A stretch of 64,000 nucleotides of DNA from Octopus vulgaris. Taxonomy: Eukaryota. This document shows positions 1-64,000 of the stretch, one piece after another (within the stretch, counting starts at the first letter, position 1; every line of letters starts with the position of its first letter). A model generated the notes under the pieces. It saw nothing but the letters and a program-made list of their open reading frames with translations, had not been told where the DNA came from and ran no database searches. The DNA is taken from the NCBI GenBank assembly GCA_951406725.2, contig OX597814.1, positions 122,760,001 through 122,824,000 of the forward strand, written 5' to 3'. The translations under genes and the position numbers were made by a program.

Positions 1-59
1 ATCGACTTTTGCTTCTCTAAAACATTGTTTTTCAGAAAAATACAAAATGAGGTATTAGC

Positions 60-645
60 CCTCTTACAATAGTTTTTACAATTTATAACACATAGTTGAG
101 GCAATTAAGTTCCTTCTTCCCTCGCCAGGCTGTACGCTACAAGTCCAGGTCCAGGTCGGGGCCCCGGAATGCAAATCTGAACATGTCCTTCGAGAAGGCG
201 CCCATCACCCTGAACATACCGACATCCGATATTACCTTCGTAGTCACCTGGGAAGGCCAATATTCGTCCTCTGTCCAGAGTATGGGATTCTCTCTCTGGT
301 CATCCAGCTTCTCTACGAAGCTCGGTACTGTCCCTCCTTTCTGGAAGAAGATGGCAAATCCTCTTTCCTCCTTCTAGGAGGGGCGGCTGTTTCTTCTGTC
401 GGTAGCACACATCCCACCGACAAATTTTCCGGGCATGCCTGCAGTTCACCATCAACCGCCGGCAATGTCCGGTTCTTCTTTTTTCGTTTCCGCTTTTCCT
501 TTGCGACGGAAAGGTGGAGTTCCTCCATCTTGTCTGGAAGTCCTTCCATTCCTCTCGCCGCCACAGGGTCCATTGATGGGCAACCATTGTTGCCCACCTT
601 ACTTTTTCTCCCTCTCTTTTTCGATGGGGTTGCCTCCCCTTGACT

Positions 646-688
<43 letters not shown>

Positions 689-1893
689 CAATGGGTAGTA
701 GGAGGCTCTTCTATTAACTGTTCCAGGAAATTTGCTTGGTCGCGGAGGCAGTTTTTTATGTGGCCTAATTCCAGGCAAAGGTGACACAAGGCGGCGGGCA
801 TCCCTCAAGGATCACCGGGTACCTGGAACCGGTCATTGTTAAAAAATCTAGCAAAACCATATCATCGGCTGATTGGGTCCATAAGGTCAAAATTGCTTTC
901 AACCGCACTCAGTCAGCCGCAGGCAGAATTCTGACATTCAAGAGCCTGGCCTGTCTGTCACCCAGACCCCGACGGATAGTGTCTTCTATCCATTCGGGCT
1001 CTATTCCAGGTGGCAGCCCCCACACCCAAGCTCTCGTCAATTTTCTGCCTTCATATGTGGGGAAAGCAGAATTTTCTCCCTCGTCAACGGTTGGCTCGCA
1101 AATTCTTGAGTCTCTGCAGGGGTATCAAACAGCAACTACAACGTTGCGTACTTGATACCCCTTGCAATAAATTTAATAGTTGGCAGGTATTCTGCCAACT
1201 CCTTTTCTATTTCTGTCTGCGAGAACACAGCGATGGTGTCGAGAGACCTAGAATACGTCCTCAACACCACCGTTCTCGCATTAAAATTGTTCAGCCACTA
1301 CTTGGGGGCCACAATTTGCCACTCCAATACAGTGTTTTTAGTTACCATGAGGACAAAACAGGGCAAATCAAAAAATGTTCAAAACAAAAGTTCAAAAAGG
1401 TTTCAAAGGAAAAGTCAATAAGCAACTCAAAAAAGAACAGAAAGATAGAGCAAAGAAGAAAGAACGAAGGAAGACAGTTGAATGGCAACACAATTCCGCC
1501 ACTTAGGTAGTCTGCACGAATATAGGCCGCAGCACAAAAATATTCCAATTTTGGTTTCTCACAGCTAAGTGAGACTAATCACAAAACACAGCAATTTTCT
1601 TGCCGTCCCGGTACTCCAGGCCAAATGGTAATAATCCTGGCCGAAATAGTCAGAAATAACACAACAAACCTCTCACAAACAAGTGAGACATTAGGCACGA
1701 CCACCGGAAAACAAATGCATGAAACCCAGTGAAGACCTCTTGCTCGATAAAAAATAAATAATACGAGCAACAGAACCCCATCAGGTCCAAAAAAATCAGA
1801 CGTCTTACCTAGTAGTTGTGCTTCACTATTTCACGACGCTGACACTCACCGACGTGACTTCCACTGCGAAAAAATCGCGTCCGCTCTGTACTG
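60..1893 (-). mobile_element. Decayed non-LTR retrotransposon relic: ORF1/gag-like region with zinc knuckle (L1/Tx1-like); no ORF2 seen
   Basis: Minus-strand frame from ATG ~1348 (MVTKNTVLEWQIVAPK*...) continues across stops and frameshifts through RAWVWGLPPGIEPEWIE and YPVILEG to CHLCLELGHIKNC (~750-790, CX2CX4HX3C), then a K/R/E-rich linker interrupted by (GA)n. GC-richer than flanks. Confidence 0.55.
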
Positions 1894-1895
1894 AA

Positions 1896-1935
1896 GTAAG
1901 CAACCTACTTATCACACAGCCACTCCTGCGCCTAT
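1896..1935 (-). mobile_element. F2 SINE 5' head fragment
   Basis: Reverse complement ataggcgcaggagtggctgtgtgataagtaggttgcttac matches the first ~40 nt of full F2 copies (46271, 28382). Confidence 0.8.
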
Positions 1936-1948
1936 CTACATACATACA

Positions 1949-2028
<80 letters not shown>

Positions 2029-3448
2029 TATATATATATATATGTATGTATGTATAAAACAAATGCTAGTGTTTAAACACGAGTAAATTTTTATTACAAA
2101 CCAAAAAGAATACTATGGAAACTTAATCACGATTAAAAGAAAGAATCCATCTTTCTATCAAAATATGCTACCGGTTTCGTATGTGCTCCTTGCAAATTCA
2201 TTTGGTGTTCATATCTTATTTCTCTCTTTATTGTTGCTGGGTTGTTGTTGTTGTTGTGGCTATTAGTTGTAACAGATGCAACAATGCAGCCATAGTAGTC
2301 ATAGAAGTGGTTGTGTCAATCTAACTAGTATCAGCTTTAGCGAAACTTGGAGAGAACGTAGCGGTAGTTGTTTCCCTTTCTCTCCCACAATTATTTAGAA
2401 GTGGTCGGTTTTAGTGAGGAAAGTTGCTTCTTTGTTAATGCCTTGTTATTGCAATGTTGTGTTGTTACATCACTGCGTTGATATAAAGGGAAAATATTAA
2501 AGTTCGGCTGCTTCTCACTTGGTTGTCTATACGATTATTCATCCCTATTTGTCTGCTTCCAACTTTTTATTGATTATCTATACAGAATCATACATTGTCT
2601 TCAGAACACGCTGATTTGTCCGATATAATTCTCATGAACCTCCGCAGAAGCTACTGTCACAAAACAATCAGAAAAATTCGAATTCAGAATCGAAACGGCA
2701 ATCAGAACAATTCGAAATATCAACATTATGATATTTTTGTAATGAAAACTGTTAAGCCATCATACCTGATATCGTGAACGATTAATTTAATTTACTTTCA
2801 CTGATTAGTTTTCTCTTATATTTTAGCATGATTAAAACCTCCGTTAAACTGATTGATACGGGTAGCAAAATTTGACAAAAATGAAAACATTTTATTTTAT
2901 CTACGATAAAGTTCTCACATTTTCTTCTCCTTGTTTATATACATATGTGTGTGTGTGTATGTATATATATACATATATGTGTGTGTGTACTTACATATAC
3001 ATGTATATTTACTTTCATATATATAAATGTACATATATATATGTACTTGTAGATATATATATATATAAATAGACAGATAGATAGAGAGAGAGAGAGAGAG
3101 ATAAACGTTTATGTGGTATACATGTACTTCAATGCGAGTGTATATTACTTATGCAAATATTTTAATGCATACAGTTGTATATATATAATTAAGAGATAAC
3201 GTGAATAGTACACAATCACATACATGCCCACACACTCATACACATATATATATATGTACATATGTCTAAATATCTATATTTGTGTATGTATATATGCATT
3301 TATATGTATATATGTATGTCTATATGTGTGTATATATTGAAAAGCAATGAACATAACACAGGAAGGTCAAGTTATAAAAAATGCATTAGCTATGTGCGTA
3401 TATAAATATATATATGTGTTTATATATTTATATATGTGTATATATATT

Positions 3449-3511
<63 letters not shown>

Positions 3512-3514
<3 letters not shown>

Positions 3515-3987
3515 ACGTGACTGCTGGCTGAAATCTGCCTTTCAGCTTCTGACCATCGTCACGTTAACATCGTTGTTTTTCGTCCGCCGCTATAAAGGCT
3601 CCTTCCAATGCGCCAGAGAAAAAATTTGTTTGCTTGTTATCAGTCGTAAGACACTTGTTGTTTTCACCGTTAATGCTTCTGTATTTCATGTTTCTGTATT
3701 CCATTATTGTTTTTTATATCTGTCCCTTTTGCTGTCCTGGTGTTCGTATGCATTCGATCCTTCTTCCAGGAAATCTACGCTTCCAGCTTAGTTTTTCTAA
3801 TGCTCGTTGCTTAGTTTTTCTTGGAGGGCTGGCCGTGATCTAGTAATCTCAAGATTAATCAGCCGAAACTACTACGATGATCCGGTTCTTGACTGAAGAC
3901 TGAGGGTTTCGAATGTCCTGTCCGTGTTTATTGTATCGTCTTCTAAGAGTTATACGTTCTTGTCCATGTTGTATTTTTCTACATACC

Positions 3988-3990
<3 letters not shown>
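3512..3990 (+). mobile_element. Probable PLE pseudo-LTR fragment between two (TA)n tracts
   Basis: Non-microsatellite block bounded by (TA)n on both sides; degenerate ggctg...cagcc-GAAA motif at ~3825-3870; shares cacgtgac start with 18328. Confidence 0.4.
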
Positions 3991-4032
<42 letters not shown>

Positions 4033-4286
4033 TTACATATATGCATGTACATCTATATTCACGCATACATGTCTATCTAAAAAATCATCCAGTTCATGTA
4101 TTTTTCCGTATCCCTATGTGTGTGTATATATACATAAACTCGCTGAATATGGCCGAATATAAAGGACTATTCATATAACGCTATATAAGCATACATATAT
4201 TATAACTATGTATGTATATATGTATATATGTATAATTATACATGCATGTCTGTGTATAATAATATATCTCTAGGTATGTATGTATA

Positions 4287-4296
4287 TAGATAGATG

Positions 4297-4390
<94 letters not shown>
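4287..4390. repeat. (GATA)n microsatellite
   Basis: Direct reading; another at 57869-57961. Confidence 0.95.
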
Positions 4391-4857
4391 CGTAAACGTT
4401 CATTTTATTGTGAAGACTCTTCACTTTAATACACAACTTGTTTATTGTATTACGCGAGATACTGAATGGAAAAAACTACATTTTGAGAGAAAGGAGGGGT
4501 TTATTTTCTTATTTTTGTTTGTGTTTTTTTTATCTCCTCTTCAAGTCATTGGTGTTGTTTATGAAACGTTGTTGACTTAGTAAAGCATATTTTTTTACTC
4601 TTGAAGCCAATATCAGTTGCTTTGAAATTTTAAACACCATCTTTGCTTTCTACCTTACTCATCCGTTATATACGTACATTCATACATACACATATATAGT
4701 TATATATGTATATGTGTATGTATGAATGTATGTATGTATTATGCATGTGTGTGTGTGTATGTATGAATGTACGTATATATATATATATATATTCATATAC
4801 ATACATATATGCATATATATAATATACATTATTATACAAATATATATATATATACAC

Positions 4858-4931
<74 letters not shown>

Positions 4932-4971
4932 TAGACATGTATATGCACGTGTGTACATCTGTATGCGTATG

Positions 4972-5012
<41 letters not shown>

Positions 5013-6039
5013 CTGCTTCTGTCTATCTTTATAACAGTATTATTTACTTTAACAGGAAGTTGTTTCCTTCAAATTTCAGCTACCTCTTTCCCGTAATATT
5101 ACTTATCTTCCGCACTATTACTACATATCAATGTATTTCTTTATTTACTTAGCTGTTTCTTATACTTATTCTCATTCTTATTCTTATTCTTCTTATTCTT
5201 ATTCTTATTCTTATTATTATTATTCGCCACCTGTTTTCAATCGTTTTATGCGCATTTTCATTGCAGTACCGGGTGCACTTCCATGCACCTGATTTGCGAG
5301 TTACATTGTCTTTTAAAGATATACATGTTTGCTTCTACGCATTTATTCATCAGTTACGCTTTGTTCTGGGATTGCTCTTTTTTTCATTTTGTTAGGTGTT
5401 ACTTTTCACTCTTTGTTATGTTGTGTAAGTTATGTACAATCTACCTTATATTACGTTGGGTGGTGTCGGTGCTTCTCTGTTTCTTCTTTCTGTTTATTGT
5501 GTGATGTGTGGTTGGCATTAGCAGTTTTCTGTGCGTACCTGTGTGTTTTTGTGTGTTCGTGTGTGTGAGATTCAATGCTTGTCTATATTGTTGTGTTACT
5601 GAACGGCAGCTGTGAGGAATGGGAGTTGTTAGTTCATGGTGTTATAATGTTGGATATCGAACATATATCAGTATACGTTGAATTACTTCATTTTGTATTG
5701 ATTACATAGAATATATCCCAGCTTCGTCAACAACTCGCAGGCTGAAATAGGTAAAAGTGTGAAAAAGTAAATATTCTTTCATAAAGTTTGGAGACGATTC
5801 TGTAGTTTATATGTTGTGTGAATTATTGTTTTTATTGAATGGCTATTATAATTGAATATGCGCTGTGCGTAGAGAGTGTAATGTCTGAGTTATGTTAATA
5901 AATTGGAAATGATTCACCGAGGATCTGATGTGTACCTAGAACGTCTGCTTTCTAATCTGTCAGGAATATTGTGAGCACTGGTCTATTTTTCAATTTTTTC
6001 ATTAAACATTTTATAGATTTATTAATATTTTGCTTTTGG

Positions 6040-6209
6040 AGGAGCGGCTGTGTGGTAAGTACCTTGCTTAACTACCACGTGGTTCCGGATTCAGTGCCAC
6101 CGCGTGGCACCTTGGACAAGTGTCTTCTACAATAGCTTCGGGCCGACCAAAGCCTTGTGAGTGGATTTGGTAGACGGAAACTGAAAGAAGCCCGTCATAT
6201 ATATATGTA

Positions 6210-6247
<38 letters not shown>

Positions 6248-6474
6248 TGTGTGCGTGCATGTTTGTGTGCCTGTGTTTGTCTCCCCAACATCGCTTGACA
6301 ACCGATGCTGGTGTGTTCACGTCCCCGTAACTTAGCAGTTCGGCAAAAGAGACCGATAGAATAAGTACTAGGTTTACAAAGAATAAGTCCAGGGGTCGAT
6401 TTGCTCGACTAAAGGCGGTGCTCCAGCATGGCCGCAGTCAAATGACTTAAACAAGTAAAAGAGTAAAAGAGTAA
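6040..6474 (+). mobile_element. F2 tRNA-derived SINE, full length, internal (TA)/(TG) microsatellite
   Basis: A-box-like ggctgtgtggtaag, B-box-like ggattcagtgcc, CORE-like ccttggacaagtgtc, internal (TA)(TG)n at 6197-6270, 3' body ending ...gctccagcatggccgcagtcaaatgac...(gtaaaaga)n; many copies in the window. Confidence 0.9.
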
Positions 6475-7222
6475 TACTTGATACTCCAATTATTATCGAT
6501 CATGTTTTTACCTCTATACCTTTCCCCTTACTTTTAATTAATTTAAGGTCTACGTTTCCTTAAAGTATATGCTACCGATACTTTTTGCCCCTTTTTTCGA
6601 TTTTGAGGCGTCATTTCTGCTTCTCTCCACTTGGATCCCTGTTTTTTCAGCTCTACCCCAGTTATCCCACCCTATATGCTTTGTGCTCTGGGGAGGAGGC
6701 GTTCATATCGCAAATCTTTTGGTTTTGAATTTGTGGGGAGGCGGCAGAGTTGTTCTAAGTAATGTTATTGGCCCTACTCAAACCCATTTTTTCATCTTTT
6801 CCAGAGGTGTTCCATAATAGTCCGGGTTCTATCCTAGGCGTTGTACAGCATGGCAGGTTCTAACAGAAGCTTGTACTCCGCTAGCAAAGCTCTTAGTTTC
6901 ACTGAGACACAAAAGCAACTACACCGCAACAAGTACGGAATCTTATGGTGACATACCCTACCACATACAGTTTATTTCAATGTCAGTTCTTTGAAAGACT
7001 TCTCCACCTCCTTCCGAGCCATATTTTGATCAGAAGGTGTCAGATCTTTATCAGAATTTGAACATTTCTACTCCACTCTTTAGTAATGAAATCAGCAGAG
7101 ATCGCTTTGATCTTGTAAGTCTGGACAGGAATATCTCAGATGATTGTTGCTACGTCATTGATCTAAAACAGTATTTGATACAAGCTTATACCACTTTTCT
7201 CTGCTTTCACACTCAAACACAT

Positions 7223-7288
<66 letters not shown>

Positions 7289-7372
7289 ACACACACACAC
7301 ACATACACACACACACACATATTTACACACATAGGCACACGCACACACATGTTGACCTACACTGACACTGTA

Positions 7373-7673
7373 GAGGCACATGACCTAGTGGTTAGAGCAG
7401 CGGACTTGCGGTCGAGGGATCGCAGGTTCGAATCTCAGACCGGGCGATGTGTGCGTTTATGAGCGAAACACCTAAGCTCCACGCGGCTCCGGCAGAAGGT
7501 AATGGCGAAACCTCTGCTGGCTCTTTCGCTACAACTTTCTCTCACTCTTTCCTCCTGCATCTTGCAGCTCACCTGCGACAGACCGGCGTCCCGTCCAGGT
7601 GGGGAACCTATACGCCAAGGAAACCGGGAGATCTGCCCTATGAGCCAGGCATGACTTGAGAAAGAACAACATA
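7373..7673 (+). mobile_element. F3 tRNA-derived SINE with 11-bp target-site duplication
   Basis: tRNA-like head tgacctagtggttagagcagcggacttgcggtcgagggatcgcaggttcgaatc; flanked by direct repeat acactgacact (7359-7369, 7674-7684); homologues at 14628, 23607, 63850. Confidence 0.9.
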
Positions 7674-9125
7674 ACACTGACACTTGTTGGTCGGCTGATT
7701 TATTATGACTGGTCTAAGGAACTTACTGTGCACTAAACACACTACAAGTAGATTTAGCTCTCACTTGTAAGTAACCTTCCTGCAGTTTCTACATTACAGT
7801 AGAGCATACATTCATCTTAAAGAAGTATTTCTATGACGAAACGCAACAGCTATTAGCATATTCACGTTCGAATTTTCTGAAATACATTCAGAATAAATAG
7901 TGCAAGACATCATTTTGTTTCTTGGCGTTCACCGTGCGCATGACGATTTAATATCAGTTGGCAGGTATTAGCACTCATTAGGATACAATTTGTTTGCTGA
8001 AGTTATAAACAAGGGCTACGAAATTTTGTTATATTCTTTAGTCTGAGGTTCCTTTGGCAGACGAGACACAACTATGTTGAAACACAGGGTGTTCCAGAGG
8101 CCCCTTACAATAATTAATGAATTGAGTCTGTTGTGAACACACGTTTGTCTTAAAGTAGAATTTGTGTTCTCTTACGATGAAGCATATCAGCTAATAATAC
8201 ACCCATTTCGCATCTGCCGAAACGTATTAAGAAGAAAGTAGGAATTACAACCGTGTTTTGTGGTCTGCTACCACACCAGCTCCTTTATAGGATCCAGTTA
8301 GCTCAAGACATCATCAGGGGGAACCACGTCCGGTTTCGGCCCCTACTCCTCTACTGTTTTGACGTGGCGCCCCCCCCCCCCTCTTTCGGAGGTGTCTTCA
8401 GCTCTGGTGTTGGGTGCATGTCTTCTTTCATCTTTCTTCTGTTCCCTAGCCTCTTCGGTGTATCCAAATGATCGATTTGTTTCTAGCTGTTGACTGTGTT
8501 AATGTGCACTGGAACTGAACCTGGAACAACGTGGTTGGGAAGCAAGGTGTTTTACCAGACATCTATTATTATTTACAGAAGTTTTCTATTTACTCTAGTC
8601 ACCATCATTTAGTGCGGACAAGATATATTTCTATCAACTTTGCTGGCTCTCGGATATTTATCAGTAGTTTGCTTTTATTTTCTTTCTATCTAAGATCTTC
8701 AATTTACTTATAGCTTATATTGAAACTGTAGTTTATAAATTGGATGGCTAGTAGTTAATAGCAAATGCCTTATTTCTGGGATTGAATTCAGTATTGACTG
8801 TTAGTTGGAAGATTCTGTTGCAACTTTTTCTAATTTTATTCTTCATTTCCGAACGTTATATCTTATCAGTTTCATTTGCTCCAACGCATTTGTATTGTTA
8901 GGTCTGGTCTGATTTTCTGATTTCGATGTCAGTCTCAGATTTAATGTTCTACATTTTAGCTACGTGCAGATGATTATGTTTGTGATATTTGTTTCGGATC
9001 TTTACGTTCTCAGTTCAAATCTTGTGAGAGTAAAATTTACATTTCATCCTTTCTGGCTCAAATACTGGTGTCGATGGTATCGACTAAATATCAGAATTAC
9101 TGACCTTGTGCCAGAGACAGAAAGG

Positions 9126-9202
<77 letters not shown>

Positions 9203-9209
9203 CGTTGTT

Positions 9210-9710
9210 GTTTTCCTTCTTTCTTCAAATTTTCTTCCATTTCTCGCCGAGTGCTTTCCGTACACCTAGGGCAAAGAAGCTCGTGGTATGCATTCCCAGA
9301 TTACACACGCAAATTTACAGGTGAAATATGTATTTTAAAAAATTAATAAATAAATAAATCCATGAATGGATGTTGTTTTCACAGCGAAAATGCTCTTCTC
9401 AGTACATGAGTCGTTCAAGTTAATACGATTTTTTGCACTTCCTGTAGGAATGGTAAGCCTGGTATCATTTTCAAATAGGTTTCAGTACTTTTTTTTTTAT
9501 CATTCATAGAGATCCTACAATCACTGGTACTGTAGTCGACTTGAGATGCCGCATTTTTTCAATTTCTATTAGCAAGTCTTTATATTTACTGATCTTGTCA
9601 GATTCTTTCGCCGCTATGTTGAGATACTCATGTCAATTAATAAACACACCGTTTTTGTCTGATCTTTTATAATAATATCCGGTTTATTAGCTTTTATAGT
9701 TTTGTCGGTA
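9210..9710 (-). mobile_element. 3' fragment of R4/Dong-like LINE (restriction-like endonuclease C-terminus and 3' UTR)
   Basis: Translation TDKTIKANKPDIIIKDQTKTVCLLIDMSI/NIAAKESDKISKYKDLLIEIEKMRHLKSTTVPVIVGSL* is homologous to ORF 59130-59813; lies between (TTA/TTG)n tracts. Confidence 0.85.
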
Positions 9711-9744
9711 TGTATGTATGTATGTATGTATGTATTATTGTTAA

Positions 9745-9818
<74 letters not shown>

Positions 9819-9849
9819 GTTGTTGTTATTATTATTATTATTAACGAAT

Positions 9850-9888
9850 GAACAATATTTCGACATCTCGTGTGTCTTCTACAAGTTC
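9850..9888 (-). ncRNA. Degenerate minimal hammerhead motif (core UUGUAGA)
   Basis: Reverse complement gaac-TTGTAGA-a-gaca(cacgaga)tgtc-GAAA-ta-TT-gttc. Confidence 0.45.
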
Positions 9889-9982
9889 AAAATAAACATC
9901 TGAATCTGCTTCATTTTGGTAATATTTAAAGGATTGATGTTACTCCTCCAGAAAGTAAAGAAACAATACCCACTGGAGCAAA

Positions 9983-10300
9983 GCACGCCGGGCGAAACGT
10001 TTAGCGGTATTTCGTCTGCCGTTACATTCTGAGTTCAAATTCCGCCGAGGTCGACTTTGCCTTTCATCCTTTCGGGGTCGATTAAATAAGTACCAGTTAC
10101 GCACTGGGGTCGAGATAATCGACTTAGTCCGTTTGTCTGTCCTTGTTTGTCCTCACTGTGTTTAGCCCCTTGTAGGTAGTAAAGAAATAGGTATTACGTC
10201 TGTCTTTACGTTCTGAGTACAAAATTCCGCCGAAGTCGAGCTTGCCTTGCATCGATTTACCCCATCCCCGAAATTGCTGGCCTTGTGCCAAATTTCAAAT
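9983..10300 (+). mobile_element. F1 SINE, partial dimer
   Basis: F1 core ttctgagttcaaattccgccgaggtcgactttgcctttcatcctttcggggtcg...agtaccagttacgcactggggtcga, then restart of the head at ~10190. Confidence 0.9.
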
Positions 10301-10326
10301 AATTATTGTTGTTGTTGTTGTTAATA

Positions 10327-10362
10327 CTGATGAGGCCCTCCACGAATGCGAAGGCCGATATC
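10327..10362 (+). ncRNA. Degenerate hammerhead-like motif
   Basis: CTGATGA-ggcc(15 nt)ggcc-GATA; GAAA mutated, stem I unclear. Confidence 0.3.
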
Positions 10363-10579
10363 TTGACGTTGGGTTTCAGAAGCTGAAGTTTGAATACTGC
10401 AAGCTAAAAAAACACGTAAAATTGAATGATGTTTTCGGGGTGAGATCGTGAATTTAAGTTGTTTGCTTGCGTGGCAGAATATCAGTAGTCCTGTAATGTA
10501 CCTTAAAGAGGTCGCAAATTGTGCAGAAGAGTAGTATTCTACACTGAAAATAACCATACAAAATGTTTGTTAGAACATC

Positions 10580-10720
10580 TTGTCTATTCGTGAGAAACAA
10601 AATTCTGTGGCGGGGACAAGCTGTGAAACATTGACTCAAAGTCAATCTGTGATTCTTGTTGAAGGAATAGAATCAATAAAATAATGTTCTTCCAGACATA
10701 GTAAAATCGTTTAAGTCTTG
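10580..10720 (-). pseudogene. Possible decayed PLE GIY-YIG C-terminus
   Basis: LLCLEEHYFID...CFTACPRHRILFLTN resembles the LCLxEK..I...CxH...FLL tail also seen at 36380-36510. Confidence 0.35.
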
Positions 10721-11283
10721 CCTAAATGTCTGAGATGAGTTATTGATAATACGATTATAATTCTTTGGACTATTAACCTTGTCTACAGAGATAAAACATT
10801 TTTTTATTAATTATATCTAAACTGTATTTTAATCCTTTTGATCTCAAGTTGTCACTTGTTATTTATTCTCGGATGTGTGCATCGTGTCGAACTAGACACT
10901 AACGAGGAACGTTTATTTAAAAACACGATTACATCGTTCAAATCTTGTACGACACAGTCTATGTATACATAAATGGGACACATAATCATGATCAAAGATC
11001 AAACCCATCGAAAAGTAGTCTAGACGTAAATATTTTAAACCAAAAAGCCGGTCCCTATAAGAATGTTCTCAATGCCTCATCTACGGGTTCTTTAACTATA
11101 GTCAGCAATCGCAGTTGTGATGAATTATGCGATTGGGTTATTACTCCCCACTTTAAGCTGTTAGTGATTCGCTGATATCCTTTCACTGACTATTCGAGGC
11201 AAACACCAACAAAATAAATCTAGGAGTTAAAGGCTAATATACAAAGATGCAGACATTAAAAGATTGCACACACACACACACAC

Positions 11284-11344
<61 letters not shown>

Positions 11345-11350
11345 CATACA

Positions 11351-11782
11351 AGCGTGGGTGTGTGGTAAGAAGCTTCCTTCCCAGCCACATGGTTTCGGGT
11401 TCAGTCCCACTGCAGGCACCTTGGGCAAGAGTCTTCTACTATAGCCTCAAGCCAACCAAATCCTTGTGCGTGGATTTAGTAGACAGAAACTCAAAGAAGC
11501 CCGTCGTGTATATATATATGTGCGCGTGTGTGTGTGTGCATGTATGTATGTATGCATATGTGTATATATTTGTGTGTTTGTGTCTGTCATTGTCTCCCTA
11601 TCATCACTTGACAACCGCTGTTGGTGTGCTTACGTTCCTGTAACTCAGAGGTTCAGCAAAAGTAACCGATAGAATAAGTACCAGCTTACAAAAATAAGTC
11701 CATGGGTCGATTTCTCCGATTAAAAGGCGGTGTCAGCATGGCCACAGTCAAATGACTGAAACAAGAGTAAATGAATAAAAGA

Positions 11783-11784
<2 letters not shown>
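11351..11784 (+). mobile_element. F2 SINE, full length, diverged
   Basis: Colinear with 6040-6474 including the internal microsatellite. Confidence 0.9.
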
Positions 11785-11819
<35 letters not shown>

Positions 11820-12304
11820 CAACTAAACAAGTGACAGAAGCACTATTAATACCAAAAGTTAAAGTTTATCCCAGTTAAAAGTTGATGTGTTAGAATACAG
11901 AATTCTGCGATATTTACCTAAAGAAATTTTCTCATATAGTCTTGGGATGCATATGAGCACTCTTGCACGTCTAGAGGGAGGGCAATCACCGCCATCCTCA
12001 ATGCCAGGGCCACCAGATCACATAGTTTCGGCCTTTTTTAGCCTTATCATTGGTAATTACCTGACTGCTGGAAATAATAATAACTGTCCCATCTGAAATA
12101 TACATAGAATCAAACGTTTAAACGTTGCTTCGCAATCAGTGCTTTGTTTCTATACAACCGCACAGCGTCAAGAGAAAGTGTATTTTACTGTTGTCTTGGG
12201 TCGTAAGCTTTGTGAGTGAAACTGAATAGTTGGAAATGGAAACTGTGGAAGCTAATCGAATGCACTGTACCTGTTTTCCGAAAGGCCAGCGTTGCCACAA
12301 ACTA

Positions 12305-12515
12305 CGTTGCCGTTCAAGAAGTTGGACCTGAAGGTCTCCATTTCCAGCGACTTCGTGGGCCACCTCCCAGTGGTGTCGGTCGTCAACGAAGTACCCTCGA
12401 CTACAACAAGACGACCAAAGTTTTTTTTTTCCAATGTCTGGGGTCTCCCGCCCCTAAGCCCTAGACCATCACCTAATCACCCTTACCCGTCTTGTTGCTT
12501 CACAACAACAACAAA
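12305..12515 (+). repeat. Unclassified dispersed repeat, copy 1 (copy 2 at 24625-24830)
   Basis: gccgttcaagaagttggacctgaaggtctccatttccagcgacttc...ccctaagccctagaccatcacctaatcacccttacccgtcttgttgct aligns over ~210 bp with 24625-24830. Confidence 0.85.
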
Positions 12516-14124
12516 TACGTTAAGAATTACGTTAATATTACATGTCCCTGCGGAATACTCAGTCACTTGTACTTTAATTTAATTACTTCTTCGGATGATC
12601 GATCGACTGAATGTTTACTATAGGATGAGACGAAAAACCGATTATATAAAAGTACTTTGTCAAATGTACCTTTTCCTTAGATGGCGTGGTGGGAATTGCT
12701 GTTATCTCTAGCACATCAAATCACCGCATACTGTTTCCATTATTTTGTAGTTGATTAGATGACTGGTTTTGTTCTGTGTTGGATAAATAACTAGAATATA
12801 AGAGATCTTTATATTGTTCCTTTATAAAGTAACTGATTGCTATTTCGCGGGGTGATTTGTATGTAAGAATGGTTTACTCTCCGGGTTTTACTTTGTATTC
12901 CAATAACAAACATATTGTTGTTACAGGCAGTATTAATATGACGGAAATAGCCATGTCAGTATTTCATAAATTCCTGGATAATTACATGCATTTTAACAAG
13001 ACATAGTGAAAGTTGTCAATTCTAGGAGGAGACAACCTACTGCTAGACGTCTTTATCGTACGAGATAAGTCTATTGTTAGGTTAGAATATATTTGCATAT
13101 TATCATATTGCCTGTTTGCTTGTTTTCTCTTCTGTTTTCGTTCTATCCTCTTTCCTTACATTTTTTCTTGTTTTATAACATGACTCCATATATGTTCCCA
13201 TTATACCTCAATTTCTTTCTTCTCTTAGTGTGATAATACTTTTTTATATTAGTGTTACGATAGCTATTGTAAATTTAATGTCCAAAACATATTTACGTTT
13301 TCTCTCAATGTTTAGTTGTATTTATTATTTATTTTCAGGTGTTATTTATTTAACCTTATCTTGCATATCTACCCATTGTTCCATTGTGTTGTTTTGCATT
13401 GGGACCACTTCTATTTTGTGTGTTACACTTGTTAAATTTTTTTCTGTGTGGTCATCTTTATTTTCTTTTTATGCAATATGTTGTTTTCAGAAAACGCTTT
13501 TACTTCATCGGAATATTGCTACTGTAAAAGCTTATCTGATCTGCAGATTCATTCCGAATTTTTGTTATTTTCTTGCTATCTGTGTTTTGCGTTGGTTGAA
13601 GCACTCGTTCTGTTTGTGTTTTCTGTTGTTTTATTTTCATAGTGATACGAAGTCTGGTCCTTTGTGTGTTCAGTCAGTTTTAATGTTCAGTGTGTAGTTT
13701 TTGCAAATCATTAGTTTAGACAATTTAAGGTCCTCACTCACAAGAAATTCCCATCCAATCATCAAAAGCTGTTTTCCGCCGTTTTAATGCACAGAAATTT
13801 TCTGAATGCCTGTGAGGAATTAATGGAAGTTATTGCGCACTGAATACTGTAGAAGTGAATCTAAATATTTGAATTCCACTAATGTCACATAGTTAACAAA
13901 GATTCATAACATGTAAACACGACTACACATTCATTTGGAGAAAGGAGAAAAAGTCGATTAAATACATTCAATATCTGACTGAACTCTAAAAAGAACGATA
14001 GAGGGTAAGTCGACCTCTGAAGGACTACAACGCAGAAAATAAGTTAATACTACGCAACATTTTCTCTAGTTGTCTATCATTTCTGCTTATTCAACGTCTT
14101 TCGTGTATCTAACAATGGTTTTCG

Positions 14125-14518
14125 GATTTAGGTACAAGGCCAGTAATTTTTCAAGGAGAAGCAGTCATCACGATCGACCGTAGTCCTTTAACACATGCTT
14201 CATTTTATCAAGGCCAGAAGGATAAATAGCAGAGTTGATCACGGTGATATTTGAACTCGGAACGTAAAGAGCCAGGAAAAAATACCTATTTCTTTACTAC
14301 CCACAAGGGGCTAAACACAGAGAGGACAAACAAGGACAGACAAACGGATTAAGTCTATTATATCGACTCCAGTGTGTAACTGGTACTTATTTAATCGACC
14401 CCGAAAGGATGAAAGGCAAAGTCGACCTCGGCGGAATTTGAACTCAGAAGGTAACGGCAGACGAAATACGGCTACGCATTTCGCCCAGCGTGCTAACGAT
14501 TCTGCCAGCTCGCCGCCT
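14125..14518 (-). mobile_element. F1 SINE (young, 14285-14518) adjoining an older F1-related copy
   Basis: Reverse complement of the F1 consensus ending ...ctgccagctcgccgcctt. Confidence 0.9.
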
Positions 14519-14627
14519 TTTCCACTTATTTAATAATAGTTCCTGATTTAAACACAAAGTAAATAAAGTAAGTTTTGTTTCTTTTCGTAAAATGTTTTAC
14601 TTCGTGTTTATTTTTTCTCATCGGAAT

Positions 14628-14880
14628 GGAAGCACATGGCCTAGTGGTCAGAGCAGCGAACTCGCGGTCGAGGAATTTCAGACCGGGCGATGTATGTGTT
14701 TTTGAGCGAAACACCTAAGCTCCACGCGGCTCCGGCAGAAGGAAATGGAGAAATTCTGTTGAATCTTTCGCCATATCTTACTCTCACTCTTTCCTCCTGC
14801 ATTTTGCAGCTCACATGCGACGGACCGGCGTCTCGCCCAGGTGGGAAACCTAATCGCCAACGAAACCGAGAAACTGACCC
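14628..14880 (+). mobile_element. F3 SINE
   Basis: Colinear with 7373-7673, small head deletion. Confidence 0.88.
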
Positions 14881-14881
14881 T

Positions 14882-15102
14882 AATAATGGCTTCAAATTTG
14901 GGCACCAGGCCAGCAATTTCGGGAGAGTGGGTAAGACGATTACATCGACCTCAGTGTATGACTGGTACTTAATTTCTTGATCACGAAAGGACGAAATTCA
15001 AAGTTGACCTCGGCGGAATTTGAACTCAGTACGTACAGACAGGCGAAATGCCGCTAAGCATTTTGACCGGTGTGCTAACGATTCTGCCAGATCACCGCCA
15101 TC

Positions 15103-15155
<53 letters not shown>

Positions 15156-15375
15156 CAACAAAAACAATCCTTTCTGCTAAAGCACAAGGCCCGAAATTTT
15201 GGAGGAAGGGGCTAGTCGATTTCATCAACCCCTCTGTTTCAATGGTACTTAATTTATCTACCCCTAAAAGGATGAAAGTCGACCTTGATGGCATTTGGAC
15301 CCAGAACGCAGCGACGGAAGAAATGCCGCTAAGCATTTTATCCGGCGCGCTAATAATTCTGCCAACTTACCCCTT
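14882..15375 (-). mobile_element. Two older F1-related SINEs separated by (TAA)n
   Basis: Both have tggtacttaattt...aaagga..aaa..gacct core and a gcac(a/c)aggcc tail; (TAA)n at 15103-15150. Confidence 0.8.
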
Positions 15376-15403
15376 TACTACTAGTACTACTACTACTACT
15401 ACA

Positions 15404-15470
<67 letters not shown>

Positions 15471-15920
15471 TTTATTATCATTATTTTCATTGTCATTATT
15501 TTAACCACCTTCCTTTAAATACTAGTTTATTTCTCCGATTCGTTAGATCCGACTTAATTATTATACCGGGTGGGTTTTTAATCAGAAGATGGAATGATTA
15601 AAAAAAGATTTATTTGATCATTTAAGATTCAATCAGAGGGAAAATTAATTGCGGAATAATTTCATCGAATATAATGGTATTTAGCGGTGGAAGAGGAAGG
15701 TAAAGTTGTTTGTGTGTGTTTGAATGATGCTAGAGTTGGTGCTGGTGCTGGTGGCGACGGCGGTGGTGATGGTGGTGACAGTGGTGGTTGCGATCACCTA
15801 TCTTTGTATGAGGTTTAATAGGCCGTGGTGGGGCGAAGGTTACCTACGACTATATGATTTAGCGTATGTATTTATTAGTATACAGTGAGTCGTTTAGATG
15901 GTTACTCCTGTAAGTAGTAG

Positions 15921-15953
<33 letters not shown>

Positions 15954-15971
15954 TGTATATATGTATGTATA

Positions 15972-16206
15972 CCTATTTCTTTACTACCCACAAGGGCCTA
16001 AACACAGTGAGGACAAACAAGGACAGACAAACGGATTAAGTCTATTACATCGAACCCAGTGCGTAACTGGTACTTAATTTATCGACCCCGAAAGGATGAA
16101 AAGCAAAGTCGAACTCGGCGGAATTTGAACTCAGAACGTAACGGCAGACGAAATACGGCTACGCATTTCGCCCGGCGTGCTAACGTTTCTGCCAGCTCGC
16201 CGCCTT
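15972..16206 (-). mobile_element. F1 SINE, full length
   Basis: Near-identical to 14285-14518 and 30238-30465. Confidence 0.92.
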
Positions 16207-16943
16207 TATATAAATGTATGTATACCGCGCAGAGGGATATCAGATAAAGGGCTCTACATCCGGATAGCTAAAAAAGCACCATGAACGACACCCTGGTGAC
16301 ACACGTGCATGTGCGTGTGTGTGTGTATAAGTGTGTGTGTGTGTGTGTATAAGTGTGTGTGTGTTCGCCTATATTTGTGTTTACGTCCAATGATCGTGGA
16401 CTCCTACCTCTTAATCTTAATGCAACATTTTCTGATAGTTCTACTCTCTTCTGTGATTCTGTGCCTTTAATTTACAGCAAGCATGTGTGGGTGCATATGT
16501 ATTTGTGCGTGTGTGGGTGTGTATATGTATGTCCGTGTGTGTGTGTGTGTCCGCACGCCTGTGTGAGTGTTCATGACAATGAGTGCACACGCCCCTCCCC
16601 CCGTTATCCTAAATGTAATCTTTGATAAGTTGTACTTTCTATGTTTTATGATTATAAGATTTTGGTTTTATGTCATACACCCACAGACAACTATTACAGG
16701 TCATAATCAAAATACAGCAGGCACGAACAACATACCTAGGATATCGTAGTATATCTAGCGGGACATCTTCTTCTTTATGCACGTACCTGATGTGACACAA
16801 ACTGCACAGATTGATGCAAGACTATTAGATGCACAAAATCATAATCATAACGGACAGTTGCAGGATGGATCGAAACGATCGTCGTACTGAATAAAAACTA
16901 GAGCTAAATCTATCTGACGTTTACTTTATCAATTATATATATA

Positions 16944-16987
<44 letters not shown>

Positions 16988-17439
16988 ATTCTACAACTCC
17001 AACCATCACGATCACTATTACTACTAAAAACAGCGGTCTCTGCTACTGCTGCTATTACAGCCAAGGGTCACTTTCACTTTTACTACTACTATTATAGCCA
17101 ATGAACTACTGCTACAACTCCAACCACCACCACCACCACGGTCATTACTACTACTACGACGACCAACGGTCTCTGCTACTATTGATATTACGGACAACGG
17201 TCACTTTCACGATTATACCAAATGATTCTAGTCAACGCACAAGACAGCCATTATGCTCCCCCACACACACAAAACACCACCACGTGGACTATGTAGAGAC
17301 TAGTAAGAAACAATTATGAAATTTTATTACACTTAACTTTTTAAAATATTTTTGATAAGGTTCGTTTTTTTCAAGAAGAAACGAAATTTAACTTATATAG
17401 TAGCGTTTTCATGCCACCTACACTTTTTATAAACATATA

Positions 17440-17541
17440 TATATAGAGAGAGTTCCATTCTAGCAAAAACTGTCTGATGAACGGCAACGAGAAACTCAGA
17501 GAAACAGATTTTGTTGAATTTTCTGCTGCTTTAAATAAAGT
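17440..17541 (+). mobile_element. PLE-type pseudo-LTR end with degenerate hammerhead, ending at (TA)n
   Basis: ctgt-CTGATGA(17474)-acggcaacga-GAAA-ctcagag-aa-acag, then aataaa and (TA)n. Confidence 0.5.
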
Positions 17542-17566
17542 ATATATATATATATATATATATATA

Positions 17567-17760
17567 AAGGGAAAGTTTACGAAAATAAACAAAAGACGAA
17601 GGCAGGTGAAGTACAAACAACCAAATGTATTAGTATAGCGCTCAGGAATAGAAATAGAAAAAGTCTTTTACGTTTCGAGCCTACGCTCTTCGACAGAAAG
17701 ATACACAGAAAAAAAACAAGGAGAGAAAAAATGCGTGTAGGAGCTAACGATCTATCATGG
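17567..17760 (-). mobile_element. PLE-type pseudo-LTR end, family P1 (also 22555-22730, 24125-24420)
   Basis: Three homologous copies (aaacaaaaga.gaag.c.ggtg...gtattagt...gctc.g.aa), each adjoining (TA)n at its 3' end. Confidence 0.75.
17664..17701 (-). ncRNA. Minimal type I hammerhead motif, position-6 U variant
   Basis: Reverse complement tcttt-CTGTCGA-a-gagc(gtag)gctc-GAAA-cg-TA-aaaga. Confidence 0.6.
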
Positions 17761-19398
17761 CGTATGTATGTATTGGAATAAATATAAAATATAGAAATAG
17801 ATAAAATAAATAAATTTCTTTAAAGGGCATGGATACATACAACATACAAAGCGAACCCATACTCATACACAAGCACACACACACACACACACACACACGA
17901 AATTTCACGGACAGCCACAACAATGTCAGCAACACGATTAACAACGACAGCAGCAACGGCGGTGACAACGATGGAAATAACAACAAGAATTACAACAATG
18001 GCAACACCGTGGGCGAACACACATACACAGAGGAATACAGGAACTGTACCATATTTTCGGGTCTTAGGACAGAAGCAGCACAACGGGGTGAGAGGGTGGG
18101 GCTGCTGAGGTAAAGGCCACACTTCTGCTAAAAACTATGTCGCGCACACACAAATATACACACACACATAAACACACACGCATTCACACAAACACACAAA
18201 CAAGGACACAAATATGTATATATATATATATACTATGTCCCATTCGTTTATCTCCCCTGCACCCTTCCCTTTGTCTGATTTTTTCTTATCCCCCAATACC
18301 GCTGTCCCTTACCCATCTCTTTTCCTTCCACGTGACCGGTGTCCAGAAACCCATGATCTTCCTTCTTGGCCTGCTGCCAATCGTCAAGACGTCTTGTGTT
18401 CGTCTCCCATGTTCCTGCCTTTAGGCTTTTATTTCATACACGCCAGCTCAATTTCAGTCGCTCTCAGTCGAAAGACGCCTGTTGTTACTTTTTGTTGTAT
18501 TCGTAATTATGTACCATGCTCCCCGTTTTTCTTTTTTGTTTGTTTTTCTTTTGTCTTTGCTGACGTACACATTCGCTAGCTTTCTTACAAAGGGGTCTAA
18601 TGCTCTTAGCTTAGTTTTTTTTTTGGAGGGGGACAACTAGATCGAAGCATCTCAAGTGTATCTGTCCGAAATGGTCGTGACTTCTGGTACTTGACTGATG
18701 AAAGAAAGCCAAGAATGACCCGTCTTTTCGTGCCTATCCTTCTAATTGTTATATCTCTTTTCCGCCTTTGTATTGTCTATATGTGCAAACGTTTAATGGC
18801 CTCTATTCCGTTTTTGTTCCATTTATATATATATATATATATAATTCTGCTACGGTAGTAGTTGAATTATATTAAGGCCACAATTTACTCACACGCAGCA
18901 ATTTTCAGAGCTTGTCGCTAATTCAGTTCTTAACAAAATTGAAAACTGTTATCGTTTTCGAAGAAAGCTAGTTCCTAGCTACATTTCGGCATTAAACAAA
19001 CTGAGATTTGATTCTGTTGAGAGTTTACATCAACATTTGTAGCAACTTTATAGGAGAGTAAGTAACACCACCAATCAAGTTTAGATCTAAATAATTATTT
19101 TATATTAAAAGCAAATATATTTATCTTGGCTTCAATGATAGAAGAAAGCATGAAGAATTCTATAGTTTTGTTTCTATGCCGCAGAAATTTGTATCAAGAA
19201 AAAATAAGACAAAAAATTGGATTTAAGTATAATTTAAAAACAAACTATATTTTTAATATTTTAAGCAAGCTACTTACCACACAGCCACTTCTGCGCCTCA
19301 ACTTATATGTGTATGTGTATGTGTGTGTGTGAGTGTGTGTGTGTGTGTATGTGCGTGTGTGTGTGCATGTGTGTGTTTATATATACACATATGTATAT

Positions 19399-19551
19399 GC
19401 GCAGGAGTGGTAAGTTGCTTGCTTACCAACCACATGGTCCCAGGTTCAGTCCCACTGCGTGGCATCTTCGGCAAGTGTCTTCTACTATAGCCTCGGGCCG
19501 ACAAAGCCTTGTGATTGGATTTCGAAAACGGAAACTGGAAGAAGTCCTTCG

Positions 19552-19553
<2 letters not shown>
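19399..19553 (+). mobile_element. F2 SINE 5' half, running into (TA)n/(TATG)n
   Basis: F2 head through ggaaactggaagaagtccttcg. Confidence 0.85.
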
Positions 19554-19619
<66 letters not shown>

Positions 19620-19655
19620 TATGTATGTATGCATGCATGTATGTATGTATGTATG

Positions 19656-19689
<34 letters not shown>

Positions 19690-19746
19690 TGTATGTATGT
19701 ATGTATGTATGTATGTATGTATGTATGTATAAAGATAGAGAAAGAG

Positions 19747-20106
19747 AGGTGCAGGTTTGGGTGTGGTGAGATTCTTGCTTTCCAACCACATGTTTCCAGA
19801 TTCAGTCCTACTGTGTTGAACTTTATTCAAGTGTCTTCTACTATGGCCTCGGGCCGACCAAAGCCTTGTGAGTGGATCTGGTAGACGGAAACTGAAAGAA
19901 TCCCATCGTGTATATATTTGTGTGAAGGATAGAGCTGATGTCGGTGTGTTTACGTCTCAGAAACCTTAGTATTTCGGCAAAACTAACCGATAAAATAAGT
20001 AATAATATTACAAAGAATAAATCCTGGTGTCGTTTTTTTTTCCACAAAAAATCTTTGAAAGTGGTGCTCCAGCATGGCCGCAGTCAAATGACTGAAACAA
20101 GTAAAA

Positions 20107-20110
<4 letters not shown>
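19747..20110 (+). mobile_element. F2 SINE, diverged, short internal tract
   Basis: Colinear with F2 consensus. Confidence 0.85.
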
Positions 20111-20147
<37 letters not shown>

Positions 20148-20757
20148 TTGTATGTATGTATGTATGTATGTATGTATGTATGTATGTATGTATGTATGTA
20201 TGTATGTATGTATGTATGTATGTATAGAGAGAGAGGTCACAAAAAAGTAACAGATAATAGTTCGTTATGTCAAGAAACGGAGGAGAAATCCGATTAATCC
20301 AATTAAATCCAATTAAAATAGGTATTCGTTAGGTAAATCCGTGAACAAATGAAGAAAATCGGTAACGTCCATTAATAGAATTAACATACAAAGAATGCTT
20401 TGATTACAAACCATGAAGAGGAGGAATATAGGTTACCAGTTCCAATACTGACTAAATATATAAATATATATATATTTAAGTAGGTGAATGAATTATCCTA
20501 TGTTTATCCTCAGCATGGAAAATTCGTTTAACCGAAACCTGGGTAGCAAATTCACGTCAGAAAAACACGGTTGAAGCGACCTGTCAAGGGTAGAAACTCC
20601 GGGTTCATGTGCAGAAATTTGTGTGTTGTATATGAATAAATGAAAGAATGGAGTCGAACGAAGATGTTAATAAAATTCCTTTACTCTCGACACATGTTTC
20701 GAAGACAGCATATTTTCATTCCGAAGGAATAAAGGGTGCATTATGCAATCTTTATTC

Positions 20758-20796
<39 letters not shown>

Positions 20797-20799
<3 letters not shown>

Positions 20800-21684
20800 G
20801 GTACGATGGGTAAAAGGTCGCTATTTTATATTCTTGATTTCGCGCATGTGTATTGTTTTTTTAAAATTTTGTCGACTACACAGTATAGTAGGGTCAATTG
20901 AGCACTGTCTGTGAGAAAAACAGCACCATAACGCAATTAACTCTGCCAGAAATTTGGAAACGACATGCCGTACTGCTTCATGTTCGCACTTAAAGCTCCA
21001 ATACGGACATTTCACAGTTGTCGGGTGTCAATCTGAGGACAGGACAATCTGAGGACATGTACCGAGAGTGATAAAAATCAAACATACAATCAACATCATA
21101 GTGTTTGGAGTAATCACTAGTAATGACGACGTTTTGCCTCCATTCATTTTCCTACTCGGCCTCACACTCAACACGGAGGCCTACATCAAGTACTTGGATG
21201 AGTTAGTGCTGCCCTGGGTCAAGAGGGTGGCCGCTGGAAGGGTCTATGCCTGGCAACAGGACTCTGCACCATGTCACACAATCAGAAGAACCCAGTCATG
21301 TCTGTCAGACAATTTCTGGGACCACAACGCCCCTAATATCTGGCCACCTGACTCCCCGGACTGAAGCCCCCTTGATTATTATGTGTGGGGCTCAATTGAG
21401 CGAGAGGCCAACAAATCTTCTTGTAACACCAAAGAATAACTGAAGCCAAGGATTATGGCAGCATTCACCAACTTAAATAAGGAGACCATCCAGAAGAGTT
21501 GCAGGAGATTCCAAAGTCGTCTGGATGCCGTGTTTGAAGCCAATGACGATTTTATTGAATAAATTTACTCTTTAGTATTTCAAGATATTTTATGCCATTT
21601 TGGTAAATATATCTGTTAAAATGTGATGTCAGTATTATTTTCATTTTTACGTAATTTAGACGACAATTTATTCACCGCACCATC
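20797..21684 (+). mobile_element. Internally deleted Tc1/mariner-superfamily transposon, DD37D (maT) type
   Basis: Imperfect TIRs atggtacgatgggtaaaaggtcg versus reverse complement of cgacaatttattcaccgcaccat; transposase remnant inside; left end in (TA)n. Confidence 0.8.
21068..21562 (+). pseudogene. DD37D transposase C-terminal half with in-frame stops
   Basis: AWQQDSAPCH...WPPDSPD*SPLDYYVWGSIER...FQSRLDAVFEANDDFIE*; 37 codons between the last two catalytic Asp. Confidence 0.9.
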
Positions 21685-21923
21685 TCTCTCTCTCTCTCTC
21701 TCTCTTTCTTACTTTCTCTCTCTTTCTCTCATTCTCTCTCACTCACTATCTTTCTCCTTCTCCCACTCTCTCTTTATATATATATATCTGTGTGTGTGTA
21801 TATGTGTATGCGTGTGTGTGCGTTTATATATATTGTTGTCTGAGGAGAGCCATTCTCTTTTTGCGCCTTGTTATTTAACACACTCACCGATCCAGTTTCC
21901 ACTCATTTACTAGTTTGTTTTTC

Positions 21924-21960
21924 CTAAAATTTTTGTTGCATCTTCCAACCTTTTCAATAG
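21924..21960 (-). ncRNA. Hammerhead motif, U3:A8 core variant, G12 changed to A
   Basis: Reverse complement cta-TTGAAAA-g-gttg(gaagatg)caac-AAAA-at-TT-tag; expected GAAA reads AAAA at a CpG position. Confidence 0.45.
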
Positions 21961-22053
21961 TCGTTGACTCTGTTCGTTATCCGAATTGCGTTCTTTTCAT
22001 TTGTTGTGGGTCAGTGTGAGTGCGCATACACACGTATGTATCTATGTGTGCAT

Positions 22054-22119
<66 letters not shown>

Positions 22120-22646
22120 TTATGTATAATATATATATGTATATATGTGTGTACGTTTGTATGCATGTATTCTGAATATTCCTGTGTTTGTGTGTATGTG
22201 TGCTTGTTTGCATGCGTGTGCGTGTCTGTGTGTACCTCTGTCTTCTTGTGAGTGCATGTCTGAGTGTGTGTGCGTGTGTACATCTGTCTCTTTGTCAGAG
22301 CATGTCTGAGCGTGTCTGTGTATGGGTTTTTCTGACTATGTACGTGCGTCTGTTATGTTTGGATGTGTGTCTCCAAATGTGTCCTTGTGTGAAGTGTGCG
22401 TGTGTGTATATGGTCATGGGTTTTGCGCATGTATGTGTGCTTCTCTGTTCATATTACCTATGTACCTATCTATCTGTATATCTATCTGTTTACATTCATA
22501 TCTATTTATCTACATATATATGCATATACATATATATACACATATACATATATAGGGGGAGAATTCACAAAAGAAACAAAAGAGGAAGACAGGTGGTGTA
22601 GACAACAAACATATGTATTAGTATAACGCTCGGAAAGTGAAAAAGT

Positions 22647-22682
22647 CTTTAACGTTTCGAGCCTACGCTCTTCAACAGAAAG
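22647..22682 (-). ncRNA. Minimal type I hammerhead motif, position-6 U variant (P1 copy 2)
   Basis: Reverse complement cttt-CTGTTGA-a-gagc(gtag)gctc-GAAA-cg-TT-aaag. Confidence 0.6.
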
Positions 22683-22849
22683 GAACGCAGAAAGAAACAA
22701 GGAGAGAAAATAAAGAATGTGTAGTGGCTACCCATACACACGCACACACAAACACAAACACGCATACATACGTCTACATAACAGCCCACTAACTATTCTA
22801 CCTGTGTATATGAACTGTGAATAAAGGGGTCTGGCTACCTACTACGTAT

Positions 22850-23192
22850 ATTTCGTATTTAATACTGGGGATATTTAATTTATGAGGACGTACTCCTGTA
22901 TTTGTCTGAGTGGTGGGTGCTTGGATAAACTATGGATGTCAAGTTGACCCCAGTTGCCTCCATGCTGGTCTTTGGTATGTTAGTACAGTTTGTCGTCATA
23001 TAGTCTCAAATGTCCATTTAATCTTTCCACAATGCTCCTAGATGTCTCACCTATGTCTATCATGTTCTTGTCTTTACAAGCACCTTCTATGCACTTCATG
23101 CTGTATACTATATTTCTAGTTCTTCCGTTAATGTCAGGGTTAATCCTACATACCATACAATCATCATTGGTGCATGTGGTATTCTCAAAGGG
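22850..23192 (-). pseudogene. PLE GIY-YIG endonuclease remnant
   Basis: CTNDDCMVCRINPDINGRTRNIVYSMKCIEGACKDKNMIDIGETSRSIVERLNGH...LRQIQEYVLIN*ISPVLNTK; two in-frame stops. Confidence 0.8.
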
Positions 23193-23481
23193 GTGGTGGT
23201 TGTGTTGTGCCCATTATTATTGTGGTTATTGCTGTGGGTGGTGTTGATGTGGTTGGTATTGTTGTCTGCGTGTGGAGTGTTGTTGTCATTGTTGTTGTTG
23301 CTATTATCATTGTTATCGTTGTTATTATAGTTGATGTTTTGATTTCGTATGTTTGTTGTTGTTGTCGTTGTTATAGTTCTTTAAGTGGGGAATGTTATAG
23401 TTATCATTGTTGCTATTGTTATTGCCACTATTGTTGTTGTCATTAACATCGCTATTGTTATTGTTTTAGTTTCGTATCGGG

Positions 23482-23546
<65 letters not shown>

Positions 23547-23606
23547 GTGTGTGTGCGTGTGTGTGGGTGGGTGGGTGTATGTGTATGTATATATGTATAT
23601 ATATAT

Positions 23607-23843
23607 GAGGCGCAATGGCCTAGTGGTTAGGGCAGCGGACTTGCGGTCGGAGGATCGCGGTTTCGATTCCCAGACCGGGCGTTGTGTGTGTTTATTGAGC
23701 GAAAAAAACACCTAAAAGCTCCACGAGGCTCCGGCAGGAGGTGTTGATCCCTGCTGTACTCTTTCACCATTCTAAAGGCGGTGCTCCAGCATGGCCGCGG
23801 TCAAATGACTGAAACAAATACAAAAAAAAAAAAAAAAAAAAAA
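23607..23843 (+). mobile_element. Chimeric SINE: F3-type head + F2 tail + poly(A)
   Basis: F3-like head 23607-23770, then F2 end ctaaaggcggtgctccagcatggccgcggtcaaatgactgaaac, then ~22 A. Confidence 0.8.
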
Positions 23844-24080
23844 TACGGTCCCATTCCGGCAAGTTTCTTGTCGGTACCTCCAGAGTGGAATCAATACTAT
23901 CGATAATGGCTTAAATTGCGTTTGACCATCTGACCGACAACTAATGAAGAATCCGTGACCTTCTGTGTTTTATGTTCGCCGGTTTTTATGTTCGTTTGTT
24001 TATTTATTACACTTTTTAAAAATTATATATATATAGGTATTTCATGCTTTCCGTTTGTAGTCTTTTTCTTTACTCCTGAC

Positions 24081-24117
<37 letters not shown>

Positions 24118-24624
24118 AGTTTAAATTTAGAGAAAAACAAAAGACGAAGACTGGTGTATGAACAACAAACAGGTGTATTAGTTTGGCGCTCGGGAAAGTG
24201 GGAAATTCTGTTCAACAGAAAGGAATATGAGGAAATAAACAAAGAGGAAAAAAAAAAGAGTTGCGGATTTAGCGATCGATCATGGCGACTGGTTAGGGAA
24301 AAAATAGCTTGACAGGAGAGCTAGGAAGAAGGGGAGATAATAAAGTATTGGAGAGTTTGTAAGTGTGGGTGGATAGGGGTCAATGACTTTGACGTGTGGA
24401 TGTGTGCGTAAGTGTGTGCGTCTATAATGTGTGATTGTGTGAATGATGGTGTGTGGAATGGTGTGAGATGCTGTGATACGGTGTGATGAAAGCGGGAGTC
24501 CGGATGGTCCCCGTGCAAAGACAATCCGAATATATATATATATACATACATTTTCTCGAAGAGCTGTTCACTAACACCGAATAAGAAACCACGTGACAGC
24601 AAAGCGATCTTCTTAACCACACAT

Positions 24625-24830
24625 CTTGCCGTCCAAGAATTTGGACCTGCAGATCTCCATTTCCAGCGACTTCTAGGGCCACCTCCCAATGGTGTCGGGC
24701 GTCAACGAAGAGCCATCGACAACAACAAGACGACTAAAGTTTTTTTTTCCAAGTTTTGGGGTCGCCCGCCCCTAAGCCCTACACCATCACGTAATCACCC
24801 TTACTCGTCTTGTTGCTTAACAACAACAAT
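24625..24830 (+). repeat. Unclassified dispersed repeat, copy 2
   Basis: Aligns with 12305-12515. Confidence 0.85.
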
Positions 24831-25800
24831 AACCACACATCTACGCCAGGAATACTCAACAGCTTACTAGTGTAATTCAACGCATAAACAGTTCAGTTGA
24901 TCAAAACCGGTAGAAGAATCATCGTCGAAAGTGATGAATATCCATTTACTAATACATTTACTCAGTATATAAGTATTAATGTGATATGCGATTTTTCTTT
25001 TTATTGTTGTTGTTGGAGTGATGCTTTTTATGCTTAAATATATATATATATATGTATTTGCAAGCGTGTGTACTTGTATATGTATACACATATCCATGTA
25101 TTTGTATGTCTATGCGTTTGAGTTTGTGCATAGATGTGTGTTACTATTTCACTCTGTGTATGTATTTATGTGTGCGTATGTCTGTCCGTGTATGTGTATG
25201 TGTTTCTAAATGTATGCAGACGACACATAAACGAAAGTAACTTCCAGTAAATTCGTGTCTGTAATTATAGAGCCACCATAAAATACTAACTTCCGGTTAG
25301 TATATAGGTTTTCCTCCATTTGCTTCAGGGCTGGCTCTCGCTATCTAAATAGTCAAAACATCACATATAACACTGCTCTTAGAATTCCACTACTGCTACT
25401 ACTGCTGAGATTGTTGTTGAGTAGGTGGTGGTGGGGGAGGGGCTACTACTGGTAGTGCTGCTGCTGGTTTATTGTTGCTGTTGATTTTGTCGTTGCAATC
25501 GCCCGTAATGTTGTTATTGTTGTTGTTACTGCGTTTCGTGTTACTGTTGCTATCGCTGATTGTGTTACTGTTGTTGATGTTTCTGTTAACCTCATTGTTA
25601 TTATTCCCGCTACTGCTGCTGATGCTGCTGATGCTGCTGATGCTGATGCTGCCACTCACATTTTTGCTGTTGTTACTGCTGCTGTTGATTTTATTTTTAG
25701 CCGTTCCTGCTGCTGCTACTGCTGCTGTTGTTGTTGTTGTTGCTTAGCTTCTGGTTAACACTGCTACTCTTCATGAGCCCTGCTTACCCTTGCTAGTGAC

Positions 25801-26268
25801 GGGCAGCCCTGGTTAGCCCTAGTTAGTCTTGGTTAGCCCTGGTTGACTATTGTCAGCCTCGATTAAACCTGGTTAATCCTGATTAGACTTGATTAGCCCT
25901 GACTAGTCTTGGTTAGAACTAGGAAGTATTGGTTTGACCTGGTTAGTCTTGATTAACCCTGGTTAGTGTTGGTTAATGTTCAGTAGCCCTAGTTAGCGTT
26001 CAATAAACCTGGTTGGCTCTAGTTAGCCTTCGTTAGCCCTGGTTGACTATTGCCAGCCTTGGTTAGCCCTGGTTAATCCTGGTTAGACTTGATTGGCCAT
26101 GACTAGTCTTGGTTTGAGCTAGGTAGCTTTGGTTAGACCTGGTTAGTCCTGATTAACCCTGGTTAGTGCTGGTTAATGTTCAGTAGCCCTAGTTAACGTT
26201 CAATAAACCTGGTTAGACATGGTTAACCGTGGATAGCCCTGGTTAGCCTAAATTATCCCTGGTTAACA
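25801..26268. repeat. 10-bp minisatellite (consensus GGTTAGCCCT) with 200-bp higher-order duplication
   Basis: ~46 monomers; exact phase from 25811 on; variant order at 25841-26010 recurs at 26041-26210. Confidence 0.92.
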
Positions 26269-26694
26269 AGCATTCCATAATTTCTTAAACATAATTTACC
26301 ACTCTACCGTGCAAAATGCTTTTTTCTTTTTCTCGACTGCAAGGTGTGATTTGAGCAAGGTTTCGGGTAGTATTTCTAGCAGACCATGTGGCCGGATAAA
26401 AGTTTATCGTTTGTTCGTCAGGTTATTGTTGTTGATGATGATGCTGTTGCCATCGTTTAAAATTTATATTGAACAACATATTTTATAGCGGTGTTAACCA
26501 CATTTATAGGAAGATTAAAGAGGTTGTGTGTAGATATATATATGTGTATGCGTCTGTGTGTGTGTGTGTGTGTTTGTGTGTGTGTGTGGATATGTATGTT
26601 TATGAAATAACTGAAAGAAAATGCTTTGAGAACTCTTTCATGAATATAAACTCAAATATATAAAAGTACACCTCTTTGTGTGTACGCATGTATG

Positions 26695-26729
<35 letters not shown>

Positions 26730-27010
26730 GTATATATGTATATATGTATATGTATATGTGTGCGTGTGTGTGTGTGCGTGTTGTATATATGTACATATAT
26801 ACATATATATATATATATATTTATGTATGTGTATATATGTATATATGTATATATATATATATGCATCTATATATATGTGTGTATATATATATATGCATAC
26901 ACACACATATATATAAATATACATATATATATATACATATATATATACATATAGATACATACATATATATATATATATGTATATACATATGGATAAATAT
27001 ATATATATGG

Positions 27011-27054
<44 letters not shown>

Positions 27055-27407
27055 AACAAAGATACTAACCACCTCTCATACAAAACACACGCGTTAACAG
27101 AGCTAACACAACCAAGAATCCCCACAAGGATAAATATAATATGCTAAGTGCGCTGGTTGATATATATATAAAAAACATTAAAACATTGTATTAAGTCAGT
27201 GTTTAGTTATTTTCGTTATTTACATATTTCCTTCTTCGTTTTAAGTAGTGTTTCCATTATTTATTAAATCTTTAATCGTGTTGTCTTTTGTTAAAATAAT
27301 AATGGATTAAACTCACTTCGCTATTATAAAGAGTAATTCTTTAGAATAAATTAGAAACATCAAATACAAGCAAATCAATAATGATTCTTGGAAGAAAAGG
27401 AAACAAG

Positions 27408-27571
<164 letters not shown>

Positions 27572-28381
27572 TATATATATATATATATGTTGTTCAGTTA
27601 ATATGAAGAAAAAAGCATTCTAATATCTCAGACATTTTCTGTCGATTTAGTGAAATGTGAAAAAAATATATTTTTTATTATATGTTTGTATTCTCGTTGC
27701 TATTTTTTCTTTGTTAAGATGTTGTTATTGTTCACGTAAGTCTTGTTATTTATTTGGTTTATATTCTTGAGTGATTCTTCAGGGGGGTTGTTTGTTTGTT
27801 TCTGTTTTTTGTTTTTTGTTGTAGTTTTTTTTTTCCTTTTGGTAGAGAGCTGGAATAGAGTGGTGGTGGTTTGTTTTTAATAAATCGAAAGAAAAGTACA
27901 TCTCTGTATCCTAGAAGAATTGGTTGGTGGCTACAACAGGAAGTTTAATTACTTAGGATTACAAGAAATTGAGAATTCTTCTTCAATCTGAAAGTAACTT
28001 ATGACCGAATGGCTCAATGTCTTAGTGGATTCTAGATTTAATTATGTTGTTTTTATTAATGAGTATCGTGACTATCTTCATGCTACGATAGTTCTTGCTT
28101 TGTTAGTTTTTCGTTTTGTTTTTAATGTTAATCTGTCTGTCTGCCTTGCAACTTATGTAACTTTCTACTAACATCAATTAATCAATTTTTTTTAGCTTCT
28201 ACATACACACCTGATTACCTGAGATGTTTACTTATATATATACGAGTAGATCTGCAATCAGCTTGAAAGAAAGGCGTTTAAAGATGCTCAACCAACAGAG
28301 CTACCTACATTGAGAATTGTAATATAAGTTGTTGTGTATACCACATTTGCTTACACTGTAATCCTGTGTAAAAATCAGCAT

Positions 28382-28538
28382 AGGAGTGGCTGTGTAGTAA
28401 GTAGCTTGCTTACGAACTACATGGTTCCGAGTTCAGTCCCACCACGTGGCACCTTGGGCAAGTGTCTTCTACTATAGCCTCGGGCCAACCAAAGCCTTGT
28501 GAGTGGATTTGGTAGTCGGAAACTGAAAGAAGCCCGTC

Positions 28539-28594
<56 letters not shown>

Positions 28595-28807
28595 ATATGT
28601 TTGTGTCTGTGTTTGCTCCCCCCCCATCGCTTCACAACCGATGCTGGTGTGTTTACGTCTCCGTAAGTTAGCGGTTCGGCAAAAGAGGCCGATAGAATAA
28701 GTACTAGGCTTACAAAGAATAAGTCCTGGGGTCGATGTGCTCGACTAAACGCGGTTCTCCAGCATGGCCGCAGTTACATAACTGAAACAAGTAAAAAAAG
28801 TAAGAGT
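28382..28807 (+). mobile_element. F2 SINE, full length
   Basis: Near-consensus, internal (TA)n 28540-28590. Confidence 0.92.
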
Positions 28808-29052
28808 ATCTGGCCAGGTAAAGTCTTTGAATTAATAGTACAGTTATTATTATTTCCCTATTTCACAGACGCTTGTACTCTCTACCCTTTTACTGCAGAA
28901 ATCAGATACATCCACTCAATATTTCATTAATTCATAACCGTGGAAAGTAGTTTTATATACAAACCTATCTTTTGATGACGAATGTCATGTTTGAAACAAA
29001 TTTTCTCTTAAAATACGTCAAGATTACCGAAGCAACGTGACTTGCAGAAAAT

Positions 29053-29845
29053 ATCAGTTCTTTTTTTTTTTCGGTAAACATTATAACATCATTCCTAGAA
29101 TAACCATGACATTTATGTACGTAATTAAAGGGTTACAGTAAACCCCAGCAAGTATCAGTGTGACATTAATATCAAATTATTGAGACATTAATATCAAATT
29201 ATTTAATGCCCACTTTCCAGATGTTGACTGGATTGGATGGTTTGACAGGATCTGGCAAACCCCAGGGCCACACCAAGCTCCCTTTGTCATAATTTTATAC
29301 TAAAACCTCTTATTAACCTATATTTTAGATGTCAGATTACTAATGAAAAATAAAAATAATTTACTAAATCCATTCCAAATTCTTGATTATTTTCAGAGTT
29401 AACTGAAAAAACATCATCTTTGTTTAATGTCCATCTTCCATGCTGAAATGAGTTGGACAGTTCAACAGGATCTGAGGAGTCAGAAGACTGCATTAAGTTC
29501 CAATGTCTGCTTTGGCATGACTTCCAATGCTAGATGTCCTCCCTAACACCAATTACTCTACAGAATGTACTGAGTACCTTTTTTTCTTTTTCGTGGAATT
29601 AGGGTCACTATTTCATCTACCAGTCTACTGATTGATGAACACAACATTCCCCACAATGATGCCAAATAATGCTTCACAAGGTTTTAGTGATCCCAATAAA
29701 GATGACTTAAGCAGTATCAGTTCTGTTATTTTCGGTAAACATTTAACATCATTCCTAGAATAACCATGACATTTATGATCGTAGTTAAAGGGTTACAGTA
29801 AACTCCAGCTAGGGTCAGTGTGACATTAATATCAAATTATTGAGA
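29053..29845. repeat. Local ~130-bp direct duplication (29053-29185, 29716-29845) enclosing two related repeat fragments
   Basis: tcggtaaacatt.taacatcattcctagaataaccatgacatttatg...gtgtgacattaatatcaaattattgaga twice; inner fragments tttaatg.cca...cca...tggat/acag..t.acaggatctg at 29201 and 29423 resemble RTE-type 3' ends. Confidence 0.8.
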
Positions 29846-29953
29846 GGCGTGGCTGTGTAATAAGACGTTTGCTTCCCAACCACATTATTTCTGTTTCGAT
29901 CAAAGCTTTGTGAGTGGTTTTGTTAGACAGAATCTAAAAAAAACTTGTCATAT

Positions 29954-30206
29954 ATGACGAAGGACAATCATCCTGAAACATGTGTCCCTAGATGCAGCCC
30001 GGGCGGCCGGGGGTGTTTGTCTCCCCTTCGTAATTGTATATAAGGACACAGGAAAAATGTGTCAAAGCCATCAGGAGGCGTCGATGCTTCCTAGGGCTAA
30101 ACAGCGGTGGTGTACTGTCACGTTCGTGCTAGATTGACAGTATACAACCATTCTATCGCCCGTACATGTCTATACGAGGGATTTAGAAATTTAGTATTTC
30201 TGATTG

Positions 30207-30207
<1 letters not shown>
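29954..30207 (+). mobile_element. PLE-type fragment starting with a 5'-clipped hammerhead
   Basis: (a)TGACGA-agga(caatca)tcct-GAAA-catgt-GTC at 29954-29986; block ends in (TA)n. Confidence 0.55.
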
Positions 30208-30582
<375 letters not shown>

Positions 30583-31130
30583 TGTGTGTGTTTGCGTGTG
30601 TGCGTGTGTCTTTGTTTCTGCGTTTATGCCTCACCACTGGTTGATAATCGGTGTTCGTTTCTTTTCTTCCCCGTAACGTAGCGATTCGGCAATATAGACT
30701 GGGAGAATAAGTATCGGGCTTAAGAAAATGAGTACTGAGGTCGATTGTTTCGACTAAAACCTCTTCAAGAAGGAGATGCTCCAGCATGGCCGCAGTCTAA
30801 TGACTGAAATAAGTAGAAGCTAAAAAATATAGTACAGTGGGTGATGGTCTTCTAAATAACAAAACACTTTTCAACCAAACAGCATTCCCCAAATACCCAA
30901 TGTACTACGAGGCATTATGGCCATACAACAAGATAAAATTACTCGGCAAAGTATGACCATACAACACGACAAATGTATCAACACAGAACATCTACACAGC
31001 AATCTACAAGAAGACCAGATGAAACAACAATGCAACATATTACAATCACATTAAGTATGACCACTACAAATATATCACAATACACTTCTATCACAGAACG
31101 CTTCACCCTCACACAATAAAACAACAAATG

Positions 31131-31920
31131 AAGGCGGCGAGCTGGCAGAAACGCTATCCCGCCGGGCGAAATGCTTAGCAGTATTTCATCTACCGCTACG
31201 TTCTGAGTTCAAATTCCGCCGAGCTCGACTTTGCCTTTCATCCTTTCGGGGTCGATAAATTAAGTACCAGTTACGCACTGGGGTCGATGTAATCGACTTA
31301 ATCCGTTTGTCTGTCCTTGTTTGTCCCCTCTGTGTGTAGCCCCTTGTGGGTAGTAAAGAAATAGGTATTTTGTCTGCCGTTACGTTCTGAGTTCAAATTC
31401 CGCCACGGTCGACTTTGCCTTTCATCCTTTCGGGGTCGATACATTTAGTACCAGTTACGTACTAGGGTCGATGTAATCGACTCAATCCGTTTGTCTGTCC
31501 TTGTTTGTCCCCTCTGTGTTTAGACCCTTCTGGGTGAGAAATGCGTAGCCGTATTTCGTCTGCCGTTACGTTCTGAGTTCAAATTCCGCCACGGTCGACT
31601 TTGCCTTTCATCCTTTCGGGGTCGATACATTTAGTACCAGTTACGTACTGGGGTCGATGTAATCGAATTAATCCGTTTGTCTGTCCTTGTTTGTCCCCTC
31701 TGTGTTTAGACCCTTCTGGGTGAGAAATGCGTAGCCGTATTTCGTCTGCCGTTACGTTCTGAGTTCAAATTCCGCCGAGGTCGACTTTGCCTTTCATCCT
31801 TTCGGGGTCGATACATTTAGTACCAGTTACGTACTGGGGTTGATGTAATCGATTTAATCCCTTTGCTTGTCCTTGTTTGTCCCCTCTGTGTTTAGCCCCT
31901 TGTGGGCAATAAAGAAATAA
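31131..31920 (+). mobile_element. F1 SINE tandem tetramer (~185-bp period)
   Basis: tacgttctgagttcaaattccgcc at 31197, 31381, 31567, 31753. Confidence 0.93.
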
Positions 31921-32740
31921 CTACATTAAAACAACAGCACTAGACGCATGCAACACGGCTTTAGAACCACAATACACAGCCCATAACCACTACACTACAC
32001 AAGACACTACAATAACCGACGTAGAAATGTAATCACTATTTTAACAAATCCTCCTCTGAACTTCCCTTTCACGCCTCTTCTACACTTCCTCCATGTTGTG
32101 TGACAACCAGGAACCTTGAACTAAACCCAATCATTCCTTCTTAGAACTATAAACATTTGGAATATAATCTCCATCACGACCACCAACTTAACCTAACTGC
32201 TACTCTTGTTATTTAGCAAACTTCAGGAAAAGTTACGCTGATTAAATTCCTTCGTATTTCTCTAAATATTTTATTGTTACTGTTTCCACACAGTATAATC
32301 CATAGCCTCTAGTTATACTTCAGCTGATTATTCTGCTGGCTGGTCTCTTTTCGAAACAATCTTTCTTTCGCCTGAAAAATTTATCGCAAATCTGATTACA
32401 AAAAAAAAATCTACGTTCCTACAATTCGTAAAATAAAACGACTCCTTGAAAGAAATAGTCTTTCCCTCTTAAATCCCAAATAATGATTTATTTGTATTTT
32501 CTGTTTCTCCTTTATCTTCGTATGTTTTCGTAACTGATCAGGCATTTAAACATAGATGTATAGACCTGGACAAGATAAGTTTTTAAAGAAAACATGTAGT
32601 AGTTGCCCGTGCATGAAAGTTTCCGCTCTCCACCTTAATGTCGTTTATCCAAGAGAAAGAAAGGCCGCCAACTTACGCTGATGCAACTTGGCACAAGTGC
32701 CGTTGTTGGCACAAATCGTGTAGAAGCCTGTCATACATGT

Positions 32741-32771
<31 letters not shown>

Positions 32772-32964
32772 GTATGTGTGTGTCTTTGTATGTGTGCTCC
32801 ACCAGAATTTGAAAACAGGTGCTGGTTTGTTTACGACCCGTTAACGTAGTGGTTCGCCAGAAACGTTCAACAGAATAGGTACCAGATTTTAAAATGGTAC
32901 GGGGGTCGTTTTCTTCGATTAAGCTTTTCTAAACGGTGACCCAACATGGCCGTAGTCCAATAAC

Positions 32965-33370
32965 TTATTTCTTTACTACCCACAAGGGGCTAAACACAGA
33001 GAGGACAAACAAGGACAGACAAACGGATTAAGTCGATTATATCGACCCCAGTGCGTAACTGGTACTTATTTAATCGACCCCGAAAGGATGAAAGGCAAAG
33101 TCGACCTCGGCGGAATTTGAACTCAGAACGTAGTGACAGATGAAACACCTATTTCTTTATTACCCACAAGGGGCTAAACAAAGAGGAGACAAACAAGGAC
33201 AGACAAACGGATTAAGTCGATTATATCGACCCCAGTGCGTAACTGGTACTTATTTAATCGACTCCGAAAGGATGGAAGGCAAAGTCGACCTCGGCGTAAA
33301 TTTGAACTCAGACCGTAACCGCAGACGAAATACGGCTACGCATTTCGTCCGGCGTGCTAACGTTTCTGCC
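32965..33370 (-). mobile_element. F1 SINE dimer inserted into the tail of an old F2 SINE
   Basis: F2 tail catggccgtagtccaataact breaks at ~32965 and resumes actgaaataagtaaaag at 33371. Confidence 0.85.
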
Positions 33371-33958
33371 ACTGAAATAAGTAAAAGCGACATGGTAAAA
33401 GGTAAATTAAATACGGTTTTTTTCATACGCGATTCAGCAATTCAAACTATATCTTCTGCTTGTTCATTGACATCGTACAATCCTCACACTTGAATCTACA
33501 CAGCATTACTACTTCATTTTTCAGTGAACCCATTTTATTTTCTGAAATGTCCGGACTATCAGAATACATCAGAAGCTTAAGTAAAATGTAATAGATTCAA
33601 TTATATAGAAATTCGCTTTCCGAGGCCAGAAAACATATAAAAACTATGGAAGTATTTATTCTGTATTTAGTATAGTGCTTTATGAGCATGTCTGGTCATT
33701 TGCCAGTATCTTTACACCTGCGTACACAGCCATGTCGCATAAAATGGTCAGAACGAAAATTCTTTAAAATTTTCAGTGACCTTGTTCGTTGTACTATGTC
33801 AGAGTTATTTGGAATTACAGTTCCCAACGGAGTGTGCAATCAATTATTCATGAGCAAACACACATATATACTGCACATAGCAATACGGAACACTACACTT
33901 CAACAAACACAAACTGTACACACATACGTATGCACACGCACATATATACATATATACA

Positions 33959-34038
<80 letters not shown>

Positions 34039-34040
34039 TG

Positions 34041-34071
<31 letters not shown>

Positions 34072-34199
34072 ACATGTATGTATGCATATATATATATATG
34101 TACGTACATGCATACATACATACAGGCATATATATATATACATATATATATATATAAGAGAGAAATAGATAATTATATAAGATATGAAATATATATGTA

Positions 34200-34291
<92 letters not shown>

Positions 34292-34721
34292 CATAATCAC
34301 ATGCGTAATATATAACAGATTATAGGTACCAAATGCACATATAAATATATACACGTATGCATATATGCATGCATCTGTAATATATATATTACAGATGCAC
34401 GCATATATGCATACGTAATATATATATTACCATTTGGGTGTGTCTGTACCAATTGTCTATATAATATCCTATAATGAATAATTATAACTGCAATTGATTA
34501 TCTCTTTCTGATTCCAAGACTTCACACATTTACATTTAATTAGCTTTATGTATGTCTCTAGTGAGTTAAGTAGCAAATCAATAAAGCATCACCCAGACGG
34601 CGAGTTCGATACTGATATAGTCTTTGAAAACTGAAGAACTTGATGATTAATCAGTTTTCACAAGACTGAGTTTTACTTCGCCATTACTCGGCTTATTAAA
34701 ACTAATGGAATAATGGAAGAT

Positions 34722-34762
<41 letters not shown>

Positions 34763-34799
34763 CATACATGCATATATACATATTTGTAAATACAAACTA

Positions 34800-35125
34800 A
34801 CTGGAAATCCGTCGGTGACGACGAAGAGTGTTCCAGTCGATCCCCGATCAATGGAACGCGCTGCTCGTGAAATTATCGTGCCACTGGCTGAGCACTCTAC
34901 AAACACGCGTACCCGTAATTTAGTTCTCAGAAAAATTGAGCGTCACATAGAATGACATGGAATATGTCCAGACCCTTTGACTTAGAGGTACAACTCATTT
35001 TTGCCAGTTGAGTTAGCTGATGCAACGTGTAATAAAGTGTCTTGCTCAAGGACACAAATCGCCGAAGGTATCGAATTTATAGCCCTACAATCTTGAGCCT
35101 TATACCTTACCACTTGACCGACGCT
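34800..35125 (-). mobile_element. F5 CORE-like tRNA SINE, diverged
   Basis: Reverse complement head ggtcaagtggtaagg...aattcgatacc then tgtgtccttgagcaagacactttattacacgttgc...aaaaatgagt; related head at 57001-57062. Confidence 0.7.
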
Positions 35126-35129
35126 TTAG

Positions 35130-36515
35130 CCATCACTTAGAAGAACTAACAGACATATCCTAGATAGATTCAAGTAGGTAGGACCTAATGAAAGCCCTTA
35201 ACTCCATAGGACTCAACATTACAGTCGAGATCAACCTTGCCCCTAAACTTTATGGGTGTTAGGTTGGACCTAGACAGGTATTCATACAGGCCCTACCGCA
35301 AACCAAACGAAAGGCTGTCGTATATCAAGACAGTCTCCCGCGATAGGTCTATAGTGTTAAAGAACATTGTAATGGGTGTCAGCAAGAGGATTTCGAACCT
35401 CTCTTCTAGACAAGAGATTTTCGACGCTGCAGTCCCCTCTTAAAACGAGGCTCTAGGGTCTAGTGTGTTTAAGGGCGACATTTCCTGCATGTCGGGCCCT
35501 AACACCCACAAAAGAAAGCGCCAACGTAAAATCGTTTGATTTACCCCCACCCTTCTCACTCAATGTCAAAACTTGTGTGGGAAGAATATTCCTTAGATTG
35601 GTGGACAAACACTTCAAACAGTAACTCAGATACGGACATTTACTTAATAGACACAAGTTTAGCGTCTCATTCAGATGCGCGCCCAGCACTAAGAAAATAT
35701 TTGTGAGACCTCTAAGCCACGAACAGAGGCAGGATTCTCATGTAGGGTGTACAATGACTGCTCAGTAGGAAGGTGTCGATGCGAAGCCAAGGAGTTCGTG
35801 TATGAAGCCAAGGGGGTGACCGGCACTGGTAATCAGAGCAGCAGCGGAGGTAGCAACGGCAGCAACGACATATTCATCGATAACAAGAGCAACAGCGACA
35901 GCAATGACAGCGGCAGCAGCAGCAGCGCGTTAAGCAGCAGAGGTTGCAATATCGACGATTACAACGCGGCAACAACATTAGCAATACAGCTGGTAATGGC
36001 AGCTACACCAGAGACATCTGCAATACCAGGATCACGCCCAGGAAAACATCAGCGGCAACGAGTCCAGCCACTACACCTGCAGCAACAAAAGCAACGGCAA
36101 CAACGCCTGCATCGGGCCCGATAAAGACAGCAGCAGAGTTAAGGAAAGCAACACCAGCGACCGTAGAACATCCAGCGCATAGTCACGGAAATATGTCGGT
36201 TCCACCGGCGGCTCCTTTGAGCAGCGTCTGAGTAACCACAGATTCTCCTTTAGGATATCGGAGAGGCGCAAAATCACGTCCCTGACCAGCCATGTGTGGC
36301 GTTTAAAAGAGAAGAGTATGCCATACAGTATTAAATGGAAGTTTCTCGAACAACCGAGGTAATATAACAATGGGAGCGAACGATGTAAGCTTTGCTTGGC
36401 CGAGAGAGCAAGAATCCTGGAAAACTTGCTTGTCCTGGAGGCCTTTTTAAACTCTAAAAAAGATGTGTTTAGTCAACGTCCGCAACAGAGACGTTTCTTG
36501 CTGCAAGCTTGGAAT
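35130..36515 (+). pseudogene. PLE RT-thumb/linker/GIY-YIG remnant
   Basis: NFMGVRLDLDRYSYRPYRKPNERLSYI...KRISNLSSRQEIFDAAVP; FSLNVKTCVGRIFLRLVDKHF; EFVYEA; SHVWRLKEKSMPYSIKWKFLE..*YNNGSERCKLCLAERARIL..FLNSK..RRFLL; stops and frameshifts; (CAG/CAA)-rich insert at ~35835-36180. Confidence 0.85.
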
Positions 36516-37705
36516 TACCAATTTTCCGTATAGGAGCATGCCACCACCTTCGAATCTTAAACCGATTGCACAATTGCATTTCGTTTTATCATAAAAAGCT
36601 GATGAATTGTGACGTTTCTGTCTTACTCAGGAGCAGTTTTGTTATAAAGTAAAATTAAATGGTTTCAACCGAGAATGGAAACCGTATCGTTGTGTTGACT
36701 TAGCGTAAGCTTGATTCTAGCACTACATCACTTATCGCTCGCATTTAAACATTGCTAATGAAGCCATAATATTTATTATGCTACATCAACGTCCATCACT
36801 GATAGCGTCGCAATTGTTTGAGTAAGTTGTTATAGCTGAATGGCATTGTTTAACCGTAAGTTCATAGCTGGGCAGAGTAAGATAAGATTATCATAGGAAG
36901 ATTAGCGAATGATAAAGATAATTTAATTTTTAGTTATAGACCAAAACACTTGGCTGGAGAATCTAGAGAGCAGGACATTTTATTAGTTATAGAACAAATG
37001 AGAGATTTCGAACAAAGACTAATGGCGATTTTTATCAGAAACGACGATGATTTAAGTACTGCAGTGTTTGCTATTTTCTCGAGAGATAAAAGGGGAAATA
37101 TATGTAAGAGTTTTAAAAGGAGAAATAGTATTCGCAGCAGCTTAATTTATCAGAAGTTTTATAAGAAAAGAGACGGAGATAAAAGAAGAGGAAGTAAGAG
37201 AAGGAAAGAAAAAGAGAAAAAGGAAAATAAAGAAGTGGTCTGGCTAAATTCATACAGAAGAATACGTTGCAGTCAAATATTGAATTTCTGGCATTCTTGG
37301 AAAAACAAAAAAAAATTTTTTAACAATCCATTTTTTTCCCTTTTTTTTTTTTGTTTGCTGTCAGATTAGCAAAGGTTGTAAGAAGAATATTTTAAAATGT
37401 CCCTCCCTTCTCCCTTGAGGGCTTCTGAAAAGTGAGAAAGTTATGTTTAGCTTCAGTTACATAGCTTGAAGCAGCTGTAGGATAAAAACAAAAAAAAATG
37501 TCCGCGGAATAGGATGATGATGATAAGGAGGAGGAGGAGGTCTTAGGAGGGAAGGAAAAGAAACAGAAAGTGTTGTAGCAGCCTATAGAACCTTAACAAG
37601 TAATGTAAAGCGCACTGCTAACACAGTAGGACACGATGTCATATAAAAACGTTTAATATGTTTTAAAGAAACGAAATACTACGTCCCTACAAGTCATTAA
37701 TATTC

Positions 37706-37757
37706 AAGCAGCAGCAGTAGCAGTAGCAGTAGCAGCAGCAGCATCAGCAGCAGCAGC

Positions 37758-37817
<60 letters not shown>

Positions 37818-37873
37818 GGTGGTGGTGGTGGTGGTCGTCGTCGTCGTCGTCGTCGTGGCGGCAGCAGTAGCAC

Positions 37874-37932
<59 letters not shown>
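37706..37932. repeat. Compound trinucleotide tract (AGC/AGT/GGT/CGT)
   Basis: Direct reading. Confidence 0.95.
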
Positions 37933-37933
<1 letters not shown>

Positions 37934-38552
37934 GAGGAGGAAGGAGGGAGACAGAAGAAGAACAACATCAACAACAATAATATTCTTAGGAGATTTTGGT
38001 TCGTATTCCGGTACATTTGGTGGCAAGGAATAAAGTAGAAACAAGAAATCCATGGACAGAAAGCAGCGCATCAAATAGGAATCCACAGTATTCCCCGCCC
38101 AAAAAAACTCCTAGAATTAAGCAGGGTGGAAACGTAGTGGAACACATTATTTATTGCCTGTTCTTGGAGATATGAACGGAAAAAAGTTTGCCCTTGGTAG
38201 CATTTGAACTCCAGAACATGTCAAAATGAATTGTGTAAGATTCTACTCCTGTGTGAACCCTTCACTGTATGATATAGAAGAGCAAAAATGCATTAAGATT
38301 AATAGCATTAGTAAAAGGGGCCTGAAGGAGAAAAAAATGTGCATCAATGTTTCCGGCAAAACCAATGACTATCAGCGACGATGGTGGTGGTAGTGGAGGC
38401 AGGGGTGGAGGCGCCGGGGAGCTGCGATGGGAGCGGTGGAGGAAGCTGTGGTAGTAATGGTGGTGACGGGGTGGGGTGGGGGTGGTGCTGCTGCTATGGT
38501 TTTGCTGGTCGCCCCAGTGATAGCTATTGCATCCGTCGCAGTAGCAGCTGTG

Positions 38553-38580
38553 ATTGATGATGACGACGGCGACGACGACT

Positions 38581-38617
<37 letters not shown>

Positions 38618-38747
38618 CGACGACAATAATGATGATGATGACGATGACGACGACGAAGATGATGATGATGACGACGAAGATGATGATGATGACGATGATG
38701 ATAATGATGATGATGATAATGACGACGACGACGATAATGATGATGAC

Positions 38748-38780
<33 letters not shown>

Positions 38781-38926
38781 ACAGGTGTAGTGATTGTGAT
38801 GATTACAATGTTGATGGCGGTTGTGGTAATGTTTTTGTGATAGTGGTGGTGGTGGTGGTGGTGGTGGTGGTGGTGGTGGTGGTGGTGGTGGTGATGGTGG
38901 TGGTGGTGGTGGTGGCGATGGTGATT
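38553..38926. repeat. (GAT/GAC)n then (GGT)n trinucleotide tracts
   Basis: Direct reading. Confidence 0.95.
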
Positions 38927-39557
38927 GATGGCGGCCGTGGTGCTGCTATTGTTGACCTCAACAAAAAGCACGGGGATTCACTGCACTGGCCAAAGTTGTG
39001 ACAGATTACTATTGTGTTTTATGGTGCTTAGGTCTACCGGATCTTTCCACAAATGAATAGGGACGAATGTAGGAATAAACAAACGAACAACAAAAACAGT
39101 GAAGGAATGAAAGAACGGAAGAATACAAAGCCTTATGGAATGAAGAAATAAAAGAATAACGAAATAGTGTGGTCACACAACCATTGAAGCAAGGACTACA
39201 TGAAAGTGATCAGTGAGCCAGAACATGTCAATGCGAGGTGATGAGAGACGACAGAGAGAGAGAGAGAGGGGGGAGAGAGAGAGAGGGGGAGAGAGAGAGA
39301 GAGGGGAGAGAGGGGGAGAGAGATGCGTAACAATGGTGGAAAAGAATGAAGGCGATTCTGACTGTGTCTGTATCAGTGGTTGAATGGCATTGGAATATTT
39401 TCGGCTTAATGTGTTTGTATATATAAATATACTTTATAGTCGCCGTGGATGGCGTATGTACGTACATACTTACACATACATTCATACACACACATACATG
39501 AACACACACACACACACACACGGGCACGGACACACGAACACACAGAGACATATATGC

Positions 39558-39623
<66 letters not shown>

Positions 39624-39697
39624 GCTTGTGTATGTATGTATAGTATTATTGTTTCATTAAAGATCAGTAAAAAAGCACTCCAGCCAAAATGTGAAGC

Positions 39698-39775
<78 letters not shown>

Positions 39776-40149
39776 GTGCGTTTCTGTGTATTAATGTACA
39801 CAGTATAAAGATTGGACCTTACAATAGTTTCTTGCTGTGCAGACACGTGGCTAGGCAGGTTTTAATTCAGCAAATACAAGCATATGGACAAATTTCTTTT
39901 GGCGAGCCGAAGGATACCACCTTATCTGGACTGAGACACTGTCTCACTGATTTTGGATCCCTTTCCGTTGAATTATTCTACGACAAATAGTTGTACGGGG
40001 AAAAAGAACGCAACTCTAATTTTCTGTCTTCTTTTCGTTTTTCGTTTTCATTCACACTTACACTTTTTTAATGAACATTTCGTTTTTTCTGAGTTCTTTT
40101 TTTCTCAGAAATTCTTATGTACCACACACTCGGCTCTCGAGTTTCATTC

Positions 40150-40446
40150 CATATAGTATGTACGATTCTTTGTTCACTCATTAGCAGTACAGTACGTATT
40201 TTCTTTTAATATATTTTAATTAATGTGTTATACAGTACAGTATTGTACTTTATGTTTATTAATTTATTTCTTTTTAGGCGTGAAAATGTTTATTTTATCA
40301 TGAAAATAATTAATATGTAAAAACATACAAATACCTATCGGTCGCAGAAACCTGCGATATACTGAGATGCCCGCGATATACATTTACATATATTAGCTAG
40401 AAAAATCCGCGATAGGTGAACCGCAATATGGCGAGTGATTACTGTA
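40150..40446. mobile_element. Tigger/pogo-like DNA transposon terminal remnant
   Basis: End reads TA-cagtaatcactcgccatattgcggttcacctatcgcgg on the minus strand, the TA+CAGT start typical of Tigger-like TIRs; repeated gcgata motifs. Confidence 0.55.
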
Positions 40447-41374
40447 TATATGTGTGTATGTGCGTGTGCTTGAGAGTAGGCGCCCGCGTGTGTGCTTGAA
40501 AGCAAAGTTTTTGATGTTTGCATGAGATTGTTTATAAAAGACTTTCAAGCGTGCGTATATGAACGCGCTCTGGGGCATCAAATTACAACTCAGTGTTTAT
40601 GAGAGAAAGAATAATATGGTTCTTGGGAGTAAATACATTCAATTACAAGTTAGAAAAATAACAGTGTGGTTGTTCCACGCGAGTTGCAGTATTCGTTTTG
40701 GTCAGGCAATAATACAATTCTTAGCGTCGCAGTATGAATAACGATGAATAAGAGGAAATAGATTGGAACGGTAGAATTCCTGAAAGTGAAGGCGGAATAA
40801 GAGATCAGAAAGAGTCTTGAAAGGCCAGCCAGCAATAATGAAAATGATTTACAAATGGCAATGAAATACTAAAATAATGTCAGGGCCTGAATCGAGGGAA
40901 GGACTTGGCTTTACGTGGTCGATCCGTTTGTTGGAAGTAACCGTCAAATCTCTCTCCCTCTCTCTATCTCTCTCTTTCCCTCCCTTGATTCTCGCTTCAC
41001 TGTTATAAAGGGAGGATGTATTGGATAATAATGTCCAAGAATAAAACGATGGAGTCAAACAAAGTGAAGTCAAATAAAGGAAACATAATAAAGCAAACTA
41101 ACAGGACCAGGATTAGCAGAATCGTTAGTGCCTAACGCAAAATGGATGTGGTGTTTAGTTTCAGTTCTTTACAATTTGAGTTCGAATCCCACCGTGATCA
41201 AATTTTTTTTTCTATTCTCCCAGGGTCGATAAAATATGAACATAACACCGATTTTAAGAGTTTTAAATAAAAACACTAGCACGGACTAACACATACATCT
41301 ACATATACACATACATACAAATAATAAATTATTTACATGCATTAACAATAAGATAACATATTTACATGTCCATT

Positions 41375-41417
41375 GTCTGGACATCTTTCATCACACACCA
41401 GTGACCTCTTCAGTGAC
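41375..41417 (-). ncRNA. Degenerate hammerhead motif
   Basis: Reverse complement gtca-CTGAAGA-g-gtcac(tggtgt)gtgat-GAAA-gat-GTC-cagac. Confidence 0.5.
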
Positions 41418-41632
41418 TCTTCCATCCCACGTGTCCGTTCTTGTTTGTTTAGTCCATTCTCAGTAGGAGAAACGTGGAATGGAAGTTTTTACAGGGCCAG
41501 CATTAGTCTATGTGGTGAATATGGAATAATCATATCAAAAGAATACGAATGAAAGAATTTATTTAGCCCCGGATCCAAGCTCCGAAACTTACTTCTCCAG
41601 CCTGTTTCAAACAAACGAAACGTTAGTAAACA

Positions 41633-42051
41633 ACTGCAGCGTGGAAGGTCTTTATAAGCCATTTAAAAACACACAAAAACCGTTAGATTCATTTCAACAT
41701 TTAAATTGAATTTGTCAAAATATTTTATTTCTTTATTGCTCACAAATGGCCAAACATAGAGGAGTCAAACAAGGACAGACAAAGGGATTAAGTCGATTAC
41801 ATCGACCTCAGTGTGTAACTAGTACTTAATTTATCGACCCATAAATGTTGAAAGGCAAAGTCAACCTTGGCAGAATTTGAAATCATTTGTCAAAATATTT
41901 TCGTCCTTTTGAAACCGCGACCTGCTCACTGACAAAATTCCGTGCAGCCAAAGCGACGAAAATATTTTGACACATTAAATTTAAATGTTGAAGTGAATTT
42001 AACGGTTTTTGCATGTTTTTCTAATGGTTTATAAACACCTTCAACGCTGCA
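41633..42051. mobile_element. Inverted-repeat PLE-type fragment; left arm interrupted by an F1 SINE (41727-41882, minus) with 17-bp TSD
   Basis: 41634-41726 is the reverse complement of 41959-42050; atttgtcaaaatatttt duplicated at 41710 and 41885. Confidence 0.8.
41886..41936 (-). ncRNA. Minimal hammerhead motif, G3:C8 swapped core
   Basis: Reverse complement tttgtca-GTGAGCA-g-gtc(gcggtttcaaaag)gac-GAAA-atat-TT-tgacaaa; the other arm has gcgac-GAAA, extending stem II to gtcgc/gcgac. Confidence 0.65.
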
Positions 42052-42280
42052 ATTGTTTTTGGTTCAGCACACGATTTCAAATCAGGTCACTTGCCATTTA
42101 AGTAGATCTCCGAAACACTAGTAATTGCACAATAATAATTCATTACAGTAACGGGTTTTTTTCATTGTCCGTTTCGTATTAGGAATTAAGTACGAGTCGA
42201 AATGCAAAACGGAAAACTAAAACTGAAAAGTCGTTTTATAACTAGCTGTACCATCTTGGACTCAAGGGTACTAGATTGTA

Positions 42281-42512
42281 TTCTTTTATTATTTTCTATT
42301 ATCTTTTTCAGTCATTTGACTGCGGCCATGCTGGAGCACCGCCTTTAGTCGAGCAAATCGACCCCAGGACTTATTCGGTGTAAGCCTAGTACTTATTCTA
42401 TCGGCCTCTCTTGCCGCACCGCTAAGTTACGGGGACATAAACACACCAGCATCGGTTGTCAAGCGATGTTAGGGGTACAAACACAGACACACAAACATAT
42501 ATATATATATAT
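42281..42512 (-). mobile_element. F2 SINE 3' half (likely 5' half at 45596-45724)
   Basis: Reverse F2 tail and body up to the internal (TA)n. Confidence 0.88.
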
Positions 42513-42597
42513 GTAGGCCCCGGGTTGAGTCGGGGTTAACCACAATAAATAAGGTACTCAATACATAGCAGAGTAAAGTAATTTATTTTATAGAAGG

Positions 42598-42648
42598 AGC
42601 TTCTACAGGACTAGAACTGTTTCATTCAGATGAAATCTTCAGGAAGCT
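42598..42648 (-). ncRNA. Type I hammerhead motif, canonical core
   Basis: Reverse complement agcttc-CTGAAGA-tttcatctgaat-GAAA-cag(ttctagtc)ctg-TA-gaagct. Confidence 0.75.
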
Positions 42649-44096
42649 GGCTGTCAAAATAAGTTCTGGTATTTATGCATTTAGGCAGATTTAATTGAGT
42701 GGTGGTGGGGGACGTTTTTTAGGGTAGGTTGGTATTTAGGAGATAAACAGAGCACAAGCTATTGTTCTTAGGGGAGTGGTCAAAAGGCCAGAGTGTTTAT
42801 TGAAATGAGAAGAATCAGTGAGAAAATAAATAAATGAATAAATAGAATAAATGAATAGAAACAGATATATGGGATGGGATTTTAGGTGAATTAGAAGACA
42901 ATTGCTTTTTGGTGGTCAAGAAGAGGTAGGCAGTTTGTTATTGTTAGGTGGAGGGAATAAATAGATAAATATACATGATAAAACATATAAAATAAATATA
43001 CATACAAACACACATACAAACATACATACACATGCGAGTATGCATATGCATACATACATACGCACATATATACATACACATACACACACACATATATACA
43101 TACATAAATACATACATGCACAGATATATACACATATACACATATACATACATACACACATATATATAAATACACATATATATATATGCATATATATATA
43201 CATACATAAACATATACATATGTATATACATACATAAAAACATACACACACATACAACCATATGTATATATATACACATATACATATATATATATATATA
43301 CATGTATACACGCGTATACATACATATGTACATATATACACAAACACACACATACACGCATACACATACGCATGCACATATACATATGCACACATACATA
43401 CATATGCACATATATACATATATGTGCATATATACATATGCACATATATATATGTATATAATCTTAGGAGAGAAGGTAATTGGGGGTGATGAAGGAACGG
43501 TGGTGGGGTGGGGTGGGGTGGGGTGGTTCGTGGGTGGGGTGTCGTCAATCGGGTGGCCGGGTGGGTCTGTAATTTTTGTAGTTTGCATAGATTTTGTGCA
43601 TACAGTTTGGGGAGTGTTCCGAGATTTTGTTGAGGAGAGGGCCTTTGGCGAATAAGATCTCCAAGCTCTCAGAAATGCAAAGATCACAGCAAGTATGGCC
43701 TCCCGTGTAAGAACGCGCTCTCTGGAGTAGTCTCCACTTGATCTTGAAGGGGATGGAGTTCCTTTTTCATGTATATTTATCTATTTATTCCCTCCACCTA
43801 ACAATAACAAACTGCCTACATCTTTTTGACCACCAAAAAGCAATTGTCTTCTAATTTACCTAAAACCCCATCCCATATATCTGTTTCTATTCATTTATTC
43901 TATTTATTCATTTATTTATTTTCTCACTGATTCTTCTCATTTCAATAAACACTCTGGCCTTTTGGCCACTCCCCTAAGAACAATAGCTTGTGCCCTGTTT
44001 ATCTCCTAAATACCAACCTACCCCCAAAAAACGCCCCCACCACCACTCCATTAAATCTGCCTAAATGCATAAATACTAGAACTTATTTTGACAGCC

Positions 44097-44147
44097 AGCT
44101 TCCTGAAGATTTCATCTGAATGAAACAGTTCTAGTCCTGTAGAAGCT
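44097..44147 (+). ncRNA. Type I hammerhead motif, canonical core
   Basis: agcttc-CTGAAGA(44103)-tttcatctgaat-GAAA-cag(ttctagtc)ctg-TA-gaagct; predicted cut after GUA at 44141. Confidence 0.75.
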
Positions 44148-44165
44148 CCTTCTATAAAATAAAAT

Positions 44166-44199
<34 letters not shown>

Positions 44200-44416
44200 T
44201 AATGTAGGATAAAATTTTTTCGGGTAAAAAAATTTTATCAATGGCCAGCATATCAAAAAATACCTTTAAAGGTTAAATTTATAAATAATTTACAAAATAA
44301 GGGCAAAAGAAAAATTCTAATGCCAAATATGCCGAAAAACGACAATAATTGTCAATAAACCATTATAATTTATGCGTGTCGAAACAAACCGATAGAAATC
44401 TCTAAAAAATTCGTTA

Positions 44417-44477
44417 TTACCGTACTGGTCCAATTTCGGGGTTAATTCGTTAGAAATTTTCCCCTCTTCAGCGGCAA
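44417..44477 (-). ncRNA. Type I hammerhead motif (P2)
   Basis: Reverse complement ttgccg-CTGAAGA-gggg(19 nt)cccc-GAAA-ttggaccag-TA-cggtaa. Confidence 0.8.
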
Positions 44478-44655
44478 ATACGCGAGATATAAGTGAAATA
44501 CTTACTCATACCCATGGAAAAAGCAAGCACTAAGTCCCGAGCAGAGCCGAAGATTTTTCTATTTTGGATATATTTGGGGTACTTAGTTCTGCTCGGGACT
44601 TAGTGCTTGCTTTTTCCATGGGTATGAGTAAGTATTTCACTTATATCTCGCGTAT

Positions 44656-44716
44656 TTGCCGCTGAAGAGGGGAAAATTTCTTACGAATTAACCCCGAAAT
44701 TGGACCAATACAGTAA
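44656..44716 (+). ncRNA. Type I hammerhead motif (P2)
   Basis: ttgccg-CTGAAGA-gggg(19 nt)cccc-GAAA-ttggaccaa-TA-cagtaa; one stem I mismatch. Confidence 0.72.
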
Positions 44717-44845
44717 TAACGAAATTTTTAGAGATTTCTATCGGTTTGTTTCGAGACGCATAAATTATAATGGTTTATTGACAATTATTGTCTTTTTTTT
44801 CGGCATATTTGGCATTAGAATTTTTCTTTTGCCCTTATTTTGTAA

Positions 44846-44899
<54 letters not shown>

Positions 44900-44902
<3 letters not shown>

Positions 44903-45432
44903 CAATAATAACAAAGAGTAAAATTAATTAATTCACTAGTAATCAATAATTTCACCAAGTAGAATTCGGCATGAAAAGGGACCATTTGTCGGTAAACTTA
45001 AATAATATTTTATAATTAGGGTTCAGCAAAGATTTACTTTACCACATACCGAAGTTTAGAAATAGCAGCCAGAGAAACTTAGCTATTTCCTCTACTTTAA
45101 AAAGAGATTCCCGGACAAAAACAAAGTACTCGAAAACAATCCACGCAGGCAGAGAGGAAAAATAACGAAAATCAATCGATATTTGATTACCCATGTACGC
45201 ATTTCGAAATTAGATCGGTATAAAGAATGTAGAATTTATACTTTACCTGGAACATTTTCCTCATCAGCATGGAACTTCACAATATTAAATCTGGAGGCAC
45301 AGGAAGAATTGAATATACCTCTCCAGCTAACAGTATCAGATCTTTTTAAAGTAGAGGAAATAGGTAAGGTTCTCTAGCTGCTATTTCTAAACTTCGGTAT
45401 GTGGTAAAGCAAATCTTTGGTGAACTCTAATC

Positions 45433-45435
<3 letters not shown>
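44900..45435. mobile_element. Third inverted-repeat fragment between (TA)n tracts (arms ~45016-45105, 45340-45432)
   Basis: ttagggttcagcaaagatttactttaccacataccgaagtttagaaatagcagc is mirrored by gctgctatttctaaacttcggtatgtggtaaagcaaatctttggtgaactctaa. Confidence 0.65.
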
Positions 45436-45495
<60 letters not shown>

Positions 45496-45496
45496 T

Positions 45497-45724
45497 CCTT
45501 GAGCATGTGTCTTCTACTATTGCCTTGGGCCGACCATAGCCTTGGGAGTGGATTTGGTAGACGGAAACTGAAAGAAGCCCGTCGTATATATATATGTCTA
45601 CCAAATCCACTCCCAAGGCTTTGGTCGGCCCGAGTCAATAGTAGAAGAAACATGCCCAAGTGGGACTGAACCCGGAACATGTGGTTGGTAAGCAAGCCAC
45701 TTATCACACAGCGACTCCTGCACC
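45497..45724 (-). mobile_element. F2 SINE 5' half (45596-45724) with a local inverted copy (45497-45585)
   Basis: F2 head on minus strand; plus-strand mirror fragment across (TA)6. Confidence 0.85.
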
Positions 45725-46222
45725 AGTTTATGTTAAAGTAAAAACAATCATATTGAGTATTTAATATAGTATTTAGGCTTATAAATGAATAATTATTCGT
45801 ATGATAATGTCCAAGAATAAAACGATGGAGTCAAACGAAGTAAAGTCGAATAAAGGAGACATAATACAAGCCAACAGGACCAGGATTAGCAGAATCATTA
45901 GAGCCTAACGCAGAATGGATAATGGTGTATATGGTGTGTATGGTGATGATATTGAAGAGTGTGTGTGAGTGTGTGTGGTGTGAGTACTGGGAGGCATTGG
46001 CTGCTAGTGTGTATGGAGTGGAAAGGTACGTAATGGTGTGTGATGTGAGTACTGAGTTGAACAGTGTGTGTGTGTGTCTTTGGTGAGGGTACCGAGGCAG
46101 GCGTTGTGCAAAGTGAGGGGGGAGGGATGGCGCAGTTGAATGTGGGAGGTGGGTGGTAATTTAGGTGGGGTTGGTGTTAGAAGAAGAGATGTGCCGAAGA
46201 CATAAGGAACAAACGAATGAAT

Positions 46223-46436
46223 ATAGGAGTGGCTATAGGCGCAGGAGTGGCTATAGGCGCAGGAGTGGCTATAGGCGCAGGAGTGGCTGTGTGGTAAGTA
46301 GTTTACTTTCCAACCATATAGTCCCAGGTTCAGTCCCACTACGGGACATCTTGGGCAAGTGTCTTCTACTATAGTCTCGGGCCTACCAAAGCCTTGGGAG
46401 TGGATTTGGTAGTAGACGGAAACTGAAAGAAGCTTG

Positions 46437-46493
<57 letters not shown>

Positions 46494-46688
46494 TGTATAT
46501 GTGTGTATATGTTTGTGTATCTTTGTTTGTCCCCCAGCATCGCTTGACAACCGATGCCGGTGTGTTTATGTCCCCGTAACTTAGCGGTTCGGCAAAAGAA
46601 ACCGATAGAATAAGTACTAGGCTTACAAAGAATGACTCCTGCGGTGCTCCAGCATGGCCGCAGTCAAATGACTGAAACAAATAAAAGA
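46223..46688 (+). mobile_element. F2 SINE with triplicated 18-bp 5' end
   Basis: ataggcgcaggagtggct at 46235, 46253, 46271, then full F2 body. Confidence 0.9.
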
Positions 46689-46807
46689 CTATATGTACAT
46701 ATACGCAAGAAGAAAACGGAGGAAAATAGCAAAAAGTTGAAGTTGATCGTTTACGGTAGTAAAACATTAATTTAATTAATAAAGAAAAGTGTTAGTAATA
46801 TTAAATT

Positions 46808-46857
46808 TACGACCGTTTCTGTTTACCAGTTGTATTTGTAGACATCGTCAGAATGTA
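46808..46857 (-). ncRNA. Degenerate hammerhead motif
   Basis: Reverse complement CTGACGA-tgtctac(11 nt)gtaaaca-GAAA-cg-GTC; stem I poor. Confidence 0.5.
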
Positions 46858-47294
46858 GAGTCATATATAGAGGTAAGAAGAGCGAGAGACATAGGGATAC
46901 ATTGGTAACGAGAACACAGACAAAGAATGGTGAGTCTTACATTATAGTAGATTTCTTAGTTTACCCCTTGAATTACCTGCCATCCAGGTAATCACCGGAG
47001 CTTTTAGGATTTAACCATCCCTTAGAGATTTAAAACACTGCTAAAGTATACCTATATATATATATATACATATATTTATGTATGTAAATATGTATGTAGT
47101 AGAAATATGTTACAAAAAGAAAATAGAAACTACACACGTGAAAATGTAAAGGAAAGGAAGAAGAAAATAAGCGAAAATGCAAATTGGAAATCAAAAAAGT
47201 AAAGGCTTTTTATGAAAAGTTACGATAGATATATAGTTGAACTGAGGTAGGAATAAAAGTAATAAAAGTCATTATTGTGAATTGTTAAAGAGAT

Positions 47295-47337
47295 TCAAAA
47301 CATACCGGTTTCGTAAAATTACTAATCATTGCTTTGA
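47295..47337 (-). ncRNA. Minimal hammerhead motif, A3:U8 core variant
   Basis: Reverse complement tcaaagca-ATGATTA-gta(attt)tac-GAAA-ccgg-TA-tgttttga; 8-bp stem I; just downstream of a GIY-YIG remnant on the same strand. Confidence 0.68.
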
Positions 47338-47534
47338 ATGCACACTGATTACCGAACGGTGTCAGGTCTACTAGTCCCCAAGTAAAAAGATTATGTGTAA
47401 GGGAGATAAGTAGTTCTGGATTTGGTGCAGTTAGGGTAGATATAGATCTGTAATGTGAATGGTGTATAGGATGTATGGGTATTAGTGGTATAATTGAAAG
47501 GTTAGTAGTGTTCTGTATTATGTTATGTGTTCAT

Positions 47535-47890
47535 ATTGAGTTGTGGAAGATATTTATTGATGAAAGTTGTCTCTTTATTCATTCTTTGTTGTACTGAGGT
47601 GTTCTGTGAACATTGATAGAAGGCAAAATTAGGAAATTAGGATTAAGATTCCTAGCACACCTTTCTATGTGTTCACTGACCTGTATCTCTCTGTATTGTG
47701 GGTGGCGGATTTGCTCTTTGTGGAGAGTGGTTCTACGACGGAGTGATATTGCCGTTTGGCCAATATAGTTATTACCACACCCTAAGCATGTGGTGGGATA
47801 TATTATATTTTCCGAGGCACAGGTAACATTTGATTTAATCTTAAATATTTCACCTTGTTTAAAGTGGAACTCTCAACCCTCCAAAAAGGT
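47535..47890 (-). pseudogene. PLE GIY-YIG endonuclease remnant
   Basis: FKQGEIFKIKSNVTCASENIIYPTTCLGCGNNYIGQTAISLRRRTTLHKEQIRHPQYREIQVSEHIERC; 5'-truncated near (TA)n at ~47900. Confidence 0.9.
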
Positions 47891-47900
47891 GGGGATATAC

Positions 47901-47997
<97 letters not shown>

Positions 47998-49735
47998 GTG
48001 TATTCAGTATATAGTGTATATGTATTTGTACGCATGTGTTAGTTCTTGAGTTGTACGAGATGAGAATTAAACGAGCTGTTAACCACATGCTCAAAACTCT
48101 GACTCACCATTTCTTTAATAATATTTAATGAAGTTAAGACGCCTACGAAACCATAAGAAACGTGATTTTATTTTTAACCAAAAGTCTTACTGAATCCTGG
48201 TAGAAGACCATATTGTCTACAGTACCAGATGACTAAAACTGATTGTCATAGCTTTTATACGCGAGTAGCTGTCGTCTATTTGAACCAAATTGTCTGGATC
48301 GTTGTATTTCTTATTGTAAACACACCACGCTGAAATCAACGTTGGGCGGTGAGTGAAAGCAAACAGCAGGATTTAATGAAAATCTCTGTTGCTATGATAT
48401 CACTGAAAATACATAATTTTGTCTGTTTTATATATTTTTGTCGTTTCTGTGTTTCATTTTCTCCATGATGCTTTTTCTACGTTTATTTTCCTCTTCGCCC
48501 CTCATATCCATTATACATACATACGCGCACGCATACACACACACGTGTGTGGGTGTATGTATGTATATGTTTGTGTTTTCGTGTACCATTTAACATATGT
48601 ACAGTTCTACATAATGGATTTTGTAATAAATTATGGTTTTATCGTAGTGAAATATAAACGTTTTTTCTTTGTTTTTTTTTTCTTTTTGAAAATATACCTG
48701 TCATCATTTCTTGTTTACGTAACATCTCTCTTTCCCTCTCTCTTTCTTTCTCCCTCTCTCTCTCTATATATATATGTATGTGTGTGTGTGTGTGTGTGTA
48801 TGTATATGTATATCTTTCTCTAAATATAAGAGCTTATTTTATTGTTCAATATTTTTAGGATAATCCTGACTGAGGTCGACAAATCAAGATAAGAGAAAAA
48901 TTGTGGAATGTCTTGATTAATCAGAGAGAATTCTAATAAATCATATTTAGATACAAGTTAATGAAAACTGCGACGTTTGTAAATAATAAACTTCTTAAAA
49001 AGTCGATAATCATAATTTCATAGCTTCATAAAGTCGATAATTTATAATTTGTCATGAAAATCATTATATTTATAATATATCGTTGTTGAAAATAAAGAAA
49101 ATATGAAGGTAAGCAAAAAATATATTTTATTTTTCAGCTCAATAGACGATTTGAAAGATGTCTGAACATACAGAGTATATAAAAAAGTCGTCTACTGGAG
49201 AAAAACGGCGCAGAGCTATTGAATACATAGTTATGATGTGTAGATATTAATTTTTTTTCATTTAACTTTATTATGGTTTAACCGTAAGAGAAAGTGCAAT
49301 AGTTGTGACCCTTGCCAGCATCTCCAATGCTGATGGGAGAAACAAGACGAGAAACCTGACCTGAATGTTTACAACAGTGAAGATTTTACTTAAAATACCC
49401 AAGGGGACAAGTGATTTTGTTAAAGCAGGTAGCTAATTTAGTACACCCCCACAAGAACAGGAATGGTATTCCAACGGGATTTCCGTAGCTATAGAACAAA
49501 ATATTTGCCCATTGTGCATGGAAATGAAACCGAACCCGAACTTGCATAGTTGTTGAACTAACTTCTCAACTACACATACATTCTTTTCTTTTCTCATTTA
49601 TCTTTTACAGTCATTGAAGTGCAGTCTTGTAGTCGAGCATATCGATCCCAGTACTTTGTTTTTAAGCTTGATTCCTATCGACATATTAATACAAAGTTAC
49701 GGGAGATAAATAAAGGCACATACAAGCACATGTAT

Positions 49736-49792
<57 letters not shown>

Positions 49793-49937
49793 GTAGATGA
49801 AACAGGGACATATATTGCATGTCTCGTTTCTCATTGTGTTCAACGTTTTCTATGTCTTGTACCCATATATGCATGTATATATACATATATATGTAGGTAT
49901 GTACATATATGTATGTATATATGCATATATATATATA

Positions 49938-50203
49938 TTTGGGGTACTTAGGTCTGCTCTGGACTTCGTGCTTGCTTTTTCCATGGGTATGAGTAAGTAT
50001 TTCATTGATATCTCGCGTATTTACCGCTGAAGAGGGGAACATTTATTAATTAACCCCGAAATTGGACCAATACGGTAATTACGAATTTTTTAGTGATTTC
50101 TCTCGGTTTGTTTCGAGACGCATAAATTATAATGGTTATTGAAAAGTTTTGTCTTTATTTCGGCATATTTGGCATTAGAATTTTTCTTCTGCCCTTATCT
50201 TGT

Positions 50204-50206
<3 letters not shown>
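49938..50206 (+). mobile_element. P2 pseudo-LTR single copy between (TA)n tracts
   Basis: Aligns with 44572-44847. Confidence 0.85.
50021..50078 (+). ncRNA. Type I hammerhead motif (P2), all stems intact
   Basis: ttaccg-CTGAAGA-gggg(16 nt)cccc-GAAA-ttggaccaa-TA-cggtaa. Confidence 0.82.
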
Positions 50207-50267
<61 letters not shown>

Positions 50268-51515
50268 TATATATATAGGAACACATGCATATACACATAT
50301 ACATAAGTAAATACATATTAGATTGCTGACAATAGGTTCAAATGAAAGCGCGCTCAATAGGCTCTCACTACAACCTCTCCTATCCGGCGTGAAGTAGCTT
50401 TCTGTTCTTTTTCCAACGGCTGTACATTCTTCATATTAATAGGACAGAGAATCCTCTACAGACAACCTGAACGGGAAATAGCAATTACCAGCATCTTTTC
50501 TCCCTGTAATTGTACAAAAGGTTCTGCTGCTTGGTGCGTTTCCTTTCAGAGGCTTAATCACACCATTATTTCTGTGAGACTATAAGCTCAATCGGAATCC
50601 TCCTCTTTGCATTTTCACATCACAAAACAACGTCTGGCCTCAAGATAGTCATGACTACCTGAGGATACAGTAGTCTTCACCATCCCACCGCCGGTCACTT
50701 TCATATTCCATGATCAAATTTCTTCTTGTAAACTACTTGCTCTTTTTACTGTAGTCAATTACTTTCCTCTTTCTTTCGCGAAATTCATTGATAGTATTTC
50801 TTTTACTGCTGATTTTTGTTGTGTTTTGCCTCCTACTACATATCTGAGCAAGTTTCTTCTCATTTTGCACATGAATAGAAGTGTAAAGAAAAGTATCATA
50901 TGAAGTATTTAAGAAGATTATTTTTACATATTAAATGGTTTCACAATTTCATGATTCTCAAAAGTAATGTAACTCGGAGGAACTAGAAACACTACATTTG
51001 AAAATCATGAAATTGCAAAACATGTTAAGTAAATGTAAATAAATCTTCTTACAGATTTCAAATACATTTTCAACGTCTTTTCATTATACAAATACATACA
51101 TACATAAATACATACATATATACATATACATATATATATATTGATAAAAATGGTAAGACAACAAAAGAAAGAAAGAGACCTCGATATTATGTAAATAGAG
51201 GAATTTATATGTAAATGTTATATGTGACAATTATTCGGCGGCGTGGTTTTTCCACATCGGCATCCGAAACTCGGAGTTTTATCATGGCTACCGAATAGTT
51301 GTCACATATTACATTTACAGATATACACACACACACATATATATATATGTATGTATGTATGTTCTGTATGTATGTATGTATGTATGTATGTATGTATGTA
51401 TGTATGTATGTATGTATTATGTATGTATGTGTGTATGTACTATGTATGTATGCACGTGTGTATGTATGCATATATATGGATATGTATGCATGCATATATT
51501 CCATTCCATATCGGC

Positions 51516-51595
51516 TACCTCTGATGTGTGTAGGGTTACATAATCGGATTGTTACCTAACACTCCCTTGAATCCCTAGTGCGAAACCGATAGGTA
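51516..51595 (+). ncRNA. Degenerate hammerhead motif with long stem II insert
   Basis: tacct-CTGATGT-gtgtaggg...ccctagtgc-GAAA-ccga-T-aggta. Confidence 0.4.
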
Positions 51596-51616
51596 AGATC
51601 GGCCGTAATGGATATA

Positions 51617-52165
51617 TACGAGAGTGAATCAAAAAGTAATGCCATTTTGTTTAGGACAGGTATAATTATCAACACAGGAACATGTATCATGCATCAAAAT
51701 GATGCTGGTCCTCTGTGGATCACATCCCTACTTCTCAATATATTGACCGTTTCTCTCGATAGCAATGTTCCACTTTCGAATAAGAGCATGTATCCCTGCC
51801 CCATAAAATTCTGGTGACTGTTCTTTGAGCCACTTCTTCACTACAGTTTTCACTTCCTCGTCACTGGAATATTCTTCGGCCCCATGAAAGAGGGTTTGAG
51901 AAGCAAGCATTATTCCAGTGACGAGGAAGTGAAAGCTGTAGTGAAGAAGTGGCTCAAAGAACAGTCACCAGAATTTTATGGGGCAGGGATACATGCTCTT
52001 ATTCGAAAGTGGAACATTGCTATCGAGAGAAACGGTCAATATATTGAGAAGTAGGGATGTGATCCACAGAGGACCAGCATCATTTTGATGCACGATACAT
52101 GTTCCTGTGTCGGTAATTATACCTGTCCTAAACAAAATGGCATTACTTTTTGACTCATCATCGTA
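51617..52165. mobile_element. Mariner-derived fold-back element built from two inverted 3' ends
   Basis: ~255-bp arms with few mismatches; TA at both ends; plus strand 51874-52053 encodes FGPMKEGLRSKHYSSDEEVKAVVKKWLKEQSPEFYGAGIHALIRKWNIAIERNGQYIEK*, a mariner transposase C-terminus. Confidence 0.9.
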
Positions 52166-52248
52166 ATACTGTACACTTCGGTTATTATACCCATTCTATT
52201 TACAGATATACGAGTGCATTTTGTTCCTGACTTATAGACTTTTACACG

Positions 52249-52311
<63 letters not shown>

Positions 52312-52957
52312 TGAATGCATATCCAGACGTAAATATTTATGTATATACACGATGGACTTCCGCTTAATTTCAGTGCATACGAATCTCACAGCCAGCGGCT
52401 ATAGTAGTCATTTGCCCAAGATGCCACACTCTGAGAACGAACCCGAAACTGCATGTTTGCGAAGCGAACTGCATAACCACATAGTTGAGTATATCTAGCT
52501 AAACAGACAGTCTACAGATGTTGCCTGAATCGACACATTTTTGTTAATGTGTATCAATAACGACAGTAGATGTTAACAACCTTTCGATATCGATTACCTA
52601 TAGGTTAAGATTAGTGATTCTTTGCTCTGAAGCTAATATGAAGATAAATGACAGTATCCACTATTTTTATTTATTTCTAAACTATAGAAATATCTAGCTG
52701 AGTTTAATACAGAACTGGTAGAGATCGATAAATCGTAGATTAATCGCCAGAAAAAGTCGAACAAATACCTAGCGGGGTTTCTTACATGTCATACTTCTGA
52801 GTTCAAATTCCGATGAGGTTAGCTTTGACTTTAATTCTTCTGAGGTCGATAAAATAATTTACTAATTAAGAATTGTTTGACTGGCTGATGTGTTAGAGCT
52901 TTATTTTCTGGTGAGTACTGAAACAAGCATGATTAATTTGTTTGTCTTTATCTGACA

Positions 52958-53278
52958 GGGGTTAGAGCGTCGGGCTTACAATCATGTGGTTGTGAGTTCG
53001 ATTTCTGGAGTGGGCTGTGTTGTGTTCTGGAGCATGATGATTTATTCTATGTTGTTCCGGTTCAGTCAGCCGTAGAAATGAGTTGCGACGACGTCCCTGT
53101 TGCCAAGCTGTATAAAGCGTTTGCCTTTCTCTTAGTCAACATCGGTGGCGTGGAGACGGAAGACTGGTATGCATCGGCGGCTGCTGGTCTTCCATAAACA
53201 ACCTTGCTTGGACTTATCCCTCAGAGGGTAACTTTCCAGGTTCAATTCCAAAGTCATTCGTGACCAAAGGGGTTTTTA
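52958..53278 (+). mobile_element. F4 CORE-like tRNA SINE
   Basis: ggttagagcgtcgggcttacaatcatgtggttgtgagttcgattt head, then tgtgttctggagcatga...cagtcagccgtagaaatgagt; 3' body differs from F5. Confidence 0.7.
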
Positions 53279-53301
53279 TCTACGCGACAATATTGTGTTT
53301 C

Positions 53302-53888
53302 TTATTTCTATACTACCCACAAGGGGTTAAACACAGAGAGGACAAACAAGGACAGACAAACGGATGAAGTCGATTATATTGACCCCAGTGCGTAACTGGT
53401 ACTTACTTAATCGACCTCAAAAGGATGAAAGGCAAAGTCGACCTCGGCGGAATTTGAACTCAGAACGTAGCGGCAGACCGGTAGACGAAATACCTATTTC
53501 TTTACTACCCACAAGGGGCCAAACACAGAGGGGACAAACAAGGATAGACACACGGATTAAGTCGATTATATCGACCCCAGTGCGTAACTGGTACTTAATT
53601 TATCGACCCCGAAATGATGAAAGGAAAAGTCGACCTCGACGGAATTTGAACTCAGAACGTAAGGGCAGACGAAATACCTATTGCTTTACTACCCACATGG
53701 GGCTAAACATAGAGTGGACAAACAAGGACAGACAAACGGATTAAGTCGATTATATCTACCCTAGTGCGCAACTGGTACTTAATTTATCGATCCCGAAAGG
53801 ATTAAAGGCAAAGTCGACCTCAGAACGTAACTCAGAACGTAATGGCAGACGAAATACCGCTAAGCATTTCGCCCGGCGTGCTAACGTT
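53302..53888 (-). mobile_element. F1 SINE tandem trimer
   Basis: Units start at ~53302, 53494, 53677. Confidence 0.92.
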
Positions 53889-55679
53889 GTCAACACACAA
53901 CCTTAAATTATGTTTTGTATTGTGTTTCTATTAGTAAAAATACCTGAAGGAAGGCAACAAGAGAGTAGTTTGCATTCTCCGATGAAATTTTCATAACAAC
54001 CATATAGCATCAGTTAAGGATGTCAGTAGAGACCACTCGTAGATATAATATCGCAAAGTCGATGGAAGGGTCATTTTGAATTTCAGTAATAAACTTGTTA
54101 GCATCAATGCAACATTACTTTACCGACAACCTGGTCTCCGTGACATCATTACTGACCAAGGGGACAACATAATGACCTGAAAGATGTCACTGTTGACCAA
54201 GTGAAGTTCAAGGTTGACCTAGGATAAGTCTGGGGAACGTTCTTTTTCCTCTCGATAGTGACGTCGTTAGGATCTGAAAAACTTCAAGGCTGACCAAGTG
54301 AAATTCAACCCTGATTTACATTATAGCTCTAGTGACCTAGGTGATATAATGATCTTGAAAATATCAAGACTGACCTCAGTGAGTTCGTACAGATCTGGAG
54401 GTTGTTAATACTTACATTTCGACCTGGTCAAAACAAGCATAGGCAAAATAAATATTGATCCAGGGGATACGAAAACTGACATAGCTGGCTGTGTTGATTA
54501 TCCATAACATAGATTAATACTGAAAGAAAATACCAACAGTCCGACGGTGTTCTGAGATGAAAATATATTAGGATAGTTTTCAGTGTCGGATCTAAGATTA
54601 AGGCTTTACAAATAGCAGAAAAGACGATTGAAACAAACAAGTAGCTGTTGTTTAGTCCAGGAGAACCTTTATTGAGGATAACAATGATAAGAGACGTTGA
54701 AAGCAAGGTCACCTTGTTCCGTTTTTATATCAAGGACTATACTGACCAATCTTTCCTTTTGTTTTTAAGTCAGTTGGATATGATTTCAAATAGCTACTAT
54801 TCTTAACCAGTCTGGGGTACTTAGACACTTTTTCTTTGGCTGGGAAGCAGTCTGATAACAAACCAGAACCAGAAACAACAAAAAATATTGATTTTATAAA
54901 TAATTAAAGTCGTGACACGTCACCTGACTCTTTCAAAGGACATATGACTTTTTGACTTCTTAAAGAACAGACTGGTTCTATGATCTAGTGATTGCTTTGA
55001 ACTTTTCATGCATGATATGTTGATGATTTTTTTGTTGTTGTTGCTGCTGCTGTTGTTGTTTAGCCCCAGGTCAAAATTAAATAAGTGATCCTCTCATCAA
55101 AGACATTCCATCCATGATTATTGCGTTTATTTCCTATATCGGCGACAATATTTTCTAGTGTTTCCTTCTGACTTTCATGACTTGTGAGAGATTTTATTGC
55201 TATTTCTAGCAAAGCAGGCAGCTGCAAGGACATTAAGGTGAGATGCCGGTAGCAAATTACAAACATATTCAGCCGAACAGATACCGCTTTAATACTGCAA
55301 TGGAAAAGATAATAGAAGTTTTCAAAAATGACTCAATAGCAGTGAAGTAAAGTTTATCTATCAGGAACAATGCTGCGCAATAATATGGAATTCGAGGTAT
55401 GTTAACACTGGTCTAGTGCAGTAAAACTATAGCGTAGTAACACTCTTAATGTATTAAGATAACTATGGAATAGTATGTACGTAGTATAGTAGAACTACTA
55501 CTGTTCAAATGATAACATTCTTAATACATTTTATTACTTGGAGCTTTATATAAACTTCGTTTGCACATTAAAATGTAAAACGTTAGATGCTTTATGACGG
55601 CCATAGAAGATTTTGCGTATTCATCTCGCCAACTCAGTGCAGAGTAGCACAATCAATTTTGCCTTTCATTATTAGAATT

Positions 55680-55842
55680 ACGATGTTTCGTCTGACTTTA
55701 CGTTCTGAGTTCCAATGGTGCCTGGGTCGACTTTGCCTTTAGCTTTTCGAGGCCGATTAAATTAGTATCAGTTGAGCATTGGGGTCGACTTACTCCTTCC
55801 CGTTAAATTGCTGACCTTGTACCAAAATTTGAAATCATTATT
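55680..55842 (+). mobile_element. Older F1-related SINE
   Basis: tacgttctgagttcc...gtcgactttgccttt...gaccttgtaccaaaatttgaaa. Confidence 0.75.
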
Positions 55843-56090
55843 AGAAGTACAATGTTTTGCTTTACTGCATTTTTCTATATAGTCAGAAGACAATACAGTG
55901 TTTATGATACCTTTCAGAGTTTTCGATATGAGAAAGAGGGGAGTTGGAAGGTATCCTCAAAGTATAGTTGGAAGGTATCCTCGAACTCGAACACTTACAA
56001 CAGAATGAACTCCTTAGTTATAAGCAGTTCAGGACCAGACTGATATGGTAAAACGAGTGGTGGAGTAAATCTACAAGTTGAGTACATCAC

Positions 56091-56480
56091 ATTCTTTTGC
56101 TTGTTTCAGTCATTTGACTGCGGCCATGCTAGAGCACCGTCATCAGTCGAGCAAATCGACCCCAGGACTTGTTTTTGGAAGCCTAGTGCTTATTATATCG
56201 GTCTCTTTTGCCGAACCATTAGGTTACGGGGACGTAAACACACCAGCATCGGTTGTCAAGCGATGTTGGGGGGACAAACACAGACACACACACACACAAA
56301 CATATATATATATATATACGACGGGATTCTTTCAGTTTCCGTCTACCAAATCCATTCACAAGGCTTTGGTCGGCCCGAGGCTATAGTAGAAGACACTTGC
56401 CCAAGTTGTCACGCAGTGGGTCTGAACCCGGAACCATGTGGTTGGTATACAAGCTACTTACCACACAGCCAGACCTGCGC
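56091..56480 (-). mobile_element. F2 SINE, full length
   Basis: Reverse complement of F2 with internal (CA)(TA)n. Confidence 0.92.
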
Positions 56481-56768
56481 AACTCAGAATTCAAAGAACA
56501 GGATGAAGGGGCCACAAGGAATCGCACCCAACTAACGATTCTGTTAGTCAACAGTCCTGAACTGGTACTTTATTTTATGAATTCCAGAAGAATTAAGGGT
56601 AAAGCTGACTTTGTTAGTATTCGAAACCGGTACGCAAGAAACTAGTTAAAGTATGGTGAGACATATCGTGCGACACCTTAACAACTCTGTTGTCCTGAAA
56701 CCCGAGTCTTAAACACGTTAATATAAAAGGGGATTGTTTCGAATCAACAAAATACTTTCTGTGTGGTT

Positions 56769-57000
56769 GCGGCGAGCTGGCAGAATCGTTAGCACGCTGG
56801 GCGAAATGCTTAGTGGTATTTCGTCTGCCGCTACGTTCTGAGTTCAAATTCCGCCGAGGTCGACTTTGCCTTTCATACTTCCGGGGTCAATTAAATAAGT
56901 ACCAGTTACGTACTGGGGTCGATATAATCGACTTAATCCGTTTGTCTGTCCTTGTTTGTCCCCTCTGTGTGTAGCCCCTTGTGGGCAGTAAAGAAATAAG
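56769..57000 (+). mobile_element. F1 SINE, full length
   Basis: gcggcgagctggcagaatcgttagcac...ccccttgtgggcagtaaagaaataa. Confidence 0.92.
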
Positions 57001-57732
57001 TATCGAACTACCGACCTTACGATTGCGAGCCGAATACCCCAACTACTAAATTACGCGCCTTCAAACATCATCAACAACAGCAAAAATGAATTTGTTATAC
57101 TGGAGACGTTGTAGAAGAATGTTTCTATCGGCTGCTTCTTTATTAGGGTTGGAATCCTTCAACAACCGCAGCAGCAACAACAACAGCTACAACAACAAAA
57201 ACAGCTGTATTAAAAGCAACACAAATGGTAGTAGTAGCAGCAGCTGGATTCATCTAATTTAAATTCGTGAATATGTATTTCTCGATAGAGAAATTAATAC
57301 GAAACAGCTCTGACTGAATTGCTGATAGATAAGAGTCAATATATATTCCTTAGGCAATAAATAAAACATAAATAATAGAGAAATATGTTAATTTATGGCT
57401 CATAATTCATAAAAGTTCGGGATTCTACAAAATAAACAAAAACCTCATTTAAATTATGGATTTGAAATAATAGTAATAATAGTTTGATAGTCTTTGAACT
57501 ACACACACACACATCTATATATATACCTATATTTATGTATACATACATATATCGCTATACATACTCTCTCACATACATATATATATATACACACGCATAC
57601 ATACGTACATACATACAAATAGGGTATATATATGTGCATGTATATAAATATATATATATATACACATACGTACATATATATATATATGTGGGTGTATATA
57701 TACATATACGTATATATATATCTATATATATA

Positions 57733-57783
<51 letters not shown>

Positions 57784-57868
57784 CATGTAATCGTTAATTT
57801 GATTTATTCAGATCAATTTAAATGAATCAATATGTGTGTGTGCGCGCATACTTAGAAGCAATTAATGC

Positions 57869-57961
<93 letters not shown>

Positions 57962-58355
57962 CAGAAAGGGAGAACCTTGTTGTAAAGGAAGTTATAGTGT
58001 TAACACATTCATGTACAATTCAGACTAAATGTATTCCGATGGATGTTGTTCCTTCCACATCAATAGTCTGATTTATCTCCCATATATTCAGATAAAATCT
58101 GAATACAAGGAAGGGAAATTAAGGCAGTGAAGTAGAAGACGTCATATACACTGGATTAAATGCTTGTAGTGTTTCGTGTCACCGCTCTACGTTCGTATTT
58201 CAAATATCAGCGAAGTCGACTTTTTCTTGAAGTCATGAAGGCAGGGTTACAAATGAATGTAATGTACTAACCATCTTCCTGAACGTACTACGAGGATAGT
58301 ATATGTGTGTGTGTATACATACATACATGCATACATACATACATACATACATACA

Positions 58356-58389
<34 letters not shown>

Positions 58390-58423
58390 CACACACACAC
58401 GCACATATACATATACATATATA

Positions 58424-58456
<33 letters not shown>

Positions 58457-58622
58457 TAATTTCGAGATAGTATACCCGTACATTCTCACCAAATAAAAAG
58501 AATTTTTATTTTTATTTTAAATACCTACTGTAACAGGCTAAGTAATAAAACAGTAGGTATTTAAAATAAAAAAAGAGTTCTTTTTATTTGGTGAGAAGTA
58601 CGGGTATAGTATCTCGAAATTA
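58457..58622. repeat. ~75-bp-arm inverted repeat between (TA)n tracts
   Basis: taatttcgagatagtatacccgtac...aaatacctactgt mirrored by acagtaggtattt...gtacgggtatagtatctcgaaatta. Confidence 0.85.
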
Positions 58623-58685
58623 AAATATATTTCTTCATTGAGAATAATTTGAACCTCTGTTATGCCGGAATTGTTATTCCCTAAA

Positions 58686-58746
<61 letters not shown>

Positions 58747-58757
58747 CATATACATAC

Positions 58758-58788
<31 letters not shown>

Positions 58789-58868
58789 TATATATATATA
58801 TACATATACATACATATATGCGTGTGTGAGTGTGAGTGTGTGTGTGTGTGTGTATGTATGTATATATA

Positions 58869-58971
<103 letters not shown>

Positions 58972-59021
58972 TCACAGAGAAAAATGTCTTGTATGTTCCG
59001 GTGTGTATTGTGCTTAAATTG

Positions 59022-59961
59022 TATTATTATTATTGTAGTTATATATTTTTAGGCGTGCTTTCACTTCATACCGAGCGCAGCTCTGTGTGCCTTGGGTATG
59101 TGCTGTGATTTGTTGTGATGCTCTGATGGTTATTGTATGGAAAGTGTTCTGCGTAGGATGTGTGCAGTGCCTAGTAGTGCAATTTTCTGTATGTTATATG
59201 TGTTTGAAAGTCCTGGTGTTTTTGTTATGTATTTGTCTGAATATTTTTTTATCATGCCTAATGCACCTACTATGATAGGAATTGTTTCTGTTTTCAGATT
59301 CCACATTCTAGTTACCTCTATTTCCAGGTCTTTGTATTTTGAGAGTTTCTCCATTTCTTTTAGAGACACGTTGTCATCTGCCGGTATTGATACATCAATT
59401 AGAAAGCATTTTTTTTCTTCATGATCTCTGACAACTATATCTGGTCTGTTGGCCTTAATTTCTCTATCTGTGTGTATCGGCATATCCCAGAGTATGGTTG
59501 CTTTCTCGTTTTCTGTGACCTTTTCTGGTGTGTGCCTATACCATCTTTTTTCTGTTGTTATTCCATAATGTTGGCATAGCTTCCAATGTATGTAGGTTCC
59601 AACTCTGTCATGTCTGTGAATATATTCCTTCTTAGCCAGGACTGGGCAGCTAGAGATAATATGATTTATTGTTTCTTGTCCATCTCCACATATTCTGCAG
59701 TTACTTGTAATATTTCTTTTCATTACATGTTTTTGGTAATTTCTGGTGGGGAGTCTTGTGCTGCAATTAAAAATCCCTCTGTTTCTGCTTTGAGTCCTGA
59801 GCTTCTCAACCATTGCTGGGATTTTTCTTTGTCTAATTCTTTTGCGTTTAGGTTAGTGCAGTATTTACCATGAAGGGGCTTTTCTTGCCATCGTTTTATC
59901 ATGGTTCGTTGCTGTTCTATTTTTAGTTTGGTTTTATAGCTTTTGTTGTTTCTTCATCATC

Positions 59962-59962
<1 letters not shown>
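59022..59962 (-). mobile_element. 5'-truncated R4/Dong-like LINE in (TAA)n
   Basis: Holds the open C-terminal ORF below; 3' end runs into aataataata (59022-59033); 5' end abuts (TTA)n 59962-60026. Confidence 0.88.
59130..59813 (-). CDS. Retrotransposon C-terminus: CCHC finger and restriction-like endonuclease (fragment)
   Basis: CRICGDGQETINHIISSC, RHD, ILWD, NRPDIV, LIDVSIP, EKLSKYKDL, PIIVGALG motifs typical of R4-clade proteins; frameshifted upstream of the finger, so not a functional gene. Confidence 0.85.
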   Translation of the reverse strand: MVEKLRTQSRNRGIFNCSTRLPTRNYQKHVMKRNITSNCRICGDGQETINHIISSCPVLAKKEYIHRHDRVGTYIHWKLCQHYGITTEKRWYRHTPEKVTENEKATILWDMPIHTDREIKANRPDIVVRDHEEKKCFLIDVSIPADDNVSLKEMEKLSKYKDLEIEVTRMWNLKTETIPIIVGALGMIKKYSDKYITKTPGLSNTYNIQKIALLGTAHILRRTLSIQ

Positions 59963-60026
<64 letters not shown>

Positions 60027-60059
60027 GCTGTTGTTGTCGTCTTCGTCGTCTTGACTCGA

Positions 60060-61880
60060 GATTAGTCTTATTCTTGGTAGAATTTATGTGGCTAGCGTGT
60101 TAATCCATGTAACCTAAGACATCCAAATGATTTCAATAAGTCATCAGGTGATCCGAAACCTTCTGATAATCTTTCCTGTTCCTAATTGCCAAACCTTCTG
60201 TAGAAGCTCCACAAGATATTCCATTTCAATCTCTTTTATTCATTTTCTAGTTCTTCTCTCACATCCCCTGCTCCACCAATTATCATACGTACTACTTTTA
60301 CAGATTTCATATTCTAAATCCTCACTATCTCAAATGTTACGTGAGTCGTATTTTTCCAACTTCTCTTCTACCTTTTTCACAATTCCATTATCAAATGAGC
60401 TTAAAGGATCAATCAGTATGCAAATTCAATTTTCCTTGTCTATTGTAGTAATATCTGGCTTGTTATATTTCATCTTATCCGTTTGAACTCAAGTACTCCT
60501 ACTCGATAATTATACCCTATACTTCGTAAACACCTAGTCCACTGTCCTTTCTCATTGTTTGCTCATTTTGGAACTTCACTTCTCAAGCTCCATTCAAATC
60601 TTTCCCGTTTCATTATTAAAATAACTCCCTTTTTATGCCCGAATTCCATCTCTTGCATCATTTCTGAAAATCCTGAAGTATATACAAGACTTTCCAGCTA
60701 CTTTTCATTCTTTATATAACGCCTTAAATCATCTATGAATAGGAGATGATTTTTCTAATCATACCCTTTTCTGAAATCATAGCCAATACAAAGTGTAATG
60801 GAGATAAACTATTACCCTGAAATATACCACATCCGAGGTTCACCTTCCCAACTTTTTGCTTTCCTCGAACGAAGCCAGTCTTCCAATAGTTTATACTCTC
60901 TTTGTTCAGTTTCTCCATATTTCCTGCCACTCCAAACTTTCTTATTGTTTTACTTATCCAACTGTGAGGTATCATGGCATATATTTTTTCTGTAATCCAA
61001 CCATTCTACGTTCAATCCCGTTAATCTGTGTCTGCAATTTCTGAGAACCACTTTATCAACTAACAACTGGTCTTTAACTGCCCTACTTCGTCTCCATCAT
61101 CCTTTCTATTCCACAAGAAGTAAATTGTTACTTTCAGGATGGTGATTTAAATTACCGCCAAGACACTGGTCATAAGCTTTCACATAAGCGGAAAACAGTT
61201 TAACACCAATTTCACGAGATCCTTAAAACACAACAACCTTCGTTCACTTGTCATCCATTAGGAACGTGTCCCTGCTGTAAGCATTCAAAGTGCAATGCTT
61301 TCTTTCAATTCAGCTAGATGAAATTCTTGCAATTCATCCGGCATGGTCCTTTCCAATTTGACATTTTTTCAACTGCAGTCTCCTTGAGTACAGATCAATT
61401 CTCACGTCCTTTTGTTTCGGCACACCAGCAAGTTGTCTGTCCACCTGTATTAAGCTACTCAGCATATTCATTATGTCTCGTTTGCCTGTTCTAAATTTCT
61501 CCCTCGAATGATGTACAGTCTTCCGCATCAGGAATCAGATTCTGACGTTGTTCCCCCTCTCTTTTCTCAAAAGGCCTTCTTCTATTCGGTCGAACCGATC
61601 TATTCTGTTCAAAACCTTTGCATCAAGCATCATATCTTTTCAAATTGGACCTTTAACGCCGTTACTCTTAGCGACAATTTTTCATGTACTATTTATTTTT
61701 CCTCTCTTCTACCCTGCACTGTCACTTCTGTTCTTTTAACATTGCCTCATTATTGAGTTCCCCTCTCGTTATCTTATTTAATTGTTCCAGTTCTTTTTAT
61801 ATCTTTCCAACTTCATATGTATTCTCTTCTTTATTTACTTTCCCCTTTAACTATCTTTTGCTTGTATTCTATTACATAGC
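60060..61880 (-). pseudogene. Heavily decayed R4/Dong-like reverse transcriptase region
   Basis: MIPHSWI...YWKT...GIFQGNSLSPLHFVLAM (60733-60975) matches the RT motif GIFQGDSLSPLLF; many stops and frameshifts; outer limits uncertain. Confidence 0.75.
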
Positions 61881-61945
61881 TACAGCATTAGCGGAGGCTA
61901 TGATTAGCCAGTGTGTTTCACTGGTGTTCTATATTTCAACCAGGC

Positions 61946-62200
61946 TCTTTCATCCTTTCGGGGTCGATAAATTAAGTACCAGTTACGCACTGGGGTTGAT
62001 GTAATCGACTTAATCTGTCTGTCCTTGTTTGTCCCCTCTGTGTTTAGCCCCTTGTGGGTAGTAAAGAAATAGGTATTTTACCCGTCTTTATGTCTGAGTT
62101 CAAGGACGATAACATAAGTACCAGTTGAGTTTTGGGGTCAATGTAATCGACTATCCCCCTTAGCCAAATTTCAGGCCTTGTGCTTATAGTAGAAATGATC
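61946..62200 (+). mobile_element. F1 SINE 3' part plus older F1-related tail
   Basis: ctttcatcctttcggggtcgataaattaagtaccagttacgcactgggg...ggccttgtgcttatagtagaaa. Confidence 0.85.
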
Positions 62201-63629
62201 ATTATTATTATTGAGCGAGAGAGCAGCGCATGTCATCAAAGTGACACTAGGGTACAAATATACGAAGCCCAACATACCCATTGTGACTACCTGTCTGATA
62301 AGGCTACACCAAGTACACGCATCACAACTAAATGTACACGACATGGTGATCTCATATCATGATAAACAATGCATAACAGGTGAAACTTATGCTCTACCAG
62401 AACCTCTTCAGCAGATTTGAAGATTATGGAACCGACATAATTTCTTGCCTTTACATCATATCACCTTTTAGTTACTTCTCCTCTGCTTTCCATGACCCTG
62501 AAATAAAATAACTGAAGATTACTTATTAAAATGTAAACAAAATTGTGGTTGGTTGATACAACTCATTAATATAATGGGTGCAAGGTTGACAGCTCAACAT
62601 TAATTATAGATCATCAATGCGGTGTGGGTTATAAACAACTGAATATACGTAATTATATCTATATGTATTCATTGTCGTCGGCTAAACCACCATATTGTCT
62701 TAGATGTGTGTGTATGTGTATGTTTGTATGAGTGTACGTATCTGTCTGTCAGTGCGTGTGGGTGCGGGATGTTTGTTGTGATTGAATAACTTCGATATTC
62801 GATATAAACAATATGAAACAATATTCATTTGTAATTCGTTACCAACTATTAGAAATTGAACAATAACCAAGAAGTCGACTGAAAAATATGAACTGTCTAT
62901 CGATTGTATAATACGTATGTTATCATCTTCTTCCTCGTCTCTTTGTGAAATATCTTACAAGTAGCTGTATATTCGGAAGGACAAATCTAGACTTATTCTA
63001 AGACCTGATAGAAGATAATTTCTGCATGAACTCTTCCCAGTTCCCTCATTCACAGAACATACAACAGCAACAAGAATAATAAGAGTAATACCAACAATAG
63101 AATATTAAGATATAACATGTTCCAAAGTTTACAATTTGTGAATGACGTTGTAGCTGCAAGTCATTCCTCTAGCCACGTGCATTAGTTATCTAATTACTAA
63201 ACTATACGATAGATTGGCTGACACTAAGATGTGGTAAAGGTTTAGGTCTATTTAGATTTATTCTCAACTGTAACATTTCCAAAACAGCCTGTCAACCTAA
63301 GAGATACTTGGCTTTCGTTCAGATACCCGCATTCAACGAAAGACAGAATTCGCTTATCAGAGATAAACCGGTACTCGAACCTTCGACCCTTCTAAATAAG
63401 GATTTGGCATGAAATCAATTATTTCACCCGTTTAGATTGCATTGTGAATATGTCTTTCATCAGACAAGCTTCTACGCAGAAATAATGAAGATCTTTGGGG
63501 AAAACCAATCGAACACCAGTTTAACTATAAAACTATGTCTTACACTAAATACTAAATTACTTTAAGCACTTACGTACATAAAATTAGAGCTCATCTTTAT
63601 TATAGCGTATGGTTGAAAAAAGATCTCCT

Positions 63630-63731
<102 letters not shown>

Positions 63732-63849
63732 TTCTCTTTATTTTTAATTATATTATTTAATTCTTCCGCTAAGGAAGACGCTGGTTTCTAACAATGATAC
63801 AAAGCTCCATTGCTTGAATGTAGATAACAAAACCCATGTCACATTTTGT

Positions 63850-64000
63850 GGAGGCATATGGCCTAGTGGTTACAGCAGCAGACTCTCGCTCTTTCCTCTT
63901 GCATCTAGCAGCTCACCTGTGACGGACCGGCGTCCCGTCCAGGTGGGGAACCTATACGCCGATAAAACCAAGAAACTGGCCCTTATGAGCCAGGCATGGT
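63850..64000 (+). mobile_element. F3 SINE, internally deleted, cut by window end
   Basis: ggaggcatatggcctagtggttacagcagc joined to ctctttcctcttgcatc...ggcgtcccgtccaggtggggaacctatacgcc. Confidence 0.85.

What the first reader, a model, noticed from the sequence alone, without database searches (positions are those of the whole stretch)
41886..41975. G3:C8 hammerhead with self-complementary AAAAUAUUUU stem III
Seen: 7-bp stem I (tttgtca/tgacaaa), core GUGAGCA, UUU at the predicted cut site, and a stem III that is a palindrome too short to fold alone. The inverted partner arm supports a 5-bp stem II. Inference: probably active only as a dimer, as described for other minimal PLE hammerheads; the swapped core plus UUU triplet is an unusual combination.
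Basis: partly seen in the sequence, partly recalled or inferred. Interest (0 to 1): 0.7.

Follow-up and report, generated by a model that had tools for sequence, protein, structure and literature searches.

The report
Swapped-core hammerhead in Penelope retrotransposons
This is one damaged copy of a hammerhead-ribozyme motif carried by thousands of copies of a Penelope-like retrotransposon, whose catalytic C3:G8 pair is naturally swapped to G3:C8; intact copies likely self-cleave slowly as dimers, while this copy likely cannot.

Summary
The motif is real: a minimal type I hammerhead on the minus strand (41936-41886) with a G3:C8 core and a palindromic stem III. It belongs to a Penelope-like element (PLE) family with 6,805 exact core matches. 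I traced the family to autonomous RT + GIY-YIG elements. The motif follows the ORF stop in 12 of 12 young loci, and G12 lies 66 nt before the next ORF's ATG. G3:C8 and UUU are fixed in the youngest copies, so they are not decay. A sister PLE has C3:G8 and three further compensatory pairs at the equivalent site, but also A9C. A third family splits into A3:U8 (31 of 54) and G3:C8 (18 of 54); a fourth uses U3:A8. The window copy is a dead fragment: stem II is cut to 3 bp, a SINE-like repeat is inserted, and an inverted partner would sequester it. Cleavage is untested, and copies derive from uncleaved RNA. Minimal dimer hammerheads in PLEs are known, and an engineered G3:C8 mutant is partly active. 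I found no natural G3:C8 or A3:U8 family in print, but Lunse 2017 could not be read. Verdict: new variant of a known kind.

The parts
41886..41936 (-). Minimal type I hammerhead motif: stem I 7 bp, core G3-U4-G5-A6-G7-C8-A9 plus extra G, damaged stem II (3 bp), GAAA, palindromic stem III AAUAUU, predicted cut after U17 (between 41893 and 41892)
   Evidence: Sequence; folds; alignment with young and sister copies
41885..41948 (-). 5' part of the PLE pseudo-LTR copy, starting near the family's sharp 5' end
   Evidence: 84% identity to tandem element L311
41727..41884 (.). 158-bp insertion of an abundant SINE-like repeat; a 17-bp target duplication (41710-41726 and 41885-41901) copies stem III and the 3' strand of stem I
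   Evidence: 17 other matches in the window; direct repeat D1. The SINE label is recalled, not tested
41628..41726 (-). 3' part of the same copy, running into the first codons of the PLE ORF and ending at the family's shorter 3' end
   Evidence: 89% identity to L311; end classes
41951..42114 (+). Inverted, 5'-truncated partner copy: starts at the 3' arm of stem II, lacks the core, carries the tail to about codon 31 of the ORF
   Evidence: 83% identity to L311; inverted repeats I1-I3

Best explanation
The motif is a decayed copy of the minimal hammerhead in the pseudo-LTR of a high-copy Penelope-like retrotransposon whose family has a fixed G3:C8 core, and intact copies likely self-cleave weakly, only when two motifs pair through the palindromic stem III and probably with help from the element's protein. 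Shown: linkage to an RT + GIY-YIG ORF, tandem pLTR-ORF-pLTR elements, position 66 nt before the ATG, fixation in the youngest copies, compensatory changes across families. Inferred: transcription starts about 23 nt before G3 on a capped RNA; the RT primes at AT-rich DNA, starts inside the ORF at two sites and runs to the RNA 5' end, giving the roughly 150-210 bp solo and head-to-head copies such as this one; the two motifs of a tandem transcript form the dimer. The window copy would be inactive.
For: Young copies 99-100% identical to each other carry an intact G3:C8 motif beside open frames of 628-1025 aa. The motif follows the ORF stop on the same strand in 12 of 12 loci, at about 1 kb in 11 and 1.7 kb in 1. 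L311 and L320 show the short element's 3' end continuing into the ORF; GIY-YIG passes the Pfam cut-off. The sister PLE (37% identity over the first 246 aa) has C3:G8 plus compensated pairs in stems I, II and III. In a third PLE family 49 of 54 copies have a Watson-Crick 3:8 pair, 31 A:U and 18 G:C (counted by eye; 28 of 30 stored loci by script). Shared variants hit 0 of 25 core and stem II/III columns against 10 of 69 other non-coding columns, one-sided P=0.038; the one shared stem I change keeps a U-G pair. In a young copy read from its 5' end, stems I and II form with P>=0.93. A G absent from long copies precedes AGATG in 90 of the first 100 purine-start matches. Frangieh 2024 (PMC11167929, results read): C3G/G8C partly restores cleavage in a PLE hammerhead, cleavage needs protein, RT starts inside the ORF.
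Against: No cleavage or RNA end was observed. The within-family test is weak: P=0.055 when ORF-start columns are included, P=0.21 for the core alone, and young copies are over-represented. The sister family (3,325 matches) has C at position 9 in 96 of the first 100 and a non-palindromic stem III, so a successful PLE tolerates an impaired core. The in-register 6-bp dimer helix is worth only -0.2 kcal/mol, an off-register 10-bp duplex -3.8, and G3 is predicted to pair with U17 (P=0.67). None of 28 tail-selected copies starts at the cut site, so insertion does not use cleaved RNA. Each 3:8 swap between families may be one event, so there are few independent events.
Confidence: 0.62

Rival explanations
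1. The motif is a hammerhead-derived fold kept in the family for a non-catalytic role, such as protein binding, RNA dimerisation or control of translation between cap and ATG; it no longer cleaves at a useful rate.
For: A9C and loss of the palindrome in a successful sister family; very weak stem III and a predicted G3-U17 pair; copies come from uncleaved RNA. Frangieh 2024 found catalytic mutants do not affect insertion in vitro and no RNA-seq ends at the site. Cervera 2014 leaves non-cleavage roles open.
Against: The 3:8 pair is a catalytic-core contact and stays Watson-Crick through three swaps in this genome; the invariant core letters and a non-G at 17 are kept in all four families, apart from position 9 in the sister.
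Confidence: 0.28
2. The motif is a neutral relic: the lineage lost the ribozyme, and the G3:C8 form simply hitch-hiked with successful master elements.
For: Within-family constraint is only borderline; few independent events.
Against: Four compensatory double changes between sister families, and loop II changes at 4 of 8 columns while the stems do not.
Confidence: 0.07
3. It is a chance look-alike inside a palindromic, MITE-like repeat unrelated to PLEs.
For: The 90-nt window stretch folds best as one long hairpin (z -5.35 and -7.12); no Rfam hammerhead hit.
Against: The hairpin comes from the head-to-head partner, whose inner end varies between copies. The element is collinear with PLE ORFs.
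Confidence: 0.03

Closest known systems
Minimal hammerheads (min-HHR) of metazoan Penelope-like elements (Cervera & de la Pena 2014, PMC4209133; results, discussion and supplementary Fig. S3 rows read)
   Same: Type I topology, extra nucleotide between 9 and 10.1, G10.1-C11.1, palindromic 15.2-16.2 region, location in the pLTR, mostly dispersed truncated copies, opposite-strand pairs close together, frequent U17.
   Different: Core 3:8 is G:C. None of the 56 rows has a GUGA core, but their descriptors were built for C3-G8 and U3-A8. The extra nucleotide is G (consensus H; G occurs in the Nasonia row). Stem III is all A-U.
PAc (Poseidon, Anolis) hammerhead and internal RT initiation (Frangieh et al. 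2024, PMC11167929; main text results read)
   Same: Hammerhead near the ORF start; two 3' end classes inside the ORF giving a tail; AT-rich targets; uncleaved RNA as template.
   Different: PAc has natural C3:G8, and G3:C8 there is an engineered rescue mutant. In PAc the ORF starts within stem II; here the ATG lies 66 nt after G12.
U3:A8 natural core variants (Perreault et al. 2011, PMC3088659, passages; Schistosoma Cercyon PLEs, Cervera 2014)
   Same: Natural compensatory change at 3:8; a young PLE family in this genome also has U3:A8.
   Different: Here G3:C8 and A3:U8 also occur, so all four Watson-Crick pairs are present in one genome.
Dimer-cleaving PLE hammerhead variants (Lunse, Weinberg & Breaker 2017)
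   Same: Short palindromic stem III, dimer cleavage (seen only as cited in PMC6765202 and PMC7761336).
   Different: The paper was not held, so whether it lists G3:C8 or A3:U8 is unknown.

Membership tests
PLE minimal type I hammerhead | Core (N3)UGAN(N8)A ... GAAA ... UH with Watson-Crick 3:8 | tested here: met
   G3:C8 in 148 of 151 and 144 of 152 letters at those columns
PLE minimal type I hammerhead | Stems I and II with G10.1-C11.1 and an extra nucleotide after A9 | tested here: met
   Met in intact family copies; stem II is reduced to 3 bp in the window copy
PLE minimal type I hammerhead | Palindromic stem III region | tested here: met
   AAUAUU; the predicted duplex is very weak
PLE minimal type I hammerhead | Location in the pLTR of an RT + GIY-YIG element | tested here: met
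   12 of 12 young loci; tandem L311
PLE minimal type I hammerhead | Self-cleavage as a dimer | not testable with these tools
   No assay; only contigs were available for RNA
Rfam hammerhead models | Match to a curated covariance model | tested here: not met
   No hammerhead family among 100 matches at E<=5 in 38000-46000
Penelope-like element, C-terminal EN+ | Single ORF with PLE-type RT and C-terminal GIY-YIG | tested here: met
   GIY-YIG 23.1 bits, cut-off 22.6. RT motifs DKS, YVDD read in the L309 translation and 28-29% identity to another PLE RT; Pfam RVT_1 did not hit the 530-aa piece tested
Penelope-like element, C-terminal EN+ | pLTRs, 5' truncation, inverted partner copy, tail, AT-rich or (TA)n targets | tested here: met
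   features as listed in Craig 2021 (PMC8557442 passages)
Nematis or Neptune clade | CX2-5CxxC linker and phylogenetic placement of the RT | tested here: inconclusive
   Linker present, with short spacing like the Nematis rows of Craig 2021 Fig. S2; no tree against named references was built
Non-LTR retrozyme | Non-coding tandem units each with a hammerhead | tested here: not met
   Copies are dispersed or head-to-head and belong to a coding element; the one close same-strand pair checked was a local duplication

The most novel reading that the evidence does not exclude
These are the first natural hammerhead families with G3:C8 and A3:U8 cores: PLE ribozymes in one genome use all four Watson-Crick pairs at 3:8 and are active, attenuated, dimer- and protein-gated switches between the cap and the start codon that sort transcripts into cut RNA and intact templates. 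Descriptor searches fixed on CUGANGA would have missed many thousands of them.
Probability: 0.3. Interest if true: 0.55.

Novelty: new variant of a known kind. Interest (0 to 1): 0.33.

Why it matters
The role of PLE hammerheads is open. This genome offers natural test material: related elements with G3:C8, C3:G8 (with A9C), A3:U8 and U3:A8 cores, young copies with long open frames, and tandem arrangements. If G3:C8 and A3:U8 cleave, hammerhead search patterns should be widened. If they do not, the conserved 3:8 pairing points to a structural role. The copy in the window is itself an ordinary dead fragment.

Tried and rejected
Rfam scan: no hammerhead hit. First idea that the family is a stand-alone SINE or retrozyme: rejected once long copies led to an ORF. 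The young 781-aa PLE with U3:A8 is not the partner: its pLTR aligns no better than shuffles, and 0 of 30 GIY-YIG loci had the motif; one held an unrelated 116-bp piece. Shared downstream flanks in six loci were insertions into other repeats. Splice-acceptor reading of the sharp 5' end (a CTAAC...CAG motif lies just upstream): no shared exon 1 in 22 copies and no fitting joint in four runs (repeats were skipped there, so this proves little); kept as a minor alternative. Run search: no RNA holder listed; contigs of four runs from four organism labels carry the family but cannot show strand, ends or expression. The generic G3:C8 + ACCGGU pattern gave 67 matches against 53 controls, so only the sequence family inside it counts. 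Earlier scan findings: none. Literature searches for natural G3:C8 or A3:U8 returned only engineered uses; Lunse 2017 and Arkhipova 2017 were not held.

Full report
Observation. The described parts are on the minus strand: stem I UUUGUCA (41936-41930) with UGACAAA (41892-41886), core GUGAGCA (41929-41923), an extra G, GAAA (41902-41899), the palindromic AAUAUU and U17. The predicted cut lies between 41893 and 41892. Stem II has 3 bp in this copy (-0.2 kcal/mol; -6.3 and -7.2 in two intact copies). A descriptor I wrote after seeing the motif hits the window twice and none of 100 shuffles; the second hit is another PLE hammerhead. Rfam has no hammerhead match in 38000-46000.

Anatomy in the window. 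The motif belongs to a minus-strand copy (41948-41628) split by a 158-bp repeat with a 17-bp duplication. An inverted partner (41951-42114) lacks the core and carries the family's longer 3' end. Read through the partner, stems I and II have pairing probability 0.0; without it, about 0.6 and 0.28. This copy is very likely inactive.

The family. The 18-mer spanning stem I, core and stem II has 6,805 exact matches in the 2.8-Gb genome, control 0. Most copies are short, often head-to-head and next to (TA)n. Of 83 copies, 25 end at +120 to +129 and 48 at +180 to +189 from G3. [quoted passage not shown] Young copies have open frames of 628-1025 aa and a motif 99-100% identical to each other, with G3:C8, 5-bp stem II and UUU intact. 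The motif follows the ORF stop in 12 of 12 such loci. In L311 and L320 the short element's end runs on into the ORF; both copies carry stops or a frameshift further in. The ATG is 66 nt after G12, so both 3' end classes lie inside the ORF, as reported for the Anolis element (PMC11167929). The host is probably an octopus: this is inferred from a homolog labelled Octopus vulgaris (52% identity) and from recalled repeat content.

Is the fold selected? Within the family, 185 of 258 copies were used after dropping those chosen by the core pattern or by similarity to the window. Shared non-CpG variants occur at 0 of 25 core and stem II/III columns against 10 of 69 other non-coding columns (P=0.038). 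With ORF-start columns the value is 0.055, and for the core alone 0.21. Four of 8 loop II columns vary, and the one shared stem I change keeps a U-G pair. Across families the signal is clearer. A sister PLE with a 1,312-aa frame (58% identity in the RT piece; 37% over the first 246 aa) has a motif before its ATG with C3:G8 and compensated pairs in stems I, II and III; one stem I pair is broken. Against activity, it has C9 in 96 of the first 100 of 3,325 matches and a non-palindromic stem III. A third family, with a copy at 47305-47330 of this window, has A3:U8 in 31, G3:C8 in 18 and a mismatch in 5 of 54 copies (counted by eye; 16, 12 and 2 of 30 by script). Nine of the 30 loci have a PLE ORF upstream of the G3:C8 motif. 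A fourth, young family has U3:A8. Each swap may be a single event.

Mechanism. Shown: position, linkage and covariation as above. Inferred: short copies start sharply at AGATG, 23 nt before G3. The base before it is C or T in long copies, but G in 10 of 22 copies and in 90 of the first 100 purine-start matches. From general knowledge, this fits an RT copying the cap of an RNA that starts there; a splice acceptor at the same place is not excluded. None of 28 tail-selected copies starts at the cut site, so templates were uncleaved. In a tandem element two motifs lie about 4.3 kb apart on one strand and could form the dimer. The in-register stem III is worth only -0.2 kcal/mol, an off-register duplex -3.8, and G3 may pair with U17, so slow, assisted cleavage is the most likely behaviour (0.62). 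A non-catalytic role is the main rival (0.28).

Comparison with what is known. Cervera 2014 (PMC4209133; parts 1-2 of the text and parts 1-2 of supplement 2 read; supplement 1 could not be searched) describes this architecture, low dimer activity and U3-A8. Perreault 2011 (passages) reports natural U3/A8. G3:C8 appears as an engineered, partly active mutant in Frangieh 2024, in a review passage (PMC8495972) and in PMC3884650 (passage). Craig 2021 (passages and supplement rows) lists only Naiad families for Octopus in the two of four places I saw. The 2026 retrozyme preprint was read in part 1 only; bioRxiv supplements were closed. Searches found no natural G3:C8 or A3:U8 family. Lunse 2017 and Arkhipova 2017, the likeliest places for one, were not held.

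Verdict. A real PLE minimal hammerhead with a family-wide G3:C8 core; the window copy is a dead fragment. New variant of a known kind, interest 0.33.

Noticed in passing
window 47305-47330 (-) and 47633-47881 (-): A second, 5'-truncated PLE: GIY-YIG fragment followed by a minimal hammerhead with an A3:U8 core, 10-bp stem I and ACCGGU stem III. Its family splits into A3:U8 and G3:C8 forms.
   Followed up: yes
L324 about 6220-6275; 3,325 genome matches: Sister PLE (1,312-aa frame, tandem arrays) whose hammerhead has C9 instead of A9 and a non-palindromic stem III; 3 of the first 100 matches have A9.
   Followed up: partly
L121 930-6172: Young PLE with many near-identical 781-aa frames, a separate upstream frame of about 350 aa, a 456-bp pLTR and a U3:A8 hammerhead with very short A-U stem I.
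   Followed up: partly
L161 about 5561 and L163: Further PLE-linked candidates: an A3:U8 motif with a 3-bp stem II, and a U3:A8 motif, both with ACCGGU stem III.
   Followed up: no
window 46851 (-): A C3:G8 hammerhead-like match with a longer palindromic stem III but only 3-bp stems I and II; may be chance.
   Followed up: no
window 31168-31906, 32966-33317, 53303-53858: Tandem arrays of a 184-192 bp unit of the repeat inserted at 41727-41884.
   Followed up: no
window 42579-44166, 44335-44798, 51617-52165: Long inverted repeats of 211-404 bp, 96-97% complementary; could be other head-to-head PLE ends or MITE-like elements.
   Followed up: no
L052 about 1580-2130 (-): A fragment that looks like a Tc1/mariner transposase directly upstream of a family copy (label recalled from motifs).
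   Followed up: no

Follow-up and report, generated by a model that had tools for sequence, protein, structure and literature searches.

Three (TA)n-bounded fold-back elements between the halves of a SINE in Octopus vulgaris, probably the remains of PLEs

C-terminal EN+ Penelope-like elements (PLEs) of the Hydra clade carry an endonuclease in which CxxC and CxH motifs flank conserved E and N residues, with no CCHH motif, a CxCX5C linker, and RWK and DKT motifs in the reverse transcriptase (Craig et al. 2021, PMC8557442). The same survey lists a preference for (TA)n in 26 of 27 Hydra families, including Hydra-1_Obim of Octopus bimaculoides, describes Penelope-13_HM with an inverted 5' copy and one hammerhead per strand, and counts the formation of PLE inverted repeats among unresolved matters. 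More generally, EN+ PLE insertions comprise head-to-head inverted pLTR copies, only one of which bears a tail; the tail corresponds to the stretch between two start sites of reverse transcription, and both target strands are extended (Arkhipova et al. 2013, PMC3846280; Frangieh et al. 2024, PMC11167929). Hammerheads of PLEs occur in pLTR remnants and have a palindromic or short stem III, and pairs on opposite strands, 100-700 bp apart, are known in Schistosoma (Cervera and de la Pena 2014, PMC4209133). Hydra-clade PLEs, one Octopus family among them, are already known to favor (TA)n, to carry inverted 5' copies and to place hammerheads on both strands. Our search of a largely open-access literature yielded no description of PLEs stacked in the microsatellite of a SINE.

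Within the 64-kb stretch of Octopus vulgaris DNA analysed here (the window), which is free of any N, three inverted-repeat elements, E1, E2 and E3, lie between two halves of a SINE, F2, that share one strand. The extents given for the halves and the three (TA)n-delimited elements in an earlier note were borne out to within a few bases. The boundaries are formed by (TA)8 at 42497-42512, the rest of the internal tract of F2, (TA)14 between E1 and E2 (44169-44196), (TA)25 between E2 and E3 (44849-44899), and (TA)29 between E3 and an inverted duplicate of part of F2 (45436-45493), with a further (TA)5 at 45585-45595 representing the inverted start of the original F2 tract. No similarity is shared among E1, E2 and E3 (BLAST, word size 7, E<=0.05), and arm divergence across the fold-backs amounts to 3-8%. 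We consider it likely that E1-E3 are the 5'-truncated remains of three (TA)n-targeting PLEs, inserted successively by TPRT into what was probably one SINE. All three lack any sequence coding for a reverse transcriptase and are dead elements.

E1 provides the most direct link to PLEs, with its endonuclease frame, UTR, arm, hammerhead and tail collinear on one strand and TA tracts at both ends. Its main, pLTR-like arm (42579-42982, minus strand) bears a type I hammerhead with its core at 42642, predicted cleavage after 42604 and U-U at 10.1/11.1, a variant shared by 14 of 25 Hydra families as counted by eye in the table of PMC8557442. A 66-nt 3' extension, or tail (42513-42578, minus), presumably belonging to the element, is missing from the inverted arm (43763-44166, plus), in which a second hammerhead has its core at 44103 and predicted cleavage after 44141; the two arms differ by 11 substitutions per 403 columns. 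Between them lie a compound AT/AC microsatellite (42983-43460), which may be element UTR or derived from the target, and a 73-aa C-terminal fragment (43548-43766, minus) of a GIY-YIG endonuclease of Hydra-clade type. A search of 1.84 billion proteins returned 117 relatives of this frame at E<=0.001 (best 1.4e-8). The CxxC..E and N..CxH motifs, both present in E1, recur in 114 and 111 of the 117, respectively, and none of 42 testable relatives has a CCHH-type CxxC before YxG. Among 48 long matches, 16 contain a strict CxCx5C linker and 26 a looser form, in a region absent from E1; the reverse-transcriptase motif YxDD, like the rest of that domain absent from E1 itself, appears in three of the 117. 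One 504-aa protein, P0053, aligned to the fragment at 43% over 60 aa. Pfam gave no match to the fragment, and among ten relatives and a frame at 47.6 kb it gave GIY-YIG in one of 11, below threshold, its other matches being unrelated and likewise sub-threshold; a search for longer homologous proteins produced nine candidates, none significant. A profile built from the 117 relatives scores E1 at 3e-27, a circular result that is not counted as evidence. Endonuclease, hammerhead and anatomy together directly support the assignment of E1 to the PLEs.

The arms of E2 (44288-44545, minus; 44588-44847, plus) differ by 8 substitutions per 269, two of these in junction columns outside the arm. The left arm holds a hammerhead (44417-44477) that conforms at every core position and stem, and the right arm one with its core at 44662 and a single derived mismatch in stem I. 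A 91-nt 3' extension containing a 14-bp hairpin (44197-44287, minus), again presumably element sequence, is attached only to the left arm, while the right-hand copy has at least 19 nt more 5' sequence; these 19 nt lie in the 42-nt spacer (44546-44587, plus) and are common to a second family member at 49933. That second copy (49933-50207), which has a single arm and adjoins (TA)n, shares its 3' end with the right arm of E2, to the same base, 135 nt beyond the predicted cleavage site. Polarised on this copy, the left arm has four substitutions of its own and the right arm two. Each arm of E2 thus holds sequence missing from the other, and neither is a simple copy of the other, an asymmetry that bears on the origin of PLE inverted repeats.

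E3 consists of a 105-nt 3' extension, also attributed to the element (44900-45004, minus), a main copy (45005-45340, minus) made up of an arm (45005-45105) and a unique centre, and a short inverted arm devoid of any hammerhead (45341-45435, plus); compared over 45005-45105 and 45341-45441, the arms differ by 8 substitutions per 101. The centre bears a hammerhead (45190-45273, minus; core at 45267) with a 55-nt stem-loop II and a minimal palindromic stem III. Fragments of E2 and E3 contain no coding remnant, so that their status as PLEs derives from hammerhead and anatomy; both have a hammerhead-bearing pLTR, an inverted 5'-truncated copy and a one-sided tail, and on these grounds both are likely PLEs.

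Five hammerhead motifs, three minus and two plus, thus occupy the interval. The earlier note had counted four on both strands; those four are present in E1 and E2, one per arm, and the count omitted the fifth, in E3. A strict scanner found two in the four non-microsatellite parts, against a mean of 0.01 and a maximum of 1 in 500 dinucleotide shuffles. A relaxed scanner, whose criteria were loosened after the motifs had been seen, found six in the window, the five here and one in the other member of the E2 family, where 15 block shuffles gave 0-1. Rfam at its gathering threshold gave no match anywhere in the window, and a strict minimal-hammerhead descriptor returned only three motifs there, validating neither a TA-adjacent family at 17569, 22557 and 24135 nor a remnant at 29954. 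Folded in isolation, five of seven hammerhead regions were no more stable than shuffled sequences (z -0.21 to 1.06), the other two giving -1.74 and -2.17, and MFE folding of such regions does not single out the hammerhead fold. The hammerheads lie 135-296 nt from the 3' ends of their elements.

The flanking SINE itself proved to be rearranged. Its 3' half with A-rich end (42281-42496, minus) matches, by BLAST, eight other 3'-half pieces in the window, and its 5' half, comprising the head and the body up to an inversion break, lies at 45596-45724 (minus), as the earlier note had placed it; overlooked there was the adjacent inverted duplicate at 45494-45584 (plus), which contains part of the 5' half and an inverted 22-nt segment. 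This segment, which normally precedes the TA tract of F2, occurs only inverted, at 45563-45584, where it shows 1 mismatch on the opposite strand as against a best of 9 on F2's own strand; the 5' half therefore does not simply abut the TA tract. The arms of the inversion differ by 5 of 65 positions and share two substitutions absent from all seven other aligned copies. With its duplicate the 5' half forms a fold-back of its own, the fourth at this locus, by local inversion and duplication. Such a structure matches class 3-1-2-4 of short template switches, the "inverted repeat with inverted spacer" (Loytynoja and Goldman 2017, PMC5453318), differing from the published events in its size of about 100 nt, in having switch points in or adjoining a TA tract, and in being deduced from paralogous copies rather than an orthologous ancestor. 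As for the identity of the SINE, ARAGORN recognised no tRNA gene. The head contains what we take to be A-box- and B-box-like motifs and is followed by a body and an A-rich end, a plan that presumably resembles that of tRNA-derived Octopus SINEs. Those described include OR1, OR2 and OK (Ohshima and Okada 1994, as cited in PMC4758252).

A sequence of events consistent with these structures may be proposed. A minus-strand F2 that contained a (TA)n/(TG)n tract would have inserted first, its two halves being diverged alike by about 6%. The GIY-YIG endonuclease of a PLE would then nick both strands within the TA tract, and each nicked 3' end would prime reverse transcription at one of two close start sites of the element RNA; for another PLE, in vitro work has demonstrated both the extension of two strands and the use of two such sites (PMC11167929). 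Head-to-head joining of the two short cDNAs would yield a tail-bearing copy and a tail-less inverted copy. TA remains on both sides of each insertion, a regenerated target that could be used again. In a separate event, a short template switch at the TA tract may have inverted and duplicated the approximately 90 nt of the SINE found in that configuration. None of the tails recurs elsewhere in the window, and they could therefore be unrelated DNA. Independent insertion gives no reason to expect the single orientation shared by all three elements (probability 1 in 4 by chance). Halved arm divergence is 1.4-1.5% for E1 and E2 and 4.1-4.2% for E3 and the F2 inversion, in each case below the 6.5% of F2, and weakly favors an order in which F2 came first, E3 and the F2 inversion followed, and E2 and E1 arrived last (of six comparisons, the four that set a young against an old fold-back gave uncorrected Fisher p 0.03-0.14). 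Hairpin arms can be homogenised, which weakens an age order based on arm divergence; a test for gene conversion, by the clustering of substitutions within arms, gave p 0.03-0.07 before correction for junction columns.

Several other accounts of the locus must be weighed. The two F2 halves could derive from different copies, joined by deletion or recombination between TA tracts, in which case the elements would not lie within one SINE. The rearranged 5' half is compatible with this, as are the orphan halves present in the window (a 5' half at 19404-19551 and a 3' half at 49581-49730). No TSD was found at the outer flanks of F2, an absence once proposed as grounds for refuting a single copy; it is uninformative, since five of six intact F2 copies have no TSD either, the sixth sitting in a microsatellite. 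On the other side, the halves share strand, occur in the correct order, are complementary in extent once the inversion is undone, and are equally diverged from the majority of other copies (8/124, or 6.5%, for the 5' half; 12/197, or 6.1%, for the 3' half), as fits one copy; a comparison of subfamily, suggested at the outset, placed both in the same younger sequence type. Their distance profiles show no significant correlation (rho 0.52, p 0.29, n=6). Origin from different copies is in our view unlikely, and the halves probably come from a single SINE. It might also be argued that every PLE arrived as one truncated copy, to which an inverted arm was added later, by fold-back or template switching of DNA at TA or by snap-back self-priming of cDNA. 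Self-priming has been proposed (PMC3846280), the F2 5' half records such an event at this very tract, and the inner junction of E1 is self-complementary over 8 of 9 nt (by eye). Yet each arm of E2 holds sequence that the other lacks, its inverted arm ends where an independent copy ends, pointing to a start site of reverse transcription rather than a random switch, and the layout is identical in three of three elements; later acquisition is accordingly judged improbable. Apart from PLEs, E2 and E3 could be non-autonomous DNA transposons, either MITEs or fold-back derivatives of TA-targeting Tc1/mariner elements, with chance hammerhead-like motifs. Both are without coding remnants, and a palindrome of two transposase C-termini, presumably mariner-like, occupies 51617-52165 (arms 93%), so that a fold-back shape alone is not specific to PLEs. 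Their arms are asymmetric, however, the hammerheads far exceed shuffle rates and lie at distances from the 3' ends like those in PLE pLTRs, and a single-arm E2 copy could not arise by transposition of a TIR element, making this reading very unlikely. A TIR transposon or MITE was rejected for E1-E3 as a whole on account of termini that do not match, one-sided extensions of 66, 91 and 105 nt, and the single-arm E2 copy. Inverted repeats beside long TA runs assemble poorly, and assembly problems with PLE structures have been noted (Craig 2021, PMC8557442); nevertheless, the differences between arms and the private changes on both arms of E2 argue against assembly or chimeric-read artefacts, as do the absence of any N from the window and several features that agree with described biology, namely tails on one side only, 3' ends at fixed positions and a coding remnant in the loop. 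An artefact is hence extremely unlikely.

A functional reading was also proposed in the earlier note, namely that the array could act as a strand-independent cassette by which read-through transcripts cleave themselves. The motifs on both strands are in keeping with it, and the isolated E1 and E2-left motifs come within 2.4-4.1 kcal/mol of the ensemble; the E3 motif, moreover, lies outside the arms of E3. In the context of the whole element, however, the hammerhead fold would cost 84 (E1), 92-95 (E2) and 17 (E3) kcal/mol, with stem pair probabilities of 0.0, and on either strand transcription reaches the antisense arm before the sense hammerhead, each hammerhead of E1 and E2 following its own antisense copy. 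The cost of the hammerhead fold relative to the arm hairpin, and the order of synthesis, leave self-cleavage mostly unsupported: for read-through RNA, folding predicts that a hairpin of 260-400 bp traps the hammerheads of E1 and of E2, and that long dsRNA would be the product. Its minimal stem III places E3 among motifs for which no cleavage of monomers was seen in vitro (PMC4209133). A search for host exons found none, the one Pfam match among 49 frames of at least 85 aa being of retroelement type, and no host transcript was identified. We regard a self-cleaving cassette as very doubtful.

Whether the microsatellite of the SINE acts as a landing pad is a separate matter. The identity of the elements as PLEs and their successive insertion into (TA)n agree with that earlier suggestion, whereas targeting specific to the SINE is not shown, PLE pieces being found as well beside TA tracts that do not belong to F2 (46690-47895, for example). 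Of the eight F2 copies whose two halves are in register, two are interrupted, a figure from one window that gives no measure of enrichment. As a rather doubtful extension, F2 might be a mobile docking site, each copy seeding a (TA)n that is hit repeatedly, in one polarity, by several PLE clades to form self-renewing arrays whose inverted arms silence their own ribozymes and feed long dsRNA into the ADAR or RNAi pathways of cephalopods. If so, thousands of dead inserts would record the mechanism of PLE integration, with clade-specific tails of 66-105 nt, and arms with unique sequence would represent two independent priming events. Were SINE microsatellites to concentrate PLE insertions genome-wide, the locus would gain in importance, because bursts of SINEs would then steer the landing of another class of retroelement. 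The three PLE families are probably uncatalogued; the locus is useful for repeat annotation and could serve as a polymorphic marker.

In relation to known systems, E1 resembles the Hydra clade in its GIY-YIG C-terminus with CxxC/CxH, its 3'-near type I hammerhead (U-U) and its (TA)n target, and it resembles Penelope-13_HM in that an inverted 5'-truncated copy places hammerheads on both strands. It departs from the clade in closing stem III with an 8-nt rather than a 1-2-nt loop and in the length of its 66-nt tail, and is represented only by a 3' fragment; it is not Hydra-1_Obim itself, for which a different hammerhead is listed, and six short motifs from the window were absent from the supplement of Craig 2021, where line breaks could hide matches. 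Compared with the hammerheads of PMC4209133, stem III of E2 can close as a monomer (4 bp, 3-nt loop) and stem-loop II of E3 is unusually long at 55 nt. Non-LTR retrozymes comprise direct tandem units with a type I hammerhead in each (bioRxiv 10.64898/2026.07.22.740005) and were rejected as a model, the hammerhead copies of E1 and E2 being inverted rather than tandem. All three elements share with EN+ PLEs the inverted 5'-truncated copy and one-sided tail (PMC3846280, PMC11167929), and differ in tails of 66, 91 and 105 nt as against a reported 30-40 nt, in the stacking of three families in one tract, and in TSDs that are unreadable inside (TA)n. The locus is a tidy but largely ordinary example of the known (TA)n habit of PLEs, and adds one clean nested case to the described pattern of (TA)n targeting, inverted copies, tails and hammerheads.

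The interval between 42281 and 45724 is a genuine, well-kept nest of three Penelope-like element (PLE) fragments and one local inversion, lodged in the internal TA tract of a SINE. Its order is a minus-strand 3' half of the SINE (F2), (TA)8, E1, (TA)14, E2, (TA)25, E3, (TA)29, a plus-strand F2 fragment, (TA)5 and a minus-strand F2 5' half. As the earlier note maintained, E1, E2 and E3 are distinct inverted-repeat elements parted by (TA)n, and comparison among the three found no common sequence. Their arms measure approximately 404, 258 and 101 nt and differ by 11/403, 8/269 and 8/101 substitutions, respectively, although two of the eight in E2 fall in junction columns, so that the arm itself has six. 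The F2 family, which we take to resemble Octopus repeats, has six uninterrupted copies in the window, all with an internal TA/TG tract. The interrupted halves, which depart from the majority of other copies at 8/124 and 12/197 positions, likely represent one copy, as judged from sequence. Lack of a TSD had been offered as grounds against a single SINE; indeed none surrounds these halves, but this is undiagnostic, as five of six intact copies also lack one and the sixth lies within a microsatellite.

The plus-strand F2 fragment (45494-45584) forms a fourth fold-back. The F2 5' half ends 22 nt before the tract, and that segment is present inverted at 45563-45584; after it come 65 nt of F2 body, duplicated in inverse orientation. 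Two substitutions common to both duplicates are missing from 7/7 other aligned copies, which argues that the duplication was local. It is an inverted repeat with an inverted spacer, the product described for a 3-1-2-4 template switch (PMC5453318). Elsewhere, an intact F2 has its initial 18 nt in a perfect tandem of 3.6 repeats (46225-46288), and at 19404-20139 an F2 5' half is followed by TA/TATG repeats and a complete older F2, with no 3' half of the first copy found there.

Halved arm divergences are 1.4% (E1), 1.5% (E2), 4.2% (E3) and 4.1% (F2 inversion), compared with 6.5% for F2 itself, and all four fold-backs appear on this measure to be younger than the SINE. Two waves, E1/E2 versus E3 and the F2 inversion, are suggested (uncorrected p 0.03-0.14 for young versus old). 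The window contains no N. That the palindromes arose as assembly artefacts is unlikely: E2 carries four private substitutions on its left arm and two on its right, and these, along with the one-sided tails and a coding remnant, oppose such a reading.

The coding remnant resides in the loop of E1 (minus strand, 43548-43766), as 73 stop-free residues. Pfam and a word-index protein search returned no match for this fragment; the ESM Atlas placed it in a eukaryotic GIY-YIG fragment cluster (0.93), and phmmer against 1.84 billion representatives yielded 117 matches at E<=0.001 (best 1.4e-8). Among these relatives CxxC..E occurs in 114/117 and N..CxH in 111/117, both as in E1; the strict CxCx5C linker is found in 16/48 long relatives, CCHH-type CxxC in 0/42 testable ones, and YxDD in three. 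The first two motifs, the linker and the absence of CCHH-type CxxC are marks stated for the Hydra clade, and (TA)n preference is listed for 26/27 Hydra families, including Hydra-1_Obim (PMC8557442). On the minus strand E1 comprises an inverted arm, the EN C-terminus, UTR, a compound microsatellite, the hammerhead arm, a 66-nt extension and TA. This is the standard layout of a PLE insert, a 5'-truncated copy whose 5' end adjoins a second, inverted and likewise truncated copy, with a tail at one end of the insert (PMC8557442, PMC3846280). An old, broken Hydra-type PLE also lies on the plus strand at about 35450-36650 (EN pieces 36183-36359 and 36363-36530), where 35.5-36.5 kb resembles, by eye, the Hydra-1_Obim consensus.

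E2 and E3 share the layout of E1, with left-side extensions of 91 and 105 nt, and no coding remnant was found in either. They might accordingly be viewed as MITEs, and a near-perfect palindrome at 51617-52165 (93%), a non-PLE fold-back with two transposase C-terminal pieces that are presumably mariner-like, indicates that shape alone is no PLE marker in this window. Arm asymmetry, a single-arm copy and hammerheads argue against this alternative. A second E2-family copy (49933-50207), 7-8% diverged, has a single arm, lies beside (TA)n and shares its end base with E2; comparison with it identifies 19 nt of E2 spacer as 5' sequence of the right-hand copy. If the tail derives from the element, neither arm can simply have been copied from the other, since the left arm carries the tail and the right arm extends further 5'. 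The asymmetry would then fit what is seen in vitro for an anole PLE, in which both strands are nicked and extended and reverse transcription begins at two sites on either side of the tail (PMC11167929). The single-arm copy retains an intact hammerhead (core 50027), predicted to be the best-folding of the window (1.5 kcal/mol), and stands last in a series (49581-50277) of old minus-strand F2 3' half, (CA)26, 75 unexplained nt and microsatellite. The tails of E1 and E2 (42513-42540, 44197-44245) each end in a hairpin followed, on the sense strand, by CCTACAT; this 7-mer, common to otherwise unrelated elements, could be chance.

Hammerheads do occur on both strands, as previously noted, but number five rather than four, all of type I: E1 left (core 42642, minus) and right (44103, plus), E2 left (44471, minus) and right (44662, plus), and an overlooked one at the centre of E3 (45267, minus). 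A strict scan of the interval passes only E2 left and E3 (500 shuffles: mean 0.01, maximum 1). In the E1 pair U-U replaces the G10.1-C11.1 pair, a substitution seen in 14/25 Hydra-clade families by our by-eye count of a published hammerhead table (Craig 2021, PMC8557442); in E2 right, stem I contains a single derived mismatch. A relaxed scanner, loosened after the motifs were seen so as to admit these three, finds six motifs in the window versus 0-1 in 15 shuffles. Rfam at gathering threshold gave no hammerhead match.

The further proposal, that read-through RNA from either strand could self-cleave, finds little support in the arrangement of the arms, the antisense arm preceding the sense hammerhead in order of synthesis on both strands. 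Equilibrium predictions put the cost of the hammerhead fold, relative to the ensemble, at 4.1 (E1), 2.4 (E2 left), 6.6 (E2 right) and 9.7 (E3) kcal/mol in isolation, and at 84, 95, 92 and 17 kcal/mol in the whole element, where all stem probabilities are 0.0. Minimal metazoan PLE hammerheads gave no cleavage as monomers in vitro (PMC4209133), and cleavage is not required for PLE insertion in vitro (PMC11167929). No host exon was seen in the window, where one of 49 frames of at least 85 aa has a Pfam match (zf-RVT), a survey that is not a gene prediction. The predicted folding leads us to expect long dsRNA as the read-through product, and such RNA may be linked to ADAR editing or RNAi.

The SINE microsatellite had also been cast as a landing pad. 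Targeting of (TA)n accounts for the data; the SINE may have a special role, but this goes beyond what they show, namely two interrupted copies among eight with both halves in register in the window, and a PLE outside any F2 interior. The second interrupted copy, an old plus-strand F2 (~29845-30820), holds in its tract another SINE (30239-30463, minus) and a piece of 250 nt that opens on a truncated hammerhead-like core (29954), a remnant that failed the strict descriptor; not far from the second E2-family copy there is also an orphan old F2 3' half (49581-49730). The outside PLE (46690-47895, minus) is bounded by a TA tract on one side and by the 3' terminus of an intact F2 on the other. Its GIY-YIG frame (47579-47872; ESM Atlas 0.96 to GIY-YIG clusters), in which a CxxC separates both halves of the motif, is of the CCHH type (Neptune- or Penelope-like), and a looser hammerhead lies at 46851. 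The window holds 63 runs of (TA)6 or longer. E1, E2 and E3 are oriented alike, with a chance of 1 in 4.

Other repeats are plentiful. A fold-back at 41628-42058, with 100-nt arms 11% diverged, is split by another SINE flanked by a direct repeat of ~16 nt (41710, 41885), and is probably a MITE that harbours a nested SINE; three small AT-rich palindromes (50898-51063, 51206-51323 and 58457-58622, the last directly adjoining a TA tract) are likewise probably MITEs. Three copies of one family (17569-17691, 22557-22673, 24135-24196) each begin beside a TA run, two having a degenerate minus-strand hammerhead-like core that failed the descriptors. A second SINE family forms tandem arrays of 2-4 units with periods of 184-192 nt (31168-31906, 32966-33317, 53303-53858), and a minus-strand LINE 3' remnant (59133-61005) has a zf-RVT match and a C-terminus that we assume to be of the restriction-like endonuclease type.

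All component behaviours of the nest are already known. The families of E1-E3 and their stacking are probably uncatalogued, and the literature searched yielded no published account of PLEs stacked inside a SINE's internal tract. For Octopus vulgaris, 31 recently active Penelope-like families are listed (PMC13282606). E1 is not the same element as Hydra-1_Obim, whose listed hammerhead differs (PMC8557442). A described parallel in form is Penelope-13_HM, for which Craig 2021 reports an inverted copy and one hammerhead per strand (PMC8557442).
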